From assembly GCA_016930085.1 (NCBI GenBank), contig JAFGHO010000016.1, forward strand, positions 31,340 to 95,339: a stretch of DNA of 64,000 bases, read 5' to 3'. Positions 1 to 64,000 of the stretch are shown here, in pieces (positions within the stretch are counted from its first letter, which is position 1; the number at the start of each line of letters is the position of its first letter). The DNA is from Spirochaetales bacterium. GTDB taxonomy: Bacteria > Spirochaetota > Spirochaetia > SZUA-6 > JAFGRV01. A model generated the notes under the pieces. The model saw nothing but the letters and a program-made list of their open reading frames with translations. It was not told where the DNA came from and did not search any database. A program made the position numbers and the translations under genes.

Positions 1-12
1 TCCCTTTTTTAA

Positions 13-1050
13 TCATGCACCGCTCTCTTTCCGCTTTTCCACTGTTTGTGCGACGGGAAGCATCGGGTAGCGTTTCTGCAATCCGGCGAGCCTCGAAATC
101 TGTTTTTCCATAAATAGTCTGTATTCATCGGTTTCACCGTGAAGGGGCCGGTGATTGAAGGCTTTCTTTATTTTTTCCATTTCTTCCATAAAAGCTCGCG
201 CCTCCTCCGAAAAACAGGATTCGCAGAATCTGCTCATGATATAATCCGCCGCACTGCTTGACGGATGACAAAGATCATCCGCATAATAACGGTAATCCCT
301 CAGTTCATCAAGCAGGATTTCATACGAAGGGAAATACCACGAATCGGGGAATTCGGCCAGCTTCCCTATTGAGCAGCGAAGAACCGCCTTGCTCAAGGAA
401 TTTTCTTCCGCCCTGTCCCGAAGATGCCGCACGGGACTCAACGTAAGAATGACGATGAGGTGCGGATGCGCCTTTTTGAGCGTCTTCAATGCTTCACCGA
501 GGCGAGAGGTAATCTCCGTGGTGTCTAAGCGTTTCCGTTCAAATAAGGCCGGGGACAGTTTATGGCAGTTGTTCACCACGCGGCCTGTCTCCCGGTTGAT
601 ATAGGTATACGCGGTACCGAGGGTGAGGACAATAACACCCGCGTTTTCAAGAAACGCCCGGGCTTCCTCTAGACGCCCGTTTATCGTTTCAAGAAAAAGT
701 TGTTTATCCGGCATGCACACCTTCGTGTGAAAGGCGAAATGGCGGAAAAGCCCATGGTGTTCGAAAATCTCATCGTCACCGATAACATGACGGCGACAAA
801 GCATCTCGAGTCCGGAGGCGATCGAAAGGGGATTGTAGATATTGCCGAACGGTGACGTACAACAGCGGAGGGCATGTTTTACGAGATAGTCCGAAAGATA
901 TTCCGAAAAACATGAACCGATAAAGAATATTCCCTGTTCCGGTTTTATGGCAAACGGCGGTTTTGCGACAGCGACGGGTGTTATACTTTTTTTCAGGAAT
1001 TCCCGGGTAACAGGATTCATAAGCCCCCCGATATCAAGATGTCGATCCAT
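13..1050 (-). CDS. GSCFL-family (GDSL-like) hydrolase-like protein
   Basis: 345-aa ORF with a 'FFIGSCFSEY' motif near the N-terminus, characteristic of the GSCFL family. Other conserved blocks were not verified. Confidence 0.5.
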   Translation of the reverse strand: MDRHLDIGGLMNPVTREFLKKSITPVAVAKPPFAIKPEQGIFFIGSCFSEYLSDYLVKHALRCCTSPFGNIYNPLSIASGLEMLCRRHVIGDDEIFEHHGLFRHFAFHTKVCMPDKQLFLETINGRLEEARAFLENAGVIVLTLGTAYTYINRETGRVVNNCHKLSPALFERKRLDTTEITSRLGEALKTLKKAHPHLIVILTLSPVRHLRDRAEENSLSKAVLRCSIGKLAEFPDSWYFPSYEILLDELRDYRYYADDLCHPSSSAADYIMSRFCESCFSEEARAFMEEMEKIKKAFNHRPLHGETDEYRLFMEKQISRLAGLQKRYPMLPVAQTVEKRKESGA

Positions 1051-1173
1051 TGTCCCACAAGCCGATTACTCTGTCAAGGGAGCGCCGTTTATGAGGCTGC
1101 CGGACGTGAACGGGAAAATATTCCGACATGCGATATTACCGGCCGGTTTTTTTATTAAATTCACATTGTACGT

Positions 1174-3711
1174 TTAACCCGTGGCGTTGTCCCCGGGTGA
1201 GCGATCGAGTATTTCCCGGACTTTCTTCGCGAGCATTTCAGGTGAAAAGGGTTTTTGCAAAAAATCGACGCCCCCGGACCTGATACCGTGATCGATGATC
1301 GTGTGTTCCGTGTATCCCGAAATATAGAGTATCTTTATTTCAGGGAATATGGCGGAGATTCTTTCGGTGAGGGACGTAACATTCATCTCCGGAAGAATCA
1401 CATCGGTAATAAGCATATTCACGACGTGAAGCTGTCTTTCGGCGATGATCGAAAGAGCCTCCTGTCCGGAGTGTGTATCGATAACCGTATAACCGAAACC
1501 GGAAAGTGTCCGCCGCATCACTTTTCTGAGGCTTTCATCGTCTTCGACAAGAAGCAATGTTTCAAAACCGCCCGCCGTATCGTGTCCTGTAGTTTCCTTT
1601 TGTATATCCGTTCGCTCACTTCCATGCTGCCGCGGGAAAAAAATCTTGAACGTGGTACCGTGGCCGACCTCACTGTAGACATTAATGTGGCCACCGCTTT
1701 GTCTGACAATACCGAAAACCGTCGCGAGTCCGAGTCCCGTCCCCTTTTCCCTGTCCTTGGTGGTAAAAAATGGTTCGAAGATATTCTTTATGGTTTCACC
1801 ATCCATTCCGCACCCGGTATCCGTCACGGTGATCACCACATATTCCCCGGGTTTCACATCGGCGTGCAGTTCCGTATACGATTCATCGAGGTGAACGGCG
1901 CCTGTTTCGATGATCAGTTTCCCCCCGTGCGGCATGGCATCCCGCGAGTTAACCGCTAGATTCATCACAATCTGTTCGATCTGGGACACATCGGCCCTCA
2001 GAAACAAATCTTCTTTAGCGGTGATAATTCCAAGCTCGATATCTTCTCCGATGATACGGCCCAGCATTGTATTTATATTACGGATCAGTTCATTCAGATC
2101 GAACACCTGCATCATCATAATCTGTTTTCTGCTGAAAGCGAGCAACTGCTTTGTCAGGGTTGCCGCCATTGCCGCCGAGTTCCTGATTTCCTCGAATATT
2201 TCAAGCACATTTTTCGGCAGGTGAAATTGTATTTTGGCAATGTCGCAATACCCGAATATCGTGGTGAGAAGGTTGTTGAAATCATGGGCGATACCGCCCG
2301 CCAGTCTGCCAAGGGCTTCCATTTTGACGGAGTGGTTCAACTGCTCTTCGAGTTTTTTACGTTTTCGTATATCCCTGAGAACGGCGCAATGCACCCCCGG
2401 CAGTATGTTCGATGTCGCGTTGAACTCAAACTCGGCGGTCGTCCCGTCCTTCCTGATGAGGATTCGCTCCCCGCGAATACTCCCCATCCGGTGAAACCTC
2501 CCCCACTCGTTTTCCGATGCTTCATTTTTTGTACCGCCCATTAATGTATCCCACACCGTCATGGAAAGCAGTTCTTGTTTCGAATACCCGGTCAATTCGC
2601 ATGCGGCGGGATTGACTTCGATATGCCGGGCATGATCGTCGACGAGAAAGATCGCATCCAGCGTGCTGTTAAAAACAGCCTCGAAGCGTTTTCTGCTTTC
2701 TTCGAGCGCGACGTCGATTCTCTTCTGTTCCGATATGTCGTACACGAGACCGAGGACCGAATGAGGCGTTCCGTTCGCATCGCTTGTATTCTGTATATAT
2801 TCATGAATCCACCTCGTTTTTCCGTCCTTTCGGATGATCCGGTACTCCCTGTCACATGAATAGTTCGGTATTTCGGCGACAGCCTTTATCGTGTGATACA
2901 CCCTTCTCAGATCGTCTTTCTGGATTAGTTCGTCCCACCTCACCTTCCCCGATATAAAATCATCTTCCGTATACCCCGTTATTTCCTCCACGGCCCCGTG
3001 AAAAAAGACCGGAGTGAAATCGATTTCTCCGCGGTAGGTGATCCCCTTGAAATTTTCGACAAACAAGGAATACCTTTCCTCGCTGGTTTCGAGTTCCTTC
3101 AGGGTTTGCCGCTGAAGAGTCAACGCCTTTTCCGCGGATTCGGTCGAATCTTTGAGTTCACCCACCATCATGTCGAAACTTCGCATCGAGATCCAGCAGA
3201 TAAAGGCGATCAGAAAGAAAAAGACGATCGAGGGAATATTGGGAAACCGGCCCAGCCCGACCGCGAATACCGAGATAATCAAGCCCGATACAAAGGCGAC
3301 AATATAGGCCGCATACGGTCTGATAATCACACTCGCTATGATAATGGGAAGGGAGAAAAGGAGGAGACTCCTGCCGCTTGCGAGCTGGATCGGGGCGTCC
3401 GAAAGCGCAATAAGAACGGTCAGACAAAAGGTGAAAATGACACCGGAGGCGATGCCGGAGACATAACGGTTGAGCAGAAAACAGGCCGCACAGAGGATGA
3501 ACGCAACGGCCACGATAATTCCGAGACGAACGAGTTCCTCTGCCGAAAACAGTATCGGGAAAAAAAAATGAACAAGTACTAAAAAACCAAGGAACAGAAT
3601 GCAGCATCCGGCTGTTCCGGCAAGAAGTATGGAAAGAATTTTCCGCTTCCGCCTGTCATCCGGTTCATGTGCGTTTGTTTCGAAAATCCGACAGATCAAT
3701 TCCATACTCAT
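1174..3711 (-). CDS. Hybrid sensor histidine kinase with C-terminal receiver domain
   Basis: Several hydrophobic TM segments at the N-terminus are followed by PAS-like regions. An HisKA H-box 'GGIAHDFNNLLTTIFGY' and HATPase_c G-boxes 'DTGCGM' and 'GTGLGL' follow. The C-terminus is a CheY-like receiver ('LLLVEDDESLR ... ITDVILPEMN'). Confidence 0.8.
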   Translation of the reverse strand: MSMELICRIFETNAHEPDDRRKRKILSILLAGTAGCCILFLGFLVLVHFFFPILFSAEELVRLGIIVAVAFILCAACFLLNRYVSGIASGVIFTFCLTVLIALSDAPIQLASGRSLLLFSLPIIIASVIIRPYAAYIVAFVSGLIISVFAVGLGRFPNIPSIVFFFLIAFICWISMRSFDMMVGELKDSTESAEKALTLQRQTLKELETSEERYSLFVENFKGITYRGEIDFTPVFFHGAVEEITGYTEDDFISGKVRWDELIQKDDLRRVYHTIKAVAEIPNYSCDREYRIIRKDGKTRWIHEYIQNTSDANGTPHSVLGLVYDISEQKRIDVALEESRKRFEAVFNSTLDAIFLVDDHARHIEVNPAACELTGYSKQELLSMTVWDTLMGGTKNEASENEWGRFHRMGSIRGERILIRKDGTTAEFEFNATSNILPGVHCAVLRDIRKRKKLEEQLNHSVKMEALGRLAGGIAHDFNNLLTTIFGYCDIAKIQFHLPKNVLEIFEEIRNSAAMAATLTKQLLAFSRKQIMMMQVFDLNELIRNINTMLGRIIGEDIELGIITAKEDLFLRADVSQIEQIVMNLAVNSRDAMPHGGKLIIETGAVHLDESYTELHADVKPGEYVVITVTDTGCGMDGETIKNIFEPFFTTKDREKGTGLGLATVFGIVRQSGGHINVYSEVGHGTTFKIFFPRQHGSERTDIQKETTGHDTAGGFETLLLVEDDESLRKVMRRTLSGFGYTVIDTHSGQEALSIIAERQLHVVNMLITDVILPEMNVTSLTERISAIFPEIKILYISGYTEHTIIDHGIRSGGVDFLQKPFSPEMLAKKVREILDRSPGDNATG

Positions 3712-3943
3712 TCACCATTCATTGCCTTCCACCTCGTATCAAAAGCAATGCGGAATAAAAATGAGGTATGCTTCATCGAAAAAGTTACCGCTTCATCAAT
3801 GGTTGCCGCTTATGGTTTTGCTTTTCTCTCACAATGCATAGTATACTGATATTTTTCTTACTTTCAATCTTTTTTTCCCTTGTAAGCGGCATAAGAGTTA
3901 ATGAAATATCCGTTTTCGACCATGCCCGCGAAAACCTCAGCCG

Positions 3944-6900
3944 TTATTTCACGGAAAGTTTTCCACGAGAAAAAACGGCCAAAAGCCTGCCGGAAGCCGA
4001 GTCACGCAGGATTGTACCCCCGTGAACGGCCGATCCCTTTCGGACGGGAGTCAGCATATAGGTTAACTCGAATTGACCCGCGACACTCACCAGAGAGAGA
4101 TACAGTTTCCCCCCGGAAACCCTGTATCCGGTAATCCGGTGATCTGCGAGCAGTTTTTCGAGCGAGGTCTCCATGACCGTACAGTTTGAAGGAAGGGCTT
4201 CCTCGATGAGAACCGCGGGAATGGGTGTTTTGGTCTCCAGCGAAAGTTTTACCCGTACCGGCTGGCCGATTACCGCTTCTTCCGCCGCGCTGCGTACCAC
4301 CCCGACGTTCCCGTCATCCGTTTTCACCCTGCCGCCCCACACCTTTACCTCCACGATGACTGACGCCTCGAGCTTACCCGAGTAACCGGCCGTCACCCTG
4401 TTTTCACCCGGTACTATCCACGGAGAAATATCGACATAACCGAGTGCCGCTGCCGAGAGAAAAGGATCGTCGGGATCGACTTTGACTTTCGCCGCTTCCC
4501 TGCCGTTCACCGTCAAAACGATGGTTCCCTCCTCTTCTTCCGCAAAAGCCCCTGTTTCAAGAAGCGCGCGAATTGCCTGCGCCGTTCCGATCTCATTGTG
4601 CCAGGCGCCCCATGCCTCCCTGGTAGAAAGAAGCCATGTTATCCCTTCCCGGAGGAAACCTTTATAGGAAGCCGGATCAAAGGCCGCAAGGAGAGAAAGA
4701 ATGCGCGCATTAAGCTCGACCATGCCCCCGTACGCGTGATACCAGTGAGGTTCCCAATATCCCGTCCGCTTGAGCGATATGAGGTGTTTGATGCCTTTCT
4801 GTATAATATGATCGACGGATGTATCCTGCGCGAATCGCCTCCAATACAATAGACCCTGAATAGCGGCGGCGGCCGTCATCGGTTCGTCCGGCCTTTCTTC
4901 GAGGACGTTCGTCATTGTCTCCTTGAGTTCCCTTACATCCGATTCAACGCGATAGGGATCCGCCATCCCGGTAAGGGCGAAACAAAGCACCTCGAATATC
5001 TCCGCACTCAGGGCATAGTCGGTCTTTTCATTGAATACCTCCCAGAAATATGCTCCGCGCGACGACCAGAGCCCGTCGTTTCCGCGCCGAGCAAGAATAT
5101 ATTGCACCGCCTTATCCAGTACCGCGGACTCGACGTTAAGCCCCGCGTTTCGTATATCCATAAGGGCCCTCAGGCAGGCAACCGTGTAGTAAAGACCGGC
5201 CGATTCCTTATCTTCCTGTCCGCGGCCGTTTCCGGAAACGGCGTACCACCCCCAGCCCCCCGACTGAAGCTGATTATTTACCAGAACAAGCAGGGCGTCT
5301 TTGAGCTTGTTTACAAGCAATGCCTCCTTCTCCGCGTTCCGGTCCATAACGCGGACATAATCGAGCATCGCCGCGTTTGCGATCGCGGTCGCGGCGACGG
5401 TCCACGGCGAATACCAGGGATGGATGTCGAAAGCGTACCACGCCTGGAAAGCGGGAAACACATTTGGAAGCGAAACATTTACGCTTGCCGTATAATAAAC
5501 GGCATCACGGTCGATGCTGAAGCGGTGTTCGAAAGGCATGGCTCTGCCGATGACCGCCTTTGTCACGGAGGTATCGGGAATTCCGTCCGGCAGGACCATA
5601 ATCTTCTTTTTTTCGGCATCACCATATGTACCGGTATTGACCGATACCACATAGGTTTTTTCCCCGCAGGACGAGGCCGAGACGGTCCACTCGGCGAGGC
5701 AGTTTGAGTACGGGGGGATGACACACGTGTGTTCATCATCCCCGATAACGGAAAAACCGTCCGGGGAAAGCTTTGCTTTACAGGCAAGTGCCGAATCGGT
5801 GAGGTTTCTGAGTTGCGCGTGAACCGTCAACCGGTCACCCCTCGTCATGGCCGGAGGAAATGCCGACCGTATGAAAACGGGCTGCCTTACGCTTATTTCC
5901 TTCCGCAGCATCCCGATATATCCCTGCCGGTCCGTCGCCACGATCGTCAGATTTTGTGTGGTTATTTCATCGGGAATCCGGACGCTGACGGTCGCTTTGC
6001 CGTTTTTTGTCGCGAGTGACGGTTCCCAGAGTGCGGTCTCGGGAAAGCTTGTCCTGATGATGATCGTTCCGCCGGCTTTCGCTTCACCCGGTGAGTCGTC
6101 GGCATCTCTCCTCTTCGATGTATCGCCATTCGTCGTCTCATCATCCCCCGCTTCCATGGACTCCGCGATCATGTCTTCCTTTTCCGCCATATCAATCGAT
6201 TCTTCAAGCATCATACTTTTCGATTCCATCCCCTCTTCCATATATCCCCCGGCGTCGGCTTTTGAGGGGGGGGCCGCCTTTTCCAGTTCATCGGCGCCGA
6301 ATTGAGAAGCGACGGCGGAACCCGGTGCTTTCCAGCCCCAGTTCGAGTAGGCAATATCACGCCACGGGGAACCCCAGTTCCGGTCGACCACAGGCCAGGT
6401 GAGAACGCCGGCACCGCCTGTTGCGATCACCTTGGCCTGGGGATTATAGAAATGGCCGACCGGCGGTACAATAAATGGATCGAGAAGTGAAATGACAGCA
6501 TCATCGACAACGGAAACACCCAACGATTTCTCACCCTTACCGCCCTTGACCGTGATGCGGAAGACGGCCTTTTCACCCGGGGCCGACTGGGGTTTGAAGT
6601 TTTCAATAACGATCTCGAGTTCCCTGTCCGGATAAAACGTGATATGCTGGCCTTCCGTTATGAACCCGACATTCCCGCGGGTGTATGGTTTTCCACTCTG
6701 TTCCTTCTCGACCGCGCAGCAGTAGAGGTTGGCCAGCATCGAGCCCCATGTCGGCGCCGCTACTTCCCCCTCCGCATAATACTCGTTTCCCCGTTTTTTG
6801 ACGGGAATCGTCGTTGCCTGCACCAGGGCGCCGGAGATATCGGTGAGATCGACATGCACGACCTTTTCAATCGGAATATATGAAGGATCGAAATACACGG

Positions 6901-8284
6901 TGATTTCTGTTTTCATACCCGCTTTTTTGGGCAATTCGGCGACCTTGGAACTCATCGGCTTTTTTTCCTGAAAGGGAACGGCCCGTTCTCCCAACGCCGG
7001 TTTCATGATCGGACTTGACAGGACTGCGGTAACGGACGAGGAGGGCATGACGAATTCGAATCGTGCCAGTCCTTTTTCGTCTGTTTTCGATGTCAGGTTG
7101 ACCCCTATCTCCCCCACATTCAGAACAAGCTCGATTCCGGCCGCGGGCTGGCGGTCGATATCGACCACTTTGGCCAGTAGTTGAACCGTCTCTCCCGCCG
7201 GATAGGCGTCTTTGTCCAGTTCGATCACCGCCGAATATGGCCGCGCGGTATAAAGGACATCCCAGACAACCTCATCGGACTGGCCGTAGCTGTCTATGAC
7301 GCCGAGTTTTATCGTGAAGTAGCTTTCGACCTCGAGTCCCCTCCTTATTTCATCGAGTTCGGTCTTTCCGAGTGTGACCTCATAGTCCGGTTTCCCGGAC
7401 TCGAACGTTCGTGAAAACACTACCGTTTTTTTTTCATCTTCCACTATCATGGAAAGCTTCGAAGAAGACAACCGGCCGCCGGAAAAATAACCGAGTTCGA
7501 CATGAACATCGAGTCGTGTCTGGGTGTCCGTCAAATAGCGCTTCAAGTCATGTTTGATGCTTATAATCGGGGGAACAAAACGCTTGACCCTGATCCGCGC
7601 GCTCTCACGGGCCTTACCATAGAGAACGACAAGCTCGTAATCACCCTCTCTCATGTGCGGGGGAAGGGAAAACTCGGTCCACGCGATCCCGTCATCACCC
7701 GTCCTCACGTACTCGCCGTTATAGACATTCCCGGATGTATCCCGGAAGAGAAGCTGAATGTCCGCGTCCGGTATGGCGGTATATTCGCCTGCAAGCGACC
7801 ACGCGATCATCCGGACATACACTTTCTGGCCCGGGTTGTATACCCCCCTGTCCGTATAAACATACAATCGTTCCGCTTTGAAGCTTGCCGTCCGTGAACC
7901 GCAGGAAAAAAGTTTTTCTTCCCTGTAGCGGACGCCACCTTCGACGAGCACCGCTTCAAGATGATGGCTTTCCTTATCACCCGGTACGTAATCGAAAATA
8001 CAGACCCCGTTTTTGTCCGAACGCCCGACGACCTTGCCGTTCACCTTCACTTCCGCTTTGCCGGCGGGAGAAAAATCGGGTTTGAAAAGGGTAACGTGGA
8101 TTTTGGTCGGGTCCGTCGACCAGATCTGATACGGGTAATTGATAATCATCACCAGGCGCGATTCCTCTTTTATCTCCTGTTGCCCGGTTGCATAGCTATT
8201 AAAAGCGGAAAGGAGGAACACAACAAGTAAAAGTCCTCCCGTTATTCCCCTCATACCGCTTCTTTCAATTATTGTATGCTTCAT
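3944..8284 (-). CDS. Large secreted alpha-2-macroglobulin-family protein; no canonical CxEQ thioester seen
   Basis: The ORF runs 3944-8488. The likely start is the internal Met at 8284, 'MKHTIIERSGMRGITGGLLLVVFLLSAF', which gives a Sec signal peptide. The body is long and beta-rich, like MG domains. An acidic low-complexity stretch 'EEGMESKSMMLEESIDMAEKEDMIAESMEAGDDETTNGD' looks like a bait region. The C-terminal half has alpha/alpha-toroid prenyltransferase-like repeats ('SGGWGWYAVSGNG ... GLYYTVACLRALMD'), as in A2M TED domains. No CGEQ/CLEQ thioester motif was found. Confidence 0.45.
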   Translation of the reverse strand: MKHTIIERSGMRGITGGLLLVVFLLSAFNSYATGQQEIKEESRLVMIINYPYQIWSTDPTKIHVTLFKPDFSPAGKAEVKVNGKVVGRSDKNGVCIFDYVPGDKESHHLEAVLVEGGVRYREEKLFSCGSRTASFKAERLYVYTDRGVYNPGQKVYVRMIAWSLAGEYTAIPDADIQLLFRDTSGNVYNGEYVRTGDDGIAWTEFSLPPHMREGDYELVVLYGKARESARIRVKRFVPPIISIKHDLKRYLTDTQTRLDVHVELGYFSGGRLSSSKLSMIVEDEKKTVVFSRTFESGKPDYEVTLGKTELDEIRRGLEVESYFTIKLGVIDSYGQSDEVVWDVLYTARPYSAVIELDKDAYPAGETVQLLAKVVDIDRQPAAGIELVLNVGEIGVNLTSKTDEKGLARFEFVMPSSSVTAVLSSPIMKPALGERAVPFQEKKPMSSKVAELPKKAGMKTEITVYFDPSYIPIEKVVHVDLTDISGALVQATTIPVKKRGNEYYAEGEVAAPTWGSMLANLYCCAVEKEQSGKPYTRGNVGFITEGQHITFYPDRELEIVIENFKPQSAPGEKAVFRITVKGGKGEKSLGVSVVDDAVISLLDPFIVPPVGHFYNPQAKVIATGGAGVLTWPVVDRNWGSPWRDIAYSNWGWKAPGSAVASQFGADELEKAAPPSKADAGGYMEEGMESKSMMLEESIDMAEKEDMIAESMEAGDDETTNGDTSKRRDADDSPGEAKAGGTIIIRTSFPETALWEPSLATKNGKATVSVRIPDEITTQNLTIVATDRQGYIGMLRKEISVRQPVFIRSAFPPAMTRGDRLTVHAQLRNLTDSALACKAKLSPDGFSVIGDDEHTCVIPPYSNCLAEWTVSASSCGEKTYVVSVNTGTYGDAEKKKIMVLPDGIPDTSVTKAVIGRAMPFEHRFSIDRDAVYYTASVNVSLPNVFPAFQAWYAFDIHPWYSPWTVAATAIANAAMLDYVRVMDRNAEKEALLVNKLKDALLVLVNNQLQSGGWGWYAVSGNGRGQEDKESAGLYYTVACLRALMDIRNAGLNVESAVLDKAVQYILARRGNDGLWSSRGAYFWEVFNEKTDYALSAEIFEVLCFALTGMADPYRVESDVRELKETMTNVLEERPDEPMTAAAAIQGLLYWRRFAQDTSVDHIIQKGIKHLISLKRTGYWEPHWYHAYGGMVELNARILSLLAAFDPASYKGFLREGITWLLSTREAWGAWHNEIGTAQAIRALLETGAFAEEEEGTIVLTVNGREAAKVKVDPDDPFLSAAALGYVDISPWIVPGENRVTAGYSGKLEASVIVEVKVWGGRVKTDDGNVGVVRSAAEEAVIGQPVRVKLSLETKTPIPAVLIEEALPSNCTVMETSLEKLLADHRITGYRVSGGKLYLSLVSVAGQFELTYMLTPVRKGSAVHGGTILRDSASGRLLAVFSRGKLSVK

Positions 8285-8591
8285 GGTAACCCTCTCATTC
8301 TCATTGATGTAATCCGGATGTTTCGGCGGGGGCGGAAAAGATCCGGCCTTTCCGCCTTCCCCTTTCTTCCGGATTATCACCCTTTCAACTAGTATAGATG
8401 TAATAAGGAAAATTCTCCACAGGAATTTCATTGACTCATATAGTACGGGGTTATCCGATAATAGTAACACAATCTTCGATTCTTGCATTTTTTAAAAATA
8501 TTATGCATTATATCGTTAAGGCCTTTTGTTTCGTGAAAACATTGAGGCAGCGCATGCGGCAATCGATATTCGCGCACGGGGAGGTGAACTC

Positions 8592-9251
8592 ATGGGGAAA
8601 AAATTTCCGTTTACGCTTGAAGAGAATCCGGATGAACTGGCCGGGCTTTCCTTCTGGAATGCCGATGTGTATCGCGATCTCCTTGCCTGTCAACGCGGCA
8701 CTATGACGGAAGACGAGTTTGATGTAAAATACGGAAAAAAAGCGGCAATTCTCATTCTCGATATGACGGGATTCACGAAATCGACACTCAGGATTTCTCC
8801 CCTCTATAGTTTTTTCCGGATCCTGAATGCCCAGAAAATTTGCCTTCCCGTTTTCAGGGAATATGGGGCCTATACCATTCATGCTTTTGCCGATAATTTC
8901 ACCGCCGTTTTCCATGAACCCTCTGCGGCGATCGATGCGGCATGTGAAATTCACCGGCGGATCGGGTGCTATTATGAAATCGAAAGCGAATCCGGCGAGA
9001 TAGCCCAGTGCTGTATCGGGATCGGGTACGGCAAGGTATACGCGATCGGAGCGGATAAGGCCATGGGAGATGAAATGAACCGGGCATCGAAACTCGGCGA
9101 GGATATCGCGAAAGGCTCGGAAACACTCGTGACGGAAAATGTCTATAATGAAGCGAAAAACCGGCCCGACCTCCGGTTTCACCTCCAGACACACGATGAG
9201 GTTCCCTTCCCGTTTTTTACGGTAACGAGAAAAAAAAAGAGGAAAGGCTGA
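8592..9251 (+). CDS. Minimal class-III adenylate/guanylate cyclase homology domain protein
   Basis: A GGAGG RBS lies 7 nt upstream of the ATG at 8592. Motifs 'AAILILDMTGFTKST' (first metal-binding Asp), 'HAFADNFTAVFHEPSAAIDAACEI' and 'CCIGIGYGKVYAIGADKAMGDEMNRASKLGEDIAKGSETLVTENV' match the conserved class III cyclase blocks. Confidence 0.6.
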   Translation: MGKKFPFTLEENPDELAGLSFWNADVYRDLLACQRGTMTEDEFDVKYGKKAAILILDMTGFTKSTLRISPLYSFFRILNAQKICLPVFREYGAYTIHAFADNFTAVFHEPSAAIDAACEIHRRIGCYYEIESESGEIAQCCIGIGYGKVYAIGADKAMGDEMNRASKLGEDIAKGSETLVTENVYNEAKNRPDLRFHLQTHDEVPFPFFTVTRKKKRKG

Positions 9252-9564
9252 TGGTAATATTTCCAGGCCAGCCATCCTCTTGAAACCCCTGTATTATTAT
9301 GTAGTAGCATAATACTACTATTAATCAGGATTATTTCCTGAATGCCGTTACATTGATAAATATAACAGAGAAATAGAATATTTCAACTATACCAGATGGC
9401 ATGTTTTTTTGTACCATTTGGCATATTTATATGATAAAAATTTTTACGGTACCTTACTGTCAACAGGGTCAAGAACCCTTTATTGACATAAAAAGAATAA
9501 CCTATTATTATATATAAAGAAGAAAGACGTAAAGAAACATCGAACAATACATGAGGCAGATTAT

Positions 9565-10161
9565 ATGCTTTTGAACAATAAGAAGACCGATAATGCCGAA
9601 TGGTATCTCGAAGCACAGCATAGCGGAGGTGAGGTATACAGTATACCGATTGACAAAGATCCCTTCATAATCGGCAGAAAAAACGATTGTCATCTCATAC
9701 TTCCCGCGCGTGATATTTCACGAAATCACGCAAAAATATTCAAAAAGGGAACCGCGCTTCTTATTAAAGATCTTCAAAGCACAAACGGTACCTTTATCAA
9801 TCAGAAAAGGATAAAAGAAGAAGAATCCCTGAATAACGGGGACCTTGTCCAGTTCGGTTCCATGAAATTCAGAATATGCAAAAAAGACGAAGAAGAACTG
9901 GAGCATACCGCGACCTTTTTTTCCGACAGTCCCCAGGACGAGGAAGATTTCTTCAGCTATTTCAATTTTACTTCACGTGAAAAAGAGATCTTTTTCCTTC
10001 TCATCGACGGAAAAGCGACAAAAGAAATCGCGACGACACTTTTCATCTCGCCGGGAACGGCGAAAAACCATGTCCTCAATATCTTCAAAAAAACGAATGT
10101 TCATTCGAGAATGATGCTGATGACAAAATATCTCAATTTCAAACAGCATGTGAATGAATAA
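9565..10161 (+). CDS. FHA-domain / LuxR-type HTH transcriptional regulator
   Basis: The N-terminal FHA signature is 'FIIGRKNDCHLILPARDISRNHAKI...STNGTFIN'. The C-terminal LuxR/GerE HTH is 'TSREKEIFFLLIDGKATKEIATTLFISPGTAKNHVLNIFKK'. Confidence 0.7.
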   Translation: MLLNNKKTDNAEWYLEAQHSGGEVYSIPIDKDPFIIGRKNDCHLILPARDISRNHAKIFKKGTALLIKDLQSTNGTFINQKRIKEEESLNNGDLVQFGSMKFRICKKDEEELEHTATFFSDSPQDEEDFFSYFNFTSREKEIFFLLIDGKATKEIATTLFISPGTAKNHVLNIFKKTNVHSRMMLMTKYLNFKQHVNE

Positions 10162-10252
10162 GCCGGGTATTTTTCCGGATTAAAGAGACGGGCCATCCGT
10201 ATATCGGATTTTTTGAATTGGTTTCCCTTGACTTTTACGATATACCTCCGTT

Positions 10253-11233
10253 ATGCTTTTTCCTATGAACAGCCTCAATAACCTTATACCCCTTATACAA
10301 GACGAGAAGCATGTGTTTATCCAGACACATAACTTCCCCGATCATGATTCGGTCGCTTCGGCCTTCGGGCTGCAATATCTTTTAAAGCAGCGGGGAATCA
10401 CCTCGTTTCTCATTTACGAGGGAACGGTCCAGCGTGATTCGTTACGCCAGCTCATCGAACATCTTAAAATCCCTATAGCGCATGCGGGTACCCATCATAT
10501 TACGGAAAAGGACAAGATTATTATCGTCGACGGCTGTAAGGGGAACAAAAACGTAACGGATCTTGTCGGGGACGAGGTCGCGGTCATCGACCACCATGAA
10601 GTGACTTCACCGGATGACGTCCGTTTCAGCGACATACGGCCCCACTATGGCGCCTGTTCGACGATCATTTACGAATATTTCACCGGCCTTCGTATCGTAC
10701 CTCCGGTGCCGATCGGGACGGCCCTGCTCGCCGGGCTTCTCATGGATACGGCGCTGATGAGCCGCGGGGTTTCCGAGGAGGACCTGGCCGCTTATTCCGG
10801 TCTTTATCCCGCATCCAATATCGGTTTTGTCAATTCAAACCTGAGAAATTATATTCAGACAAAGGACCTCGAGTTCTTCGAAAAGGCGATCAAAAACTCA
10901 CGGATACAGGAATCATTCGCATTCTGTTATTTCGATGAGGGCTGCAATCAGAATCTTCTTGGTATTATCGGCGATTTTTTCCTTGCCCTGCGTGAAGTCG
11001 ATCTGGTTTTTCTCTGCGCCGACAATGAGGTCCAGATCAATTTTTCACTCAGAAGCGAAGCCCCCTGCTGGAACGCCGCGCTTATCATTCAGGAGGTGCT
11101 TCGCGGAATCGGGTTCGGAGGGGGGCATGCCGATATGGCGGGAGGAATCGTCAAGGACATAGCCTTATTCAATCCGGAGGACATCTTTGTAAAGCTCGGG
11201 CGGGTACTCCGGGAATCGAAAGCCGCGGTATAA
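10253..11233 (+). CDS. DHH/DHHA1 phosphoesterase (NrnA-like bifunctional oligoribonuclease/pAp phosphatase)
   Basis: The DHH motif 'HNFPDHDSVASAFGL' and the metal site 'IIVDGCKG...IDHHE' are present. The DHHA1 motif 'GFGGGHADMAGG' is also present. Confidence 0.7.
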   Translation: MLFPMNSLNNLIPLIQDEKHVFIQTHNFPDHDSVASAFGLQYLLKQRGITSFLIYEGTVQRDSLRQLIEHLKIPIAHAGTHHITEKDKIIIVDGCKGNKNVTDLVGDEVAVIDHHEVTSPDDVRFSDIRPHYGACSTIIYEYFTGLRIVPPVPIGTALLAGLLMDTALMSRGVSEEDLAAYSGLYPASNIGFVNSNLRNYIQTKDLEFFEKAIKNSRIQESFAFCYFDEGCNQNLLGIIGDFFLALREVDLVFLCADNEVQINFSLRSEAPCWNAALIIQEVLRGIGFGGGHADMAGGIVKDIALFNPEDIFVKLGRVLRESKAAV

Positions 11234-11238
11234 GACCG

Positions 11239-11766
11239 ATGCGGCAAAAGAACGAGCGGGTATCCGGAACATTGCCCCCAAAAAAGGCACTGAGTGTCGA
11301 AACCAATGATATCGTCCTTCCCGGCGATACGAATAAATACAACACCCTCTTCGGCGGCCGTCTCATGGAAATGGTGGACAAAGCCGCGGCAATCTGTTCG
11401 GCGCGATACTGTCACGAAGAAGTGGTCACCGCGTCGATCGAGGCGGTCGATTTTCATATTCCTATCAAAGAAGGTTATTTTGTCAGGATTACGGCAACAC
11501 TCATCTTTACGGGGACATCGTCGATGCTTGTCCGGGTCCGCGTCCTTGGAGAAGAACCGGTCACCGGGAAAAGCGAACACTGCTGTACGGCCTATGTCAC
11601 GATGGTCGCTATCGATACCGGCGGAAAACCGAAAGCCGTCCCGCCTCTTCTGGTCGAAACGGAAGAAGAAAAGCTCGACCGGGAAGAAGGATACCGCATC
11701 AGGGAAAGCACGCAGAAACGCAGGAAGGGGATGGGCGAAACGCACTCAGAAAAACGGTTCGGATAG
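11239..11766 (+). CDS. Acyl-CoA thioesterase (hotdog fold, YciA-like)
   Basis: 'LPGDTNKYNTLFGGRLMEMVDKAAAICSARY' matches the hotdog acyl-CoA hydrolase block. The C-terminus is a basic tail. Confidence 0.6.
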   Translation: MRQKNERVSGTLPPKKALSVETNDIVLPGDTNKYNTLFGGRLMEMVDKAAAICSARYCHEEVVTASIEAVDFHIPIKEGYFVRITATLIFTGTSSMLVRVRVLGEEPVTGKSEHCCTAYVTMVAIDTGGKPKAVPPLLVETEEEKLDREEGYRIRESTQKRRKGMGETHSEKRFG

Positions 11767-11847
11767 CACGCATCGCATTGCGGAAATATCTTTTATGGTT
11801 TTGTTGCGATGACATAATGTGCCCGGCCGGGTTCTTCGGCGTGTCGT

Positions 11848-13542
11848 TCACAAAACAGTCGTTTTGATATACTCGCCGTTCGAGTATTCTTCTTCCTTTA
11901 TTTTTATATCGTCTTCCCAGAATTCCTGAATACCTTCTTTTTTCCCGTCGATAAAATTCACCTTTGACGACAGACTTCCGTCTTCATTCCACCATATCCA
12001 CTCGCCGTCCCGCCTGCCGTCCTTGTAGTCGCCGCAGCAGTATTTTTCTCCATTGCCGTGGTATATAACGCTTTCACCGTGCTCGAGTCCTTCTGAATAC
12101 ATTGACGTGCTGAACACATTTCCCTCGCCGTTATAGGCGACAAATTCGCCTTCAAGCCTGCCGTTTTTATAGTGTGCCTCGAGGGATTTGTTTCCGTTCT
12201 CATCGTAAACGATATAATCGCCGCTGCCGTCAGCGATCAGCAATCTTCCGCCCGCGGACCAGAACCGTATAAGTCTGATATGTTCCCCGGTATGATCGAA
12301 CTCATCCCTCATCCGGCCGCTTTCATACCATGATTTCCAGAGACCGGTTTTTCGGCCGTTTTTTATTTCACCCCGCGAGAGCAGCTCGCCGCTGTCGTAA
12401 AAAGACGAATAGATGCCGTTTGCCTCACTTACCATCGTTTCTCCGCCGACAGAATGGGCTTCGATAATCAATCGCTCCTCATCGCCTGTATATTCAACAA
12501 TTTCTTTTATTGATCCGTTTTCATACCAGTATTTCCAGACCCCGATGGGTTTGTCGAGTTCGTACTCCCCCTCGTTCGATATCGTCCCGTCATCATAATA
12601 GTTTTTCCAGACCCCTTTCTGCCTGCCGTATTCATAGGTCCCTTCCAGTGTCACGGCTCCTTCCTCGCTAAAGAGGCGCACCGGTCCGTGCAGGAGTCCC
12701 TTGCTGTAATATTCCTCCGAAGATTGTTTCCCGTTCGGATAATAAAAGTTCGCCGCGCCGTCTTTACGGTTATTTCTGAAATTGATGACCGCTATCAGCG
12801 TACCGTCTTCGTTCCAGTATCGCCATTCGCCTTCCGCCCGGTTCCACATCATTCGCCCCTGAAACTGTTTCGCCCCTGAAGGATAACAATGTGTATATTC
12901 CCTGTTGATCAAACCAAAAAGGAAAACACAAAAAGCCAGCAGGAATGCACCCATGACAAGCCCGAATATTTTTTTTAGTTTCGGATATCGCGGCGGCAGT
13001 CCATTGGTTAACTCGCCGTTCACCCTGACATCGTCCGGTTTGTTGATCGAGAATTTGAACCCCTCGTATATCGCGATCAGATAAAATAGAAAATCCATTG
13101 GTTGAGCCGATTCGGCGATTAATTGAGGGATCAAGGTGAATGGAACGGATGAAACGACATCAAGGATATTGATCTTCGCTTCTACCGCATAAAAACCGTA
13201 TTGACTGAAAACATTTCCCAAAAGACAGCCGAACAATGCAACGGCCGCCCCGACGATCCCGAAAACAGGTTTGTCGCTTTGACCGAAAAACCTGATACTC
13301 AACCCGACCAGCGCGCCGACGCCCATGGCCATGAAACCGATCTGGTATCTGGTCGCGACCGTAATGAGCGCCCAGATAAAGGCGCCCACTATACTTGCAC
13401 ATATACCACTTAAGACCGCCAAAAGCATGCTTTGCGGGATATTTATATAGTGTGTTTCCCTGACGGCGTTATTTTCGTTTTCCATATACACTCCCGTTAC
13501 CATCATAGTGGAGGCGGCCGCGAGTTGCAAGTTTTTTTTCAC
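11848..13542 (-). CDS. Membrane-anchored MORN/YwqK-type repeat protein
   Basis: The N-terminal third has several TM helices. The rest is many tandem 'G.W..YY.NG......Y.NG...G' repeats (e.g. 'GVWKYWYENGSIKEIVEY', 'GLWKSWYESGRMRDEFDH'). Confidence 0.5.
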   Translation of the reverse strand: MKKNLQLAAASTMMVTGVYMENENNAVRETHYINIPQSMLLAVLSGICASIVGAFIWALITVATRYQIGFMAMGVGALVGLSIRFFGQSDKPVFGIVGAAVALFGCLLGNVFSQYGFYAVEAKINILDVVSSVPFTLIPQLIAESAQPMDFLFYLIAIYEGFKFSINKPDDVRVNGELTNGLPPRYPKLKKIFGLVMGAFLLAFCVFLFGLINREYTHCYPSGAKQFQGRMMWNRAEGEWRYWNEDGTLIAVINFRNNRKDGAANFYYPNGKQSSEEYYSKGLLHGPVRLFSEEGAVTLEGTYEYGRQKGVWKNYYDDGTISNEGEYELDKPIGVWKYWYENGSIKEIVEYTGDEERLIIEAHSVGGETMVSEANGIYSSFYDSGELLSRGEIKNGRKTGLWKSWYESGRMRDEFDHTGEHIRLIRFWSAGGRLLIADGSGDYIVYDENGNKSLEAHYKNGRLEGEFVAYNGEGNVFSTSMYSEGLEHGESVIYHGNGEKYCCGDYKDGRRDGEWIWWNEDGSLSSKVNFIDGKKEGIQEFWEDDIKIKEEEYSNGEYIKTTVL

Positions 13543-13638
13543 GTGACTCCGGATATGAGGTAAAAGCGGCTTCGAATTCGGGCCTCATAACCGGCATTAT
13601 ATTTCGGGAAAAACAACATCCTTCGGATTTCTTAAGGA

Positions 13639-14670
13639 TTAATGATTTATATCCAAAAACGCGATACCGTACTTGTCTCTTTTATAGTGAACGATCCCGT
13701 TCCTCCCTAAAAACGCCGATATATTCGAAGCGTTCTGTCCGGCGCTGATCATCTTATCCAAAAGGGGAAAAAGATGGCTGTCACTCGGAGGTTGATTCGT
13801 ATGAATGTAGCGGCTTTTTGGATTCGGTCTGAAGACGACAAGAATTTCCTGAAGCATCCCGACGCAGAATCCCGCTTCCGAAAAAGCGGCCCCCCCCGAA
13901 CACCCCGCACGCGTCTTTTTATCCGGATCTGAAAAGAAAATCCTCGATTCCTTGTCCAGGAGAAAAAAGGTAAGTAAATCGACGGTGTGCCTCGGGTATG
14001 GAAGATGTTTTTTGGACATCGGATCGGAAATAAGGCTGGTCGTTACCGGATCGAAAAGGATGTTTTTCAGGAGTTCGTCCTGAACAAAATCCTTCGTATC
14101 CGGATTTGAAAGCATTTCATCGAGATTGTTGAAAGAGATGATTCTGTGATTGTCGCTTCGAAGGAGGAAAGCGGAAGCCAGATAGGTCCCTTCATCGGAA
14201 GCAACCAGTTCGGGAGGAACGGCACGAAAAATTATCCTTGATCGCGGTTCGAGTACGGTGTCGTCTGAGAACACGACAAAAGGTACCGGCCCCTTGTGTT
14301 CAATCGACAGAACGGCAAGATCCTTCTCCCTGTCCGTCGCAATGGTGCGGGCCGGAATAAGTGCGTTGCCGTCATTGATGAAAATCTCTATATCCTTCTC
14401 ATATTGTGTAAACTCGATCACATGAAAGGCGGTGACAAGATATCCTTCTTCATTGACAAAAAAGCCCGTTCCGCCGGTTATATAGTAATCATTCTTTAAA
14501 AGGAGGACCTGGACGATCGCGCGGTCGTTTATCTCCTGTCTGCTTAAGCCGTCCAGTGGCGAAAGGATTCGCTCCGATACACCCTTTTGCGTCATGCACG
14601 CAGATATGACGAATAATAACAATACGATCCCTGTTATGGTGAAAATTTGTTTCATTCTCACCCCCCTCAC
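13639..14670 (-). CDS. Secreted trypsin-like (S1/DegP-family) serine peptidase
   Basis: A signal peptide is present. The 'GGTGFFVNEEGYLVTAFHVI' block carries a catalytic His. A likely Ser motif 'AGCSGGAAFSEAG' is also present. Confidence 0.55.
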   Translation of the reverse strand: MRGVRMKQIFTITGIVLLLFVISACMTQKGVSERILSPLDGLSRQEINDRAIVQVLLLKNDYYITGGTGFFVNEEGYLVTAFHVIEFTQYEKDIEIFINDGNALIPARTIATDREKDLAVLSIEHKGPVPFVVFSDDTVLEPRSRIIFRAVPPELVASDEGTYLASAFLLRSDNHRIISFNNLDEMLSNPDTKDFVQDELLKNILFDPVTTSLISDPMSKKHLPYPRHTVDLLTFFLLDKESRIFFSDPDKKTRAGCSGGAAFSEAGFCVGMLQEILVVFRPNPKSRYIHTNQPPSDSHLFPLLDKMISAGQNASNISAFLGRNGIVHYKRDKYGIAFLDINH

Positions 14671-14874
14671 TTAAAAAAAATCAAGAAAATACTCTTTGTA
14701 CTTTTTCCTCCTCTATATAAAAAATACTAAAATTTCGATCCGAAATCACTAAATTTCTGTCGGGTATTTTGGTTATTAATGCTAAACAGACAAACAACAA
14801 GCGAAGTATTACGGTGTGTGAAACCGTTACAGGAATGGAATCCCGTCAATCACGTTGATTGTTCTAAAAAACCA

Positions 14875-16467
14875 TTACTGTCCGGCAGGCAATATCATAT
14901 AAAATGAAACACCCCTGCCATCGCTGTTTTTTACGTCAATACGCCCCCCGTATCCTTCGATAATCGCTTTGGCAAGCGAAAGCCCCAGACCCGTATGATC
15001 GGCCTTTTTCCCTACTCCCGGCCTGAAACTGAAATACCGGTTAAAAATACGGTGAATATTTTCTTCCGGTATCCCCGGCCCCTGATCGCTGATGATGACG
15101 GTCGCCTGCGAATCATTCCGTTCCAGTTCGAGACTGATCGTTCCTCCGGACGGAGAGAAACTCACCGCATTATCTAAAATATTTTCGAACACCTGCTGCA
15201 GGCGCTCAGGTGAAGCGGAGAGTGTCACCGGATGTTCGGGAATCGACAGATCGAAGACGACTTTGTTTGTCCTCAGCCGAAATCCCTCAACAATATGCGA
15301 AAGCAGGATCCCCACATCGAGTTCCCTGCATTCTTCCGCCTCGAGACCGGTATCGATCCTGCTTATCTCCCGCGCCCCGACCAGAAGCCGTTCCATCCTT
15401 CCGACATCCCGTAATGCCATTCTGAGAAAATGTTCCCTCTCTTTTTTATTGTCGACTTCCAGGGCAATGTCGATCGCGGACCGTATCGATGCAAGGGGGT
15501 TCTTGAACTCGTGAGAAAGGTCCGATGCGAACGATTCGATAAAACTCATATGTTTGACCAGACGCTTTGTCAGTTCTTCCAGCGACCTTGTCAGGTCCCC
15601 TATCTCGTCCATTCTTTTCGTGTGCGTAAACAGGCGGGTGAGTCTGCCCCTGCGATCGAGAATGGCCTCCGCCTCGTTTCTGAGTTTTTTAACCGGTCTG
15701 GCTATCGTGGCCGAAAGTATGAAACTCAAAATAACGGCGACAAAAATAGAACCGAGCGATATCTTGAAAATATCCAGCCTTACTTCATAAAGATTGCTGA
15801 GTATTTTATATGTCGATTGTGATACCAGAACGGCGCCGATGACTTTTCCGTTTTTCCACACAGGCAGGGCGCTGTAAAGTGTTACCGACCGCTGCCCGCC
15901 TGCCGATATCCGCCAGACCGCTTTATACCGCCCCATGAGTGCGGCCTGTACCTCCGGGCCCATAATCGGTTTATCTGCGGCATAGAACTGGGAATCTTCG
16001 ACAGCGGGCAGCGGCGGCTGAAAAAAACGGCGGTAAAGGCGAAAAGGCCAGGTCGCAATTAAATACAGCCAGTCGTCCTCATCCGTCGTCTCCGCCGCAC
16101 CGATCTCATCGCCGGCCGCTTCATCATCGGGACGGTCCGCTTCCGCCACGGTGATTTCTTCGCCTACCCTGCTTGAATCGGCAAGAAGAATGCCCTCTTT
16201 TGAGATAACCCGCAACCGCGCGTCCGTTCGCTTCTTGAGATGGAAGAGAATTTCTTCCGCCACCTCGGGCCCAAAGCCGTCCCGCTCGGAAAGTGAGGCG
16301 GCCAGAAGCCGGCCCTGCTGTACCATGGAATCTTCCTGGGCTTTCAGCATCTGTTTTTCATAAGTATCGAGAAAAAGGAAACCGGCGACGGGGAGAAAAA
16401 CGACGAGAATATTGAATCCGAGAAGACGAATCGAAATTCGCGAAAGAAAGCGGAGAAAACCCGACAT
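14875..16467 (-). CDS. Sensor histidine kinase (HAMP-HisKA-HATPase)
   Basis: Two TM segments flank a periplasmic region. The H-box is 'DLSHEFKNPLASI'. The N and G boxes are 'ENILDNAVSF' and 'DQGPGIP...GLGLSLAKAII'. The likely start is 'MSGFL' at 16467, 1 nt after the upstream RR stop. Confidence 0.8.
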   Translation of the reverse strand: MSGFLRFLSRISIRLLGFNILVVFLPVAGFLFLDTYEKQMLKAQEDSMVQQGRLLAASLSERDGFGPEVAEEILFHLKKRTDARLRVISKEGILLADSSRVGEEITVAEADRPDDEAAGDEIGAAETTDEDDWLYLIATWPFRLYRRFFQPPLPAVEDSQFYAADKPIMGPEVQAALMGRYKAVWRISAGGQRSVTLYSALPVWKNGKVIGAVLVSQSTYKILSNLYEVRLDIFKISLGSIFVAVILSFILSATIARPVKKLRNEAEAILDRRGRLTRLFTHTKRMDEIGDLTRSLEELTKRLVKHMSFIESFASDLSHEFKNPLASIRSAIDIALEVDNKKEREHFLRMALRDVGRMERLLVGAREISRIDTGLEAEECRELDVGILLSHIVEGFRLRTNKVVFDLSIPEHPVTLSASPERLQQVFENILDNAVSFSPSGGTISLELERNDSQATVIISDQGPGIPEENIHRIFNRYFSFRPGVGKKADHTGLGLSLAKAIIEGYGGRIDVKNSDGRGVSFYMILPAGQ

Positions 16468-16468
16468 A

Positions 16469-17182
16469 CTACTCCATCCTGTAGCGGTATCCCAGGCCGT
16501 ACACCGTTTCAATACAGGAAAAATCGTCGTCGACCTGGAAAAACTTCTGCCTGAGCCGTTTTATATGACTGTCGATCGTTCTGTCACTGACGAATGTATT
16601 GTGTGGATATGCCTCCCTCATCAGTTGTTCCCTGTTTTTGACATGACCCGGATATTTCACCAGCGACAGGAGAAGCATGAATTCGGTGACGGTAAGATTG
16701 ACCTTTATTCCTTTCCACGTCACGGTATAACACTGCATGTCAAGATCGAGTTCACCCAGCGTCAACAGATCCTTTTCGTCTTTCTTTTGTGTCTGGAAGA
16801 GCAGGCGGCGGAAAAGGACCTTGATCCGCATCATGAGTTCACGCATGGAAAAAGGCTTGCAGAGGTAATCGTCACCCCCGATCTGAAGCCCGAGAATCCG
16901 GTCGAACTCCTCGTCCTTTGATGTGAGAAATATAACAGGAAGTGTCTCGGAAATGTTTCGTATCTTTCTGCAGAGTTCAAGGCCGTCCATTCTCGGCATG
17001 ATGATATCCAGGACCACGAGATCAGGCATCTTATCCTTGAAAGCCTCCCACGCGACGAAGCCATCGCTATACGAGAGGGGTATATATCCCTCTTTTTTCA
17101 ATGCGTATGAGACGGTCTCCCTTATATTCTCCTCATCGTCGACAATCGCGACAAAGCGTTTTCGCGTTCCCGGATCTTCCAT
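16469..17182 (-). CDS. OmpR/PhoB-family response regulator
   Basis: The receiver is 'RFVAIVDDEENIRETV...LVVLDIIMPRMDGLEL'. The winged-helix trans_reg_C is 'VKNREQLMREAYP...RTIDSHIKRLRQKF...IETVYGLGYRY'. It is translationally coupled to the downstream kinase. Confidence 0.8.
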   Translation of the reverse strand: MEDPGTRKRFVAIVDDEENIRETVSYALKKEGYIPLSYSDGFVAWEAFKDKMPDLVVLDIIMPRMDGLELCRKIRNISETLPVIFLTSKDEEFDRILGLQIGGDDYLCKPFSMRELMMRIKVLFRRLLFQTQKKDEKDLLTLGELDLDMQCYTVTWKGIKVNLTVTEFMLLLSLVKYPGHVKNREQLMREAYPHNTFVSDRTIDSHIKRLRQKFFQVDDDFSCIETVYGLGYRYRME

Positions 17183-17399
17183 GAAAACACTATAGCATGT
17201 GAGAGAATACTGGTAAAGTAGAGACGGCAGGGCCAAAATTCCCGAATGCCTTATTTTTGCCACAATTCCTCCACATTTCAAATATAATTATAACCGATGC
17301 TCATTATGATTGTACTCGGTTATTCATGATGCGTTACGTTGAATTATTGAGGTAGTGTTGAAAACCTCAATCAGCCGTATTCAGAAGAAGGAAAAAAAT

Positions 17400-17507
17400 A
17401 TGATTATAGCAATGGCTATTCCGAGCGGTGTTTTCATGCTTCTTGGGTTTTTTGTTTTGATTATCATGGCGATCCTCATGTGGAATTCGCAGGAAGAAAA
17501 AAAGTAA
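17400..17507 (+). CDS. Putative 35-aa hydrophobic single-TM mini-protein
   Basis: An AGAAGGA RBS lies 6-7 nt upstream of the ATG. The product is MIIAMAIPSGVFMLLGFFVLIIMAILMWNSQEEKK, a hydrophobic helix with a charged C-terminal tail. It converges on the 3' end of the WYL regulator gene. Confidence 0.25.
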   Translation: MIIAMAIPSGVFMLLGFFVLIIMAILMWNSQEEKK

Positions 17508-17525
17508 GGGTATTTGGTTATTGAT

Positions 17526-17555
17526 TAAAAAGCGGAATATCTCAGACTATTCCGC
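17526..17555 (-). terminator. Rho-independent terminator downstream of the WYL regulator gene
   Basis: An 8-bp stem gcggaata/tattccgc is followed, on the minus strand, by a TTTTT run. Confidence 0.5.
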
Positions 17556-17590
17556 ACCTGAATGACACAAAAGCGGCTTCATGTGAGCTT

Positions 17591-18598
17591 TCAGACCGGC
17601 GGATAATGCTTCAGCATGCGCTGCACCTCTTCACCGATCTGCTCCGCAAGATACGACGGTTCGAGTATTTTTGCATGAGCTCCATAGGAAAGTACCCATT
17701 TTTTTACATCGAATATTCCCGAGGTGTGGAGAGAGAGAATGATCGAACCGTCCGGCTGCTCTTCGATTTTCTGCTCCGCTGCCCATTTTCTTTCCCTGAT
17801 ATAATGTGCTATTTCGGCGGAAAACCATACCCGCGCCGAAACGGGATCTCCGAATGTCAGAACATATGCGGTATCAAGGACTTCTTCCGGATCAAATCCC
17901 TGCGGATATTCAAAATGACTTTCCAATACGGCAAGTTTTCTGATCCGTTCGACAGAGAGGATGCTGATGGAATCGTATTTGACCACCCTGACAAAAACAT
18001 ACAATCCACCGCCGTGCTGAAAGAGCTTTAGCGGATCAATCTGAAACAATTTCGGTGTATCCGAAGAAAAAGAATGGTAGGTAACGATGCAGCGTTTATA
18101 CTGAACGATCGAGTCGGTGAGATCGTCCAGAATATCTTCCTTTCCCGAATAATCTTTTAATCCCTGGCTGAAGGGGATAAAAATATCGTCCAGCTTTGTG
18201 ATGGACTGCTGATTTCTCAGATTATCGGGAAGAAAAATATCGAGTTTGTTTTTGAGGGAAAGCAAATACTGTTCGAGTTTCGTTGTCTTGAAAATGCTTC
18301 CCCTGCTGAAAAGAAAGAAAAGAAGGATGATTTCTTCTTTCGTAAGCTGCAAATCGGCCAAACTCAAATTGGGGAGCTTCGAAAGATACTGTTCGTCCAG
18401 TTTCCATTTTTTTGCTATTCCGTCCTCTGTTTTTCCCTCTTTGAGGGGGAAATTGAGTTCCTGCAATGTATCCAGAAGCCGGTAGACAGATCTGCGGCTT
18501 GTTTGGAGTTGTTCCTGGAGTTCGGTAATCGTCGCGCCTTCCGGTTGAGTCAGTATATTGATCGCCTTGAAAAGTTTTATCAGGTTCTTCCCGTACAT
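17591..18598 (-). CDS. HTH-WYL-WCX transcriptional regulator (CapW/BrxR-like)
   Basis: The N-terminal HTH is 'ATITELQEQLQTSRRSVYRLLDTL'. The WYL core is 'KRCIVTYHSFSSDTPKLFQIDPLKLFQHGGGLYVFV...ISILSVERIRKLAVLE'. A C-terminal WCX-like block is 'VWFSAEIAHYI...WVLSYGAHAKILEPSYL'. The ORF extends to 18685 with a hydrophobic 29-aa extension, so the true start is uncertain. Confidence 0.65.
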   Translation of the reverse strand: MYGKNLIKLFKAINILTQPEGATITELQEQLQTSRRSVYRLLDTLQELNFPLKEGKTEDGIAKKWKLDEQYLSKLPNLSLADLQLTKEEIILLFFLFSRGSIFKTTKLEQYLLSLKNKLDIFLPDNLRNQQSITKLDDIFIPFSQGLKDYSGKEDILDDLTDSIVQYKRCIVTYHSFSSDTPKLFQIDPLKLFQHGGGLYVFVRVVKYDSISILSVERIRKLAVLESHFEYPQGFDPEEVLDTAYVLTFGDPVSARVWFSAEIAHYIRERKWAAEQKIEEQPDGSIILSLHTSGIFDVKKWVLSYGAHAKILEPSYLAEQIGEEVQRMLKHYPPV

Positions 18599-18739
18599 GG
18601 AGATAAGTATAGTAAAAAAAAGCGATTTGTAAAATAAGGAAAGGGACAAAGTTATACGAAAACAACTCCGGTCAACCTTTGCCATCCCGTTTCACGGCAT
18701 TGATAGAATTTCGTTCGCCGACGACGTTCATATTCAGCG

Positions 18740-19732
18740 TTATTTTACGATAAAAACCGGCCTTTTCATCCTGAAAATAGCCCTGTTTTCATAGGTTCCG
18801 GCAGGAACAAAATATCTTTTTATTTTCTCCGGGGTAAATGTCATGACATCGTCGGTAACATAGAAATTATCGGGTTCCGCGAATTTCCTCCCCAAATGAA
18901 ACAATGAATTGATCGTATCAGAGATTATCTCGCCGGTATCCTCGGTAAAATAGAGGAGATTACCGAGATGCAACGCGATTCTGAATGAAATAAAGTTTGG
19001 AAAGAGTGATTCTTCAACATCATGAATATATTTATTCAGCATTATCCTGAAACCGCAGAGGACTGAAAGGCAGTCGGACCCGTTAAATGGAAATAAAACG
19101 ACCCCGCCCACGCCCGACCATATCCATATTCTCCCGTCAAAGGGTGTAACGTTTCTTTCGATAAATTTTGCAAAGGTGGTAATCGCCCTTTTGAGGTTTT
19201 TTCTCCCGTATTTTTTTTCCATTTCATTTTCACCGTCGAACTCGATAAACATGATGGAAAACGCATATTCACGGCCGGATGTGATTCCTTTCCAGCCCTG
19301 CGGTGAGATGATATATCTTGATTTTTTCTTTGATTGCTCGGGTTTTTTCCGTTCGTCATAATCACGCCTGTATTGCCGTATGTATTGTATCACTTTCTGA
19401 AAACGCTTTGTCGTAAACGCGGTTTCTAAAGCGCTTTTCCCGATATAATCGACCGCGCCGTCTGAAATCAACTGTCCGTAATCTTTTACTTTCCCTTTTG
19501 TATCGATAATTCCAAAAAACACCCCTTCGCCTTTGGAGAGGTAGCGAATCTCCTTTTCATATTCGGGAAGTCCGGAAATATCGAGATATACCACAATCGG
19601 TTTTTTCTGAGTCGGTATCTTTTTTTTCATTACCTCGACGCTGAACGATGTCACTGTCAGCTTTGATCTCCGGGTGAAAGCTTCAAGACGCTTTATCAGT
19701 CTCGTATTGTCGGAAAAAATCAGCAGTTCCAT
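18740..19732 (-). CDS. Receiver (REC)-domain protein fused to class-III nucleotidyl cyclase homology domain
   Basis: The N-terminus is REC-like: 'LLIFSDN' (β1), 'IVVYLDISGLPEYEKEI' (phospho-Asp position) and 'DYIGKS' (conserved Lys). The C-terminal cyclase blocks are 'AFSIMFIEFDG', 'GRIWIWSGVGGVVLF' and 'FRIALHLGNLLY'. Confidence 0.55.
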   Translation of the reverse strand: MELLIFSDNTRLIKRLEAFTRRSKLTVTSFSVEVMKKKIPTQKKPIVVYLDISGLPEYEKEIRYLSKGEGVFFGIIDTKGKVKDYGQLISDGAVDYIGKSALETAFTTKRFQKVIQYIRQYRRDYDERKKPEQSKKKSRYIISPQGWKGITSGREYAFSIMFIEFDGENEMEKKYGRKNLKRAITTFAKFIERNVTPFDGRIWIWSGVGGVVLFPFNGSDCLSVLCGFRIMLNKYIHDVEESLFPNFISFRIALHLGNLLYFTEDTGEIISDTINSLFHLGRKFAEPDNFYVTDDVMTFTPEKIKRYFVPAGTYENRAIFRMKRPVFIVK

Positions 19733-19733
19733 T

Positions 19734-20654
19734 TTACGACTCCCACTTCAACGTGAATTGATATAGGTTCGAAGCCTTGTTTTTCGGGATCGGTTTAAAG
19801 AATTTTTCCAGTTTACGCCCGAGATCCTGATACACGCTCGGCGAAATGGTAAGGGAATCGGGTTCGGTATACTCGGAAACAAGTTCCTCGAGTTTTTGTA
19901 TCGTCTCATGTTTTATATTCCCCATATCATGATGAAACTGGCACGGCCCGGTGTGGACCGCCATTCTTATCGAAAGGGATTCATCAAGCCTGCATCTTAA
20001 TATGTTATAAAAAAGAAGGTCCAACAAAATGTCGATACCACTCAGGACCGCCATGACATTCTTGTTCTGGAAATAGAAAGCCCCCAGACCGCCGTCGCCT
20101 TCCCATCCCCATATACGGCCGTTACGCTTTTCCATGTTCTTTTTTGCCAGTTCACGTATATCCGAATATGTCCGGGAAATGATATCCATCGAATACCGGC
20201 GGACGAGTTCCGTATTGTTGACGATATCGATTGAAAGAAGTGAGAACTCGTAGCTTTTCCCTTCTTCAAGAATTCGCCAGCCTTTCGATACCTTCTCTCC
20301 CTTGTTCTCGACAAAGGTCCCGAGATCAGGATTATAATAGAGTCCCTGTGAAACGAGTTCCGAAAGGATTTGCGGCAATGCCTTGATCTGGATTTTTTTC
20401 CCCATAAATCCGTTCTGATAAACATCGATCAGCAGCGTGACAAACTGGATGAATATCTCTTCCTTGATTACGTCTTCGGTTATCTGCTGGGCGGCATGCA
20501 TGGGCGGAACCGGCATATTTTCAGGGTACCCCGTGCGTTCGTGAATATTATAGCTGGGGAATATCCGGCGGGTCAGCTTTACCATTTCCCGTGTGGACAT
20601 GGATTCATATAACGCCTTGATCATGAGCTGTGCGAGATTTCTGTTAGCCCTCAT
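19734..20654 (-). CDS. Class-III nucleotidyl cyclase homology protein with unknown N-terminal domain
   Basis: The C-terminal blocks are 'FSLLSIDIVNNTEL', 'GRIWGWEGDGGLGAF' and 'SIRMAVHTGPCQF'. They are paralogous to the downstream gene. Its stop is 1 nt from the next start, so the two form an operon. Confidence 0.55.
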   Translation of the reverse strand: MRANRNLAQLMIKALYESMSTREMVKLTRRIFPSYNIHERTGYPENMPVPPMHAAQQITEDVIKEEIFIQFVTLLIDVYQNGFMGKKIQIKALPQILSELVSQGLYYNPDLGTFVENKGEKVSKGWRILEEGKSYEFSLLSIDIVNNTELVRRYSMDIISRTYSDIRELAKKNMEKRNGRIWGWEGDGGLGAFYFQNKNVMAVLSGIDILLDLLFYNILRCRLDESLSIRMAVHTGPCQFHHDMGNIKHETIQKLEELVSEYTEPDSLTISPSVYQDLGRKLEKFFKPIPKNKASNLYQFTLKWES

Positions 20655-20872
20655 TCATCGGTCCTTTCGCCTTGATTATCGACACCTCTTATAATAGGAA
20701 AAACCAACTTTTTTCCTGTTCCCTTCGTGTTCTATCACATTCGGCCGACATTGTCATTATCATAAAATCGGGATATATTGCCATTGCATATGAACATCAG
20801 CTTCTTTTTGAATTATATAGGTATGACGGTCTTTTTCAACCGCCAGTTTATCCCGAACAGGAGAAAAGAACA

Positions 20873-22066
20873 ATGAATACACTCTCCGCCGATATTACCA
20901 GGGAAATACTCAAAAGCAATATCCGCAGGGAATACAGGACATTGAGTCCGTATGCAGAAAAAAGTACCAAAGGGGTGCGGCTGCACGGGGAAAGGGAAAT
21001 AATTCCCGACAAGCTGAATATTCGTCCGGTTTTTTTTCATGATGCCGACAGGATCATTCATTCCCTGGCATATACTCGATATATCGATAAAACACAGGTT
21101 TTTTCCCTGTTTGAAAACGATCACATCACTCACCGCGGCCTCCACGTTCAGTTTGTTTCCAAAATAGCACGGGTCATCGGGAGGTTTCTCAGGCTTAACG
21201 AGGACCTTATCGAGGCGATCGCACTCGGACATGATCTGGGTCATGTCCCCTACGGCCATGAGGGGGAACGATTTTTGAACGCTATCGCGCAGAAAAGGGG
21301 AGCCGGTTGTTTTTGCCACAACGCACAGAGTGTCAGGTGCCTCATGGAACTCGAAAATCACGGAAGAGGATGCAACCTGACCCTTCAGGTTCTCGATGGT
21401 ATCCTTTCCCATTATGGCGAGAAAGTGGAAAAAAGCTATACACCGGGTCCGGCCAAGACCTGGGACGCCTTCCTTGAGGAATACCGCAAGTGCTTCATGA
21501 TTGAAGATTATTATAAAACCTTGCGGCCCATGACCATGGAAGGCAGTGTCGTCCGTATAGCGGATATAATCGCCTATATCGGGAGGGATATCGAAGATGC
21601 GATCGAGGTAGGGCTTGTGAAGCGGGAGGATATTCCGGAACCGGTGACAAAAATACTCGGTAATACCAACAGGGAAATCATCAATAACCTCATCATTGAT
21701 ATTATCAATGAAAGCTATGAGAAAAAGTCGATCTCGTTTTCGACCGTTACGTATACTGCCCTGCACAAACTCCTCGTCTGGAATTACAGGCATATCTACA
21801 ATAACCCGAAAAAGACCAATCAGAACGACAAGATCGAATATATGATGAATTTTCTTTTTGAAAAATACATCAATGATCTGCGGATACAAAACAGGCGTTC
21901 GGCCCTTTTCACCCTCTTTCTCGACAATATGAATGCGGATTATGTAAAAAAAACAAAAAACGAACGTATCGTCTTAGATTTTATCGCGGGCATGACCGAT
22001 GATTTTTTCAATAACGAGTTCAGAAAATACATCATGCCGGTCTCCTACGGGCTGACCGTCGATTAG
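20873..22066 (+). CDS. dGTPase-family HD-domain triphosphohydrolase
   Basis: An AGGAG RBS precedes the ATG at 20873. The N-terminus is 'RPVFFHDADRIIHSLAYTRYIDKTQVF'. The HD motif is 'HITHRGLHVQFV...ALGHDLGHVPYGHEGE'. Both are typical of Dgt-like enzymes. Confidence 0.7.
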   Translation: MNTLSADITREILKSNIRREYRTLSPYAEKSTKGVRLHGEREIIPDKLNIRPVFFHDADRIIHSLAYTRYIDKTQVFSLFENDHITHRGLHVQFVSKIARVIGRFLRLNEDLIEAIALGHDLGHVPYGHEGERFLNAIAQKRGAGCFCHNAQSVRCLMELENHGRGCNLTLQVLDGILSHYGEKVEKSYTPGPAKTWDAFLEEYRKCFMIEDYYKTLRPMTMEGSVVRIADIIAYIGRDIEDAIEVGLVKREDIPEPVTKILGNTNREIINNLIIDIINESYEKKSISFSTVTYTALHKLLVWNYRHIYNNPKKTNQNDKIEYMMNFLFEKYINDLRIQNRRSALFTLFLDNMNADYVKKTKNERIVLDFIAGMTDDFFNNEFRKYIMPVSYGLTVD

Positions 22067-22174
22067 ATGTACGCAGGACGCTATTTGATTACCTTTCCGG
22101 ATGCCGCTTTCAAAACGGGATTTGTCGCTTTTAGCGAATATCGTAAACGGGACCGCTTCGATGACGCGATGAAG

Positions 22175-22510
22175 TTACTGAAGCTGTTCGATCGCCTCTT
22201 GGAGTGTCGCGGTGATGGGCAGAATATTGTTGAGTCTGCTCAATACGAACAGCTTCTTGACCGTTTCCTGGGGATGTGCATATTTCAAACCGATCGCCTG
22301 AGCTTTTGATTTCTGCCAGAGTGTGATGAGTGTTCCCAATCCGGTACTATCCATATAGGGTACCTTTTCGAGGTTGATGATGATATTCTTTTTTTTTGCG
22401 TCGATAAGCTCCATTATCACCTGTCTGAGTGAGACGGCATTGAGGTAATCCATTTCCCCTTCCATATCGACGATGACACAATTGCCTTCAATTCGTTTCT
22501 TGATTTCCAT
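22175..22510 (-). CDS. STAS-domain anti-sigma-factor antagonist (SpoIIAA-like)
   Basis: A 111-aa protein. 'VPYMDSTGLGTLITL' carries the conserved phosphorylatable Ser/Thr region. Confidence 0.7.
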   Translation of the reverse strand: MEIKKRIEGNCVIVDMEGEMDYLNAVSLRQVIMELIDAKKKNIIINLEKVPYMDSTGLGTLITLWQKSKAQAIGLKYAHPQETVKKLFVLSRLNNILPITATLQEAIEQLQ

Positions 22511-22686
22511 TTATCCCCATCTTTCCGTTTACTATAGATAGTATTGCGTCGTTTTGTCCATAGTTTTGATCAAATTTTCGTTTTCATCCCATTTTATTCA
22601 GGTATCGCACAAAACCATGGATAATGAGGGCGACAATCGGATGTTACCACATAACGGATTTATTTTCTACCTTAAATTATATCGTT

Positions 22687-23061
22687 TCAGCCGATCTCCT
22701 CAAGGATGCCGTTCACGGCGTCAAGGAGATCCCCTTTTTTGAATGGCTTGAACAGAACACGATGCGCCCCCAGCTGTTCGATCAGTATCTTGAATGCGTC
22801 CGAATCGGGAGACACCTTTCCGGTGATAACGATTATTTTTTTGTCTTTCAGTTCACTCTTCATCTCGAGTAACACGTCGACTCCCCCCTTACCGGGCATG
22901 ACGACATCGGTAATAAGAAGGTCTATTTTTTTATCGCGGATGATCTCACAGCCTTTGAGACCATTTTCCGCCGTATAGACCGTATGACCTTCTTTCTGCA
23001 AAAAATGACTGACACGCTCCCGTACGTACTCAATATCATCGATAACAAGAATTGTTGCCAT
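22687..23061 (-). CDS. Single-domain CheY-like response regulator
   Basis: An AAGGAGG RBS precedes the start. The receiver is 'MATILVIDDIEYVRE...IDLLITDVVMPGKGG...KPF'. Confidence 0.75.
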   Translation of the reverse strand: MATILVIDDIEYVRERVSHFLQKEGHTVYTAENGLKGCEIIRDKKIDLLITDVVMPGKGGVDVLLEMKSELKDKKIIVITGKVSPDSDAFKILIEQLGAHRVLFKPFKKGDLLDAVNGILEEIG

Positions 23062-23358
23062 GCCGTCCTCCTTATTAATAGAGTGGATTCCGTTACTTCG
23101 GGAGAAAAAACTCTTTATAAAAACTCTCGATATACGCCGGACCTGAATCCGGTAATATATCAAGCGGTCTGTTTTACCCTTTTCCCGGTACACCATCAAT
23201 TCTATACTATTTTTCGGAAAAATACCATATAAAACAAAGACGAAAGTACCTTGGGGGGGTACGGAAACAAAAAACTTGACTATGGCGAATTTTCAATGTA
23301 TATTTTCATCGAGAGACGAATAATCGCAAAAAAAACATTATAAAAAAGGAAAGAAGCT

Positions 23359-24426
23359 ATGAAAAGAATTATTTCTTCGTGTATCCTTGTAACAGGAATC
23401 ATATTGCTCGCCGGCTGCCCCCCGGTGGAAGAAGGCTCGGCGGACCTTTTTTCACTCAGCGTATCGACAAATACGGCGGAAGTGACGGCGGATAAAATAG
23501 AAAAAATTCCGGATAAAGCCTCCTATCGAAAGGGCGAAGAAGTCACACTAAAGGCAAACTCGATCCCCCATTACCTTTTCTCATCATGGTCGGGCGGATA
23601 TAACGGCCCGGAAAAATCGATTTCCGTGACGATAACATCCGACATGACTGTTACCGCGAACTATGATTATGTGGAGAACGTATACCCCCTTGGGATATCG
23701 ACCTTGCCCAGCGCCACCTACGGATATATCATACCGGACCCCGTCCGTACGGAAATAAACGAGGGGGAGACCGTTACCCTGACCGCCGTTCCGATGCCCG
23801 GGTTCATGTTCGTCAATTGGGATTCCGGTTCGGATGAAAGGGTCCAGGAGTTCGTGATGGAGGATGAAGTCTCCTGTACCGCCAATTTCGAGTCGAATAT
23901 AGCGTATCTTGACGTTGTCGCCGATGCTATTGATTATGTGGGCAATAACAAAGGAACAAAAATCTATGATGTCACCGATATCGACGGCAATGATATCGGC
24001 GATGTCTATCTGGTCCCTTCTCCGGAAGACGGTGAAGACGGAGACTGCCTTTTTCAGGATATAAACTGGACTGACGACAACGATACACCGGACGATGTGA
24101 CGGATGATATCCAGACGTTAATTAAAATATATGATTTCGCGCAGTTCAGACAGGGCGGCGCCATTATAACGTCTATGGAAGGACACAATTATACGTGCTA
24201 TCATAGATACAGGCCATATGATCTCTATCATTTCGAAGCTTCACTGGAAGGTTTTTTCTCGGTGGATAACGATGTCGCTTCCGTGCCTGATGAGCCCGCG
24301 GAAGTCGAATATCACATTACCTATGAAACCGGAACCAGCTGGAAAATCAACAAGGATCCCGCGGTCAGTTATTACAGAATCGAAACGGTAAAATATGATT
24401 GGGATAAAAACAAGATAGAAGAATAA
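23359..24426 (+). CDS. Lipoprotein, beta-rich repeated domains, unknown function
   Basis: The lipobox is 'ILLAGCPP'. Internal repeated 'TVTLTA / VTITSDMTVTANY' blocks are Ig-like. The C-terminal region is acidic. Confidence 0.45.
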   Translation: MKRIISSCILVTGIILLAGCPPVEEGSADLFSLSVSTNTAEVTADKIEKIPDKASYRKGEEVTLKANSIPHYLFSSWSGGYNGPEKSISVTITSDMTVTANYDYVENVYPLGISTLPSATYGYIIPDPVRTEINEGETVTLTAVPMPGFMFVNWDSGSDERVQEFVMEDEVSCTANFESNIAYLDVVADAIDYVGNNKGTKIYDVTDIDGNDIGDVYLVPSPEDGEDGDCLFQDINWTDDNDTPDDVTDDIQTLIKIYDFAQFRQGGAIITSMEGHNYTCYHRYRPYDLYHFEASLEGFFSVDNDVASVPDEPAEVEYHITYETGTSWKINKDPAVSYYRIETVKYDWDKNKIEE

Positions 24427-24472
24427 CGCGCTTAAAACAGTTCCCGCCGGTTGACTTATTAAGGCCGCGCGG

Positions 24473-25312
24473 CTACTTCTTTTTCCGTCTGGGGTCGTTT
24501 TTATTCGCTTTCGGAGCGGGGGAATCAATTTCCTCCTCCTTTTGTCCGGTTGTCGTAATATCGGACTCATATAGCTTTTCTGCGCTCACGATATACAACG
24601 TATCTCCGATTGCCGCTATCCCCGCCACGTCACTCCACATGTCACTGATTTTGGCGTAATCGCCGCTGCTCGTCGTCGCTTCGTAAAGGACCTCGGCACT
24701 TACCATATACAGCTTGTTTCCTATAGAAGTCATTCCCCTCACATCCGCCCATGTGTCACTCAGCTGTTTGTAGGCGCCGTCGGTTTTCGAAACCTCATAG
24801 AGAATTTCACCGCTTACAGCGTACAGTTTCCCCGCCGCGGAGGCCATACCGGTGACATTACTCCATGTGTCGCTGAGTTTTTTATACGCTCCATTTACTT
24901 TATTTACTTCATAGAGTATCTCTTCACTGACGATATACAGCTTGCCGTCAAGTGATGTCATTCCGGTAACATCACGCCAGGTGTCGCTGAGTTTTTTATA
25001 CGCCCCATTTGCTTTATTTGCTTCATAGAGTATCTCTTCACTGACGATATACAGCTTGCCGTCAAGGGACGTCATTCCGGTAACCTCACGCCAGGTATCG
25101 CTGAGTTTTTTATACGCTCCATTAACCTTGTTCACTTCATAAAGTATGTCTTCACTGACGATATACAGCTTACCGTCGAGTGCGGTAATACCGGTAACAT
25201 CACGCCAGGTATCACTCAGCTCCTTGTAGTCACCTGAAAAAACGGTACCGGAAATAAAAATGATCATATAGACCGCCATCGTAAAACAACCGATAACCGG
25301 GATTCTCCTCAT
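24473..25312 (-). CDS. Secreted protein built of six 37-aa tandem repeats (propeller-like)
   Basis: A signal anchor precedes 6x 'DTWRDVTGMTSLDGKLYIVSEEILYEVNKVNGAYKKLS'. The C-terminus is Lys/Pro-rich. Confidence 0.5.
   Translation of the reverse strand: MRRIPVIGCFTMAVYMIIFISGTVFSGDYKELSDTWRDVTGITALDGKLYIVSEDILYEVNKVNGAYKKLSDTWREVTGMTSLDGKLYIVSEEILYEANKANGAYKKLSDTWRDVTGMTSLDGKLYIVSEEILYEVNKVNGAYKKLSDTWSNVTGMASAAGKLYAVSGEILYEVSKTDGAYKQLSDTWADVRGMTSIGNKLYMVSAEVLYEATTSSGDYAKISDMWSDVAGIAAIGDTLYIVSAEKLYESDITTTGQKEEEIDSPAPKANKNDPRRKKK
24590..25260. repeat. Tandem ~111-bp coding repeats (about 6 copies; two adjacent copies nearly identical)
   Basis: The ~111-bp units are near-identical at about 24.94-25.05 and 25.05-25.16 kb. 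Flanking copies are more divergent. Confidence 0.6.
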
Positions 25313-25660
25313 TTTAAAATACCTCCTCGATTGATTTCAATATCTTCTCCGGGGATCGTCTTGTCTCACACCCGGATATATCCGTAATACGACAATTGTC
25401 GTAAATCCCTCGCCCGAATTTACTGATGTCCCGGACATAAAAGCGTCCCTGTGTTTGTATCCCGCGTATTATCGTCAGGCGACGCCTTCTTCCTGCACCG
25501 CTTCGGCAACACTTCTCCAAGCCTCAACCACGTTAATACTGCACTAATAGCTGCAGCGCACATGTGCTATCACAATTATAGATGAAGCAAATTCATATTA
25601 TCAAATTAATTTTGCCTGCCTGTTTCCTTATCCGTGAAAAAAAGTGTTTGACATTTTAAT

Positions 25661-25688
25661 GTAACAATGTTATATTAACTTTGTTAAA
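25661..25688. promoter_or_regulatory. Palindromic TAACAATGTTA / TTAACTTTGTTAA putative TetR operator in the tetR promoter
   Basis: Inverted repeats sit just 5' of the RBS. The same motif recurs at 26375-26400. Confidence 0.4.
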
Positions 25689-25700
25689 CAAAGGAGTATC

Positions 25701-26303
25701 ATGACCAGGCGGCCGAACAGTGAATTACCGGAACAAATACTCGGAGAAGCGGAAGCGATCGTCGTTTCATCCGGATACGAGGCGGTCAATATGCGGACGA
25801 TTGCAAAACGGGCGGGGGTAAGCGCGACGATCATCTACCACTATTTTAAAAGCAAGGACGATCTCCTGTACCGGCTGCAGTTGATCACGGCGGAAAAACT
25901 CAATGCCCGCATCCGGCATCTGGAAAACCACCCGGACCCCCATGAAGCCCTCCATCTTTTGGGAAAAGAGTATATTGCCTTTGCGGAAAACAATCCTGAA
26001 CTCTACCGCCTCCTTTTAAGCAATATGGGCGGAGGCAGTCTGACCGAGGAAAATCAGCCGGTCATTTTTTACACCTACAATATCGCCCGTCAATGTCTTC
26101 AAAGGATGGCTGAAATGCACGAAACACGCGTCAATCCGTCCTATGCCGCCATGATGGGCTGGGTAATGCTTCACGGGTTTTCATCGCTTCTTCTGGCGGG
26201 TAACCTCGAACTTGCCGAGGGACTGGACAGGGAAAAATTGAAACGGATATTTTTCGATTTTTATACATCGGGTCCGCAAACGCGGAAGTATGAGACCGAT
26301 TGA
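25701..26303 (+). CDS. TetR/AcrR-family transcriptional regulator
   Basis: The HTH is 'NMRTIAKRAGVSATIIYHYFKSKDDLL'. Confidence 0.8.
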   Translation: MTRRPNSELPEQILGEAEAIVVSSGYEAVNMRTIAKRAGVSATIIYHYFKSKDDLLYRLQLITAEKLNARIRHLENHPDPHEALHLLGKEYIAFAENNPELYRLLLSNMGGGSLTEENQPVIFYTYNIARQCLQRMAEMHETRVNPSYAAMMGWVMLHGFSSLLLAGNLELAEGLDREKLKRIFFDFYTSGPQTRKYETD

Positions 26304-26374
26304 AACACCCGGAAACCATTCCGGCGAACACAGGCAAACGGCACCAGATAAGGTGGTTTTTTTATAGCAAAAAC

Positions 26375-26400
26375 TTAACATTGTTAAGTTAACTATGTTA
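26375..26400. promoter_or_regulatory. Second copy of the TetR-type palindrome (CTTAACATTGTTAAG) upstream of the oxidoreductase gene
   Basis: A near-perfect 15-bp palindrome shares its TAACAnTGTTA core with the site at 25661. Confidence 0.4.
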
Positions 26401-26412
26401 AAGGAGTACGAC

Positions 26413-27792
26413 ATGAATATCATTGTCATAAACGGAAGCCCGAAAGGGAAGCAGAGTATCACCATGCAGTATACAGCCTATCTGGCAAAAAAGAGGGGCG
26501 GACACACATTCAACACCCTGCATGTTGCCGCAATGATAGGCCGTCTGGAAAATAACATCGACGCATTCAAGGCCGCGATAACGAAAATAAGAAGTGCGGA
26601 TGCCGTTCTCTGGGCGTTTCCCGTCTATTATCTTCTTGTCTCCTCCCAGTACAAACGCTTTATCGAACTTGTCTTCGAGCGAAACGCCGAATCGGCGTTT
26701 TCGGGGAAACCGGCGGTTTCCCTGTCCACCTCGATCAGATTTTTCGACAACATGGCGCATCAGTACATGAGATCGATCATGGATGACCTCGGGATGCGCT
26801 GCGGCGGCAATTATTCGGCGTATATGTCCGATTTGACCGACAGCCGGGAACGTGCGCGTCTACTCGCTTTTTTTGACGTGTTTCTGCTTTTCACCGAATC
26901 GCCTGCGCCCTTCATTCCCGCCTTTCAGCCGGTCGTCCATTGTCAACGCCCCTATATTCCGGAAAGACCGGTCGTAAAAGTCGATACCAAAGGTAAACGC
27001 ATCGCCTGTATTACCGATGCCCGGCCCGGAGACGAAAACCTGAAGGCGATGATCGAACGATTTTCTGCGGCAGTCTCGGAAAAAGCGGAAATCGTCAACC
27101 TCCGCGAAATCGATTTTACGGGCGGATGCCTCGGCTGCCTGCGGTGCGGACAAAACAACCGCTGTGTCTATGAGGGCAGGGATGATTTTATCGGGCTGTA
27201 CAGGAATATCGTCGAAAAGGCCGATATTCTCGTTTTTGCGGGGACGATTGCCGGTCGGCAATTGAGTGCCGTCTGGAGGCGTTTTTTCGACCGGAGTTTT
27301 TTCAACAATCATACCCCTACCCTGATGAACAAACAGATCGCCTTTCTCGTTTCGGGCCCCCTCAAGCAGCTTCCCGACATCAGACGGCCGTATGAGGCAT
27401 GGCTGGAAATCCAGCGGGCTAATCTCATCGATTTTATATCGGACGATATGATCACATCCCCGGCACTCGACGCGGCGATCGATCAGTGCGCCCGGCGGCT
27501 CGTCCTTTGTGCGGACAGCGGTTATGTAGCGCCGCGCACCTTTTACGGGATCGCGGGGATGAAACTCTTCCGCGACGAAATCTGGGGCGGTCTGCGCTTT
27601 ATATTCCGTGCCGATCACAAGGCCTACAAACGCATGGGGTTCTACGATTTCCCGCAAAAGCGAATCGCTTCCAGGCTGAAAATATTTATCGCCACCCTCA
27701 TAACCGGACTGCCCGTGATCCGAAAACATTTTCCTTCCAGGATCAAAAGCGGCATGCTTGAACCCTTCAAGAAAGTGGTGAACGAAGCATGA
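26413..27792 (+). CDS. Tandem flavodoxin-like NAD(P)H-dependent oxidoreductase (FMN-reductase-like)
   Basis: 'MNIIVINGSPKGKQS' is the classic NADPH-dependent FMN reductase N-terminus. A second flavodoxin-like half has a 'CLGCLRCGQNNRC' cluster. AAGGAG precedes the ATG at 26413. Confidence 0.5.
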   Translation: MNIIVINGSPKGKQSITMQYTAYLAKKRGGHTFNTLHVAAMIGRLENNIDAFKAAITKIRSADAVLWAFPVYYLLVSSQYKRFIELVFERNAESAFSGKPAVSLSTSIRFFDNMAHQYMRSIMDDLGMRCGGNYSAYMSDLTDSRERARLLAFFDVFLLFTESPAPFIPAFQPVVHCQRPYIPERPVVKVDTKGKRIACITDARPGDENLKAMIERFSAAVSEKAEIVNLREIDFTGGCLGCLRCGQNNRCVYEGRDDFIGLYRNIVEKADILVFAGTIAGRQLSAVWRRFFDRSFFNNHTPTLMNKQIAFLVSGPLKQLPDIRRPYEAWLEIQRANLIDFISDDMITSPALDAAIDQCARRLVLCADSGYVAPRTFYGIAGMKLFRDEIWGGLRFIFRADHKAYKRMGFYDFPQKRIASRLKIFIATLITGLPVIRKHFPSRIKSGMLEPFKKVVNEA

Positions 27793-28002
27793 AACATACA
27801 TAACTCCGTGGATACGGGCTCGCTTTATAGGTATCTTGTCGTGAGGTACAATGCCGTCTGCAAAGGACATTCTCCGGACTACGGCGATATGGTTGATATA
27901 ACTTTATCGCTGCTATAACGAAAAAGACTCTATTATTTATTGCGGGTAATAACTCAGACGGTATTCCGAAGTATCTGTTATACCGATGTATTAACCTTTT
28001 TT

Positions 28003-28983
28003 TTATTCATTTTGAATCAGAACCGGTTCCCCGTCACCGTGTTCCTTTTCGTAGATAATGAGAATTCGGCACTCCTGAAGCATCCTTCTGTTCGATTCCC
28101 TTTTCGTCAGCTTTTTTACCGCATCGTCGGGGAGGATGATATCACCGTTATGCTTTCCGAATATCCGGTTCGCCGTCGTTCGCAGCGGATCGATACCGAT
28201 TCTCCTGGTAAACGGGATCTCATTCAGGGATTCCGTATACAACGCCATCCCCCACCTCTTCAGGTATCCTGGATCACACGTGTGTTTATCCAGGATAACG
28301 TTCATATTCACGTCATACAGGGTCGGAAACAGGACGGGATTCAACATCCCGGGCGAATCCTTGCCGTGCATCATATATTCTCCTTTTACATAGATGACAA
28401 GACCCGTATAGTCTCTCGAAGGGACGAATCCTAGTATTCTTCTTACCGGATTCGCACGTTCATGCCTGATAAATACGCAGGCGATTCCTTTTTCACCATA
28501 CAGCGGATATGAATATGAGACGATAATGTTGTTCAAATCCTCGGAGAGGCAGGCATACTCCTTTTTTCCCCCGATCATCACCTTCTTTAATCCCGACAAA
28601 CCGTTTCGTTCCCGTTGAAGCATATCCCCCAGGGTATAATATGAATCGATCCTCAAATCCAGGACAGACGAGATGAATATATCCGGCATCATTTCCTGAA
28701 TCTGCATCTCCGCCGAATATCTGCCGTCCGGCTGCCGTTCACCTGCTGAGACAACCGGCGTTGAGAGATTGAGGGATAAAACCCCTTTTTCCCAATCCAC
28801 CTCTTTCCTGACACGGATCGAGTCGACACTCACATTCGATGCGGAAGTAAGTAAAAATAACGCGGATAATAAAATCATCGTGCATATCAAACCGGAAAGA
28901 ACGGACGCGTTACCCTTCTCGGCGCATCGATAAAAAAACAAACGTAAATTCCGTTTTCCGGAGAAAACCTTTTTTTCTTGCAT
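28003..28983 (-). CDS. Hypothetical secreted/membrane-anchored protein
   Basis: The ORF runs to 29076. The start was chosen at a Met followed by a basic stretch and a hydrophobic signal-like region, 'MQEKKVFSGKRNLR...MILLSALFLLTSA'. No recognisable motif was found. Confidence 0.3.
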   Translation of the reverse strand: MQEKKVFSGKRNLRLFFYRCAEKGNASVLSGLICTMILLSALFLLTSASNVSVDSIRVRKEVDWEKGVLSLNLSTPVVSAGERQPDGRYSAEMQIQEMMPDIFISSVLDLRIDSYYTLGDMLQRERNGLSGLKKVMIGGKKEYACLSEDLNNIIVSYSYPLYGEKGIACVFIRHERANPVRRILGFVPSRDYTGLVIYVKGEYMMHGKDSPGMLNPVLFPTLYDVNMNVILDKHTCDPGYLKRWGMALYTESLNEIPFTRRIGIDPLRTTANRIFGKHNGDIILPDDAVKKLTKRESNRRMLQECRILIIYEKEHGDGEPVLIQNE

Positions 28984-29139
28984 AACCGGACGTAACGATT
29001 CAGCCGCTTTGACTGAAATCTTTCTCCCCCTCTCCCGTAACAACAGGTTATCTATGTATATAATGATTTTCGTCATTCATGAGAAAGTGACTTGAGAGTT
29101 TTATTACGAAGGTTGCCTCAACGGAAATTGTGATTCGAT

Positions 29140-29763
29140 TCACTTACAGGTTTGACACCCGTTATTCACAAATTCTTCGATTGCCTCCAGAGCTTCTTTC
29201 GCTTCCCGGCCGGTAGCGATAAACTCCAGTTTCTCTCCTTTACAGGCGGCAAGCGTAAGCACCCCCAGCACGGACTTGACATTCATATATTTCTGTCCAT
29301 TCAGGACAAAATTATAATGCTCCATCCCGTCTTTATGGACATAGACATCACAATCGTACCTGCTGGTGAGAACGGCCAGTGTCGACGACGGCCGCATATG
29401 AAGTCCCTTCTCGTTTTGGACTATGACATTAATCTTTGCGAATCCGTTTTTTTCAAGCGATTCCTTTTCCGCACGCCAGATATGCGCGTACTGGGTCCGC
29501 CATTCCTCCGCCGCGGTCAATTCCCCGATCGTCTGCCCCATTTCCTCCGATCGCATATGCATATATTTCTTTATTTCTTCTATCTGTTCGAGATTCTCAT
29601 TTTTCTGTTTTTCCTTGATCCAGGCTTCCTTGTAATGACGGATAAAATCCTCGATCGCCTCCTCAATCGTGACTTCACGATTCTGCCGTTGAGACATATA
29701 ATACTTGTGTTCCTCAATGGCTTTGAGTTCGGCAGGAGTAATGTCTATTTCCTTTATATCCAT
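29140..29763 (-). CDS. HPr-family phosphocarrier domain fused to an N-terminal coiled-coil/charged domain
   Basis: The C-terminal ~90 aa, 'GLHMRPSSTLAVLTSRYDCDVYV...NVKSVLGVLTLAACKGEKLEFIATGREAKEALEAIEEFV', matches the HPr fold, with the active His in 'GLHMRP'. The N-terminal 110 aa are Glu/Lys-rich. Confidence 0.5.
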   Translation of the reverse strand: MDIKEIDITPAELKAIEEHKYYMSQRQNREVTIEEAIEDFIRHYKEAWIKEKQKNENLEQIEEIKKYMHMRSEEMGQTIGELTAAEEWRTQYAHIWRAEKESLEKNGFAKINVIVQNEKGLHMRPSSTLAVLTSRYDCDVYVHKDGMEHYNFVLNGQKYMNVKSVLGVLTLAACKGEKLEFIATGREAKEALEAIEEFVNNGCQTCK

Positions 29764-30131
29764 ATCCTTCTCCCCCTCATCCCATACCCGTTCCCGAGAT
29801 TCAAAAACCTTTCTTGATAATAGTCAGACATTTCAGGTTGTAAGAGAAATGTTGTTTTTCTGGTCCGAATCACAGAACCCTCTATATTTCTCATTTTCTT
29901 CACCTGTCTGTTAAATTTACATTTTTTTTATAAAAAAAACCACTCCTTTTTTAATTTCGGTGTAAATTTTACGCAAAAAGAGGCTTTTCAAACAAGAAAA
30001 AATGTTATTTTCACTTGCCGATTTTCTACGTTCATCGACAATTTTAACCGTCTATCTCATCGTCCGGGCTTCGTGTCGCTTTTCCTTGAGGGAAGAAGAT
30101 GGTATTGTATGTTCATTCAGGTGATATATTG

Positions 30132-31661
30132 ATGAAAGCGGCAGTTGTTGTTCCCCCACTCAGAGATTTTTATATGACACGGCACCGGTTTTCCATTCTG
30201 GGAGCAAAAACCGTCACCGCGATCCTTCAAAAAAATAATATCGAGCCGGTGCTTTTTAATTTCCCGGTGATGAGAAATAAACCGGCGGTTATTCCGCTTC
30301 CCCTCGATCTATCCTACCTCGAGCGGTTTATCATTCCGAACGAAACGGGAAAAGCGAGTTTTTTTACATCGTACAAACATTTCGGACCTTCCTTTGAGAA
30401 TGCCGCACGGATCGTGGCCTCCTCCCGGCCGGACATCCTTTTTCTCTGCTGTTTTGCTTTCTGTTACGCGGGAGACCTGCTTGAGACGGCAGCGGCACTC
30501 AAGAACATCATTCCGCGTGTTCCTGTCACGGCGGGGGGAAACGGGGTTTCGGTGTATCCCCATTATTTCCTCGAACATCCCTGTATCGATTATGTACTGA
30601 CCGGTGAAGCGGAAGTCTCTCTTGCCGCATTCATACACGCCATAGAACACAAAACCGGCATGCGTCATGTTCCCAATCTCTATCGGAAAGAGGGGAACCG
30701 GATAGTCGCCCCTCCGCTTCAGGGAAAATCAAGCGGCGACGACCTCCTCTGCATTTTCAACAAAACACACGAAACTGAAAACTCACTCTTTTTTTCCACC
30801 GCGGTGACGCGCGGTTGTACGAAAAAGTGCCGGTTTTGCGTACACTACCATGAAACCACCCTCAGAACAGTCCCCTATAAAAAAATCCTGAAAGAAAGCG
30901 AGAAAGCATTCGATACGGAATGCCGCGAAAAGGAGATCGCCCTCAATTTTGAGGACGACAATCTGCTTCTCCGCTCTTCTTACTTTCTCCGTCTCCTCAG
31001 GGGCCTCGCCTCCCCGCGGAGGAAGACTTCATTTTATATCGAAAGCGGTATCGACTATACGCTGCTTACCCCTTTCCTGGTAAATACCCTTGTCGCCCAT
31101 GGCCTGTCACGGTTCAATCTCTCCCTTGCTTCGACCGATCCGGAATGCTGCGAGGCGGAAGGAAGGTCCCTTGATCTTCCCCGTTACGAAACGATTATCG
31201 GAGTGCTGAACGGACTCGATATCCCGTCCGTGACCTACTTTATCTGCGGACTTGAAAACGATACAAAGGAGTCCGTCGCGGAAAGCCTGCTTTATCTCGC
31301 GCGGCAGCCGACGGTTTGCGGAATCTCCCTTTTCTATCCGGTTCCGGGACTTCCCGGATTCGAGAATATGAACCGCTTCATGACCCGTTCCCCCGCCCTG
31401 ACGGCAGGATCGTCGGCATATCCCTGGAACGGTTCGCTTTCGACATCCACCCTCATCACCGCATTCAGGCTTAGCAGGTACATCAATGCCGCGAAAGCCC
31501 TTGTCCGCACCGATATCGAGAGGGAACTTCTTTTGAGGATTGCCGGAAAAAAACGCCTTCATACGATCGTGAACGACAAAAAGAAAAAACGGATCGTCGA
31601 AGTACCGGAAATGGATACGGAACTCGAGAACATTTTTTTCAGCAGACTGGCTACATTGTAA
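30132..31661 (+). CDS. B12-binding-domain radical SAM protein
   Basis: An N-terminal B12-binding-like region precedes the CxxxCxxC motif 'TRGCTKKCRFCVHY'. Confidence 0.55.
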   Translation: MKAAVVVPPLRDFYMTRHRFSILGAKTVTAILQKNNIEPVLFNFPVMRNKPAVIPLPLDLSYLERFIIPNETGKASFFTSYKHFGPSFENAARIVASSRPDILFLCCFAFCYAGDLLETAAALKNIIPRVPVTAGGNGVSVYPHYFLEHPCIDYVLTGEAEVSLAAFIHAIEHKTGMRHVPNLYRKEGNRIVAPPLQGKSSGDDLLCIFNKTHETENSLFFSTAVTRGCTKKCRFCVHYHETTLRTVPYKKILKESEKAFDTECREKEIALNFEDDNLLLRSSYFLRLLRGLASPRRKTSFYIESGIDYTLLTPFLVNTLVAHGLSRFNLSLASTDPECCEAEGRSLDLPRYETIIGVLNGLDIPSVTYFICGLENDTKESVAESLLYLARQPTVCGISLFYPVPGLPGFENMNRFMTRSPALTAGSSAYPWNGSLSTSTLITAFRLSRYINAAKALVRTDIERELLLRIAGKKRLHTIVNDKKKKRIVEVPEMDTELENIFFSRLATL

Positions 31662-32060
31662 TATCGAGCGGCATACAACGCGGTGCCGTTTCGACGCCTC
31701 GCCGAGAACCGGGTAGCGGACGGGACAGCCCGTTCAGTCTAGTAAGCGGCAAGGACAGTCCCGGTGTCATCCGATCTGCCGCCCCATTTCATTCCCGTCT
31801 GTCCCCGTCCGTTATCCCGTCGATTCCAGAAAATAACCCTTGTGAAAAAAATCCCACACTCAATCGATCCCGGCATCACCTCTCCCTTGACACAAAACTC
31901 CAAAGTTGTATACATTATTGTCGGAGGGGATATGGGATATCCGCTGAAAATACTTCGTATCCTCCATGAAAAGAGGGAATCCTTTTAAGGAAAAACAAGT
32001 TTTTTCAGGGAAGCTACCTATCCTTATCCATTGATAATAATACAAGTGCAGGAGAAACGT

Positions 32061-33050
32061 GTGAAAGTTCTTTTTTCCGGAATACAGCCCACCGGTTCGC
32101 TTCATATCGGTAATTATTTTGGCGCGATAAAAAACTGGGTCAAAATACAGTATTCCTATAAAACATTTATCAGTGTGGTCGACTACCATGCAATCACCGT
32201 GGAATATGAGCCGTCGGCGATGCCCGACAGAGTGATGGACATGGCCGTCAATCTTTTTGCCTGCGGGATAGATCTTGAAAAAACTATTCTCTTTATCCAG
32301 TCCGAAGTACCGGGCCATGCCGACCTTACCTGGATATTCAATACTATTACTCCGCTGGGCGAACTCGAGAGAATGACGCAATTCAAGGAAAAGGCGAGCC
32401 AGCACAGAAAAAATATCAATGTGGGGCTTCTTGATTATCCCGTACTCCAGGCCGCCGATATCCTCCTTTATAAGGCTGAACTCGTCCCCGTTGGAGAAGA
32501 CCAGGTGCAGCACATCGAGTTCACGCGGGAAATTGCGCGCTATTTCAACAAGCGATACGGGGAAACTTTTCCCGAATGCCAGGCCCTTCTCACAAAAACA
32601 CCGCGTATCATGGGGCTCGACGGTGAAACAAAAATGAGTAAAAGCAAAAACAATTATATCGGAATTCTGGAAACGGAAAACGAGATATGGAATAGGGTAT
32701 CCGTGGCCAAAACAGATCCCGCACGGATCAAACGGTCGGATCCGGGAAATCCGAATATATGCAATATCTTCTATTACCATAAACTCGTCACCCCCGAGGA
32801 AGAACGTGAAGAGGTCGCCGAAGGCTGCATGAACGCGACAATCGGGTGTCTCGACTGTAAAAAGGTATTCATGAAGCACCTCATGAATGTCCTCAACCCC
32901 ATCAGGGAACGGTACGAGAATCTCATGAAAAACAAGCACAGCATTCGCGAGATATTAACGAACAACGCGGAAAAATGCAGACACATCGCCAAACAGACAA
33001 TACTTGAGACAAAAGAAAAAATGGGGATAAACCCGGTATGGAAGATTTGA
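32061..33050 (+). CDS. trpS: Tryptophan--tRNA ligase
   Basis: The HIGH motif is 'QPTGSLHIGNYFG' and KMSKS is 'KMSKSKNN'. The probable GTG start at 32061 follows an AGGAG. Confidence 0.9.
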   Translation: MKVLFSGIQPTGSLHIGNYFGAIKNWVKIQYSYKTFISVVDYHAITVEYEPSAMPDRVMDMAVNLFACGIDLEKTILFIQSEVPGHADLTWIFNTITPLGELERMTQFKEKASQHRKNINVGLLDYPVLQAADILLYKAELVPVGEDQVQHIEFTREIARYFNKRYGETFPECQALLTKTPRIMGLDGETKMSKSKNNYIGILETENEIWNRVSVAKTDPARIKRSDPGNPNICNIFYYHKLVTPEEEREEVAEGCMNATIGCLDCKKVFMKHLMNVLNPIRERYENLMKNKHSIREILTNNAEKCRHIAKQTILETKEKMGINPVWKI

Positions 33051-34399
33051 ACATAAATGAAGAAGATCTTCATATAGAGTCGCTCGGAACCCCTGCACTG
33101 CGATCGCCGCTCAAGCTTTCGACGGTATACGGCGACCAGATAGCCAATTATGTCGAGGATACCGAATCCGTGCTGTTTTACTCGGATAAAAACATGATCC
33201 TCGAGAAAATCAAAGAAAACGAACAACTTCCGGCTTTCGAGAAGGCGGGCCCCCGATACAATATCTTTTTCGAACCCTCGAACACAAAAGCCGCCATCGT
33301 CACCTGCGGGGGGCTTTGTCCGGGCATCAACAATGTCATCAGGTCCCTGGTCATGGAACTCTTTTACCGGTATGGGGTGCCCGTCACGTATGGTATCAGA
33401 TACGGGTATCAGGGATTCATTCCCGAATACGGCTACGAACCTCTTCTCCTGACACCGGACCTTGTCAAGGATATTCATATGCAGGGCGGGAGTATTCTCG
33501 CATCGTCACGCGGGAAACAGGACGTCGGGAAAATCGTCGACACCCTCTCGAAACTCGGGGTATCCATCCTCTTTACCATCGGCGGGGACGGAACCCTGCG
33601 CGGGGCGCATGCGATTCATGAAGAAGTGAAAAAGCGGCGCATGTCAATGTCAATCATCGGTGTACCGAAAACCATCGACAACGATATCTCTTTTGTCGAA
33701 CAGACCTTCGGGCTCGAGACCGCTTTTTCCATTGCCGGCTTTGCCATCCGCAGCGCGCATACGGAAGCGATCGGGGCCCCGAACGGGATCGGTCTGGTAA
33801 AGGTCATGGGCAGGTTATCCGGTTTTATCGCGGCCAATGCCGCACTCGCACTGAACGAAGTCAATTTCGTCCTGGTTCCGGAAATTCCCTTTGACCTTGA
33901 AGGCCCGAACGGTCTCTACACCCATCTCGAAACACGTTTGAAAAAAAAGGGACATGCGGTCATCGTTGTCGCCGAAGGGGCGGGCCAGGAATTGCTGGCA
34001 ACCGCATCCTCCGAACGGGACGCTTCCGGCAATCCGAAACTGGGCGACATCGGTATATTTCTGAAGACCGCGATCAAGGAATATTTCACGAAAAAAATAT
34101 CGATGGAAGTCAATCTCAAGTACATCGATCCTTCCTATATGATCCGTTCCGTACCGGCGAATGCCCATGATGCGATCTTTTGTATGCAACTCGCACAGAA
34201 TGCCGTCCACGCGGGTATGGCCGGGAAATCGGGTATGGTTGTCGGGATATGGAACGGAAAGTTCACCCATATCCCTCTCGCGCTCGTGACAAGCAGGAAT
34301 AAGTATCTTTCTCCGGAAGATTCCCTCTGGTTGTCCGTTCTCGAGGCGACAGGACAACCATATATAATGAAGAACGGTGAGGGTACGGCGGGCCGCTGA
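33038..34399 (+). CDS. 6-phosphofructokinase (long-type; ATP/PPi specificity ambiguous)
   Basis: 'TCGGLCPGINNVIRS', 'IGGDGTLRGA' and 'PKTIDNDI' are present. The K in PKTIDND suggests PPi-type, while GGDG suggests ATP-type. Confidence 0.85.
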   Translation: MEDLNINEEDLHIESLGTPALRSPLKLSTVYGDQIANYVEDTESVLFYSDKNMILEKIKENEQLPAFEKAGPRYNIFFEPSNTKAAIVTCGGLCPGINNVIRSLVMELFYRYGVPVTYGIRYGYQGFIPEYGYEPLLLTPDLVKDIHMQGGSILASSRGKQDVGKIVDTLSKLGVSILFTIGGDGTLRGAHAIHEEVKKRRMSMSIIGVPKTIDNDISFVEQTFGLETAFSIAGFAIRSAHTEAIGAPNGIGLVKVMGRLSGFIAANAALALNEVNFVLVPEIPFDLEGPNGLYTHLETRLKKKGHAVIVVAEGAGQELLATASSERDASGNPKLGDIGIFLKTAIKEYFTKKISMEVNLKYIDPSYMIRSVPANAHDAIFCMQLAQNAVHAGMAGKSGMVVGIWNGKFTHIPLALVTSRNKYLSPEDSLWLSVLEATGQPYIMKNGEGTAGR

Positions 34400-34484
34400 G
34401 AAGGCCGGACGGACGCAAGGTATTGAGGGGGGCTTTCTGGGAAAAGCCCCGGATACTTCGATAACAAACAGGAGATGATGAAGA

Positions 34485-34862
34485 ATGAGTATCAGCAAAT
34501 ACCTGGATACACAAACGATTCATGACATCGTAAAATACAACAGGAAGCAGGATTATTCAAAAGGGAATGTTTCTTTTACCGGTGCACCCCGAAAACACCC
34601 CTATGACCCGAAGAAACTCCTTCTCGTTTCCGATCCGTTCAGTTCGAACACCATTTTTTTCGAGTTCAATCTCAAGGATATCACCCATCTGGAAGAACTT
34701 TCCCAGATCGCATCGGAAAAAGGAGATATCCTGAAATTAATAAAAATCTGGGTAAAAAAAGGAAGCCTCGGCGTCAGATACGAACCGTTTATCGTTGAGG
34801 ACACACTCAATTACCTGAAAGATACCGAGGTCCTGCTTCAGCGTGAGAATAAGGGTACTTGA
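34485..34862 (+). CDS. Hypothetical protein
   Basis: 125-aa ORF with an upstream AGGAG. No recognisable motifs. Confidence 0.35.
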   Translation: MSISKYLDTQTIHDIVKYNRKQDYSKGNVSFTGAPRKHPYDPKKLLLVSDPFSSNTIFFEFNLKDITHLEELSQIASEKGDILKLIKIWVKKGSLGVRYEPFIVEDTLNYLKDTEVLLQRENKGT

Positions 34863-34960
34863 GTGCGATAAAGTCGCCTGTACGCGATTAAAGCCCCGCC
34901 TGAATGCGATAAAGAGTTCGCTTGAACACGATAAAGCCGCCTGATACACGATAAAGCCGG
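34863..34960. repeat. Five phased direct repeats of CGATAAAG(N)CGCCTG (~20-21 bp period) upstream of metK
   Basis: The copies are tgcgataaagtcgcctg, cgcgattaaagccccgcctg, tgcgataaagagttcgcttg, cacgataaagccgcctg and cacgataaagccggc. Confidence 0.55.
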
Positions 34961-35087
34961 CACTTTATACTTGACCTTTTCAACAACTTCTGGTATTCAG
35001 TAGTGTTATCAAAAGGAAATTACCAGTAACCCGCCATACACGAGTAATTTCCCGACAATCTATAATACATCGGGAGGATATAAACCA

Positions 35088-36251
35088 TTGAACAAAAGAG
35101 AGCATTTTGTATTCACGTCCGAAAGCGTCGGCGAAGGCCACCCGGATAAAGTATGCGATCAGATTTCAGACGCCATTTTAGACAACGCGATCAGCCAGGA
35201 TGAAAACTCGCATGTTGCCTGTGAAACCTTTACCACCACCGGGTTCGTACTGGTCGGTGGAGAAATAACAACCCGCGGTTTTATCGATATTCAGCGTATT
35301 GTCCGCGGCGTTCTCAAATCCATAGGATACGACGATCCATCTTACGGCATCGATTTCGAATCATGTGCCGTTGTCTCGACGATTCACCCCCAATCCCCGG
35401 ATATCGCCATGGGTGTGGACCCGGACGATTGCCATCACAAGGAACAGGGGGCGGGAGACCAGGGGATGATGTTCGGATACGCGACAAACGAAACACCGCA
35501 CCTCATGCCTGCACCCATTTATTACGCCCACCAGATCATGCTGAAAGCCGCCGAAGTCAGAAAAAATGGATTGTTGCCCTTCCTCAGACCGGACGGCAAA
35601 TGCCAGGTAACGGTCGAATACAAAAACGATAAGCCGGTGAATATACCGACCGTCGTTCTCTCACATCAGCACTCGGAAGAAATCAGCCGCGAGGAATTGT
35701 GTGAAAGCCTGATTGAAACGATTATCAAAAAGGCGCTGCCGCCGGAAATGCTCAAGGGAAATGTGACCTATCATATAAACCCAACGGGCAGATTCGTCAT
35801 CGGCGGGCCGCACGGCGATTCGGGGCTGACGGGAAGAAAAATCATCGTCGATACCTACGGTGGTATGGCACGGCATGGCGGCGGCGCGTTTTCGGGAAAA
35901 GATCCCTCGAAGGTCGACCGATCCGCCGCGTACATGACCAGGTATATCGCCAAAAACCTCGTCGCAGCGGGCGTCTGCGACAAATGCGAGGTTGAACTCG
36001 CCTATGCGATCGGTGTCGCCGAACCGGTCTCGGTATTTGTCACCACATTCGGAACGGGTAAAATCGAAGATGAAAAAATCGAAGGCGCGGTCCGGGAAGT
36101 TTTCGAACTCAAACCGGCCGGCATCATATCGTCACTCAATCTGAAAAAACCCATTTACCAGCAGACGGCCTCCTACGGCCACTTCGGGAGGGACATCTTC
36201 TCCTGGGAAAAAACAGATAAAGTCGAAGCGATAAAAGCCAAACTCATGTAA
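35088..36251 (+). CDS. metK: S-adenosylmethionine synthetase
   Basis: 'GEGHPDK', 'GAGDQG' and '[19 protein letters not shown]' are hallmarks. A TTG start follows GGGAGG. Confidence 0.95.
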
Positions 36252-36256
36252 TACGG

Positions 36257-36296
36257 CGCGGCTGTTCGCGGAGCTGCGGACAGCCGCTTTTTTTTT
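36257..36296 (+). terminator. Rho-independent terminator after metK
   Basis: The stem gcggctgt...acagccgc is followed by T9. Confidence 0.7.
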
Positions 36297-36318
36297 CAAA
36301 CGTTATTTCATAATATCG

Positions 36319-37395
36319 ATGAAAACGACATTGCCAGAGAAATATTCTGTTTTTGCAGTCATATGCCTGTTCTTGCCGCTTCTCGCAGGCTGCTATCTTC
36401 TCAAACAGGGAAGCTACATTATCTCCTATAACATGAGGGCGAAGAAAATCGACACCCTCATCGAAGACCCCTCCATTTCACCGGAGAAAAGGGAAATGCT
36501 TTCGCTGGTTACAAAAATCAAATCCTATGCCGTTTCCACCCTCGGTCTTGCCGATGATAAAAATTACACCACCTATGTAGCAATCGACAGGGATTACTGC
36601 GCCGATGTGGTTTCGGCATCCAAAAAGGATTGCTTTGAACCGTACACATGGTGGTATCCCTTTTTCGGATCATTTCCCTACAAGGGATTTTTCGAACGGG
36701 AGGACGCACTCAGGGAAGCCGAAGCGCTTGGGAAAAAGGGCCTCGACGTTCTCTTGAGAAAGGTCGATGCGTTCAGCACACTCGGTTTTTTCACCGATCC
36801 CGTCTACTGTTACATGGCCGACTATTCACCTTACGCCCTCGCATCGCTTATTATCCACGAACAGACGCATGCGACGATCTGGCTTTCCGGCCGCATTCAG
36901 TTCAACGAAGAACTTGCGACATTCGTCGGCAGGGAAGGCGCGCTCGCATTTATAAGTGAAACCTACGGGGAAGACTCACCCCACTACAAGGAAGCGGTTG
37001 CCGTCATCGATGATTCATCAAGATTCGTCCGGCTTATCAAGTCCCTGTACAAGGACCTCGAAATCCTTTACGAAAAGGACATCGGAAGACAGTACAAACT
37101 TTCAGCGCGCGGACGGATCATACATGCCTTCAAGGAACGCTACAGACTCTTTTACCGGAAGGAGTTTCAATCGGAGGGCTACCGTGTCCCCCTCACCTTC
37201 CCCATCAACAATGCCTATATCATGCTTTTTATCACCTATACGGAAGATCTTTCCCTTTACTATGACCTCTTCAGGCGGCAGGGGGAAGATCTGCCGTCGA
37301 CGATAGCGCTTCTCAAACAGGTTAAAACGGTTGGTGGCGATCCGAAGGAATATATCAGGAACGTGCTGCTCGCCGATAATCGAAATGACGAGTGA
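36319..37395 (+). CDS. Lipoprotein, predicted Zn-dependent aminopeptidase-like (HExxH)
   Basis: The lipobox is 'LLAGC'. 'LIIHEQTHATIW' is an HExxH zincin motif, as in the predicted-aminopeptidase (DUF2265-like) family. Confidence 0.5.
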   Translation: MKTTLPEKYSVFAVICLFLPLLAGCYLLKQGSYIISYNMRAKKIDTLIEDPSISPEKREMLSLVTKIKSYAVSTLGLADDKNYTTYVAIDRDYCADVVSASKKDCFEPYTWWYPFFGSFPYKGFFEREDALREAEALGKKGLDVLLRKVDAFSTLGFFTDPVYCYMADYSPYALASLIIHEQTHATIWLSGRIQFNEELATFVGREGALAFISETYGEDSPHYKEAVAVIDDSSRFVRLIKSLYKDLEILYEKDIGRQYKLSARGRIIHAFKERYRLFYRKEFQSEGYRVPLTFPINNAYIMLFITYTEDLSLYYDLFRRQGEDLPSTIALLKQVKTVGGDPKEYIRNVLLADNRNDE

Positions 37396-37649
37396 AAGGA
37401 GAAAGGCTATCAGAATAAGAGGAAAAAAAGAAAAAATCAGAGAAGCCGTCAATGTGAGCCGCCGGAACGGCGAGAAAGCGCCCGCCAAAAAAACATTGAT
37501 TTTGAAGCGATTCCATGTCATAATGAGTCAGGCGGTTAACAAAAATATTCAATCTAGCCATAATAAACGAATAATTTTTTTTGTCATAATAGACGTGTTG
37601 ACATCTGTTAAAAAACCATTGGCAAAAATCAAAAGGAGGTTTTTATAAC

Positions 37650-39533
37650 ATGAAAAGAAACCTGTTGTTTCTCTGGATTATTCTGTTGATGTGCGCAATA
37701 CTGCACACGGGCGCGGCCCTCGATTTTATCGGGAACGTTTTTCTAAACGAGTCCGTACCGGAAGAATTCGGGTCCTACTGGAACCAGGTCACCCCTGAAA
37801 ACGGGGGAAAATGGGGCGTCGCGGAATCGAAACGCGACAGCTTTTCATGGGGATGGCTCGACGGGGCATACAATTATGCGAAAAGCAATGGCATCCCCTT
37901 CAAGGAACACACATTCGTGTGGGGTAATCAGGAACCGAGCTGGATCAGTTCACTGTCCAGCAGCGAAAAAGCGGCCGAAGTCGAAGAATGGATAAAGGCC
38001 TACGGCCAGCGGTACACGGACACGGATTATATCGAGGTCGTCAACGAACCGTTACACGATCCTCCGTCGTTCGCGGACGCCCTCGGGGGTTCGGGCTCGA
38101 GTGGATGGGACTGGGTTATCTGGAGTTTCGAGAAGGCCCGCCAGTACTGTCCGAACGCACGCCTTCTCATAAACGATTACGGCATTATCAGCGATCCGGG
38201 GGCCGCAAACAATTATCTCAATATCATCAATTTACTGAAAAACGAAAACCTCATCGACGGGATCGGTATCCAATGCCATTCGTTCAACATGGACGGTGCG
38301 TCGACAAGCACCATGAACCAGGTACTCGATTCACTGGCCGCCACCGGCCTGCCCATATACGCGTCCGAACTCGATATGACCGGAGACGACAATACGCAAT
38401 TACAGCGTTACCGGGAGAAATTTCCCGTTTTGGCGGATAATTCGTCTGTCAGGGGAATTACCTGCTGGGGATATATCGAAGGATCGATATGGGAGGAAGA
38501 GGCGTACCTTCTCAGATCGAGCGGTTCCGAACGTCCCGCCCTTACCTGGCTCAAGACCAACTATCTGCTTAAAACGGACGCCTCACCGGCCCCGGCCCAA
38601 ACGCCGATTCCCACCGATGTTCCGACCCCGACACCTGACCCCCAGAATGCGTATAATACGGTGGAAGCCGAATTGTTCGTCGACATGAACGGTATCATGG
38701 TGGAAAGCTGTGATGAAGGCGGTGAAGGGATCGGATATATCGAAGACGGCGATTATTCGGCATATCTTGTCGACTTTACCGACGGGGCCTCCCGTATTGA
38801 AGTACGGGCGGCGAGTGAAAACTCCGGCGGAACCCTCGAAGTAAGGCTCGACGGCGTGTCGGGGACACTCCTGGGCACCGTGAATATCAGCGGTACCGGC
38901 GGATGGCAGTCATGGCAGACCTTCAGCGCGGACGTCGGAACCGTCAACGGCCTCAACACGATATACATGGTCTACAAGGGAGGAAGCGGCTACCTTTACA
39001 ACATCAACTGGTTCAATTTTACCGCAGGAAGCGGCTCGACGCCGCAGCCGACGGATGTGACCACGGCGCCTCCCGGACAGGAAACGCCCGTCCCGACCGG
39101 CCCGCCTGCGGGCGGAGATTGTACCAATGTTCCCGTTTGGACCGCCGACGCCGTTTATGAAACCGCCGGTATGCGGGTTCAGTACAACGGGAATCTGTAT
39201 GAAAACAACTGGTATTCAAAGAACCAGAATCCCGAACAGAACTCCGGTGAATACCAGGTCTGGACGCTTATCGGGCCCTGCGACGGCGGCGTCACTCCTG
39301 TCCCGGACCAGACCCCGGTCCCCACGCAAGCGGGGGGGCTTATCGGGGACGTGAACGGCAATGGAACGATCGATATTGTCGATGCGTTGCTTGTCGCCCA
39401 ATACTATGTGGGACTCGAACCCGCGAATTTCACCTCAGCCAGCGCGGACGCCAACTGCAGCGGGAATATCGATATCGTCGATGCCCTGCTCATCGCGCAA
39501 TATTACGTCGGGTTGATCGATCAATTCTGTTGA
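37650..39533 (+). CDS. Secreted GH10 endo-xylanase with CBM(s) and C-terminal type-I dockerin
   Basis: A signal peptide is present. The GH10 catalytic motifs are 'IEVVNEP' (acid/base) and 'ASELDMT' (nucleophile). A beta-sandwich CBM6/35-like region and a Cys-flanked CBM5/10-like module 'CTNVPVWTADAVYETAGMRVQYNGNLYENNWYSKNQNP...C' follow. Two dockerin repeats are 'DVNGNGTIDIVDALLVAQYYVGL' and 'DANCSGNIDIVDALLIAQYYVGL'. Confidence 0.8.
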   Translation: MKRNLLFLWIILLMCAILHTGAALDFIGNVFLNESVPEEFGSYWNQVTPENGGKWGVAESKRDSFSWGWLDGAYNYAKSNGIPFKEHTFVWGNQEPSWISSLSSSEKAAEVEEWIKAYGQRYTDTDYIEVVNEPLHDPPSFADALGGSGSSGWDWVIWSFEKARQYCPNARLLINDYGIISDPGAANNYLNIINLLKNENLIDGIGIQCHSFNMDGASTSTMNQVLDSLAATGLPIYASELDMTGDDNTQLQRYREKFPVLADNSSVRGITCWGYIEGSIWEEEAYLLRSSGSERPALTWLKTNYLLKTDASPAPAQTPIPTDVPTPTPDPQNAYNTVEAELFVDMNGIMVESCDEGGEGIGYIEDGDYSAYLVDFTDGASRIEVRAASENSGGTLEVRLDGVSGTLLGTVNISGTGGWQSWQTFSADVGTVNGLNTIYMVYKGGSGYLYNINWFNFTAGSGSTPQPTDVTTAPPGQETPVPTGPPAGGDCTNVPVWTADAVYETAGMRVQYNGNLYENNWYSKNQNPEQNSGEYQVWTLIGPCDGGVTPVPDQTPVPTQAGGLIGDVNGNGTIDIVDALLVAQYYVGLEPANFTSASADANCSGNIDIVDALLIAQYYVGLIDQFC

Positions 39534-39546
39534 CATATGGTTATCG

Positions 39547-39584
39547 CGGCCGCCCCGGACGAGGGTATCGGGGCGGCCGTTTTA
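39547..39584 (+). terminator. Rho-independent terminator after the xylanase gene
   Basis: The stem gcggccgcccc...ggggcggccg is followed by TTTTA. Confidence 0.65.
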
Positions 39585-39640
39585 CATACACCCCCGAAAC
39601 AAAGCGATCACCGGGACGACCATATAAGGCGGTATCGTTA

Positions 39641-40708
39641 TCAGGCGATCGTCACCTCTTTTGATAAATAGACATCCTGTATCGCGTTCAGGATTTTGAT
39701 TCCTTCCGCCATGGGTTTCTGGAAGGCCTTCCGGCCTGAAATAAGGCCCATACCTCCCGCCCGCTTGTTGATGACAGCCGTCCGGACGGCATCCGCGAGG
39801 TCGTTGGTGCCGGATGCGCCGCCCGAATTGATGAGACCGGCGCGCCCCATGTAGCAGTTGGCCACCTGGTAGCGGGTGAGATCGATCGGGTTGTCCGCGG
39901 CAAGCCGCTCGTACATCAGCTTGTCGAACTTGCCGTAACCGACCCCGCCTGAGTTCAGGGCGATATAACCGCCGTTGTTTTCCGGCAGCTTCTGTTTGAT
40001 GATGTCCGCCTCGATGGTGACACCGATATGGTTTGCCTGGCCGGTAAGGTCCGCCGAAACATGAAAATCGGCTTCCTTTGTTTTAAAGGCGGCGTTTCGC
40101 GTATAACACCAGAGGATGGTCGCCATGCCCAGATTGTGGGCTTCCTTGAACATTTGACTTACCTCCCAAATCTGCCGCCTTGATTCCGGAGAACCGAAGT
40201 AAATCGTGGCGCCAACGGCAGTGCACCCCATATCGAATGCCTGTTCGATATCGGCATACAGCGTCTGATCGTGGGTATTCGGGTACGACAATAATTCGTT
40301 GTGGTTGAACTTGAGGATGAAAGGGATTTTGTGTGAGTATTTCCGCGCGACCGAGCCCAGCACGCCGAGCGTCGAAGCGACGGCGTTGCACCCCCCTTCG
40401 ATAGCCAGCCTGACGATATTTTCGCCGTCAAAGTAGGAGGGGTTTTTCGCGAACGAAGCGCCCCCCGAATGTTCGATGCCCTGATCGACGGGGAGGATGG
40501 AAAGGTACCCCGTGCCCGCAAGGCGCCCGTGATTGAAAAGCTGTTCGAGGTTTTTCAGGACCGGAACCGGCCGGTCCGAATCAATAAAGACATCATCCAC
40601 GAAGGTGGGAGACGGGACATGAATAGAACCGGCCGGAATCGTTTTGCAAGTATGGGTAAGCAGGCTTTCCGCCTCCGCGCCGAGAACTTTTTCGATGTTA
40701 ATTGACAT
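39641..40708 (-). CDS. fbaB: Class I fructose-bisphosphate aldolase (DhnA/FbaB-type)
   Basis: An AAGGAGG RBS precedes 'MSINIEKV'. The body is a DhnA-family TIM barrel ('[12 protein letters not shown]', 'ILKFNHNEL'). Confidence 0.7.
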
Positions 40709-40904
40709 ACATTCCTCCTTTTTGTCGTCTCCCCGGTGCGGCCCGCCGCACCGGGGCATAACCACAATCGCTCCTCCATCCGTTATTTATACCGAGGCCG
40801 TATTTATATACATTACCGTTCACTTCCGTGACAAACAAGGATCATTTTCCACATAATCATTACCGTTTTATGCTTTCGCTATCTTTCCGGCTGCGTTACC
40901 ACCG

Positions 40905-41642
40905 TCATCGCATTCCCGTTTTCCGGCGGTAATTCTGAAAGACATGGCCGTGTCCCGGTATGATATAGTCCGATGATTCGATAATGGCGTTCATCGCTTC
41001 CGCGCACTTTTCCTTTCCCATATTACCGGCGTTATACGGCCACGCCTCCCCCCGTTCGTAATACGATTGCGAAACGATCGCGTCCCCGGCGATACAGAAA
41101 ACCCATCCCCCGTATTCCGCGAGAAGGGAGCAATGATCCGGTGTATGTCCCGGTGTCGGCAGCAAGGTGCAGCCCGCAAAGGTATCCCCTGCTCCGCAAT
41201 AACTCGGCGGCATCATGTGCGTAAAACCGCACTTTTCGGCAAGCACCTCGAGGTTCAGCCCCTTCTCCGGCCCGGTGGTGTAAAGCCGCGCGTTCGGGAA
41301 AAACGGGAGGTTGCCGAAATGATCGTGATGCCAGTGCGTGATAAAGATGCCCGCGATACTTTCGAAAGAGAGCCGTTGAAGCGTCAGATGGTAATTCAGC
41401 ATCGCTTTGTTCAATTCCCTCGAAGCGGGCTCCAGATTCCACTCATCGGCATAGCCGGTGTCGACCAGATAATGCTTTCCCCCGAAGGTAATCCGGACGA
41501 CCGACGAGTCGCCCGATTTCAGGAACTGCTTCCGGTACTCTGTGAAATCGGGATTATAACGCTCCCCCGCTTCGATACCAAGGGTTCCCGTTTTCACGAG
41601 GGCGAGTGTCTCTATCAATTGATTTCTTTTTTTTATCTTCAT
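40905..41642 (-). CDS. MBL-fold metallo-hydrolase
   Basis: 'ITHWHHDHFGN' is the HxHxDH motif, and a downstream 'PGHTPDH' is present. Its start overlaps the stop of the upstream PHP-UvrD gene by 4 nt. Confidence 0.7.
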   Translation of the reverse strand: MKIKKRNQLIETLALVKTGTLGIEAGERYNPDFTEYRKQFLKSGDSSVVRITFGGKHYLVDTGYADEWNLEPASRELNKAMLNYHLTLQRLSFESIAGIFITHWHHDHFGNLPFFPNARLYTTGPEKGLNLEVLAEKCGFTHMMPPSYCGAGDTFAGCTLLPTPGHTPDHCSLLAEYGGWVFCIAGDAIVSQSYYERGEAWPYNAGNMGKEKCAEAMNAIIESSDYIIPGHGHVFQNYRRKTGMR

Positions 41643-44600
41643 TGCGTATAATCCTTGAACAGCAAACGCTGGCGGTAATCTTCATCGGCCGTTTTTTTTC
41701 TTGCACCCTCCGCATCACTTGTCAATCGCGCGGGGATATCCCGAAGATACCTGCTTTGTTCGTTCTCCTTCCATTTTCCGAAAACCTTGCGGCGTTTGCT
41801 CCATGAAAGATACAGCAGATCTTTCGCCCTTGTTAGGGCGACATAAAAAAGCCTTCGTTCTTCATCGGGATCGCTCGACGGACCGGTCAGGGGGGTAATT
41901 CCCTCTTCGCAGCCCGCGACAAACACAACGGGAAACTCGAGACCCTTCGAAGCGTGGAAGGTAAGCAGCCGTACCGTATCCGTTTTAAAAGGGCACCCGC
42001 TTTCGTTCGGGCCGATCATACAATAGGTGAGAAATCCTTCGAGATCGGATTGAAACCGCCCGGCCGATTCGAGAAGGGCGTCCTTTTTCATGACGATCGT
42101 CTGGTCCGTCACCGGGAAACAGGGAAATGTGTCGAAAATACACTCTAAAACTGCGGGGACCCCTTTTTCTTGAAGCAGCTTGCAAAGGTCACCGTGAAAA
42201 GCCAGCAACTCATCCGTCTTCCGCTGCTGCTTCTCCGTCAAAAGCCCGCTTTCAGCGAGTCCCCTCATCAGACACCGGTCTTCCGTCTGTTTCGCGTTTT
42301 CATCAAGAAATGGAAGCGGTTCATTTTCCGAAAACACCCCGTAAAGATGAACCAGCACATCACGCAGAGAAACGATATCATTTTCGTTCAAAAGAAGGTG
42401 GAGAAGGCTGCCCGCGCAGGAGAACGGTTTTTCCGAAAAAACCGGCCGTGCGGCCCCCCCGCTAACCGGTACGCCGGCTCCCGCCAGAAACGGTACGAGT
42501 GCTTCACCCGCCGCTTTGGTCCGTGTCAGTACGGCAATGTCGGAAAACGAATACTCGCATTTTCCCGCAAAGGCGGAATCCACGGAGGTAAAACTCATTC
42601 CGCCGACGAGTTCCTCTATCCGTGAAGCAATAAAAGCCCCTTCTTCAACCGGTTCTCCCGCCCTGAAAATCAGCACTTGTTCACCCCTGCCCCTGACCGG
42701 TACGAGTGTTTTCTTCCCCGTTGCCCCGTTTTTTCCGATAACGGAAGCCGCCGAACGGAGGATTTCCTCAGTGGAACGGTAGTGATTAATGAGTGTGATC
42801 GAAACGGGTGAATATTCCCGCCCGAGGCGGAAAAACAGCTTCACGTCGGACCCCCTGAATCCGTAAATTGCCTGATCCGGATCACCGATCGCGAAAAGAC
42901 ACCGCCTGAGTCCGTCGTCTGTTTCATGATACCGCGGAAAGAGCGTCGAAACCAGCTCATACTGTCCCGGATTGATGTCCTGAAACTCGTCGATGGCGAT
43001 AAACCTGTATCGCATCCTCAGGGATTGAAGAAGTTCGGGATCTTTTTGGAGGCAGGCGCACGTGCCCGTAATGAGCGACGAAAGGTCGAATCCGCCGTAC
43101 GCCTTGACCGCATCGAGGTAGCGTTGCGCAAGGGAACGGAGCCGTTTATCTGAGGATTCCCGCGGATTCATAAAAAGCCGCTCCATCCTGTCAGCCAGAC
43201 GAAGTACCTCCTTTTTTTTCATATCGGGATTGAGTATGCAAAGCAACTCGATCCGCCTGTATTTATCGTAGATGTTCCTGATTCGTGGGAATCTCTCCCT
43301 GATAATGTCAAGGCAAAAACCGTGAAACGTACAGACCTTGATACCGCCTGAAGACTTCCCCAGCATGACCGAGAGCCTCGATGCCAGTTCCTTTGACGCC
43401 CTGTTGGTGAAGGTGATCGCAAGAACCTGGCCCGATGAGGCCTGCCCGGTTTCGATGAGGCGTGCGATCCACGATGTGAGGGTTTTTGTCTTGCCGGTCC
43501 CAGGCCCGGCCGTAATTAGGAGCGCCCCTTCGGTCGTATTCAGAACCTCCCGCTGCTCCCGGTTGAGGGTATCCTTACTTTCGGGTTCACCGCTTCTTTC
43601 GCTTTTCCCCTTTTCCCCTTTCCGGATTCCCTTGTGCCCGGATGACCGCCGTGGAGAAAATTTTTTTCTTTCCGGAAGATTGCCGGCCTCAAAAAGGCTT
43701 TCCTGGCCGAGCAGGGCTTCGAGTTCATCGGCATCGAATACCCGTATAACACCAAACTCACCGTCGAAACCCGGCTTCGGGCGAATTCTTCCTTCCCTCA
43801 TCCGTCCGATCGCCTCTCGATAAACGGGACCGAACCTTTGTTCGATATCCGGAAGCGGAACATCGAGAAGAAAGGTGAACTCGTTTCCCCCGAATCCGAC
43901 GAGTTCGGCATAGGTCGAGAGAACCCCTTTCGAGCCCGGGCCGGTTCCCGTGATTTCGGAAACGATTTCGGGCAGGGGGATACAATATCTGAAGCCCGCG
44001 GAAGCTGCCGGCTTTATTCCCTTTTCCCTGTCAGCACATTCCAGAACACGGTGCATCACCCCCACGGTAAGCTTTCCCCCGCAGACCGGACACTCACCCG
44101 AGAGTCTCCTGGTTTCTTCCGGATCGCAGCAAATCCCGCATTTCCTGTGACCGTCGAGATGGTATTTCCCTTCTTCCGGATAAAATTCGATCGTTCCCTC
44201 GAAGCCTTCTCCGGTTTTAAGGGCCCGGAACATCGCGTCATAGGTGAGACCGGTTGAAAAAATATTTGCTTCCCGGCCGAGTTTTTGGGGCGAGTGGGCG
44301 TCCGAATTGGAAATCAGGGTATAGCGGTCGAGGGCGCTCCACCGCCAGTTCATTTCCGGATCGGATGAAAGCCCCGTCTCGAGGGCGAAAATATACCCGC
44401 TTAAATCTTCGAAACATTCCTCGATCGTATCGAACCCGCTTTTCGATCCGAAAAGAGAAAACCACGGCGTCCAGACATGGGCTGGAACGAGATACGCGTC
44501 CTCCGACGCATCGAGGACGATCTCGAGCAGGTGTTTGACGTCGAGTCCGAGGATTGGCCTTCCATCGGACGAAATATTTCCGATGGCATCGAGTTTTCTG

Positions 44601-44977
44601 TTTATCTTTTCGGCAACGGCAAAGTCCGGGGCGAAAAGCACGGAATGCACCTTTCTCGTCCGGTCGCCCTTTTTATAGATCGAACTGATTTCCGCCGAAA
44701 GGCAGAAACGGATATCGATATTCCCGCACCCGGCATCGTTGAACGGAAGATTCTCCGGGAGGTCGTCCGGCGGATCTTTCAGGATGAAAAAACCGTTCGA
44801 ATCCGGTTTCAGTTTTTCCTTGAGTTCGGAAAACCAGACGGGGTGAGTAAAATCCCCGGTCCCGATCAGATTAATGCCCTTGACCCTCGCCCACCGGTAA
44901 AACCCTTCGAGGTTCGACGCTTTGCTCGTCGCGCGTGAATGACATGAATGAACGTGAAGATCCGCTATATAATTCAT
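41639..44977 (-). CDS. PHP-domain phosphoesterase fused to UvrD/PcrA-like superfamily-1 DNA helicase
   Basis: The N-terminus 'MNYIADLHVHSCHSRATS' is a PHP His-cluster. A Cys4 cluster 'CGICCDPE...CPVCGG' follows. The UvrD Walker A is 'ITAGPGTGKTKT', with 'AITFTNRASKEL', 'DEFQDINPGQYEL' (motif II) and C-terminal helicase motifs. Confidence 0.7.
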   Translation of the reverse strand: MNYIADLHVHSCHSRATSKASNLEGFYRWARVKGINLIGTGDFTHPVWFSELKEKLKPDSNGFFILKDPPDDLPENLPFNDAGCGNIDIRFCLSAEISSIYKKGDRTRKVHSVLFAPDFAVAEKINRKLDAIGNISSDGRPILGLDVKHLLEIVLDASEDAYLVPAHVWTPWFSLFGSKSGFDTIEECFEDLSGYIFALETGLSSDPEMNWRWSALDRYTLISNSDAHSPQKLGREANIFSTGLTYDAMFRALKTGEGFEGTIEFYPEEGKYHLDGHRKCGICCDPEETRRLSGECPVCGGKLTVGVMHRVLECADREKGIKPAASAGFRYCIPLPEIVSEITGTGPGSKGVLSTYAELVGFGGNEFTFLLDVPLPDIEQRFGPVYREAIGRMREGRIRPKPGFDGEFGVIRVFDADELEALLGQESLFEAGNLPERKKFSPRRSSGHKGIRKGEKGKSERSGEPESKDTLNREQREVLNTTEGALLITAGPGTGKTKTLTSWIARLIETGQASSGQVLAITFTNRASKELASRLSVMLGKSSGGIKVCTFHGFCLDIIRERFPRIRNIYDKYRRIELLCILNPDMKKKEVLRLADRMERLFMNPRESSDKRLRSLAQRYLDAVKAYGGFDLSSLITGTCACLQKDPELLQSLRMRYRFIAIDEFQDINPGQYELVSTLFPRYHETDDGLRRCLFAIGDPDQAIYGFRGSDVKLFFRLGREYSPVSITLINHYRSTEEILRSAASVIGKNGATGKKTLVPVRGRGEQVLIFRAGEPVEEGAFIASRIEELVGGMSFTSVDSAFAGKCEYSFSDIAVLTRTKAAGEALVPFLAGAGVPVSGGAARPVFSEKPFSCAGSLLHLLLNENDIVSLRDVLVHLYGVFSENEPLPFLDENAKQTEDRCLMRGLAESGLLTEKQQRKTDELLAFHGDLCKLLQEKGVPAVLECIFDTFPCFPVTDQTIVMKKDALLESAGRFQSDLEGFLTYCMIGPNESGCPFKTDTVRLLTFHASKGLEFPVVFVAGCEEGITPLTGPSSDPDEERRLFYVALTRAKDLLYLSWSKRRKVFGKWKENEQSRYLRDIPARLTSDAEGARKKTADEDYRQRLLFKDYTQ

Positions 44978-45258
44978 CCCCGCCAGATTAACAGATTCGG
45001 GGGTGATTGTACAGGGACTTTTTTTCCTGTTTCGCCGGGAGTGTATCCCCGCATCGAACGGCGGATTGACGATATCGCCGGCCCTTAGCGGCTTTGCTTC
45101 GTTACACGTTGAAGCCGCGCGTTCATGGCGTGTTTCTCCATGATTGTGCGGAAAACCGCCTGTGTTACTGCGTCTTTTCGTATTGTTTTAACGAAAAAAA
45201 AATTATAAATGTCATTTTTTTGTTTTTTTTTTATTGACTCTTTTGGAATTGTATTTTA

Positions 45259-45274
45259 CGATTTGCGCAAATCG
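45259..45274. promoter_or_regulatory. Perfect 16-bp palindrome CGATTTGCGCAAATCG in the promoter region of the precursor operon
   Basis: It lies about 110 bp upstream of the precursor ATG, between a TTGACT -35-like hexamer (45234) and the RBS. An extra CAAATCG half-site follows. Confidence 0.3.
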
Positions 45275-45382
45275 TAATGATTTACACAAATCGCAAGCGC
45301 CCGGCGATGCCGTTTTTATTCATTTGGATGACATTACCTATGCTCGTTGAGCATTGACATTTTTACGAAAGGAGGAAACCTT

Positions 45383-45529
45383 ATGTACGAATCTCCATCA
45401 ATTGAAATGCTGGGTGATTCCCAGATGAACAACGTAATGGGAGCCTTTGTTTGGGCAATAGGTCCTGTTTTTGTTGCAGTAGCAGCCGTTGTATTACTCA
45501 TTTTGTCAGTAATTGATATCACTCCGTAA
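45383..45529 (+). CDS. RiPP/bacteriocin precursor peptide (48 aa): double-glycine-type leader with a Cys-free hydrophobic core
   Basis: An AGGAGG RBS lies 7 nt upstream. The leader is MYESPSIEMLGDSQMNNVMGA and the core is FVWAIGPVFVAVAAVVLLILSVIDITP. Leader positions L-12, M-7, V-4 and G-2/A-1 fit the GG-leader consensus. Confidence 0.6.
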   Translation: MYESPSIEMLGDSQMNNVMGAFVWAIGPVFVAVAAVVLLILSVIDITP

Positions 45530-45552
45530 CTGATTATCAATTAACTGAGCCA

Positions 45553-45587
45553 CGGTCGGAATTGAGATATTATCTCTTTTCCGACCG
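45553..45587 (+). terminator. Partial terminator/attenuator hairpin between the precursor and the maturase genes
   Basis: A 9-bp stem cggtcggaa...ttccgaccg has a ~17-nt loop and is followed by a weak T-rich tract. Confidence 0.4.
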
Positions 45588-45665
45588 ATTTACATTTGTA
45601 AAAGCTCATTATCGTATAATAAAATACTGATGAAATTATAATACAAATCAGGAAAGGAGTCAACT

Positions 45666-46712
45666 ATGGCGGAATTGCAATTGCCGGTGAATACATCGAT
45701 ACAGATCAAGCATGCAGAAATCGTAAAAGGGCCCACACAAATCGCTTTCGATATCACGAACAAATGCAATTTTAGGTGCCTTCACTGTTTTAATCGAAGC
45801 AGCGAGAACGACCGGATGAACGATGAATTAACCGACAAACAGGTAAAATATTTTATAAAAGATATAATCAAAATGAAACCGTTTAATATCTGTCTGTGCG
45901 GGGGAGAACCCCTGATCAGGTTTCATTTGATATGCGACATCTCCTCGATGCTCAAGGAGAACGACATCATGGTTTCCATGGTGACGAACGGATACCTGCT
46001 GACGGAGGAAAAGGCGGAAAAATTGTTCGCTTCCGGCGTACGCCGCGTCCAGGTAAGCCTCGATGGGGCCTGTCCGGAAACCCATGAGCGATTGAGAGTG
46101 AAAAAGGGAAGTTTTAATAAAGCGATCGAGGCGATAAAAATATTCAAGACTGCGGGATTCGACGATGTCGGTGTGGCGTTCACCCCGACCAATTTCAATT
46201 GTCACGAGGCAAGCGATGTGATCGCTTTATGCCGGAACCTCGGTGTCAGGGATTTCAGGGTACAGCCATTGATGTGTATCGGCCGGGCGAAGACGAACAT
46301 GGGAAATATACTTCCTTCGAATTACCAATACCGCAACCTCGTCAAGACACTCAATGAATCAAAGACCGAATATACAGACATTAAGATCGAATGGGGCGAT
46401 CCGATCGACCATTTGATTCGCTTCCGTACCGTCACACAACACCTGAACGTCTTTCTCGTCGTTCAGGCGAACGGAGATATAGCGGCTTCCCCGTATTTGC
46501 CGATAACGATCGGCAATATTAAAAAACACTCGATTCTGAAATACTGGAAAAAGGGATTGCCGAAAGTCTGGCAGTTCGAACCGATAAAAAAAATAGCGAA
46601 TAACATCAAATGCATGTCCGATTTCTCCAAAGAACACAAGGATTTGCCGATTGTTTGGTTCGATCAGAATATTCGATACGATGTTATCGACGACAAACTT
46701 ATCAGTTCATAA
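45666..46712 (+). CDS. Radical SAM peptide-modifying enzyme (partial SPASM/twitch-like C-terminal region)
   Basis: The radical SAM motifs are 'FDITNKCNFRCLHCF' (CxxxCxxC) and 'CLCGGEPL'. 'SLDGACPETHERL' is also present. The C-terminus has only scattered Cys (NFNCHE, IALCRN, LMCIG, IKCMS), so no full seven-Cys SPASM. Confidence 0.8.
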   Translation: MAELQLPVNTSIQIKHAEIVKGPTQIAFDITNKCNFRCLHCFNRSSENDRMNDELTDKQVKYFIKDIIKMKPFNICLCGGEPLIRFHLICDISSMLKENDIMVSMVTNGYLLTEEKAEKLFASGVRRVQVSLDGACPETHERLRVKKGSFNKAIEAIKIFKTAGFDDVGVAFTPTNFNCHEASDVIALCRNLGVRDFRVQPLMCIGRAKTNMGNILPSNYQYRNLVKTLNESKTEYTDIKIEWGDPIDHLIRFRTVTQHLNVFLVVQANGDIAASPYLPITIGNIKKHSILKYWKKGLPKVWQFEPIKKIANNIKCMSDFSKEHKDLPIVWFDQNIRYDVIDDKLISS

Positions 46713-46744
46713 TATTTTAGTTATAATAAAATGGAGATGTAATC

Positions 46745-47653
46745 ATGAAAAAAGGAACACCGCACTTTAAAAGTGAAAATCTGCTTTACATGAGGGAGGA
46801 AAACAAAGGTTGTGTCACACTGTTATCCAAATTCCACCCCGAACTGAGAGAATTGGTGATAAACAAAACAACGAAAGAAATCATCGATTTATGCGACGGT
46901 CAAAACACGATCGAAGACATCATTTCAAAAATGAAAGCGAAATATCCGATGGTCCAGTCGGCCATCATTACAAATGACGTACACAAAATTCTCGCTAGTA
47001 CCTCCAGATTGATGTTGATTCAATGGGAACACGAGAACCCGTACCTTTTTCTGAGAGAAGAAATCATAGACGATACGTACGGATTGAGAATCGGCGTCGA
47101 AGACGATTTGTTGAAGATAAAGAAATTTATTATGGACAGCGATATTCTTACAAATGGGAACGACGTTTCTTCCTCGCATTTTTATTATAAAAATGTTTAT
47201 GTCAACACATATGAATACGACGAAGTTTTATTGCGGCAGAAAATATTCAATTTTAACGAGGAGTTCTTCTTTTTAACAAAAAACGGGGAAATAGAAGGAT
47301 TATTATCCTTTCAGCTGCCCATTCCCCCGTCAAAGGCCGCCGTATTGAAGATGTGCATTTGTGCAAAAGAATATTTCAGGGAATTGTTTCGCTATGCATC
47401 GGACAATCTCCCGCACATATCCGTTTCGCAGCTTTCGAAAATTAAATTTATTATCAGTTCGAAGGAGCCTGTTGACGACTCCCTGGTTGAATTGCTAATA
47501 TCTGAAGGATTCGGGGACGAGGGATTGTTCAGGGACGAACTGGGTTTTGATCATGATATTTCCGTCATGGGCTTGAGCTACGATCCCGTCCTTATCGATG
47601 AGATCGAAAAAAACAGGAAAGCGGCTACCGCTATCGGCGGACTGGCGCAGTAG
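46745..47653 (+). CDS. PqqD-like RiPP recognition element (RRE) fused to a ~200-aa domain of unknown function
   Basis: The N-terminal block 'VTLLSKFHPELRELVINKTTKEIIDLCDGQNTIEDIISKMKAKYP...ITNDVHKIL' matches the PqqD/RRE consensus ('ln.ta..iw.l.dG..t..ei...l...y......DV..fl'). Confidence 0.5.
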   Translation: MKKGTPHFKSENLLYMREENKGCVTLLSKFHPELRELVINKTTKEIIDLCDGQNTIEDIISKMKAKYPMVQSAIITNDVHKILASTSRLMLIQWEHENPYLFLREEIIDDTYGLRIGVEDDLLKIKKFIMDSDILTNGNDVSSSHFYYKNVYVNTYEYDEVLLRQKIFNFNEEFFFLTKNGEIEGLLSFQLPIPPSKAAVLKMCICAKEYFRELFRYASDNLPHISVSQLSKIKFIISSKEPVDDSLVELLISEGFGDEGLFRDELGFDHDISVMGLSYDPVLIDEIEKNRKAATAIGGLAQ

Positions 47654-47721
47654 AAACGGGACCGGCGCACAATCGGACGGATTTACCGAAATATCACAAG
47701 GGGAGTGACAGGAATCGAACC

Positions 47722-48486
47722 ATGTATCGACGTTATATGTTAAACGTATCGTTTTTCGTTTTGAGTTTCTTTTTCTCGCATTGTTTCATTTTCGCGGAAC
47801 CGGCCCTGGGGAAAATCGTTTCGGATATAAAAAACAGTAAAAAGGAAATGAGCGGCAAAATCGCCGATATAACGATCATACAGGAAAGCGAAATATATTC
47901 GGAGAAGGGAACGATGCACCTCCGGTCGACGATTTACAAAAAGTCAGATAAATTCCGGGTCGAGAATTCCTGTGAGTTCGCCGGCGCAATTACCGAAGAA
48001 ACAATCATCTATGACGGCCGCGATTACTGGAAAATAGGAAGCGGCCTGAAACAGAAAATAAACAGGGACGAAATGCTGGAGAAGAACAAAACGATTGCCT
48101 TGCAGAAAAACTGGTGGGAAATAATTTCGGAGGAATCACGGCTTGAACAAGCCGACGATGAGGTAACGAACTGCTATATCATCCTGAGTGATAACAACAA
48201 TGAAACATATCGGTGCTGGGTTAACAGGGACAATCTGCTTCTCGAAAAAATCGAAATCATGTTTTCCGAAGACGACAGCATCATTATCGTCTACGGCGGT
48301 TTTGAATCAGTTGTCGACGGGCACGAAATGGCGACGAAAATCGAGCTGTACAGAAACGGTATATTGGACTCGAGAATTTCAATCAAAAAGATCGACATAA
48401 ATACCGGCGTCTCCGACGAGTTATTCGATCCGGACAGGGAAAAAAGTTTCGACCTGAATCGTATATTAAAGGATCTTTTTCAATAA
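47722..48486 (+). CDS. Secreted protein, LolA-like / unknown function
   Basis: A signal peptide 'MYRRYMLNVSFFVLSFFFSHCFIFA' is present. The length and composition suggest a beta-rich lipoprotein-carrier-like fold. The fold assignment is weak. Confidence 0.35.
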   Translation: MYRRYMLNVSFFVLSFFFSHCFIFAEPALGKIVSDIKNSKKEMSGKIADITIIQESEIYSEKGTMHLRSTIYKKSDKFRVENSCEFAGAITEETIIYDGRDYWKIGSGLKQKINRDEMLEKNKTIALQKNWWEIISEESRLEQADDEVTNCYIILSDNNNETYRCWVNRDNLLLEKIEIMFSEDDSIIIVYGGFESVVDGHEMATKIELYRNGILDSRISIKKIDINTGVSDELFDPDREKSFDLNRILKDLFQ

Positions 48487-48563
48487 ATCGGTATAGCGAA
48501 TACCCGAACAATAAACCATTGTTTATATGATCGATAAAAAATTACAATCAGAGAGGATGTTAT

Positions 48564-49055
48564 ATGAGATTATCCAGAATAATCGGATTCCTGAACAGGA
48601 GAAAGGAAAATGAAATGACGGGGGCCGGATTTATCGCCGGAACCGTCCTGGGAATTATCATCGGGCTGTATATCTTTCTTTCGGTACTTATTCTGAAAGA
48701 GGTCACATTAAACCAGCTCGAACTCTCACTCAAGCCGTACGAACGGCTTATCAGCATGGACCCGGTTACCATTTATTATATTACCCTCATCGCGACCCCG
48801 CTTATCGTGGTCTTCATTCATATGATAATCGGTGTGGTGATCGGGATCGGTGTCAATAAACTGAAAAAACCGTCCGCCTGGAAGATCTTGCTCGGCGGGG
48901 CCGCTCTGGGGACGCTTTTCGGCTTTATCACGAGTGCCCCGGCCCCGAGGATTGTTACGTTTATAGTCTGTTTGGCGGCGTGGATTGTTTTTTCCCTTGT
49001 TTTTCTCCTGACCGTTCGTTTATCGAACAGGGAACCGGAGGATAAAACGGCCTGA
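48564..49055 (+). CDS. Small 4-TM membrane protein (candidate immunity protein)
   Basis: Four hydrophobic helices are present. The RBS is 'gagagga'. No catalytic motifs were found. Confidence 0.4.
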   Translation: MRLSRIIGFLNRRKENEMTGAGFIAGTVLGIIIGLYIFLSVLILKEVTLNQLELSLKPYERLISMDPVTIYYITLIATPLIVVFIHMIIGVVIGIGVNKLKKPSAWKILLGGAALGTLFGFITSAPAPRIVTFIVCLAAWIVFSLVFLLTVRLSNREPEDKTA

Positions 49056-49172
49056 TGCCCTGAAGGGAAAAGACAGAGAGATAATGAAAAGCGGCGGGGC
49101 GTATTTCCCGGCGACACCCGAGTCGATTGCGGTCTCCGCGGAAATGCGGATGGAAATATAACTCATGGAAAA

Positions 49173-50948
49173 ATGGAAGAACCGATGAATAAAACTATAC
49201 TGGCGTATAAGGATTTAAAACGGTTACTCGGAATTTTTACGACCTATATTAAAGGGAAAAAGGGGTTATTGTTCCTCGGCGTATTTCTGGGGATAATAAG
49301 CCGGTTATGTGCGTTATCCATCCCCTTGTTTTCGAAATTTATTATCGACACCGTCATCTTCAAAGGTTTTGACAGTTACCTCAACATAACGATACTCTCC
49401 GGGATCGTCATTCTCATTCTTCTTGCGGGGTCATCGATTCTGTCGAATTATCTTCTCTTTAAGGTAAACGGTCTGGGCGGGATCAAGTTCAAGTATTCTT
49501 TTTTCAGAAAACTGCAATATGCGCCATTTACCTTTTTTACCACTATTCAAAAAGGCGCGATCGCCCACAGAATATTGACGGACACCGAACGGATTATCGG
49601 TTTCTGGACGCAGACCGTCGCGACATTGCCGCTGATCGTTATCCTGGGCGCGGGCGGGGCGATAATGCTTCATTACAATCCCGTTCTCTCCTACTTTATC
49701 TTTAGTATTATTTTGCTTCAAATCCTTATCATCGTCGTCTTCAAGGGCCCGATCATGCGGTCCTCATTTTCAATCAAGGAAAACATGGAAAAGCTCACTT
49801 CCTATACCGTGGAGTTTTTTACAAAAATAGAACTGGTGAGAACCCATTCCACCGAAAAAAGCGAACAAAAGAAATTTCTGGGTTCAGTACGGAAATTGTT
49901 CCGGGCGGCATTCAGAAACTTCATGCTCAACAAGGGATATAACAACATCATCGCCTTTCTTTCCTATCTGTGGATCTTCGTCGTGCTCTGGTACGGCGGC
50001 ACACAGATACTGGCGGGTAACATGACAATAGGGACGCTTTCCGCGTTTTTACTCCTTGTCAATATCCTCAACACTCCCATTTTCATGCTGACCGAACTGG
50101 TCCTTTCATTTCAACAAATACGAACCAGCCTTTACCGGTACGAGGAATTCGCAAGGGTCGGAAGATATCTGCCGCCACCTTCCGGCGGCAGGCCCCTGAA
50201 ACCATACAAACCCCAGGAAGGCAGGATCGAATTGAAAGGCGTATCGTTCGGCTACAATGACCATTACGTTCTCAGAAACATCAATGAAGTCATCGAACCG
50301 AATTCCATAACTGCCCTGGTCGGCAGGACCGGCGCAGGTAAATCCACCTTTTGCCGGCTACTGATTAGACTGTTCGATCCGCAATCGGGCTCCATCTATC
50401 TGGACAACAGGGACATCAGGGAAATCAAAATACCTTCTTTAAGAAAATCGATTCATCTCTCTCTGCAGAACAACCATGTGATGAACGGCACACTCTGGGA
50501 AAATCTGACATACGGTACCGGTCATGTCGATAAAAAGGATGTCCTTCTGGCAATGAAAAAAGCGGGAATCGATTTTCATTATAAAATGCCGGCCGGATTC
50601 GACACGTTGATCGGTGTTCACGGATTGAATCTGTCAGGCGGGGAATGCCAGCGGATCGCCATAGCGAGGGCATTGCTTTTAAATCCGAAGGTTTTCATAT
50701 TCGACGAAACGACGGCATATATCGACAACAGGACGGAAGAAAAGATCAAGGATGTATTATGCGAATTGAAACGATCGGGCACCGTTATTCTCATCACGCA
50801 CCGCAGCTCGACGCTGGATGTCGTCGATAATGTCCTGTTATTCGATAATGGAACGATAACGGAATCCGCACCCTCGCATGTTCTGAAACGGGACAGGGGA
50901 AGCGAGTTTTTTAAATCTTTTTATTCAAAAGGAGGCACCCCGGAATGA
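49173..50948 (+). CDS. ABC transporter, fused permease/ATPase (peptide/bacteriocin exporter type; no fused C39)
   Basis: Six N-terminal TM helices precede Walker A 'GRTGAGKST', the signature 'LSGGECQRIAIARAL' and Walker B 'IFIFDETTAYID'. Confidence 0.85.
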   Translation: MEEPMNKTILAYKDLKRLLGIFTTYIKGKKGLLFLGVFLGIISRLCALSIPLFSKFIIDTVIFKGFDSYLNITILSGIVILILLAGSSILSNYLLFKVNGLGGIKFKYSFFRKLQYAPFTFFTTIQKGAIAHRILTDTERIIGFWTQTVATLPLIVILGAGGAIMLHYNPVLSYFIFSIILLQILIIVVFKGPIMRSSFSIKENMEKLTSYTVEFFTKIELVRTHSTEKSEQKKFLGSVRKLFRAAFRNFMLNKGYNNIIAFLSYLWIFVVLWYGGTQILAGNMTIGTLSAFLLLVNILNTPIFMLTELVLSFQQIRTSLYRYEEFARVGRYLPPPSGGRPLKPYKPQEGRIELKGVSFGYNDHYVLRNINEVIEPNSITALVGRTGAGKSTFCRLLIRLFDPQSGSIYLDNRDIREIKIPSLRKSIHLSLQNNHVMNGTLWENLTYGTGHVDKKDVLLAMKKAGIDFHYKMPAGFDTLIGVHGLNLSGGECQRIAIARALLLNPKVFIFDETTAYIDNRTEEKIKDVLCELKRSGTVILITHRSSTLDVVDNVLLFDNGTITESAPSHVLKRDRGSEFFKSFYSKGGTPE

Positions 50949-51595
50949 GATATGGGCCGTATCGGCGTCTTGCGTGCTCCCTCCTTTTTCTTGCCGTCAC
51001 ACTCAATGCCGCCTCGGGCGGCCAGACCGTCGTCACACCGTATTACCGGCTGAAGTTCGAATCGATGGACCGGCAGATATCCGAGTATGCGTGCGGCATC
51101 GCCGTGTTGACGACGTTATTCAATCATTACTTCGAGATAAACCTTTCACAACAAGAAGTCATCGATCGATATGTCGCACAAATTATGGAAGAAAGGCGAG
51201 GAATTAGTTTTTTAGACTTAAAAAAAATCGCCGCCGACCGGGGATTTACCGCAAAGGGATTTAAAATCAACCTCGCCGCCCTGCTGGAATTTTTGAAAGT
51301 CAATACCGTGCCGCTTATCATTCATCTGAATGTCAGGTACGGCGCGGAGAAGGTCGGTCACTTCTGCCTGTTGCTTGGTGAAACGGACGGTTATTTCATT
51401 ATCCAGGACCCGGCATACGGCAATTGCGTTTATACGAAAAGCCAGTTGCTCGATAAATGGAGCGGCAATATCCTCGTTATCGTTCCGCCGGAAAACGACA
51501 AGACGACCGTTGAACGCAGCCGGGAGAATATGGAAAAAGTCATCGAACGGGGAATAGAACGAATACAAAGGATGTTATATTATGAATCATACTAA
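50945..51595 (+). CDS. Standalone C39-like cysteine peptidase (double-glycine leader peptidase type)
   Basis: A signal/anchor is present. The catalytic Cys lies in 'SEYACGIAVLTTLFNHY'. The His is in 'VGHFCLLLG' and the Asp in 'IIQDPAYG'. It overlaps the ABC stop by 4 nt. Confidence 0.6.
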   Translation: MRYGPYRRLACSLLFLAVTLNAASGGQTVVTPYYRLKFESMDRQISEYACGIAVLTTLFNHYFEINLSQQEVIDRYVAQIMEERRGISFLDLKKIAADRGFTAKGFKINLAALLEFLKVNTVPLIIHLNVRYGAEKVGHFCLLLGETDGYFIIQDPAYGNCVYTKSQLLDKWSGNILVIVPPENDKTTVERSRENMEKVIERGIERIQRMLYYESY

Positions 51596-52493
51596 AAACC
51601 CTCTCTTCATCATACTTTGCGCGTCTATTTCGCTCTGTACCGCAAACGATATACACGCGCAATCGGAGAATTCATTATTCAAATTCGGTCTGGAAAAAGC
51701 TTTGGTCCTTTCGGATTCGCTCCATTACAGAAGCGCGACGTCAACGGATGTACAGGAACGGACGATCACAAACACGTTTCAGGCGGGCTATTTCTTTACC
51801 GATGCCTTGTCTCTGTTTCTTACCGTTCCTTTTTCATGCGCTATCTATTCGATTAAAAACATCAATAAAGAAGCAGCCTATGAAACCCAGGCGTTCCTTC
51901 GACTTGAAAACAGCAGCGCGGCCCTTCATTATAAACTCGATTTTTCCCGTATGACCCTCAAAGTCATAGCGGGCCTTGAAATTCCGTCGATGGCCGCCGT
52001 CTGTGACTATTCATCGATCGACAATCCGGGCGACGTTCTCATATCATTCGATTCCGAGTATTCCGATGCCGCACTCGATGATCTCAGAATGTTGACATTG
52101 CTTGCCGGTGAGACATGCTGTTTCACCATAGACCCCGTCATATTGTTCGTATCCCTGAATATTTCATACCCCCTTTGGCGGGAGAAGGATACCGAAGCCA
52201 TCTACACGACGTTCAAGAGCCAGTTGATTCAATCATTGTATTTCATCGTCAACGACTCGATCAGTCTTTTTTACGATATCGGCATCATGCTATACAAGGG
52301 AGAAAATGCCGCCATGATTGAAACCTATGTTGTAAACGGCGGATGCAATATATTGATCTCCCCGACGACGGAAATCGGATTAAATGTAATGACCGCTTTC
52401 AGCGGAAACACGGCCTTCCCGGGTCTCGGCGTCACGCTGACAAAAATAATCAAGGCGGAAGGAAGCGACGCCGGTATTCCTGAAAGCCGTTAA
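51582..52493 (+). CDS. Secreted hypothetical protein
   Basis: A signal peptide 'MNHTKNPLFIILCASISLCTANDIHA' is present. It overlaps the upstream gene by 14 nt. Beta-rich, no motifs. Confidence 0.35.
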   Translation: MNHTKNPLFIILCASISLCTANDIHAQSENSLFKFGLEKALVLSDSLHYRSATSTDVQERTITNTFQAGYFFTDALSLFLTVPFSCAIYSIKNINKEAAYETQAFLRLENSSAALHYKLDFSRMTLKVIAGLEIPSMAAVCDYSSIDNPGDVLISFDSEYSDAALDDLRMLTLLAGETCCFTIDPVILFVSLNISYPLWREKDTEAIYTTFKSQLIQSLYFIVNDSISLFYDIGIMLYKGENAAMIETYVVNGGCNILISPTTEIGLNVMTAFSGNTAFPGLGVTLTKIIKAEGSDAGIPESR

Positions 52494-52556
52494 CCGTCCG
52501 AAGTCCAGGCCGGCGGCGGACGGCCGTTTCCGGAACCGGTTGTCGTGAGAGGGAGT

Positions 52557-53411
52557 ATGAATAAAAAAATCATCCTCTATATTCTCGTCAATTGCATACT
52601 CATCGGAATAGTGGCGGCCGTTTCCGTTATCCTCCATACCGAAATCCGTTATTTCGCGGCGCTTTATATGTTTTTCCCGTTCATTGCGACACTCGTCGCC
52701 GCCGTAAAATACCGGATACCGGCAGCCGACCTGGGATTGAAAATAAGCATCGGTCCGTGGTACGCGGCGGCGTGGATACTCCCCTTTTTTCTCGCCGTTC
52801 TCTCGATCCTCATCAGTCTGATGATGGGACCCGGCATGTCGTTTTCCCCCGGCATGGAAGGACTCGAACGTTTCGGCATCGCCCCCGATGCATTGCCGTC
52901 AAACGGGGGGCTTTCCGTTTGCGGTTGGATCGGCCGTATTTTCCTTGCGTTTGCCGGGGGAATCACCGTCAACGCGATATTCGCGCTCGGAGAGGAAATC
53001 GGATGGAGGGGGCTTCTCTACAAGGAATTGCGCGGCCTCGGTTTCTGGAAATCGTCGCTTGCCGCGGGACTCCTCTGGGGCGTCTGGCACGCGCCGGTCA
53101 TTCTTTCCGGCTACAATTACCCGAACCACCCCGAAATCGGTGTTTTCATGATGACCGCATTCTGCATTCTGCTTTCCCCCCTCATGCAGTTCTTGCGGGA
53201 AAAAACGGGTTCCGTCATACCCCCCGCCGTTTTTCACGGCACTATCAACGCCTTTGCGGGATATACCGTCATATTGATCAAAGGCGGAAACGACTTGCTG
53301 ACCGGCATGACCGGACTGAGCGGGATGATCGTTTTCCTGCTTATGGACGGCCTTTTGTTCGTTTATATGCGGACAGGGAAAGCGGATGGAGAGGGCAACC
53401 GGGAAGTTTGA
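52557..53411 (+). CDS. CPBP-family (CAAX/Abi) intramembrane metalloprotease, bacteriocin-immunity-like
   Basis: Multiple TM helices are present. Motif 1 is 'FALGEEIGWRGLLY' (EExxxR), with 'FWKSSLAAGLLWGVWH' and 'VFHGTINAF' (His motif). Confidence 0.7.
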   Translation: MNKKIILYILVNCILIGIVAAVSVILHTEIRYFAALYMFFPFIATLVAAVKYRIPAADLGLKISIGPWYAAAWILPFFLAVLSILISLMMGPGMSFSPGMEGLERFGIAPDALPSNGGLSVCGWIGRIFLAFAGGITVNAIFALGEEIGWRGLLYKELRGLGFWKSSLAAGLLWGVWHAPVILSGYNYPNHPEIGVFMMTAFCILLSPLMQFLREKTGSVIPPAVFHGTINAFAGYTVILIKGGNDLLTGMTGLSGMIVFLLMDGLLFVYMRTGKADGEGNREV

Positions 53412-53794
53412 TTTATAGAGAAACATATTTTCGGGCGAGGACAACTCTTCGCAGGAGTTACGGAAAAACAAGGGAAATAAAGAATAATAGATTATAAAAT
53501 CGGAAACAGCCATTTTTCAGAATATCTTGCTGATATGCCTTGTATCATTGCTGTACAAAACAGGGTAGATTAATTGCCTGATCTCCATTGTATATTGAAG
53601 CTGAAAAACAAACAAATCATTATATCAAAAGGAGATCAAGAATGTAAAAAAATATCACGATAATAATGCAATTTTGACAGCCTATTTAGCCATGCGAACC
53701 TATAAAGTCGAAAAGAATGCGAAAGGTTTTTCTTCATGGAAACGGTTTATTGAGATGGTTTTAGGTCAGATTCAATATCTTAAAGGTAAGCGGC

Positions 53795-53832
53795 CTTACA
53801 AACCGCCTCCAAAGGAGGCGGTTTGCTTTTGT
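53795..53832 (+). terminator. Strong GC hairpin terminator in the intergenic region after the RiPP operon
   Basis: An 11-12-bp stem caaaccgcctcc-aaa-ggaggcggtttg is followed by CTTTTGTT. Confidence 0.55.
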
Positions 53833-53883
53833 TAATCGACAGCGCTTTCGGGGGAGATTATTCCCATGAATAAGGTCTCCCTA

Positions 53884-54327
53884 TTACAGAAGCACCACAC
53901 CCGGAAAAATCAGATGGATAACCGCGACCGACATACCGGTTATCCCTATCAGTACATGGTACTTCTTGATGGTCGATCTTATTTTTCCGGTATCTTGTTT
54001 AACAATCTCCCCTTCCACTTCTTTATCCTTTTTTGTAAACACGGCGAGCAGCAGGCTTCCGCCTATTGCACAACCCGTCAGTGCGGGGAGCAGGTCTTCC
54101 AGAATAAAAATCCCTCCCGGTTTGATAAACACGAAAAACTGAAGAATCCCGACAGCCAGTGCCGTGATCCCTAATACGGTTTGTATACCCTTGTTGACCA
54201 AAATTCTCCTTATCGGATTAAGCAGCTTAATATCGGTTTCTATATTTCTGAACATGAGAGCCAATCCCCCCAGGAATAGCGTTAGAATGGAAATAAAATA
54301 TAATTGCAGCATGTTTGACTCCTCCAC
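53884..54327 (-). CDS. Hypothetical 4-TM membrane protein
   Basis: Hydrophobic helices throughout. No motifs. Confidence 0.4.
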   Translation of the reverse strand: MEESNMLQLYFISILTLFLGGLALMFRNIETDIKLLNPIRRILVNKGIQTVLGITALAVGILQFFVFIKPGGIFILEDLLPALTGCAIGGSLLLAVFTKKDKEVEGEIVKQDTGKIRSTIKKYHVLIGITGMSVAVIHLIFPGVVLL

Positions 54328-54538
54328 TTTATATTAAAATACCTATTTGTTATGGCTATATACCGTATTCTTATTTTTTAATAGTTATAATGACACATAT
54401 CCTCTTTTTACTGCTTTTTTTCACTTCTGCGGCTCCACGGGATTTTGCCGCCCGTTCTCTTTTTATATTGATTTTTTTATCCGGAATCAATAATCCGCTT
54501 GTCTAAAAATTATCCAGGGTGTAATATGATACGCTGTC

Positions 54539-55249
54539 ATGCCGTATAGTATTTTAATTGTGGATGATGATAAAGATTTCAGAGTCGAGTTCCGTGATAT
54601 ACTGGAAGAAGAATATGATGTATATGAAGCAGCAAGCGGAGAAAAGGCTATTGAAATCATAAAAAAACCGAATATTGTCGATCTCGCCATTCTGGATGTT
54701 AAAATGCCGGGAATACAGGGAACAGAGGTTTTAAAACAATTAAAGCAACTGGTACCGGACTTGATAATCATAATTGTTACCGGTTATGGTTCAAAGGATG
54801 TCATAATTGAATCCTTAAGAAGGCATGCCGATGATTTTCTGGAAAAACCTTTGAAAATAGAAACGGCGCTGCAAAGAATCAAACAGCTTTTATACAACAA
54901 ACAATGTGAAGTAAAAGGCGTCATTGAAAAATTAAAGCATTTTATCGAAAAAAATTTTCACAAGAAAATAAGTCTAAAGGATGCTTCAAACGTTGTCTGT
55001 TTGAGTCCCAAATATATCTCAAAAATATTTAAAGACGAGGTCGGGATTGGATTCAATGAATATAAACTCAGGTTAAAAATGGAGAGGGCAAAAGAATTAC
55101 TGGGTTTGCATACGTACAATATCAATGAGATTGCCGGTAAAATAGGATATCTGAATATCGAATCCTTTGCAAGGATATTTAAACACCTGACAGGTGTTAC
55201 TCCCTCTGAATATAGACAGCTTTTATTTCATGGAGAAAAACATGAATAA
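54539..55249 (+). CDS. Response regulator with AraC-type HTH output
   Basis: The receiver is 'ILIVDDDKDFRVEF...LAILDVKMPGIQG'. The C-terminal AraC HTH is 'LKDASNVVCLSPKYISKIFKDEVG ... IAGKIGYLNIESFARIFKHLTGVTPSEYR'. Confidence 0.8.
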   Translation: MPYSILIVDDDKDFRVEFRDILEEEYDVYEAASGEKAIEIIKKPNIVDLAILDVKMPGIQGTEVLKQLKQLVPDLIIIIVTGYGSKDVIIESLRRHADDFLEKPLKIETALQRIKQLLYNKQCEVKGVIEKLKHFIEKNFHKKISLKDASNVVCLSPKYISKIFKDEVGIGFNEYKLRLKMERAKELLGLHTYNINEIAGKIGYLNIESFARIFKHLTGVTPSEYRQLLFHGEKHE

Positions 55250-56840
55250 ATTGTTAAAAACCATATTTAGTAAAAACCGGTATCATCCCGACGAATGTGA
55301 TGTGATATTCAATGCTTTTACCGATCCCGTCATTGTCTATAATGCTTTAGGATGTATTATAAAAGCAAACAAGGCAGCAGAAGATTTTTTACAATTCAAT
55401 CCGATAGGATTACATACCATCGGACTTGCCGAAATTCCCGCATCCGGTTTATCGACCGGGAAACCGGATGCGGTCGAGACTCTTTTATCAAAGGCTTTAA
55501 AAGGAGAAATCGGCAAAGATGTATCGTGTCAATTTACGGATAAAAACGGAAATAAAAGGTTTTGCAGCTGTTCAGCCGCGCCAATCCTCGATCGTACCGT
55601 TGTAGCCGGAATTATCCTTGTTTGGCATGACATTACAGAAATAACAGAAAAAGAAAAACAATTGGAAATAAACAATAAAAAGCTGGAAAACCTGGTTAGC
55701 GAAATAAATGAAAAGCAAAAAGTATCGGATAAACAGATAATAAACGATAAGAAAGAAATTGATACAAAAGATTCACAGATAATGGTTTCAAATAAACTGC
55801 TGGAAATAATATTTTCCAATACTCACTTTCTGATTGCTTACTTATCCACGGACTTTACTTTTATCCAGGTGAATGATGCTTATGCAAGGGCATTTAATCG
55901 GTCGCCTGATTTTTTTGCGGGAAAAAATCATTTTGATTTATTTCCCAACGAAGAAAACAAGGCTGTCTTCTCTCACGTTGTAAAATCGGGAGTTTCCTAT
56001 ATAACATATGTAAAGCCGTTTTTTCATCCCGACAAATCGGAATCCGATGCTACCTATTGGGATTGGAGTCTTCAGCCTATAAAAAACAATAATAAAGTTG
56101 AAGGAATCATTTTAGTCCTCATCGATGTGACCAGAAGGAAAAAAGCGGAAGAAGATTTATTTAATGCAAAAAGATTATCGGATATCGGAACACTGGCGGC
56201 GACGGTGGCCCATGAACTCCGCAATCCCCTTGCGGTCATTCAGGCAGCTATTTATAATATCAAGAGAAAAAGTCGGAATAGCGATATTGAGAAACATATA
56301 GAAAATATCAACGCAAAAGTCGAAGAGAGTGAACAGATTATCAATAATCTGCTTGGTTATTCGAAGTTTAAAATTCCTCAAAAGACGGACGTTTCAATTT
56401 ATAATTTTTTAAATGATCTGTTTGATGACATCCAGGGCAAAATGACTAAAGACACTATTATCATCAACAGAAAATACGAATCCCTAAAAGATACGATTAT
56501 TCATATCGATCCCGTCCAAATTCGTGAAGTACTCAATAATATAGTGAATAATGCATATCAAGCCATACCGCAGGTTAACGGCCGTATTGAAATTCAGGGG
56601 AATCTCTCAGGTAACAATCGATTGAATTTATACATTACGGATAACGGAAACGGAATAGAAAATGAAGATTTGGAAAAAATATTTAATCCCTTTTTTACAA
56701 ATAAGTCCAAGGGCACGGGATTGGGGCTAACCATCTGTAAAGAGTTGATCAAACTGCATAATGGAAATATAGAAATACTTAGTCAAAAGGGAGAGGGCAC
56801 TATTGTGAGGATTTCCCTTCCTCTAAACGTGATACCATGA
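55242..56840 (+). CDS. Cytoplasmic PAS-domain sensor histidine kinase
   Basis: Two PAS-like regions and a coiled-coil precede the H-box 'ATVAHELRNPLAVI'. The N/G boxes are 'NNIVNNAYQAI' and 'DNGNGIE...GTGLGLTICKELI'. The start MNKLLKT follows a GGAGAAAAAC RBS and overlaps the upstream RR's last codons. Confidence 0.8.
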   Translation: MNKLLKTIFSKNRYHPDECDVIFNAFTDPVIVYNALGCIIKANKAAEDFLQFNPIGLHTIGLAEIPASGLSTGKPDAVETLLSKALKGEIGKDVSCQFTDKNGNKRFCSCSAAPILDRTVVAGIILVWHDITEITEKEKQLEINNKKLENLVSEINEKQKVSDKQIINDKKEIDTKDSQIMVSNKLLEIIFSNTHFLIAYLSTDFTFIQVNDAYARAFNRSPDFFAGKNHFDLFPNEENKAVFSHVVKSGVSYITYVKPFFHPDKSESDATYWDWSLQPIKNNNKVEGIILVLIDVTRRKKAEEDLFNAKRLSDIGTLAATVAHELRNPLAVIQAAIYNIKRKSRNSDIEKHIENINAKVEESEQIINNLLGYSKFKIPQKTDVSIYNFLNDLFDDIQGKMTKDTIIINRKYESLKDTIIHIDPVQIREVLNNIVNNAYQAIPQVNGRIEIQGNLSGNNRLNLYITDNGNGIENEDLEKIFNPFFTNKSKGTGLGLTICKELIKLHNGNIEILSQKGEGTIVRISLPLNVIP

Positions 56841-57217
56841 AAAAGCGCATACTGATAATCGACGACGATATTCAGCTTTGTGAAGAATTTCAGGATATTT
56901 TAGTAGCTGAAGGGTTTTGTGTAAACATAGTTCACAACGGACTTTCCGGGAAGAAAATCCTGGAAAATGAAGTATTTGATATACTCCTTTTGGATATAAA
57001 AATTCCCGGTTTATCTGGTTTTGAAATTCTGAAATGGCTAAAGGATAATCATTATCAGTTGAGAATAATTATATTAACGGGAAGGCCTTTGTACAGGGCA
57101 GGGTATATAACGGATAAGAACGACGTGGAAGAAATATTGCTGGATTATGCCGATGAAGTCATCAACAAACCATCAACCATTGAAAATATAATAAATAAAA
57201 TCAAACACTATCAATAA
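56837..57217 (+). CDS. Single-domain response regulator receiver
   Basis: 'ILIIDDDIQLCEEF...ILLLDIKIPGLSG'. It overlaps the kinase stop by 4 nt. Confidence 0.7.
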   Translation: MKKRILIIDDDIQLCEEFQDILVAEGFCVNIVHNGLSGKKILENEVFDILLLDIKIPGLSGFEILKWLKDNHYQLRIIILTGRPLYRAGYITDKNDVEEILLDYADEVINKPSTIENIINKIKHYQ

Positions 57218-57342
57218 AAGCCGGCGCGGCCATTGTCAAAGGTAATAGAAAAACGGAAAACAGACAGAAGAAACAGGAAACACCTGATGTTAATTGACCG
57301 TAATTCGTCTAGAATTGGAACGTTCCCAATAAATGGAGGGTC

Positions 57343-57660
57343 ATGATGAGTTTTGTCGATCGAATGAAAAAAATTATCCAAAAAAGCCTTGAAGACTCGC
57401 CGGTTTCTTCAGAGCAGCAATTGATAAAGACTAAAGAATACGGAAAGAAGAATTTTTTAATCCGCGACATTAGTCGGTTGGAAAAAGCAATGGAAAATAA
57501 ATTTATAATTATCGGGAATGAAGTTTATTCGGCCTTAATGGAGAAACACCTGGGTACTATCGACAAAGAGACACCGGAAATAAAGGATATTCTTCTTGAC
57601 ATTATGAACCTTGAAAAACTGATATCAGCGAAAAAAATTCTATTAAAAAAAGTGGATTAA
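57343..57660 (+). CDS. Hypothetical protein
   Basis: 105-aa ORF with an AT-rich context and a GGAGGG RBS. No motifs. Confidence 0.3.
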   Translation: MMSFVDRMKKIIQKSLEDSPVSSEQQLIKTKEYGKKNFLIRDISRLEKAMENKFIIIGNEVYSALMEKHLGTIDKETPEIKDILLDIMNLEKLISAKKILLKKVD

Positions 57661-57898
57661 AATGCACCAATCACGGATATGGAAATAGATCAATAAAAAA
57701 GGGAAATCCGCTCTTGAGTTAAATGCGGTTTTGAATGAGAATGTATGTATGAGAATTCAAGGTATTCTCGGATGAGCTTAGTGAGCCGACATTTGCATGT
57801 ATATTGTTTTCATTTGTAATTAGAATACTTTTTAAGCACATAAAAATGTTTTAATTGTAGTAAAATCTTAATTGTTCTTCACATGAGGAGAAAAGAGT

Positions 57899-58216
57899 AT
57901 GATCACAAAAGATGAATTTGTCAACGACTTGAAAAATCAACTTGATGAACTGAATACCGGAATCGACAATATCGAAAAGAAGGTCAAAGTAGTCAGGGAA
58001 GGATCCAAAGCGAGGCTTCAAGCACGGATAACGTATCTTCGTGAAAAGCGTGACGCTGCCCTGTCAAAGCTTCAGGAAGTAAAAAATACGAGCGAAGAGA
58101 CATGGCAGGACATGAAAAAGGGAACGATCAATATCATTAATTCTCTTAAGAACGCTATATTGAAAACAAAGTCGCATTTCAAAAAAAGGAAAGACGATAT
58201 CATCGTCGAGAATTAA
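57899..58216 (+). CDS. Hypothetical coiled-coil protein
   Basis: 105 aa, Lys/Glu-rich. A GAGGAG RBS is present. Confidence 0.3.
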   Translation: MITKDEFVNDLKNQLDELNTGIDNIEKKVKVVREGSKARLQARITYLREKRDAALSKLQEVKNTSEETWQDMKKGTINIINSLKNAILKTKSHFKKRKDDIIVEN

Positions 58217-58270
58217 TCGGACGGGACGGTAATCTACCGTTATCTTTCGGGTGCAATTGGAATACAATTA

Positions 58271-59695
58271 TCACCCGACATATTTTATGATCCCTTCCGC
58301 CGCCCGTTTCCCCGCTTCGATGGCGCGGACGACCAGGGAGGGACCGCTTGCCATGTCGCCGGCCGAGAAAACGCCTTTGACATTCGTCATCCCCTCCTCA
58401 TCGGTCTTTATGAATCCGTTCGGGGATACCTCGATTCCCATGGATTCGACGAGCCGCCCGTTGCCGTGGCCTGAAAATCCCATGGCCAGGATCACCAGGT
58501 CCGCCTCGAGGTCGAATTCGGTTCCGGGTTTTTCTTTCATCCGTGCCGGGAGCCCGTTTTCTCCGGCAGACCATTCGACACGGACCGCTTGCAATCCCGT
58601 CAATTTCCCTTTTTTCCCGGAAAACCCGGTCGTCTTGACCGACCAGAGCCGGGTTCCGCCCTCTTTGTGGCTGCTCGACTCGCGGAGCTGATACGGCCAC
58701 TTCGGCCATGGTGTGAACTCCGATCTCGCAGCCGGGGGTTCGGGAAGGATCTCGAGTTGATGAATCCGTGCGGCACGCTGGCGTATCGCGGTGCCGAGGC
58801 AGTCGGCGCCGGTATCGCCCCCGCCGATAACGACCGTCTTTTTCCCGGTCGCGAGAATCTGCCTGATACCGCTTACATCCTCTCCGGCCACACGCCGGTT
58901 CTGCTGAATCAGGTACTCCATCGCGAAGTGAATCCCGTCGAGGTTTCTTCCAGGCACATCGATATCCCGCGGCGCTTCGGCCCCGCAGGCCAGGCATATC
59001 GCGTCGTATCTGCTTTCGAGATAATGAAACGAAATATCGGTTCCCGCCTCGATACCGGTTTCGAAGACGATCCCTTCGGCCTTCATGAGATCGACCCGCC
59101 GTTCGACGATGTTTTTCTCCAGTTTGAAATCCGGAATCCCGTACCGCAAGATACCTCCCGCCCGATGGGCTTTCTCGAATACGGTAACGGTATATCCCGC
59201 CCTGTTGAGAAAGAGGGCGGCGGCGAGTCCCGCCGGTCCCGAACCGACAACCGCCACCGACAACCCGTTTCTTTCCGCCGGGGGTTCCGGGAAGATATAT
59301 CCTTCCCTGAATCCCTTTTCGATAAGCGCGAGTTCTATCTGGCGGATCGTCACCGCATCATCGTTGATGGCGAGCACGCAGGATGTCTCACAGAGCGCAG
59401 GACAAATTCTCCCGGTAAACTCGGGAAACGGGTTTGTCGAAAGGATGAGCCTGATCCCTTCCCGCCATTTTTTCCGGTACACGAGTTCGTTCATTTCGGG
59501 TATGATATTTTCAACGGGGCACCCGTAACCGTGGCAGAAGGGGGTCCCGCATTCCATACAACGCGCCGCCTGGACGTGGAGCGTTTCTTCGTCGAGCATC
59601 CGCTCCACCTCTCTGAAATCCCTGACCCGCTCCTCCGGTTCGCGGTACACCGGATCGGTCCTGTCGTATTCGAGAAAACCGCCCTGTTTACCCAT
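58271..59695 (-). CDS. gltD: Glutamate synthase (NADPH) small subunit
   Basis: The Fe-S Cys cluster is 'CMECGTPFCHGYGCP'. The FAD/NAD Rossmann motifs are 'VAVVGSGPAGLAAA' and 'VVIGGGDTGADC'. Confidence 0.9.
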   Translation of the reverse strand: MGKQGGFLEYDRTDPVYREPEERVRDFREVERMLDEETLHVQAARCMECGTPFCHGYGCPVENIIPEMNELVYRKKWREGIRLILSTNPFPEFTGRICPALCETSCVLAINDDAVTIRQIELALIEKGFREGYIFPEPPAERNGLSVAVVGSGPAGLAAALFLNRAGYTVTVFEKAHRAGGILRYGIPDFKLEKNIVERRVDLMKAEGIVFETGIEAGTDISFHYLESRYDAICLACGAEAPRDIDVPGRNLDGIHFAMEYLIQQNRRVAGEDVSGIRQILATGKKTVVIGGGDTGADCLGTAIRQRAARIHQLEILPEPPAARSEFTPWPKWPYQLRESSSHKEGGTRLWSVKTTGFSGKKGKLTGLQAVRVEWSAGENGLPARMKEKPGTEFDLEADLVILAMGFSGHGNGRLVESMGIEVSPNGFIKTDEEGMTNVKGVFSAGDMASGPSLVVRAIEAGKRAAEGIIKYVG

Positions 59696-62600
59696 GGACC
59701 ACCTCCTCTCGCTGAACCTTCTCATCCTCCCGCATCATTTTCCCCAGAACGCGCCGGTATTCCATGGGAAATACCTTGACAAACGATGGAAGACACGCCT
59801 CCCAGTTGTCAAGGATGTGGCACGCTTTGGCGCTTCCCGTCAGGGCCGCGTGACGGCCGATCATCTCCTTCAGTTCTTCACAATCACCGGATTCCGTCAC
59901 AATCTCCAGATCGACCATGGCGAGGTTGCACCGTTCATCGAAAAGCCTGTCTTCATCGTAAACGTAAGCGATGCCCCCGCTCATACCGGCTCCAAAGTTG
60001 ACCCCCGTTTTCCCGAGTACGACCACAACGCCGCCGGTCATGTATTCGCACCCGTGATCGCCGACCCCCTCGACAACGGCGCGCGCGCCGCTGTTCCGTA
60101 TGCCGAAGCGCTCCCCCGCGACGCCGTTCAGGTATACTTCTCCCGCGGTCGCTCCGTAAAGATTGACGTTTCCGGAAATGATGTTTCCTGAGGGATCGAA
60201 ACTGCTTCCCTCCGGGGGTTTGACGATAATCTTCGCGCCGCTCAACCCCTTGCCCAGATAATCATTCGCCTCGCCTTCCAGAACGAACGTAATACCGTGC
60301 GCGCCGAACGCCCCGAAACTCTGACCCGCCGGGCCGGAAAATCGAAGGGTAATCGTATCGTCCGGAAGCCCGGCATACCCGTACCGCCTGGCGATAATTC
60401 CCGAAAGCATGGCACCGACGGTTCGGTGAATGTTTTTTATATCCAGACCGATCGTGACCTTCTCCCTTTTTTCGATCGCCTTCCGTGCCTTTTCGATAAT
60501 TTTCGCATCCAGGATACCGTTCAATCCGTGATCCTGCTTCTCCGTACACCGCACGGCCTGAAGCGTCCCTTCTGGGTGTGAAAAAATTCGCGAGAAATCC
60601 ATTCCTTTCGATTTCCAGAAATCGACAGCCTTGTTGGCCGAAAGAAGATCACTTCTGCCGATTATTTCATCGAGCGTTCTGAAACCGAGTTGCGCAAGAT
60701 ATTCCCTCACTTCGGAAGCGATCATATGAAAAAAATTGACGATATATTCCGGTTTTCCGCTGAACCGCCTTCTGAGCCGTTCGTCCTGTGTCGCGACCCC
60801 GACGGGACATGTGTTCTTGTGACATTGGCGCATCATCACGCATCCGCACACGACAAGCGGCGCCGTCGCGAACCCGAACTCCTCCGCGCCCAGCATCGCG
60901 GCGATAATGACATCGCGTCCGGTCTTCATCTGCCCGTCGGCCTGCACCCGTATCCTGTTCCGAAGGTTGTTCAGCACCAGTGTCTGGTGTGTTTCGGCGA
61001 GGCCGAGTTCCCACGGTACACCGGCGTGGCGAATCGACGAAAGGGGGGATGCACCCGTGCCGCCGTCGTAACCGCTGATCAGAACCATATCAGCCCGCGC
61101 CTTGGCAACGCCGGCCGCGATCGTTCCAACCCCGATTTCCGAAACGAGTTTCACCGAGATTCTTGCTTCCGGATTGACATTTTTCAGGTCAAAGATCAGT
61201 TGTGCGATATCCTCGATCGAGTAGATGTCGTGGTGCGGAGGCGGTGAAATAAGAGTAACCCCGGGCGTCGAGTGGCGTACTCTGGCTATCTCGGCATTGA
61301 CCTTGTGACCGGGCAGTTGCCCCCCCTCGCCCGGCTTCGCGCCCTGTGCTATCTTGATCTGAAGTTCTCTTGCATTGACCAAATATTCGGTGGTCACACC
61401 GAACCGCCCGCTCGCCACCTGTTTTATCATACTGCACCGGGAGTCCCCGTTCGGCAGCTTTCCGTACCGTTCCGGGTCTTCCCCCCCCTCACCGCTGTTG
61501 CTTGCCGCCCCGAGTCTGTTCATCGCAATGGCGAGCGTCTCGTGGGTTTCCCTGCTTATCGAACCGAACGACATCGCGCCGGTGACAAAGCGTTTGATGA
61601 TGGCTTCCGCGGGTTCGACCTCGGCCAGGGGGATAGGTTTTGTTTCCCTGAAAGAAAACATCCCCCGAATGGTCGAAAGGGCCCCCGCCTGTTCATTAAT
61701 CAATGCCGAATACCGCCGGTAGAGCTTCATATCGAAAGTTCGCGTTGCCTGTTGAAGACAGTGAATGGATTCCGGCGTCCAGAGATGGCGCTCCCCGTCT
61801 TTACGATAACGGAAATGTCCCCCCGAAGGAAGCAGATCCGCGGCAAACGAAAAAGGCAATGCCGTTGTTTCATAGCGCGATTCTATTTCCGCGCATATTT
61901 CCCTGAGTCCGATACCCCCGATGCGTGTCGGCGTTCCGCGAAAATATGAATCCACGAACGCTTCACTCAAACCGATCGCTTCGAATATTTTCGCCCCGCG
62001 GTAACTTCGCAATGTCGAAATCCCCATTTTCGACATGATTTTCAGCAATCCCTTGCAGAGCGCCTTGATATAATTCTCAAGGGCCGTTGTAACGCTTCGT
62101 TTTTCACTCAGTTCATCATTGCCTGCCATTGCCGCGATCGATTCAAAAGCGAGATAAGGATTGACGGCCGTCGCCCCGTAGCCCAGAAGCAAAGCGATAT
62201 GCATGACCTCACGGGGTTCTCCCGATTCGACGATGATTCCGGCCTCTGTCCTGAGTCCTTTATTTATAAGATGCTGATGTATTGCGGAGACGGCAAGGAG
62301 TGCCGGGATCGGGGTGAGATGGTCGGGCAGATCGCGGTCGCTTACGATAAGCAGGTTATCGCCGTACGATACCGCGGCCTCCGCCTTGTTGCGGAGATAG
62401 CGGAGGGCCTCTTCCAGGTCCGCCTCCGTCCCGTGGCGAGGATACGCCATGCGGATAAGCCGTGTGCGGAAATCCTTATGGTTCAGGTTCCGTATACGGT
62501 CGATGTCCTCATTCGAGAGGATCGGATGCTTGAGTTTGATGAGCCGGGCATGCTGCGGGGTTTCGGTAAGAATATTCGCGGGATTTCCGATAAAGGTCAT

Positions 62601-64000
62601 GAGGGACATGACAAGTTCCTCCCTGATCGGATCGATAGCCGGATTGGTAATCTGCGCGAAAAGCTGTTTGAAATAGTTGTAGAGCAATTGCGGTTGTTCC
62701 GAAAAAACCGCGAGGGGCACATCATGCCCCATGGACCCGACAGGTTCGTGTCCGGTGACCGCCATGGGCCCGAGTATGCCGGAAAGATCCTCGCGGGTGT
62801 AACCGAAACGCTTCTGACGAAGCAGGAGGGTTCCGGTGTCGGGGGTTATCGGTGCTATCGCGGAATAAAAACCGTGCAGTTCGATTTTATTTTCCTGCAC
62901 CCACCGTCTGTAAGGCTTGTTTCGCGCACAGCCCGCCTTTATCTCCCCGTCTTTGAGTACCCGCTTTTTTCCGAGGTCAACGAGAATCATTTCACCGGGC
63001 TGCAGGGCTCCTTTTTCTTCGACATCTTCCGGTTTCACGTCAAAAACGCCCACTTCGGACGCCAGAACAACGAGACCGTCTTTGGTGACCGTATACCGCG
63101 CGGGTCTGAGGCCGTTTCTGTCAAGAAGCGCACCCACTTTCACACCGTCGGTAAAAACAACGGTCGCCGGACCGTCCCAGGGTTCGATAATACCGGCGTG
63201 GTATTCGAAAAACCCGCGTACATCGGGCCCCATCCTGTACTTCTCTCCCCACGCCTGGGGAATCAGCATGAGCATCGCGTGTTCGATCGAACGCCCCCCG
63301 GCGACAAGCAGTTCGAGGGCGTTATCCAGACAGGCTGAATCGCTTCCCCCTTCATCGATCACCGGCAGAATCTTTTCAATCTCAAATCCCGGAATCGCCG
63401 TGGAAAGCTTCTGCTCGCGGGATTTCATATGGTTGATATTTCCCCTGATTGTATTGATCTCTCCGTTATGAGCCAGATATCTGAACGGCTGGGCGAGGCT
63501 CCATGAGGGAAAGGTGTTGGTGCTGTAGCGTTGATGGACAACGGCAAGGGCACTGGCGAAATCTTTTTCGCCAAGATCGGGGAAATACCCCTTCAACTGG
63601 GGGGCGATAAAAAGGCCCTTGTAACAGATCGTTCTGCATGAAAGACTCGGAATGTAAAAACGCTCCCCGGCAGGAAGCTGAGCCCCGCATGTTTTTTCGG
63701 CCGTCCTCCGGATGATGTAAAGCCGGCGGTCGAAATCTTCCGGCACAGGTATATCCGCCCGTATAAAACATTGCATGACAACGGGCTGCTCATCCCTGGC
63801 TTTCCCCTCGATCGCACTGTCATCAACAGGAACCCGGCGCCATCCGCACACTTCACACCCTGAAGCCGACGCGATACGCTCGAACCGTTCGATACACTCA
63901 TCGCGATACCGGACATCCTGCGGCAGAAAGAACATCCCCACACCGTAAGGGCCTTTTTCCGGCAGTTTAATGGAAGATTCCTGGGCGATTCTCCGGAAAA
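59688..64000 (-). CDS. gltB: Glutamate synthase large subunit (N-terminus lies beyond the window end)
   Basis: The central FMN/Fe-S domain ('GGSNSGEGGE', 'ISPPPHHDIYSIEDL') and a C-terminal GXGXG-repeat domain are present. The GATase-II region 'GMFFLPQD' sits near the window edge. The true N-terminal Cys start would lie past 64000. Confidence 0.9.
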   Translation of the reverse strand, partial: FRRIAQESSIKLPEKGPYGVGMFFLPQDVRYRDECIERFERIASASGCEVCGWRRVPVDDSAIEGKARDEQPVVMQCFIRADIPVPEDFDRRLYIIRRTAEKTCGAQLPAGERFYIPSLSCRTICYKGLFIAPQLKGYFPDLGEKDFASALAVVHQRYSTNTFPSWSLAQPFRYLAHNGEINTIRGNINHMKSREQKLSTAIPGFEIEKILPVIDEGGSDSACLDNALELLVAGGRSIEHAMLMLIPQAWGEKYRMGPDVRGFFEYHAGIIEPWDGPATVVFTDGVKVGALLDRNGLRPARYTVTKDGLVVLASEVGVFDVKPEDVEEKGALQPGEMILVDLGKKRVLKDGEIKAGCARNKPYRRWVQENKIELHGFYSAIAPITPDTGTLLLRQKRFGYTREDLSGILGPMAVTGHEPVGSMGHDVPLAVFSEQPQLLYNYFKQLFAQITNPAIDPIREELVMSLMTFIGNPANILTETPQHARLIKLKHPILSNEDIDRIRNLNHKDFRTRLIRMAYPRHGTEADLEEALRYLRNKAEAAVSYGDNLLIVSDRDLPDHLTPIPALLAVSAIHQHLINKGLRTEAGIIVESGEPREVMHIALLLGYGATAVNPYLAFESIAAMAGNDELSEKRSVTTALENYIKALCKGLLKIMSKMGISTLRSYRGAKIFEAIGLSEAFVDSYFRGTPTRIGGIGLREICAEIESRYETTALPFSFAADLLPSGGHFRYRKDGERHLWTPESIHCLQQATRTFDMKLYRRYSALINEQAGALSTIRGMFSFRETKPIPLAEVEPAEAIIKRFVTGAMSFGSISRETHETLAIAMNRLGAASNSGEGGEDPERYGKLPNGDSRCSMIKQVASGRFGVTTEYLVNARELQIKIAQGAKPGEGGQLPGHKVNAEIARVRHSTPGVTLISPPPHHDIYSIEDIAQLIFDLKNVNPEARISVKLVSEIGVGTIAAGVAKARADMVLISGYDGGTGASPLSSIRHAGVPWELGLAETHQTLVLNNLRNRIRVQADGQMKTGRDVIIAAMLGAEEFGFATAPLVVCGCVMMRQCHKNTCPVGVATQDERLRRRFSGKPEYIVNFFHMIASEVREYLAQLGFRTLDEIIGRSDLLSANKAVDFWKSKGMDFSRIFSHPEGTLQAVRCTEKQDHGLNGILDAKIIEKARKAIEKREKVTIGLDIKNIHRTVGAMLSGIIARRYGYAGLPDDTITLRFSGPAGQSFGAFGAHGITFVLEGEANDYLGKGLSGAKIIVKPPEGSSFDPSGNIISGNVNLYGATAGEVYLNGVAGERFGIRNSGARAVVEGVGDHGCEYMTGGVVVVLGKTGVNFGAGMSGGIAYVYDEDRLFDERCNLAMVDLEIVTESGDCEELKEMIGRHAALTGSAKACHILDNWEACLPSFVKVFPMEYRRVLGKMMREDEKVQREEVVHG

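What the first reader, a model, noticed from the sequence alone, without database searches (positions are those of the whole stretch)
45383..45529. Precursor peptide: double-glycine (GA) leader plus 27-aa Cys-free Val/Ala/Leu/Ile-rich core
The translated peptide is MYESPSIEMLGDSQMNNVMGA|FVWAIGPVFVAVAAVVLLILSVIDITP. The leader has the classic GG-leader spacing, with hydrophobic residues at -12, -7 and -4 and G-A at -2/-1. This matches the C39-like peptidase encoded 5.4 kb downstream. The core is almost entirely aliphatic with Trp and Phe near the cut site and has no Cys, Ser or Thr before the last seven residues. That composition resembles epipeptide or polytheonamide-like substrates. Alternatively it fits aromatic-to-aliphatic C-C crosslinked cyclophane substrates (FVW / PVF triads). 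The 9-bp-stem hairpin directly downstream (45553-45587) is the kind of attenuator that boosts precursor:enzyme stoichiometry in RiPP operons.
Basis: seen in the sequence. Interest (0 to 1): 0.8.

Follow-up and report, generated by a model that had tools for sequence, protein, structure and literature searches.

The report
Hydrophobic radical-SAM peptide precursor gene
This 48-codon gene is a real, conserved precursor of a modified peptide, and it belongs to a widespread bacterial family (at least 259 species) for which I found no published description.

Summary
ORF 45383-45529 encodes the stated 48-aa peptide behind a strong AGGAGG ribosome-binding site. Homologues show dN/dS of about 0.1, so it is a real gene.

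It heads a nine-gene cassette that recurs in other genomes:
- precursor
- radical SAM enzyme
- PqqD(RRE)/GNAT-fold partner
- two small envelope proteins
- ABC exporter
- stand-alone C39 peptidase with a signal-like N-terminus
- a secreted protein
- CPBP protease

The leader carries two overlapping signals. It saw the second, a canonical double-glycine site: L-12, Q-8, M-7, V-4, G-2, A-1.

The radical SAM enzyme and RRE/GNAT pair sit next to YxxP-led, Ala/Val-rich peptides in 259 GTDB species, including Collinsella, Faecalibacterium, Paenibacillus and Treponema. The enzyme lacks the cysteines needed for an auxiliary Fe-S cluster and falls below the cut-off of every NCBIfam family.

The chemistry is unknown. 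Many cores have no Cys and some have no aromatic residue, so the family-wide target must be aliphatic residues or the backbone. Epimerisation is my best guess. I found no paper describing the family. I rate it a new variant of radical-SAM RiPPs, with interest 0.62.

The parts
45234..45262 (+). Promoter-like site (TTGACT, 17-nt spacer, TACGAT), about 120 nt upstream of the precursor start codon
   Evidence: This is a consensus match only (9 of 12 positions), and such matches are no more frequent here than in shuffled sequence.
45256..45296 (.). Inverted repeat (18-nt arms, 83% complementary, 5-nt gap) overlapping the -10 element. It may be an operator.
   Evidence: repeat I1. The function is inferred.
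45370..45375 (+). Shine-Dalgarno sequence AGGAGG, 7 nt before the ATG
   Evidence: Homologous precursors also have GGAGG-type sites.
45383..45529 (+). Precursor peptide gene (48 aa plus stop codon)
   Evidence: dN/dS about 0.1. NCBI annotates it as hypothetical protein JW881_02805 of a Spirochaetales MAG.
45386..45415 (+). Leader motif Y2-E-S-P5-S-I7-E-M-L10-G11, the predicted RRE-binding element (YxxPx[IV]xx[L]G)
   Evidence: Y and P are present in 41 of 41 curated family precursors, [IV] in 37 of 41, L in 25 of 41 and G in 26 of 41. Twelve peptides found without using the leader all carry the motif. YxxP is the lasso-peptide RRE recognition sequence (PMC12710340). Binding itself is inferred.
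45410..45445 (+). Double-glycine-type cleavage signal: L10(-12) ... Q14(-8) M15(-7) ... V18(-4) M G20(-2) A21(-1). The predicted cut is after A21.
   Evidence: The rules come from PMC6363468. The motif co-occurs with a stand-alone C39 peptidase. Cleavage has not been shown.
45446..45526 (+). Core peptide of 27 aa, FVWAIGPVFVAVAAVVLLILSVIDITP. It has the length of a membrane span, no basic residue and no Cys, and it ends in the recurrent motif [ST]-x-I-D-[IVLA]-T-P.
45553..45587 (+). Stem-loop (9 + 5 bp) starting 24 nt after the stop codon, followed by ATTTACATTTG
   Evidence: Similar hairpins occur in 14 of 22 related loci. One search did not flag it as a canonical terminator.
45666..46712 (+). 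Radical SAM enzyme (348 aa) with CNFRCLHC. It has no conserved cysteines for an auxiliary Fe-S cluster. C76-x-C78 next to the GGEP motif is specific to this family.
46745..47653 (+). Partner protein (302 aa): an N-terminal PqqD-type RRE and a C-terminal GNAT-fold domain that lacks the Gly-rich acyl-CoA loop
   Evidence: PqqD hit. All 27 aligned members hit PqqD. The profile matches SpeG-type GNATs at 4.5e-7. It is adjacent to the rSAM gene in nearly all loci and fused to it in L017 and L033.
47722..48486 (+). 254-aa protein with a signal-like N-terminus. The hint of a LolA-like fold is weak.
   Evidence: Pfam LolA_like E 0.0064, below the cut-off. It is conserved in the cassette. A PDB profile search found nothing.
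48564..49055 (+). 163-aa polytopic membrane protein. Its homologues hit DUF6796.
49173..50948 (+). ABC exporter (591 aa: transmembrane domain plus ATPase) with no N-terminal peptidase domain
50945..51595 (+). Stand-alone C39 cysteine peptidase (216 aa) with a signal-like N-terminus. Q44, C50, H139 and D155 are invariant.
   Evidence: E 1.4e-19. Its best NCBIfam matches are FilB and FapD. Alignment.
51582..52493 (+). 303-aa protein with a signal-like N-terminus and no recognisable domain. It could be an outer-membrane or periplasmic component.
   Evidence: It is conserved in the cassette. Its role is inferred.
52545..53411 (+). CPBP/Rce1-like intramembrane protease (288 aa), the last gene of the cassette
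   Evidence: PF02517, E 4.8e-15. It is conserved in L001, L089, L090 and L091.

Best explanation
ORF 45383-45529 is the structural (precursor) gene of a ribosomally made, radical-SAM-modified, membrane-active peptide.

Proposed pathway, with shown (S) and inferred (I) steps marked:
1. The 48-aa precursor is translated from a strong ribosome-binding site (S: gene under purifying selection).
2. Its N-terminal Y2-x-x-P5-x-I7-x-x-L10-G11 segment is bound by the PqqD-type RRE of the 302-aa partner protein (I, by analogy with lasso RRE/YxxP).
3. The partner's degenerate GNAT-fold domain docks onto the 348-aa radical SAM enzyme and presents the core to it (I: the two genes are adjacent almost everywhere and fused in two lineages).
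4. The enzyme has only the SAM-cleaving [4Fe-4S] site and no auxiliary-cluster cysteines. It abstracts hydrogen from unactivated aliphatic residues or backbone C-alpha of the Ala/Val-rich core. My preferred outcome is redox-neutral L-to-D epimerisation, with the family-specific C76/C78 pair beside the GGEP motif as hydrogen donor (I, speculative, about 0.3).
5. The ABC exporter moves the modified precursor across the inner membrane (I).
6. The stand-alone C39 peptidase, which has a signal-like N-terminus, cuts after G20-A21 and releases the 27-aa core FVWAIGPVFVAVAAVVLLILSVIDITP (I; the site is well supported by conservation).
7. The secreted 254-aa and 303-aa proteins help the very hydrophobic product across the diderm envelope, and the CPBP protease gives immunity or further trimming (I, weak).
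8. The hairpin after the stop codon ends or stabilises most precursor transcripts, so that precursor outnumbers enzymes (I).
For: - Real gene: exact translation and ribosome-binding site, homologues and dN/dS of about 0.1.
- Cassette synteny: the same nine genes occur in L001-L004, L089, L090 and L091, with the precursor-ABC-C39 segment also present in L092.
- Enzyme pair: the rSAM has Pfam E 1.5e-27 and PqqD has E 1e-5. tblastn finds the rSAM plus partner adjacent in nearly all 88 loci, and they are fused in L017 and L033.
- Family of precursors: a search by hydrophobic core plus ribosome-binding site alone found 12 peptides next to these rSAM genes, and all start M-x-Y-x-x-P-x-[IV]. Forty-one curated precursors are summarised.
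- YxxP is the lasso RRE recognition sequence (PMC12710340). About 300 lasso-type RREs are known to sit beside rSAM genes instead of lasso cyclases (PMC7470986).
- No auxiliary cluster: the invariant columns of the 25-sequence alignment contain no Cys after residue 78.
- Fold: the AF2 model has pLDDT 87.7. Its nearest solved structures are SkfB and SuiB.
- Double-glycine site: 12 of 12 sub-clade leaders keep L-12, [ML]-7, [VI]-4 and G-2. The rules are in PMC6363468. The C39 catalytic residues Q/C/H/D are invariant.
- Hairpin: z -6.5 in the window, and a comparable hairpin in 14 of 22 loci.
Against: - No experiment of any kind. Neither the modification, nor RRE binding, nor the cleavage site has been observed.
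- Epimerisation is argued only by elimination: no auxiliary cluster, no universal Cys or aromatic residue, and Val/Ala-rich cores. The enzyme belongs to neither known peptide-epimerase family. EpeE ranks only 34th in the fold search at 15% identity.
- A sub-group of relatives has Glu at -1 (V-Q-G-E), which is unusual for double-glycine peptidases.
- Firmicute relatives have no C39 peptidase at all.
- The LolA-like assignment is below Pfam's cut-off, and profile searches of the 254-aa and 303-aa proteins found nothing.
- The GNAT-like domain might still be catalytic.
- The hairpin has a poor U-tract, and a promoter-like site follows it.
Confidence: 0.85

Rival explanations
1. Same precursor and enzymes, but the radical SAM enzyme performs an oxidative reaction on aliphatic side chains instead of epimerisation. 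Examples are valine-to-cyclopropylglycine conversion (as TvgB does), desaturation, or an aliphatic-to-aromatic or aliphatic-to-aliphatic C-C crosslink. Each event would give a product lighter by 2 Da.
For: - The cores are 43% Ala plus Val.
- Val-to-cyclopropylglycine by an rSAM enzyme with an RRE is documented (PMC9062424).
- The window's own core has F1, W3 and F9, which could take part in crosslinks.
- The nearest solved structures, SkfB and SuiB, are crosslinking enzymes.
Against: - By my own knowledge of the field, the known crosslinking and cyclopropyl-forming peptide rSAM enzymes carry SPASM or twitch auxiliary clusters. This family has no conserved cysteines for one.
- Several cores contain no aromatic residue (L024a, L024b, L045), so an aromatic crosslink cannot be the family-wide reaction.
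Confidence: 0.3
2. The peptide is an ordinary unmodified double-glycine (class II-like) bacteriocin or a small membrane protein. The neighbouring radical SAM and PqqD genes act on something else.
For: - The leader fits double-glycine rules.
- An ABC exporter, a C39 peptidase and a CPBP protease of the immunity type are present.
- The core looks like a single transmembrane helix.
Against: - The rSAM/RRE pair is next to YxxP-led hydrophobic peptides across more than ten phyla, including loci with no C39 peptidase at all.
- The part of the leader conserved family-wide is the RRE-type motif, not the double-glycine motif.
- rSAM-RRE fusions exist.
Confidence: 0.07
3. The product is not an antibiotic. 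It is a structural or envelope component, such as a membrane-inserted or fibre-forming peptide, exported by a Fap/Fil-like route consisting of a periplasmic C39 peptidase plus an outer-membrane protein.
For: - The C39 protein's best NCBIfam matches are FilB (a pilus system) and FapD (amyloid maturation). Both scores are far below those families' cut-offs.
- It has a signal-like N-terminus.
- The precursor is more conserved (79%) than any enzyme of the cassette (27-55%). That is atypical for bacteriocins.
- The core length and the C-terminal IDITP motif are kept from Spirochaetes to Firmicutes.
Against: - No Fap or Fil subunit genes are present.
- Firmicute loci carry a second ABC ATPase of the kind usually linked to self-immunity.
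- Multiple divergent precursor copies per locus (L017, L024) look like bacteriocin diversification.
Confidence: 0.15

Closest known systems
Lasso-peptide leader / RRE (B1, PqqD-like) recognition
   Same: The leader carries Y-x-x-P-x-[IL]-x-x-x-G with the same spacing as the lasso YxxP recognition sequence (PMC12710340). A PqqD-type RRE is encoded next to it. RRE-Finder had already noted about 300 lasso-type RREs beside rSAM genes (PMC7470986).
   Different: There is no lasso cyclase and no B2 transglutaminase-type peptidase in the cassette. There is no Thr at -2. The core has no position for an Asp/Glu ring closure. The RRE is fused to a GNAT-fold domain.
Double-glycine leader peptides cut by C39 peptidases (PCAT/AMS transporters such as LahT and ComA)
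   Same: G-A at -2/-1, V-4, M-7, Q-8 and L-12 (rules in PMC6363468). The C39 protein has the catalytic Q/C/H/D residues. An ABC exporter is adjacent.
   Different: The C39 domain is a separate 216-aa protein with a signal-like N-terminus, so it is probably periplasmic. It is not the cytoplasmic N-terminal domain of the transporter. Its best family matches are FapD and FilB. Some relatives have Glu at -1.
SkfB / SuiB-type RiPP radical SAM maturases (SPASM/twitch clade)
   Same: These are the best sequence and fold matches: SkfB at E 1.4e-17 and Foldseek 1.4e-15 at 25% identity. They also act on a peptide with the help of an RRE.
   Different: No conserved auxiliary-cluster cysteines. The C-terminal roughly 125 residues (WGDPxDH ... 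GN ... YW) do not align to solved SPASM or twitch domains by sequence. The substrate core has no Cys (SkfB makes a thioether) and no Lys (SuiB makes a Lys-Trp link).
Radical SAM peptide epimerases: epipeptides (YydF/EpeX with YydG/EpeE) and proteusins (polytheonamide PoyA/PoyD)
   Same: The substrates are rich in Val/Ile/Ala, and the products act on membranes. The reaction is redox-neutral, so in principle it needs no auxiliary cluster. Some family cores (L086, L031, L022) resemble the Val/Ala/Gly/Asn-rich polytheonamide core as I recall it.
   Different: The enzyme is not a member of either family. EpeE ranks 34th in the fold search at 15% identity. No NCBIfam family cut-off is reached. The leader is 21 aa with YxxP, not an NHLP or Nif11 domain. 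The cluster has no B12-rSAM methyltransferases.
PQQ and mycofactocin systems (PqqE/PqqD, MftC/MftB)
   Same: A radical SAM enzyme works with a separate PqqD-family peptide chaperone on a small ribosomal peptide. MftC and PqqE are among the better NCBIfam matches.
   Different: Scores are far below the cut-offs (112 against 265; 84 against 381). Those enzymes have SPASM clusters and act on Tyr/Glu or a C-terminal Val-Tyr. Here the chaperone is fused to a GNAT-fold domain and the core is a hydrophobic 27-mer.
Poly-cyclopropylglycine peptides (TvgA/TvgB)
   Same: A radical SAM enzyme modifies valine side chains in a repetitive Val-rich core (PMC9062424).
   Different: By my own recollection, TvgB is an rSAM-SPASM enzyme. 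TvgA has TVGG repeats, and no such repeat is present here.

Membership tests
RiPP precursor with RRE-dependent radical SAM maturation (generic RaS-RiPP) | A small ORF next to a radical SAM gene and an RRE (PqqD-like) gene, conserved together | tested here: met
RiPP precursor with RRE-dependent radical SAM maturation (generic RaS-RiPP) | The peptide is actually modified after translation by the enzyme | not testable with these tools
   This needs co-expression and mass spectrometry.
Double-glycine (GG) leader peptides | G-[GAS] at -2/-1 with hydrophobic residues at -4, -7 and -12 | tested here: met
   The pattern is conserved in 12 of 12 sub-clade relatives. The rules are in PMC6363468.
Double-glycine (GG) leader peptides | A cognate C39 peptidase with the catalytic Cys/His/Asp residues is encoded in the cluster | tested here: met
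   It is a stand-alone, signal-bearing protein, not a PCAT domain.
Double-glycine (GG) leader peptides | Cleavage after the GG-type motif | not testable with these tools
   An in vitro cleavage assay is needed.
Lasso peptides | YxxP leader motif bound by a PqqD-like RRE | tested here: met
   The motif is present and so is the RRE. Binding was not tested.
Lasso peptides | A lasso cyclase (Asn-synthetase-like) and a B2 transglutaminase-like leader peptidase in the cluster | tested here: not met
   The Pfam scan of all nine cassette proteins shows neither.
Sactipeptides / ranthipeptides | Cys residues in the core, and an rSAM enzyme with SPASM or twitch auxiliary clusters | tested here: not met
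   The core has no Cys, and only 11 of 41 family cores have any. There are no conserved C-terminal cysteines.
Triceptides / cyclophane-forming 3-CyFE systems | An aromatic-X-X motif conserved in the cores, and an rSAM-SPASM enzyme | tested here: not met
   Cores L024a, L024b and L045 have no aromatic residue. There are no SPASM cysteines. The idea is not excluded for the window's own core (F1, W3, F9).
Proteusins (polytheonamide type) | An NHLP or Nif11 leader domain and a PoyD-type epimerase | tested here: not met
   The leader is 21 aa with no Pfam or NCBIfam hit. The rSAM's best matches are AhbD, NirJ, MftC and SkfB types, all below their cut-offs.
Epipeptides (YydG/EpeE) | A YydG-family rSAM enzyme with an auxiliary cluster and a Cys223-type hydrogen donor | tested here: not met
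   EpeE is only a distant fold match (rank 34, 15% identity). There are no auxiliary-cluster cysteines.
Any curated NCBIfam radical SAM family | A score at or above the family's curated cut-off | tested here: not met
   The best score is 136 bits against a cut-off of 500 (AhbD). All of the best 25 matches shown (of 87 families matched) are below their cut-offs.

The most novel reading that the evidence does not exclude
This gene may represent a phylum-spanning RiPP class that has not been described. The class would be defined by three features: a YxxP leader, an RRE fused to a degenerate GNAT domain, and a radical SAM enzyme with no auxiliary Fe-S cluster. The enzyme would modify unactivated aliphatic residues in a core the length of a membrane span. 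The most interesting version is that it installs D-residues in Ala/Val-rich sequences, giving ribosomally made gramicidin- or polytheonamide-like channel peptides in Spirochaetes, gut Actinobacteria (Collinsella) and Firmicutes (Faecalibacterium, Clostridium, Paenibacillus). In diderms these would be exported by a dedicated route with a periplasmic C39 peptidase.
Probability: 0.25. Interest if true: 0.85.

Novelty: new variant of a known kind. Interest (0 to 1): 0.62.

Why it matters
Confirmation would add a large family to the radical-SAM RiPPs. The family has at least 465 enzyme clusters at 90% identity and occurs in 259 GTDB species, including common human-gut genera.

Three features stand out:
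- The enzyme has no auxiliary Fe-S cluster, and the substrates offer almost nothing but Ala, Val, Ile, Leu and Gly. The chemistry must therefore act on unactivated aliphatic positions.
- The leader shows how one 21-residue segment can carry two overlapping recognition codes: a lasso-type YxxP motif for the RRE and a double-glycine motif for a C39 peptidase.
- The precursor is more conserved than its enzymes, and the core keeps its length and its C-terminal IDITP motif across phyla. That points to a precise structural role in membranes.

The genes are small and the cassette is compact, so the question can be tested directly by co-expression and mass spectrometry.

Tried and rejected
- Family scans of the peptide itself against Pfam and NCBIfam gave no hit.
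- Rfam found nothing in 44000-54500, so there is no known riboswitch or attenuator family here.
I used no fold claims from it. The GNAT assignment rests on the profile-against-PDB result.
- Profile searches of the 254-aa and 303-aa cassette proteins against PDB sequences found nothing meaningful. 'LolA-like' stays a weak hint (Pfam E 0.0064), and 'outer-membrane protein' is only a guess.
- A word-indexed homologue search with the partner protein returned just 3 proteins. I built its alignment from translated loci instead.
- Six literature searches found no paper on this enzyme/precursor family. The library holds open-access papers only, so a subscription-journal report cannot be excluded.
- Lasso peptide: rejected, because there is no cyclase or B2 peptidase.
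- Sactipeptide or ranthipeptide: rejected, because the core has no Cys.
- Cyclophane as the family-wide chemistry: rejected, because some cores have no aromatic residue.
- Proteusin: rejected, because there is no NHLP leader.
- A second precursor copy in the window: none found.
Full report
**1. Observation.**
Window 45383-45529 (+) translates to MYESPSIEMLGDSQMNNVMGAFVWAIGPVFVAVAAVVLLILSVIDITP. AGGAGG lies at 45370-45375, 7 nt before the ATG. Counting back from G20-A21 gives V(-4), M(-7), Q(-8) and L(-12). The 27-aa core has no Cys and no basic residue, and its first Ser is seven residues from the end.

The hairpin at 45553-45587 is real: a 9-bp outer stem and a 5-bp inner stem, dG -28.6 kcal/mol, z -6.5 against shuffles. 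The C39 gene starts 5.4 kb downstream.

**2. Is it a gene?**
Small ORFs are abundant here: 139 ORFs of at least 40 aa overlap 18 kb. Size alone proves nothing.
- NCBI annotates the peptide as a hypothetical protein of a Spirochaetales MAG, and it has homologues of 47-49 aa.
- Codon-level comparison with three of them gives dN 0.15-0.38 and dS from 1.5 to saturated. The ratio is about 0.1 for the leader and the core alike.

**3. Context in the window.**
Downstream on the same strand lie eight genes:
- a radical SAM enzyme (45666-46712; PF04055, E 1.5e-27);
- a 302-aa protein with an N-terminal PqqD domain (46745-47653);
- a 254-aa protein with a signal-like N-terminus (weak LolA_like hint, E 0.0064, below the cut-off);
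- a 163-aa membrane protein;
- an ABC exporter without a peptidase domain;
- a 216-aa stand-alone C39 peptidase with a signal-like N-terminus, whose best NCBIfam matches are FilB and FapD;
- a 303-aa protein with a signal-like N-terminus and no recognisable domain;
- a CPBP/Rce1-like intramembrane protease.

The same nine genes occur in unrelated assemblies: in the same order in L001-L004, L089 and L091, and split into two blocks in L090. The precursor-ABC-C39 segment recurs in L092. The cassette has 0.38-0.48 G+C against 0.53-0.58 in the upstream flank, which suggests horizontal acquisition.

**4. The family.**
- The radical SAM enzyme has 465 homologue clusters at E below 1e-20, and the 120 listed share 43-65% identity with it.
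- A scan of one genome per GTDB species found it in 259 species. These include Collinsella, Faecalibacterium, Treponema, Paenibacillus, Clostridium, Caldisericum, Gemmatimonadota, Nitrospira and WOR-3.
- tblastn of the window's proteins against 88 fetched loci shows that the enzyme and the 302-aa partner are adjacent almost everywhere. The C39 peptidase and the secreted proteins are confined to the closest clade.
- In L017 (Caldisericum) and L033 (Anaerolineae) the enzyme and partner are one reading frame of 632 and 680 aa.
- A search for small ORFs using only a ribosome-binding site and a hydrophobic stretch found 12 peptides next to these enzymes. Every one starts M-x(0-4)-Y-x-x-P-x-[IV].
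- A leader-based search then recovered precursors in most loci, often in several copies: four in L024 and at least four in L017.
- Among 41 curated precursors, Y and P are invariant (partly by construction), [IV] follows at Y+5 in 37, L at Y+8 in 25 and G at Y+9 in 26.
- The cores are 22.8% Val and 19.9% Ala, with 1.2% Lys plus Arg. Only 11 of 41 have any Cys, and some (L024a, L024b, L045) have no aromatic residue.

**5. The leader carries two codes.**
- YxxP is the established recognition sequence of lasso-peptide RREs (PMC12710340). The authors of RRE-Finder noted that about 300 'lasso-type' RREs sit beside rSAM genes rather than lasso cyclases, and they treated them as false positives (PMC7470986). 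The window's Y2-x-x-P5-x-I7-x-x-x-G11 has the same spacing. Binding to the partner's RRE is inferred, not shown.
- In the C39-bearing sub-clade, the second half of the leader is L(-12)-G-[DN]-x-[EQD](-8)-[ML](-7)-x-x-[VI](-4)-x-G(-2)-[AGSE](-1) in 12 of 12 peptides.
- This matches the double-glycine rules. [quoted passage not shown]
- The C39 homologues keep Q44, C50, H139 and D155.
- All seven distinct loci that have V-x-G-[AGS] and enough flanking DNA hold a stand-alone C39 peptidase. Firmicute loci without the motif have none.

I therefore put cleavage after G20-A21 at about 0.75. Two oddities remain. The peptidase looks exported rather than cytoplasmic, and a sub-group has Glu at -1 (V-Q-G-E).

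**6. The enzymes.**
- Radical SAM enzyme.
  - The 25-sequence alignment has invariant CNxRCLHC, C76-x-C78-GGEP, QPLMxxGR, WGDPxDH and GN...YW. It has no conserved cysteine after residue 78, so there are no ligands for a SPASM or twitch auxiliary cluster.
  - It reaches no NCBIfam cut-off; the best score is 136 bits against a required 500.
  - Its closest solved relative is SkfB, both by sequence and by fold (AF2 model pLDDT 87.7; Foldseek 1.4e-15 at 25% identity). SuiB, viperin, MoaA, PqqE and anSME follow, and the epimerase EpeE ranks only 34th.
- Partner protein.
  - Its C-terminal domain matches SpeG-type GNAT acetyltransferases by profile (E 4.5e-7).
  - SpeG's Q-G-K-G-F acyl-CoA loop aligns to a glycine-free segment, so the domain is probably a non-catalytic scaffold. 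That is an inference.

**7. What the enzyme does.**
This is not determined.
- Many cores lack Cys and some lack aromatic residues. Thioether formation cannot be the reaction shared across the family, and for the same reason neither can a cyclophane or a Trp/Tyr crosslink. Only aliphatic side chains, Thr or backbone C-alpha are always available.
- Without an auxiliary cluster, a redox-neutral reaction is easier to rationalise. L-to-D epimerisation is therefore my preferred guess (about 0.3), with C76/C78 beside the SAM-binding GGEP motif as a possible hydrogen donor.
- The analogy is with the epipeptide and proteusin epimerases, but this enzyme is a member of neither family.
- Oxidative chemistry on Val or Ile remains a serious rival (about 0.3). 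Examples are cyclopropylglycine as made by TvgB (PMC9062424), desaturation, or an aliphatic crosslink.

**8. Unusual conservation.**
- Between the window and L001 the precursor is 79% identical. The enzymes are less conserved: rSAM 55%, ABC 43%, partner 41%, C39 41%, CPBP 34% and the 254-aa protein 27%.
- The C-terminal motif [ST]-x-I-D-[IVLA]-T-P and the 27-28-aa core length recur in Spirochaete-type loci and in Firmicutes (L018, L021, L024, L029). L029 aligns without gaps from the C-terminus.
- This is unlike typical bacteriocin cores and suggests a tight structural constraint. It keeps alive a non-antibiotic reading in which the product is an envelope or structural peptide.

**9. Hairpin.**
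- A stable stem-loop within 70 nt after the precursor stop codon (z at or below -3.5) is present in 14 of 22 loci, with no sequence similarity between them.
- In the window the U-tract is poor and the simple scan does not call a terminator.
- A promoter-like site at 45596-45625 could drive the enzyme genes separately.
- Rfam has no match.

**10. Literature and novelty.**
- Six full-text searches and six papers read found no description of this enzyme/precursor family.
- The nearest related report is a different YxxP/WxxP-led family that uses a signal-peptidase-like protease (PMC13381572).
- The library covers open-access papers only.
- I rate the finding a new variant of a known kind (RRE-dependent radical-SAM RiPPs) rather than categorically new.

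**11. Verdict.**
| Claim | Estimate |
|---|---|
| Precursor of this radical-SAM/RRE system | 0.85 |
| Double-glycine cleavage after A21 | about 0.75 |
| Epimerisation as the chemistry | about 0.3 |
| Interest | 0.62 |

Noticed in passing
window 45256-45296: An inverted repeat (TTACGATTTGCGCAAATC / GATTTACACAAATCGCAA, 83% complementary) overlaps the -10 element of the promoter-like site upstream of the precursor. It may be a repressor operator.
   Followed up: no
window 45000-58000: G+C drops to 0.34-0.48 across the cassette and the following genes (AraC-type response regulator 54539-55249 and PAS histidine kinase 55194-56840). The flanks are at 0.53-0.58. This looks like a horizontally acquired island.
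   Followed up: partly
L017 8040-9935; L033 5851-7890: In a Caldisericum genome and an Anaerolineae MAG, the radical SAM enzyme and the RRE/GNAT partner are one continuous reading frame of 632 and 680 aa. These are natural fusions that link the two proteins functionally.
   Followed up: partly
window 45383-45529 compared with L001 6283-6432: The precursor is the most conserved gene of the cassette, at 79% identity against 27-55% for the enzymes and transporters. This is the opposite of the usual pattern for bacteriocin cores.
   Followed up: partly
window 45506-45526; L018 2087-2230; L021 9113-9256; L024 9447-9773; L029 3614-3757: The C-terminal motif [ST]-x-I-D-[IVLA]-T-P-stop recurs in precursors from Spirochaete-type loci and several Firmicutes, with the same core length. 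Other family members end differently. Its meaning is unknown.
   Followed up: no
L046-L083 (Collinsella loci), e.g. L046 9069-9272: An identical 67-aa precursor (MYEKPVVDNMNPTRASTLGTETWFDMYYIVWGANVAVGVTAVGAYELVLITFAAALPLSEQGGQDEQ) occurs in 32 fetched Collinsella species-level genomes. The family is therefore common in the human gut.
   Followed up: no
L045 3163-3378; P0134, P0135, P0137, P0138, P0142: A sub-group of leaders ends V-Q-G-E or V-S-G-E, with Glu at the predicted -1 position. That is unusual for double-glycine peptidases. L045 still has a C39 gene, but the short contig L093 shows a YhfC-like gene instead.
   Followed up: partly
L017 838-3705 and 9980-10075; L024 9087-9773: Some loci carry several divergent precursor copies that share an almost identical leader: at least four in Caldisericum sp. 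AR60 and four in tandem in a Clostridiales MAG.
   Followed up: no
window 45596-45625: A promoter-like site (TTGTAA, 18-nt spacer, TAAAAT) lies between the hairpin and the radical SAM start codon. It could allow the enzyme genes to be transcribed independently of the precursor.
   Followed up: no
L009 2099-2260: In this MAG the precursor gene sits downstream of the RRE/GNAT gene, and its core region is masked as a run of N in the stored record. Only the leader MSLTYQSPTIETVGGDD can be read.
   Followed up: no

Follow-up and report, generated by a model that had tools for sequence, protein, structure and literature searches.

A radical SAM enzyme very probably devoid of auxiliary clusters as probable sole tailoring enzyme in a widespread RiPP system not described before

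The window, that is the whole 64,000-nucleotide stretch of Spirochaetales DNA analysed here, carries a cluster of nine genes on one strand together with a candidate promoter and an RNA element:

45234..45262, + strand: candidate sigma-70-type promoter, TTGACT-17-TACGAT (consensus scan, 9/12 matches)
45383..45529, + strand: precursor peptide gene, 48 aa, with a YxxPxIxxLG leader and a Cys-free hydrophobic core
45546..45608, + strand: strong RNA stem-loop between the precursor and radical SAM genes (MFE -28.6 kcal/mol)
45666..46712, + strand: radical SAM maturase, 348 aa, CX3CX2C at C34/C38/C41, vestigial twitch domain without cluster ligands
46745..47653, + strand: predicted leader-binding partner, 302 aa, PqqD-type RRE (about residues 37-88) plus GNAT-fold domain
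47722..48486, + strand: secreted LolA-like protein, 254 aa, signal-peptide-like N-terminus (PF17131 LolA_like, E = 0.0064)
48564..49055, + strand: small membrane protein, 163 aa, about four hydrophobic segments (hydropathy scan)
49173..50948, + strand: ABC exporter, 591 aa, permease-ATPase fusion without a peptidase domain of its own (PF00664, PF00005)
50945..51595, + strand: stand-alone C39 cysteine peptidase, 216 aa, signal-peptide-like N-terminus (PF03412, 1.4e-19)
51582..52493, + strand: secreted 303-aa protein, FapF/FilC/porin-like (weak matches only)
52545..53411, + strand: CPBP/Rce1-like intramembrane protease-family protein, 288 aa (PF02517, 4.8e-15)

The promoter candidate is weak, and the scan found no more sites than it did in shuffled sequence. 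AGGAGG lies at 45370-45375, 7 nt ahead of the precursor ATG, and AGGAAAGGAG is the ribosome-binding site upstream of the radical SAM reading frame. The stem-loop between the two genes (z = -6.27 against 200 shuffles) may set the ratio of peptide to enzyme, by read-through attenuation or by transcript stabilisation; an Rfam search of the 5' region and the intergenic spacer returned no match.

The radical SAM reading frame was found exactly as the initial annotation had described it, and both motifs claimed there were confirmed: CNFRCLHC spans residues 34-41 and GGEPL lies within CGGEPL at residues 78-83. Pfam matched Radical_SAM (PF04055, 1.5e-27) and Fer4_12, with no match to the SPASM domain (PF13186), and no NCBIfam model scored above its cut-off, the top model being AhbD at 136 bits versus 500. 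The predicted structure (pLDDT 94) has a six-stranded beta/alpha core, and the CX3CX2C and GGE motifs and partial (beta/alpha)6 barrel of the radical SAM superfamily are all present. The barrel is followed by the beta-hairpin and helix of a twitch fold. In a fold comparison the closest structural relatives were SkfB (26.6), SuiB (23.2), anSME (23.1), CteB (20.5) and TigE (18.5).

Four scattered C-terminal cysteines, at residues 179 (NFNCHE), 189 (IALCRN), 204 (LMCIG) and 316 (IKCMS), had been taken to allow at most one, twitch-like, auxiliary cluster. Across 75 homologues these positions hold Cys in 19%, 56%, about 0% and 21% of sequences, respectively, and this poor conservation speaks against a shared cluster built from them, so that zero clusters is the better reading. 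The only invariant cysteines are C34, C38 and C41 together with C76 and C78, and the latter pair directly precedes the likewise invariant G79-G80-E81. After residue 210 the homologues have between zero and four unconserved cysteines, eight of them having none, and the window enzyme has a single Cys beyond residue 205. SPASM domains bear the seven-cysteine motif CX9-15GX4C-gap-CX2CX5CX3C-gap-C and two auxiliary clusters (PMC6231123); the motif is missing from the window enzyme and its homologues, and none of the 120 listed homologues had a SPASM Pfam match. Also absent from the family are the twitch cluster ligands, which flank the hairpin and follow helix alpha2'. A degenerate SPASM/twitch region, as originally proposed, is supported in the form of a single vestige, (C/L)x9Gx4S, derived from the canonical CX9-15GX4C start: position 260 is Cys in 65% of the family and Leu in the window protein, G270 is found in 100%, and positions 275 and 316 are Ser in 91% and 72%. 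The enzyme is thus of the SPASM/twitch lineage, retaining the twitch fold and having lost the auxiliary-cluster cysteines, and this conservation pattern argues strongly that the family very probably has no auxiliary cluster.

The 48-residue precursor, MYESPSIEMLGD-SQMNNVMGAFVWAIGPVFVAVAAVVLLILSVIDITP, contains no Cys, as had been claimed for the substrate, and ends in IDITP, part of a conserved C-terminal S/T-x-I-D-I-T-P. Its record, MBN1696422.1, calls it a hypothetical protein and nothing more, as do those of all precursors of the family; no curated NCBIfam or Pfam model names it, and there was no NHLP or Nif11 NCBIfam match. Family precursors share a leader of about 12 residues, YxxPx(I/V)xxLG, with Y-x-x-P in all 36 collected sequences. 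Their cores, 32-70 residues long, are rich in Val, Ala, Gly, Leu, Ile and Thr (18.7% Val, 16.5% Ala) and usually Cys-free (32/36), and two, both from bona fide precursors of locus L016, have no aromatic residue. Loci with Cys-containing precursors (L017/L018, L020/L030) also hold extra, larger radical SAM genes. A scan of small reading frames in 80 related loci found 76 of 8346 that fit the leader plus hydrophobic-core pattern, 65 of which adjoin the radical SAM/PqqD pair on the same strand, and a precursor adjoins the radical SAM gene in 61 of the 80 loci; this pairing is far beyond chance. Divergent precursors occur in multiple copies elsewhere (four each in L016 and L009), and no extra copy was found within the window. 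One further reading frame considered as a precursor, 61375-61722, was rejected: it overlaps the 59688-63941 reading frame on the opposite strand and lies away from any radical SAM/RRE pair.

Within the hydrophobic stretches of the precursors, residues recur with a period of two: aromatics share parity in 80/104 cases versus 70.6±2.8 expected and Gly in 49/62 versus 43.3±2.3, these values having been computed on related sequences against a shuffle null that ignores relatedness. Odd separations of aromatics are depleted, and a test for opposite parity of Gly and aromatics was not significant (p = 0.15). Beta structures, or those in which D- and L-residues alternate, should show such a pattern, unlike alpha-helices, and it would also fit ordinary beta-strand or amyloid-type peptides.

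A PqqD-RRE plus GNAT-fold partner protein is adjacent in 76/80 related loci and fused with the radical SAM enzyme in locus L009, a PqqD domain is present in 29/29 partner proteins, and the family comprises 300 clusters (50% identity) at E<=1e-10. A search of the RRE alone against the PDB gave no match. The C-terminal domain has a GNAT fold in a structure model built from a 13-sequence homologue alignment (pLDDT 76). No partner matched a GNAT Pfam model at E<=1, no curated NCBIfam or Pfam model names the domain, and the Q/R-x-x-G-x-G/A pyrophosphate loop at beta4-alpha3 is absent in 29/29 partners, the segment being poorly conserved.

The downstream genes suggest export and immunity. LolA_like matches were found in 4/5 orthologues of the secreted protein at 47722-48486 (best 1.1e-8), whose gene has the same position in L081, L084 and L003; it is a proposed periplasmic carrier for the hydrophobic peptide. 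The four-segment protein at 48564-49055 matched no NCBIfam or Pfam family, its position is taken by a 160-aa gene in L081 and L084, and it may serve in immunity or as an export accessory. Of the 80 related loci, 64 have an ABC exporter, and that of the window has HlyB/bacteriocin-exporter-type NCBIfam matches, all below cut-off. The C39 enzyme, whose NCBIfam matches to FilB (5e-19) and FapD (8e-18) also fall below cut-off, is conserved in six related loci (L002, L003, L032, L081, L083 and L084) and is the probable leader peptidase, with cleavage predicted at the LG(G/D) motif or immediately behind it. The barrel gene always follows that of the C39 peptidase. Its product, probably an outer-membrane beta-barrel, matched FapF in the PDB at E = 0.14, and its orthologues gave weak NCBIfam matches to FilC (0.036), FapF (0.089, one orthologue) and the porin PhoE (7e-4). 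The CPBP protein has several hydrophobic segments, marks the cluster end in L081, L083 and L084, and is a candidate self-immunity or processing protein.

The system is widespread. A total of 520 radical SAM homologues were retrieved (43-100% identity among the 120 listed), and a scan of GTDB species genomes yielded 221 loci, in Bacillota, Caldisericota, Collinsella, Bacteroidota, Actinomycetota and a Methanomassiliicoccaceae archaeon. The full nine-gene synteny recurs in L081, L083 and L084, with precursor orthologues at the same position. Because every Collinsella precursor occurs on at least 1000 contigs, the human gut probably often contains the product. No other tailoring enzyme was present in six gene-annotated neighbourhoods, and keyword and sequence-motif searches of the literature found no description of a radical SAM/RRE-GNAT/precursor system. 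The initial annotation had read the enzyme as a peptide maturase rather than a cofactor enzyme, and the PqqD-type partner and adjacent precursor bear this out; non-RiPP homologues in conserved non-peptide neighbourhoods would have counted against that view, and the homologous loci came out for the RiPP reading instead. The further suggestion of a new enzyme-substrate pairing likewise stands, with no NCBIfam model, precursors recorded as hypothetical proteins and no paper found. The enzyme is very probably a RiPP maturase of a new family and the only tailoring enzyme of this undescribed system.

What reaction does it catalyse? A thioether is effectively excluded as the family-wide reaction by the Cys-free cores, and an aromatic crosslink was rejected as the shared reaction on account of the two precursors that have no aromatic residue. 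Since Cys is mostly missing and aromatics are missing from those two cores, the shared reaction would fall on aliphatic residues or the backbone, and a redox-neutral reaction is most likely because there is no auxiliary cluster to accept an electron. Together with the absence of any other tailoring enzyme and the invariant CxC before GGE, these features point to redox-neutral L-to-D epimerisation, an assignment made tentatively from sequence and held at well under even confidence. Radical SAM epimerases require a cysteine hydrogen-atom donor (PMC8326336). Auxiliary clusters are likewise missing from the proteusin epimerases PoyD and OspD, and EpeE acts as an epimerase on Val and Ile (PMC13012085). 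The period-2 pattern of the cores also counts in favour of epimerisation. In SP lyase, where Ser142/Asp143 stand in place of the GGE motif, the donor is Cys140, two residues ahead of them (PMC3467042); by analogy, C78 in C76-F-C78-G-G-E would sit at about the same place, the equivalence being uncertain by one residue. The pair may instead be merely structural, because the EpeE and PoyD donors, C223 and C372, lie elsewhere in sequence, and the C-terminal S-x-I-D-I-T-P that one subfamily conserves could point to a reaction at a specific site.

In the proposed mechanism, the RRE would bind the YxxP leader and the GNAT-like domain would hold or scaffold the greasy core with no catalytic role of its own. 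Reductive cleavage of SAM would generate a 5'-deoxyadenosyl radical that takes the C-alpha hydrogen from aliphatic core residues, and C78, possibly with C76, would supply hydrogen from the other side, leaving D-residues, probably at several positions. The host is a diderm: the ABC transporter would export the modified peptide, the secreted FapD-like C39 peptidase would trim it, the LolA-like protein would carry it and the FapF-like outer-membrane barrel would be its exit, with the four-segment and CPBP proteins protecting the producer from a membrane-active product. As a whole, this combination of a sole tailoring enzyme, redox-neutral epimerisation, export route and immunity is the best explanation, at a confidence that approaches an even chance from below. 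Doubtful, by contrast, is the bolder reading that the enzymes form a second, independently evolved epimerase family free of auxiliary clusters, with a GGE-adjacent Cys donor and with products that would be alternating D/L beta-helical (gramicidin-/polytheonamide-like) membrane channels. Its members would range from Collinsella of the human gut to Spirochaetes and archaea and would work with a pseudo-GNAT chaperone and, in diderms, with LolA/FapD/FapF-like export.

A net oxidation of the core, whether a C-C or C-O crosslink, formation of cyclopropylglycine from Val or Ile, or desaturation, would need the electron to go back through the radical SAM cluster itself or to an external acceptor, with no auxiliary cluster involved. 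Crosslinking or oxidising enzymes, among them the cyclopropyl synthase TigE, are the nearest structural relatives, the Val-rich cores resemble cyclopropylglycine substrates, and a Trp/Tyr-x-aromatic motif is conserved along with S-x-I-D-I-T-P in one subfamily. Missing auxiliary clusters are no proof of redox neutrality, because radical SAM enzymes that oxidise without them exist, DesII for example. However, the cluster ligands are lost across the whole family, whereas to our knowledge the characterised peptide crosslinkers and cyclopropyl synthases of this lineage all keep SPASM/twitch clusters, and a universal crosslink would find no single residue pair, given the two aromatic-free L016 precursors and widely differing C-termini. 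Net oxidation is accordingly regarded as unlikely.

Still less probable are two readings in which the peptide or its partner plays another role. Elp3 is a precedent for cooperation of radical SAM and GNAT domains, and the obligate pairing, with one fusion, would suit a GNAT domain that binds acyl-CoA while the radical SAM enzyme makes an acyl- or carboxymethyl-type radical, or one that acylates directly, so that the peptide ends up acylated or alkylated. The missing pyrophosphate loop speaks against it, as do the scarcity of Lys, which most cores do not have, and the leader, which still masks the N-terminus in the cytoplasm; such a role is quite improbable. That the peptide is instead modified in place, as a small membrane protein or as starting material for a PQQ- or mycofactocin-like cofactor, is very improbable indeed. 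The hydrophobic stretch does resemble a transmembrane segment, and the PqqD domain of the partner is accompanied by sub-threshold NCBIfam matches of the enzyme, but these fall far short (MftC, 112.3 bits versus a cut-off of 265; PqqE, 84.5 versus 381), and the precursors have no conserved Tyr, Glu or Val-Tyr site. The period-2 pattern speaks against a simple alpha-helical anchor, and secreted bacteriocin-like peptides typically come with such a set of ABC exporter, C39 peptidase, CPBP-type immunity-like genes and multiple precursors.

Radical SAM RiPP maturases rank among the main sources of new peptide chemistry, and almost all characterised members carry SPASM/twitch clusters. The present family is distinctive in its size, in having shed its auxiliary clusters, in its fixed RRE plus pseudo-GNAT partner and in its Cys-free, almost purely aliphatic substrates. 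If epimerisation at multiple sites is correct, it would represent a second evolutionary origin of peptide epimerases and a compact way, with a minimal leader, of making membrane-active peptides rich in D-amino acids, which would be useful for engineering. If it is not, the enzyme would perform a new reaction on unactivated aliphatic residues. On either reading, three genes constitute a testable minimal system.

Compared with known systems, SkfB (the twitch-domain sactisynthase of sporulation killing factor, PDB 6EFN) forms a Cys-to-C-alpha thioether and binds an auxiliary [2Fe-2S] cluster via Cys351, Cys385 and Cys387 (PMC6231123), ligands that the window enzyme does not have. Further differences are the Cys-free substrate of the window system and an RRE carried by a separate protein, and the NCBIfam SkfB model scores 86.7 bits on the window enzyme versus a cut-off of 300. 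More generally, sactipeptide and ranthipeptide synthases use a core Cys donor to form a thioether, and such a donor is missing from the window precursor and from 32/36 family cores. In EpeE/YydG a T-SPASM domain holds one auxiliary [4Fe-4S] cluster and the donor is Cys223, features not found in the window enzyme, and sequence similarity is confined to residues 25-120 (2.6e-8). SP lyase is nearer in chemistry, being redox-neutral and without an auxiliary cluster, with a donor Cys immediately before the motif that binds the SAM amino group, like C76/C78 (PMC3467042). The precursors of MftC and PqqE present a C-terminal Gly-Val-Tyr (MftA) or Glu/Tyr (PqqA), in contrast to the IDITP end seen here.

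With lasso peptides the window system shares the combination of a YxxP leader and a PqqD-like RRE, for which YxxP is the characterised recognition sequence (PMC12710340), and leader binding is predicted on that basis. Lasso clusters also encode an asparagine-synthetase-like cyclase and a transglutaminase-like (B2) leader protease, neither of which is among the window cluster proteins. Fap secretion resembles the window cluster in its stand-alone secreted C39 peptidase followed by a probable outer-membrane barrel, although family scores all lie far below cut-offs (FapD, 64.5 bits versus 330 on the window C39 peptidase). There are no FapA, FapB, FapC or FapE homologues in the window cluster, where the cargo is instead a 48-aa peptide predicted to be modified by the radical SAM enzyme. 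We know of no counterpart in proteusin clusters to the RRE-GNAT partner and Fap-like export genes. Proteusin leaders are long and nitrile-hydratase-like or Nif11 (PMC8326336), whereas that of the window has about 12 residues with YxxP, and the PoyD hydrogen donor lies near residue 372, whereas the candidate donor here is at the GGE motif. Neither the source names nor the family matches obtained pointed to a PoyD/OspD relationship. PoyD and OspD, compared with the window enzyme by description only, resemble the proposed model in having no auxiliary cluster (PMC13012085), and the multiple epimerisations of aliphatic residues, Val/Ala/Gly-rich cores and membrane-active products of proteusins are the same features that make up the working model for the window system.

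The radical SAM protein encoded at 45666-46712 is a peptide maturase tied to one partner and to one type of substrate. When one genome per GTDB species was scanned, 221 loci emerged, and in 76 of the best 80 the radical SAM gene is adjoined by a homologue of the protein at 46745-47653 (RRE-GNAT); precursors of like design adjoin the enzyme pair in 61/80. The initial annotation's assignment of the enzyme to the maturases of ribosomally made, post-translationally modified peptides (RiPPs) was thus right. The features of the locus are:

45383-45529, + strand: precursor gene upstream of the radical SAM gene, start at 45383, 7 nt past AGGAGG, encoding MYESPSIEMLGDSQMNNVMGAFVWAIGPVFVAVAAVVLLILSVIDITP
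45546-45608: very stable stem-loop between the precursor and radical SAM genes (-28.6 kcal/mol, z -6.3), without a clear U-tract
45666-46712, + strand: radical SAM protein, 348 aa, good ribosome-binding site upstream
46745-47653: RRE-GNAT partner, 302 aa, two parts
47722-48486: secreted LolA-like protein (PF17131 in 4/5 orthologues, best 1.1e-8)
48564-49055: membrane protein, about four hydrophobic segments
49173-50948: ABC exporter
50945-51595: stand-alone C39 peptidase, signal-like N-terminus, best matches FilB and FapD
51582-52493: probable FapF/FilC-like outer-membrane barrel, signal-like N-terminus, weak FapF, FilC and porin matches
52545-53411: CPBP protein (PF02517, 4.8e-15)

Pfam detected a PqqD-type RiPP recognition element in all 29 partner members, and a partner profile search returned 300 clusters (50% identity) at E<=1e-10. 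Because the acyl-CoA pyrophosphate loop Q/RxxGxG/A is missing from 29/29 members and the loop segment is poorly conserved, the GNAT-fold domain is read as a probable non-catalytic scaffold. In Caldisericum sp. AR60 (L009:7995-9938) the two proteins are joined as a single 647-aa polypeptide. A Lentisphaeraceae MAG (L025:7965-9827) carries an extended 620-aa radical SAM ORF, which may be a similar fusion, with a separate RRE-GNAT gene upstream.

The enzyme carries CNFRCLHC at residues 34-41 and C-G-G-E-P-L at 78-83, with further cysteines at positions 76, 90, 136, 179, 189, 204 and 316. The only Pfam matches were Radical_SAM (1.5e-27) and Fer4_12, a SPASM domain being absent, and none of 87 NCBIfam matches came near its curated cut-off: AhbD scored 136 bits (cut-off 500), GeoRSP 118 (400), MftC 112 (265), SkfB 87 (300) and PqqE 85 (381). 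The initial description is therefore accurate. Database searching yielded 520 homologues; the 120 listed are nearly full-length, share 43-100% identity and all lack a SPASM match, and 75 of them were aligned. Only C34, C38, C41, C76 and C78 are invariant in this alignment. The four scattered C-terminal cysteines, from which at most one auxiliary cluster had been proposed, proved irrelevant: C179, C189, C204 and C316 are kept in 19%, 56%, ~0% and 21% of members, and the number of cysteines after residue 210 ranges from zero (in eight proteins) to four. The SPASM/twitch motif opens with CX9-15GX4C (PMC6231123). At position 260, 65% of the family have Cys while the window enzyme has Leu; G270, nine residues on, is invariant, and S275 (91%), four residues further, occupies the expected second-Cys position. 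The family thus retains this opening in vestigial form, and its sequences mark the enzyme as a twitch-lineage member that has lost its auxiliary-cluster ligands. Since the named cysteines are unconserved and the second motif Cys is replaced by S275, zero auxiliary clusters is more likely than one. Just N-terminal of the vestigial hairpin lies a near-invariant W-G-D-P-x-D-H (residues 243-249, window ~46392-46412; D245 and H249 100%, D248 97%), and Y222, Y277 and Y293 are likewise invariant; these residues could make up a substitute site, structural or metal-binding, or belong to a path that quenches radicals.

The precursors consist of a Y-x-x-P-x-(I/V)-x-x-(L/V)-(G/N) leader, a short acidic/polar linker and a strongly hydrophobic stretch. 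This pattern fits 76 of 8346 small ORFs at the 80 loci, 65 of the 76 being co-oriented with and adjacent to the enzyme pair, and the design is also seen in Collinsella, Aceticella, an actinobacterial MAG and a Methanomassiliicoccaceae archaeon. YxxP is a characterised recognition sequence for lasso-peptide RREs (PMC12710340), and by analogy the leader would fit the PqqD-type partner. Every precursor looked up is annotated as 'hypothetical protein'. Some loci carry several copies, four each in L016 and L009: at L016:9087-9773 one enzyme pair is followed by four tandem genes, and in L009 four divergent genes (838-3705) lie 4-7 kb upstream of the fusion gene. Two L016 cores contain no aromatics and a single Glu as their sole charged residue (e.g. 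GAGAQPLGLLLIGSVTQIILVAPAVIVAVAVA). The Collinsella loci (L033-L080) hold two distinct versions of the system, near-ubiquitous in human-gut Collinsella, and their precursors P0147 and P0167 each occur on at least 1000 contigs. Four further loci (L017, L018, L020, L030) encode, besides this enzyme pair, another pair plus a larger radical SAM protein (441-494 aa). Their precursors bear C-terminal Cys (e.g. ...WVWCDPYW, ...IGVSC), pointing to hybrid pathways in which a thioether-type step is carried out separately.

Close relatives (56-65% identity) keep the same nine-gene order: precursor, radical SAM, RRE-GNAT, ~250-aa protein, 160-aa membrane protein, ABC exporter, C39 peptidase, ~300-aa protein and Rce1-like/CPBP protein. 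The stem-loop may function in attenuation, or else in transcript processing or stability. Components like LolA, FapD/FilB and FapF/FilC are known elsewhere from the sorting of lipoproteins and the secretion of functional amyloids or pili; here the LolA-like protein, C39 peptidase and probable barrel resemble a trans-envelope route dedicated to a very hydrophobic peptide. In monoderm relatives the set is limited to the precursor, both maturation proteins and ABC transporters. We infer a secreted, membrane-active, bacteriocin-like product, which in the diderm host would, judging from family resemblance and synteny, have its own periplasmic and outer-membrane export path. Downstream, a low-GC segment (54539-57217, 0.35-0.37) holds genes for two response regulators, one AraC-type and one single-domain, and for a PAS histidine kinase. 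At 41639-44977 (- strand) lies an unusual fusion unrelated to the peptide system, a 1112-aa UvrD-type helicase; its first 470 residues have no Pfam match and open with HVHSCHS, a motif that recalls PHP phosphoesterases.

In six gene-annotated neighbourhoods the radical SAM protein is the sole tailoring enzyme. Across 36 cores, composition is dominated by V (18.7%), A (16.5%), G (7.9%), L (7.8%), T (6.8%) and I (6.6%). Because 32/36 lack Cys, two lack aromatics, C-termini vary and aliphatic residues are common to all, the family-wide reaction would be expected to act on aliphatic residues or the backbone. Parity was analysed in the hydrophobic stretches of these cores (window and loci L004-L088). 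Aromatics share parity in 80/104 cases against 70.6+-2.8 expected (0/1000 shuffles as high), with i+2 and i+6 in excess and i+1, i+3 and i+5 depleted; Gly does so in 49/62 against 43.3+-2.3 (p ~0.014), clear only for i+1 (depleted) and i+6 (excess). This period-2 signature, only suggestive since the sequences are related and the shuffle null ignores kinship, is expected of beta or alternating D/L structures and unexpected of alpha-helical membrane segments.

C76 and C78, both invariant, directly precede the GGE motif. Radical SAM epimerases need a cysteine as H-atom donor (PMC8326336); the proteusin epimerases PoyD and OspD lack an auxiliary cluster, and EpeE epimerises Val and Ile (PMC13012085). 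SP lyase, a redox-neutral radical SAM enzyme without an auxiliary cluster, places its H-donor Cys140 two residues before Ser142/Asp143, which stand in place of GGE (PMC3467042), so that Cys140 would correspond, to within one residue, to C78. Taken together, the single tailoring enzyme, aliphatic cores, lost clusters, invariant C76/C78, these precedents and the period-2 signature favour, tentatively and at less than even chances, L-to-D epimerisation, one of the reactions suggested initially: a C-alpha hydrogen would be abstracted from core residues and an H atom returned by C78, probably at several sites. Oxidation of side chains or crosslinking, achieved without auxiliary clusters, is a lesser possibility and rather unlikely; in oxidative crosslinking such clusters are commonly credited with electron transfer. 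The GNAT fold of the partner recalls Elp3-like, GNAT-dependent acyl chemistry, improbable here with the CoA loop missing, and a non-secreted membrane role or a cofactor role for the peptide, encoded beside an exporter, is more improbable still. The remaining probability falls to other, unforeseen chemistry.

The enzyme-substrate pairing does appear new, as first proposed: no curated model in Pfam or the June 2026 NCBIfam release covers the enzyme, its precursor or the second domain of the partner, and no literature description was found, although one in a subscription journal is possible. What is new is a radical SAM-dependent RiPP system whose cofactor complement, partner and substrate are unusual. 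It works like an RRE-guided radical SAM RiPP pathway, yet the enzyme falls outside the SPASM enzymes, the cluster-bearing twitch enzymes, EpeE, MftC and PqqE, and the system is distinct from sactipeptide synthases. Its precursor has the wrong leader type for a proteusin, and the partner, without motif A, is unlike active GNATs. While the cluster has no lasso cyclase or protease, it shares the YxxP/PqqD recognition logic of lasso peptides. The enzyme resembles PoyD-type epimerases in lacking an auxiliary cluster, and SP lyase in placing a cysteine at the GGE motif.

Follow-up and report, generated by a model that had tools for sequence, protein, structure and literature searches.

A PqqD-type RRE domain fused to a degenerate GNAT-like domain in a radical SAM peptide operon of a Spirochaetales bacterium

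Introduction

Ribosomal peptide pathways are commonly found and engineered by way of their RRE domains, and a separate RRE that works beside a radical SAM enzyme is a known logic of such pathways. GNAT acetyltransferases hold the pyrophosphate of CoA by the backbone amides of a loop with the motif Q/RxxGxG/A. GNATs of the SpeG type assemble into dodecamers. Certain enzymes with the GNAT fold dispense with the canonical motif or with CoA, the aminoacyl-tRNA transferases being an example. The leaders of lasso peptides are recognized through a conserved motif, YxxPxL (PMC10368454). RRE-Finder reported new RRE fusions to glycosyltransferases and GSTs; fusions to GNATs or acetyltransferases are unmentioned there (PMC7470986).

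The locus described here lies in the window, by which is meant the whole stretch of 64,000 nucleotides of Spirochaetales DNA that was analysed. One of its genes encodes a 302-residue protein in which a PqqD-like RRE is joined to a GNAT-like domain. Full-text searches of the literature found no description of an RRE fused to a pseudo-GNAT, either as an architecture or as a family. Judged by sequence, this fusion would be the new element of a system whose general logic is familiar.

Organization of the operon

Nine co-directional genes on the forward strand form an operon at 45383..53411 of the window (Table 1). The start of the fusion gene is supported by full-length homologues of 37-46% identity, which begin at the same residue, and NCBI holds a protein identical to the 302-residue product. 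A scan for promoters and terminators gave counts within the range of those in shuffled controls.

Table 1. Genes of the operon and domains of the fusion protein, with positions in the window
Feature	Position	Strand	Evidence
Precursor peptide, 48 aa	45383..45529	+	ORF with AGGAGG ribosome-binding site
Radical SAM peptide maturase, 348 aa	45666..46712	+	Pfam Radical_SAM 97 bits
PqqD/RRE and GNAT-like fusion protein, 302 aa	46745..47653	+	ATG start; GGAG 10 nt upstream
Fusion protein residues 1-99, PqqD-like RRE, beta-strands then three helices	46745..47041	+	Pfam, NCBIfam, profile, AF2 model
Fusion protein residues 112-279, degenerate GNAT-fold domain of SpeG/RimJ type	47078..47581	+	Profile, AF2, Foldseek
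Fusion protein C-terminal helix (residues 281-297), low-confidence tail, stop codon	47582..47653	+	AF2 model
Secreted LolA-like protein, 254 aa, signal peptide	47722..48486	+	Pfam LolA_like 16.6 bits, below cut-off (weak)
Membrane protein, 163 aa	48564..49055	+	Same position in L013 (38% identity) and L018 (41%)
ABC exporter, fused permease and ATPase, 591 aa	49173..50948	+	Pfam ABC_membrane, ABC_tran
Stand-alone C39 peptidase, 216 aa, N-terminal signal-like segment	50945..51595	+	Pfam Peptidase_C39 70.7 bits
Signal-peptide protein, 303 aa	51582..52493	+	Faint FilC match, E 0.036 (NCBIfam)
CPBP (Rce1-like) intramembrane protease family protein, 288 aa	52545..53411	+	Pfam Rce1-like 56.1 bits

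All nine genes recur, in unchanged order, on two metagenome contigs (L013 and L018; related loci are designated by L numbers), with the CPBP gene again the last of the operon. Identities to the window proteins are lowest for the LolA-like and 303-aa proteins (21-27%) and reach 65% for the radical SAM enzyme. The precursor orthologues, at the same operon position, are 73% (L013) and 68% (L018) identical. Parts of the arrangement recur elsewhere. The LolA-like gene keeps its place after the fusion gene in five loci (L001, L002, L003, L013, L018), the ABC exporter is kept in five (L013, L015, L016, L018, L023) and the C39 peptidase in three (L003, L013, L018). In these last three the C39 gene is followed by that of the 303-aa protein, at 21-26% identity.

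The ABC exporter lacks a C39 domain of its own, and its matches to the HlyB/NHLP-type models of NCBIfam are below cut-off. The stand-alone C39 peptidase resembles FilB (68.7 bits) and FapD (64.5 bits) of NCBIfam, both also below cut-off. The 303-aa protein is a possible outer-membrane component, and the LolA-like protein is a candidate for the periplasmic carrier of a hydrophobic product. The 163-aa membrane protein has no family match in Pfam or NCBIfam; a role in immunity or export may be inferred for it. The CPBP protein is likely to have a role in immunity or processing.

The radical SAM gene directly adjoins the fusion gene at every locus whose contig reaches it, as counted in the window and in L003-L005, L007-L016, L018, L019 and L021. 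It is situated upstream of the fusion gene in the diderm-type loci and downstream of it in the Firmicute loci. The gene order in the latter is ABC, PqqD-GNAT-like, radical SAM, a peptide of 63-64 aa, an ArsR-type HTH protein (absent from L012) and SdpI. In many loci the fusion gene and the radical SAM gene overlap or are translationally coupled. In L023, a single sediment contig, the two are fused in frame into an ORF of 574 aa, in which the RRE is short of its first ~27 residues. This operon and its recurrent neighbourhood bear out the initial annotation of the window, which had placed the gene in a radical SAM RiPP-like cluster beside a named precursor.

Two of the loci (L007 and L008) adjoin integrase and conjugation genes. 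One variant from gut Holdemanella is carried on mobile elements beside SdpI-type immunity genes.

Extent of the family

An exhaustive profile search, which covered 1.84 billion representatives, gave 571 matches at E <= 1e-3 and 254 at E <= 1e-10, nearly all of them 270-300 aa long and matched from end to end. A word-index homologue search under-reported the family, returning 3 matches against these 571. The RRE-GNAT fusion family comprises >250 clusters at 50% identity. Its named sources are Spirochaetales, candidate division WOR-3, Caldisericum and gut Holdemanella. A single Holdemanella sequence occurs on 473 contigs. The metagenome scan was run with 13 close members as the query. The family alignment used below consists of 132 full-length members.

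The N-terminal RRE domain

Residues 39-85 of the fusion protein match the Pfam PqqD family (PF05402) with 26.2 bits (E 1e-5), above the gathering cut-off, which is 23.4. The same family is matched by 127 of the 132 members, the best with an E-value of 7.5e-12. Upon comparison of the family profile with solved structures, PqqD (5sxy) is found at E 2.4e-4; the lasso RRE TbiB1 (5v1u) gives a weak, non-significant match (E 0.32). The NCBIfam model TIGR03859 is matched by 120 of the 132 members, and there are further matches to chaperone models of the GeoRSP, ScmD, lasso and WgkC systems, the lasso PqqD model being matched by 14.

The protein itself reaches 32.6 bits with TIGR03859, the model of the bona fide PqqD of PQQ biosynthesis, for which the cut-off is 46. 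Searches with Pfam and NCBIfam found no pqqA, B, C or E gene in the operon. A lasso peptide cluster was considered and rejected, as neither a lasso cyclase (Asn-synthetase-like C) nor a B2 peptidase is present among the genes of the operon or of the related loci. As classified by its domain matches, the protein belongs to the PqqD/RRE domain family and is neither a bona fide PqqD nor a lasso component.

The AF2 model of this half contains strands 5-8, 13-18, 24-28 and 37-39 followed by helices 41-48, 56-66 and 72-88, with pLDDT values of 86-98 across residues 1-100. Strands 13-18, 24-28 and 37-39 are read, together with the three helices, as the RRE core, a winged-helix-like fold of a three-stranded sheet and three helices. 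R17 and E19 are invariant in the alignment of 132 members, and P6, N40, G52, I59, D78, W94, P99, R164 and E265 are conserved at >=90%. The initial annotation had assigned the first ~95 residues to a PqqD-like RRE and had named the lack of a winged-helix fold as grounds for abandoning that view. The assignment is confirmed by the Pfam match above cut-off, by its presence across the family and by the profile match to 5sxy, and the sheet with its three helices is present in the model.

The C-terminal domain has a GNAT fold

When residues ~100-302 are searched as a single sequence, no match is found in Pfam, NCBIfam or the PDB sequences, in agreement with the initial annotation, which had recognized no motif there. 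This is true of the single sequence, but not of the family profile or of the fold. With the profile, residues 110-269 match SpeG at E 1.4e-7, followed by MccE, RimJ-like and other solved GNAT acetyltransferases.

AF2 run on the alignment of 132 sequences gave a model of the whole two-domain monomer with a pLDDT of 93.6 and a pTM of 0.78. The large alignment was needed for a confident model, the pLDDT being 48.7 with three sequences only. The C-terminal half of the model has strands 112-116, 172-179, 182-190, 198-207, 232-238, 257-262 and 272-278 and helices 119-132, 160-168, 208-225 and 245-253. These are arranged in the order beta1-alpha1-alpha2-beta2-beta3-beta4-alpha3-beta5-alpha4-beta6-beta7, which is the GNAT topology. 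A Foldseek comparison, which had been proposed for this region at the outset, was made with the model against the PDB and returned only GNATs, with SpeG in the lead (E 6e-9) and ArsN, PaiA, RimL and RimJ behind it. By its predicted fold, the C-terminal domain is a GNAT. It had been suggested earlier that the fold might be acyl- or methyltransferase-like. The acyltransferase half of this suggestion stands at the level of the fold; the methyltransferase half is rejected, because the structural matches are all GNATs.

Some other candidates were dismissed. Matches to MvaT and to thioredoxin-like proteins, obtained with a 3-sequence profile of the C-terminal domain, are regarded as chance, and matches to DUF3533 in two relatives are sub-threshold. 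The C-terminal helix and tail that follow the domain are poorly conserved and are missing from many family members.

The GNAT-like domain is degenerate

The alignment of the family with SpeG of V. cholerae by hhalign (probability 89%, E 2e-6) has a 4-residue gap in the family exactly opposite the SpeG residues Q-G-K-G. The motif Q/RxxGxG/A is found in the beta4-alpha3 region of none of the 132 members, and Gly occurs at <=5% at each of positions 207-215. In the AF2 model beta4 (198-207) passes directly into alpha3 (208-225); the deleted pyrophosphate loop would be expected near residues 207-213 (47363..47383). The general-acid Tyr of SpeG, situated in alpha4 (LYEECGF), corresponds to L251 of the fusion protein. 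Across the family this column contains Leu (64%), Phe (14%) or Ile (11%), and Tyr in 0.8%. Columns 238-246, which follow beta5 and where the pantetheine contacts would be expected, are not conserved.

Read from its sequence, the GNAT-like domain has lost the cofactor site and the catalytic Tyr. Because both the acyl-CoA pyrophosphate loop and this Tyr are lost, the domain is most likely non-catalytic. The initial annotation had proposed that a second tailoring activity is delivered to the leader-bound substrate. This now appears unlikely, since none of the 132 members has the acyl-CoA loop and the general-acid Tyr has been lost. The domain nevertheless carries strongly conserved polar residues (E119, D121, R164, E172, K232, E259 and E265), which could build a non-canonical active site instead of an interface.

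The precursor peptides

The precursor encoded in the window is a 48-residue peptide with the sequence MYESPSIEMLGDSQMNNVMGA / FVWAIGPVFVAVAAVVLLILSVIDITP. Its leader has the motif YxxPxI (Y2-E-S-P5-S-I7), a form of the lasso leader motif YxxPxL. The core is hydrophobic and resembles a membrane helix, with no Cys and no Lys. Fifteen precursors from related loci have in common the N-terminal motif Y-[EQ]-x-P-x-[IVL]-x-x-x-G. Y and P never vary, and all fifteen have an aliphatic residue (I/V/L) at +5. Each also has a long, membrane-helix-like segment rich in V/A/L/I, and none contains Cys. The core sequences diverge widely between clades and have no common nucleophile. As the motif YxxPx[ILV] is common to the leaders of lasso peptides, its presence here supports the view that the PqqD domain would bind the leader.

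In the clade of the window the boundary ...V-M-G-A / [F/Y]-x-W is conserved. The leader ends with GA at positions -2/-1 and has hydrophobic residues at -4, -7, -12 and -15. Because of this GA, the hydrophobic spacing and the C39 peptidase in the operon, the leader is read as being of the double-glycine type, and a putative C39 cut at G20-A21 is plausible. The end of the leader at ...VMGA, as given in the initial annotation, is plausible on the same grounds.

The partner radical SAM enzyme

The CxxxCxxC motif of the radical SAM enzyme consists of C34, C38 and C41. The motif begins at residue 34, leaving no room for an RRE, and for this reason the enzyme is taken to have none of its own. Its closest solved structures are SkfB, CteB and PqqE, which match the core only, and its NCBIfam matches to the GeoRSP, mycofactocin, Scm and Wgk maturases are sub-threshold. 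The match to SPASM reaches 12.9 bits, below the cut-off of 21.5. The tail is SPASM-like (NGDI..SPYLP..GNI..H...YW), yet it lacks the cluster-binding cysteines, and the seven-Cys pattern of SPASM is not found. Among six orthologues, C34, C38, C41 and C76 are the only invariant cysteines. A canonical SPASM maturase or a sactipeptide pathway was rejected on two counts: the enzyme has no Cys for an auxiliary cluster and the cores have no Cys. As a guess at the chemistry performed on the peptide, it may be epimerisation, or a C-C / C-O crosslink near conserved aromatic and acidic residues.

A model of function and its alternatives

The best explanation is that the fusion protein is probably the leader-binding chaperone subunit of a two-protein radical SAM maturase, with a non-catalytic pseudo-GNAT domain that serves for docking, for holding the core, or for both. 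The PqqD-type RRE (residues 1-99) would bind the precursor leader via Y2-x-x-P5-x-I7 and hand the peptide over to the neighbouring radical SAM enzyme, itself without an RRE. The GNAT-like domain (~112-279) would be a descendant of SpeG/RimJ-type GNAT acetyltransferases. It may offer the radical SAM enzyme a surface for docking, and/or it may act as a holdase, whose former acyl/substrate cleft would shield the membrane-helix-like core until modification and export. The ABC exporter would then carry the peptide out, and the secreted C39 peptidase would cleave it after G20-A21. Handling of the hydrophobic product would fall to the LolA-like protein and the 303-aa envelope protein, and immunity to the CPBP protein and the 163-aa membrane protein. 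The partnership of the two maturase subunits is supported by the adjacency of the radical SAM gene, by the fusion in L023 and by the lack of an RRE in the partner. The hydrophobic cores and the immunity genes of the membrane-toxin type also speak for the model.

In the main rival to this model, the C-terminal domain works as a tailoring acyltransferase and acylates the precursor by a non-canonical use of acyl-CoA, acyl-ACP or aminoacyl-tRNA. Since the domain tethered in an RRE fusion is usually catalytic, an active enzyme is the default expectation, and GNAT tailoring enzymes do occur in RiPP pathways, for example as lasso acetyltransferases. The fold is a true GNAT with sequence-level homology to SpeG, MccE and RimJ-like enzymes, four members match PseH and three match Acetyltransf_4, and the conserved residues E119, D121, R164, E172 and E265 could be catalytic. 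However, the deletion of the pyrophosphate loop in 132/132 members, the absence of the general-acid Tyr and the lack of conservation in columns 238-246, where pantetheine should be contacted, all make an active enzyme rather unlikely. The substrate argues in the same direction: the window core has no Lys, the N-terminus is blocked by the leader inside the cell, and the cores of different clades share no nucleophile. An idea to which a smaller probability is given is that the C-terminal domain serves chiefly for oligomerisation and assembles several RREs and radical SAM enzymes without touching the substrate. The closest solved relatives are indeed the oligomeric SpeG enzymes, and the fold has been retained while the cofactor site was lost. 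A fixed intramolecular arrangement is suggested instead by the high pTM (0.78) of the two-domain monomer; moreover, oligomerisation overlaps with the chaperone model and does not exclude it.

It is also conceivable that the protein acts outside peptide maturation, as a DNA-binding regulator of the winged-helix kind, or as another adaptor, which has its pseudo-GNAT domain as a sensor and merely happens to lie in the cluster. The RRE fold is also that of winged-helix regulators, and false positives of this sort are on record for RRE-Finder (PMC7470986); a few members of the family do give stray matches to transcription-regulator models. The best matches, however, are to peptide-chaperone models. 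The gene is strictly adjacent to one subfamily of radical SAM genes in several phyla and in differing gene orders, with translational coupling or overlap in many loci, and the co-occurring precursors carry an invariant leader motif of the RRE type. There is, accordingly, very little reason to expect a regulator.

A more far-reaching interpretation, offered tentatively and with considerable doubt, is that the fusion marks a new RiPP class. Such a class would combine membrane-helix-like peptides, a lasso-type leader and a radical SAM enzyme without an auxiliary cluster with a former acetyltransferase fold, used either as a holdase of the core or as a cofactor-independent catalyst that introduces a new modification. 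In diderms its products would leave by way of the ABC exporter, a periplasmic C39 peptidase, a LolA-like carrier and an outer-membrane protein, a route resembling FapD/FapF and Fil. The interest of the family would be higher if the associated peptides do prove to be a new class. The family is a clean genome-mining marker for uncharacterised hydrophobic, probably membrane-active peptides. If the pseudo-GNAT reading is true, an acetyltransferase fold was recruited after the loss of its cofactor site. The chemistry of an enzyme with a Cys-less SPASM remnant acting on Cys-free cores could reveal a new modification.

Comparison with known systems

The initial annotation had considered a discrete RRE beside the radical SAM enzyme to be noteworthy. 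This arrangement is not; the unusual feature is the partner to which the RRE is fused. The similarity to PqqD/PqqE consists in the PF05402 domain, in a separate RRE that hands the precursor to a radical SAM enzyme, and in a partner whose core is related to PqqE and SkfB. In contrast to PqqD, the fusion protein has an additional GNAT-like domain of ~200 aa. Its partner lacks the SPASM cysteines, and the substrate is a hydrophobic peptide of 48 aa with a different leader.

A two-component system of peptide chaperone and radical SAM maturase is also seen in MftB/MftC, in the GeoRSP system with its PqqD-family chaperone, and in ScmD and WgkC. Matches to the chaperone models of the MftB/GeoRSP/ScmD/WgkC group occur in 20, 14 and 4 family members, sub-threshold and far below the cut-offs. 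The MftB, GeoRSP, ScmD and WgkC chaperones are ~100 aa long and have no second domain, and their maturases keep the SPASM clusters.

Compared with the GNATs SpeG, RimJ, RimL and MccE, to which its identity is 13-22%, the C-terminal domain has the Q/RxxGxG/A loop deleted and the general-acid Tyr replaced, and it is fused to an RRE. The lasso B1/E RREs (TbiB1, PDB 5V1U/5V1V) resemble the N-terminal half in being discrete and of the PqqD type. The leaders are alike as well, having YxxPx(L/I/V) and a Gly ~9-10 residues after the Tyr (PMC10368454). Unlike lasso B1, the fusion protein has a radical SAM enzyme as its partner and carries an added GNAT-like domain.

Organization of the operon and related loci

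Two metagenome contigs, L013 and L018, preserve the complete nine-gene order of the operon encoding the PqqD-GNAT-like protein (a PqqD/RRE domain followed by a degenerate GNAT-fold domain). The precursor is better conserved than the enzymes, being 68-73% identical between the window and these contigs, compared with 21-65% for the enzymes.

Coordinates of the operon, its surroundings and related loci
Feature	Contig	Position	Description
Operon	window	45383..53411	precursor, radical SAM, PqqD-GNAT-like, LolA-like, 163-aa membrane protein, ABC, C39, 303-aa protein, CPBP
Operon	L013	5339..12970	same order
Operon	L018	2500..9889	same order
Inverted repeat	window	45553..45590	GGTCGGAA...TTCCGACC, long loop; just 3' of precursor stop codon, 5' of radical SAM gene
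Radical SAM enzyme	window	45666..46712	
C39 peptidase, then 303-aa protein	window	50945..52493	
Response regulator	window	54539..55249	AraC-type HTH; within 54-58 kb
Histidine kinase	window	55194..56840	PAS; within 54-58 kb
1112-aa protein	window	41639..44977 (-)	UvrD/REP helicase
Metallo-beta-lactamase-fold protein	window	40905..41642	after 1112-aa protein gene
Joined ORF	L023	6044..7768	574 aa
Two-enzyme and/or two-precursor locus	L004	1230..4399	

The related loci vary in composition. The module in Firmicute gut metagenome loci (L007, L008, L009, L011 and L012) consists of the ABC, PqqD-GNAT-like and radical SAM genes and a 63-64-aa peptide, followed in the first four by an ArsR/SdpR-like regulator and then an SdpI-family immunity protein; L012 has the immunity protein and lacks the regulator. 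L007 and L008 adjoin integrase, relaxase-accessory and TraG-type genes, and one Holdemanella variant is carried by 473 contigs. A single PqqD-GNAT-like gene in each of L004, L021 and L022 is accompanied by two radical SAM paralogues, two distinct precursors, or both. A bacterial PH domain membrane protein (bPH_5 in the L003 copy) adjoins the radical SAM/chaperone module in L003, L014 and L015; no such gene occurs among the window operon genes.

The radical SAM enzyme and the PqqD-GNAT-like protein are joined in frame in L023. The enzyme part lacks its last ~25 residues and the PqqD-GNAT-like part its first ~27, including R17 and E19, which are invariant elsewhere. Such an ORF may reflect a natural fusion of the two genes, a pseudogene produced by deletion, or an error of assembly.

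Radical SAM enzyme and possible regulation

The radical SAM enzyme retains a C-terminal SPASM-like sequence (NGDI..SPYLP..GNI) and has lost all of its auxiliary-cluster cysteines. Since its substrates also contain no Cys, thioether formation is unlikely. The inverted repeat preceding its gene, which was not called in a consensus terminator scan, may be an attenuator setting the precursor-to-enzyme ratio.

The G+C content is 53-57% at 38-44 kb and 58-64 kb, 43-48% across the operon and 35-37% at 54-58 kb. This drop suggests that the region 44000..58000 is an acquired island, possibly with its own regulators. The 1112-aa protein carries a ~470-residue N-terminal extension, PHP-like by eye; this helicase protein and the metallo-beta-lactamase-fold protein appear unrelated to the PqqD-GNAT-like finding.

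Proposed export and leader removal

The stand-alone C39 peptidase has a signal-like N-terminus, and the 303-aa protein has a signal peptide. Their best matches, all weak, are FapD/FilB for the peptidase and FilC for the 303-aa protein, proteins belonging to secretion systems for amyloid and putative pili. This suggests that the leader would be removed outside the cytoplasm, with a dedicated outer-membrane step.
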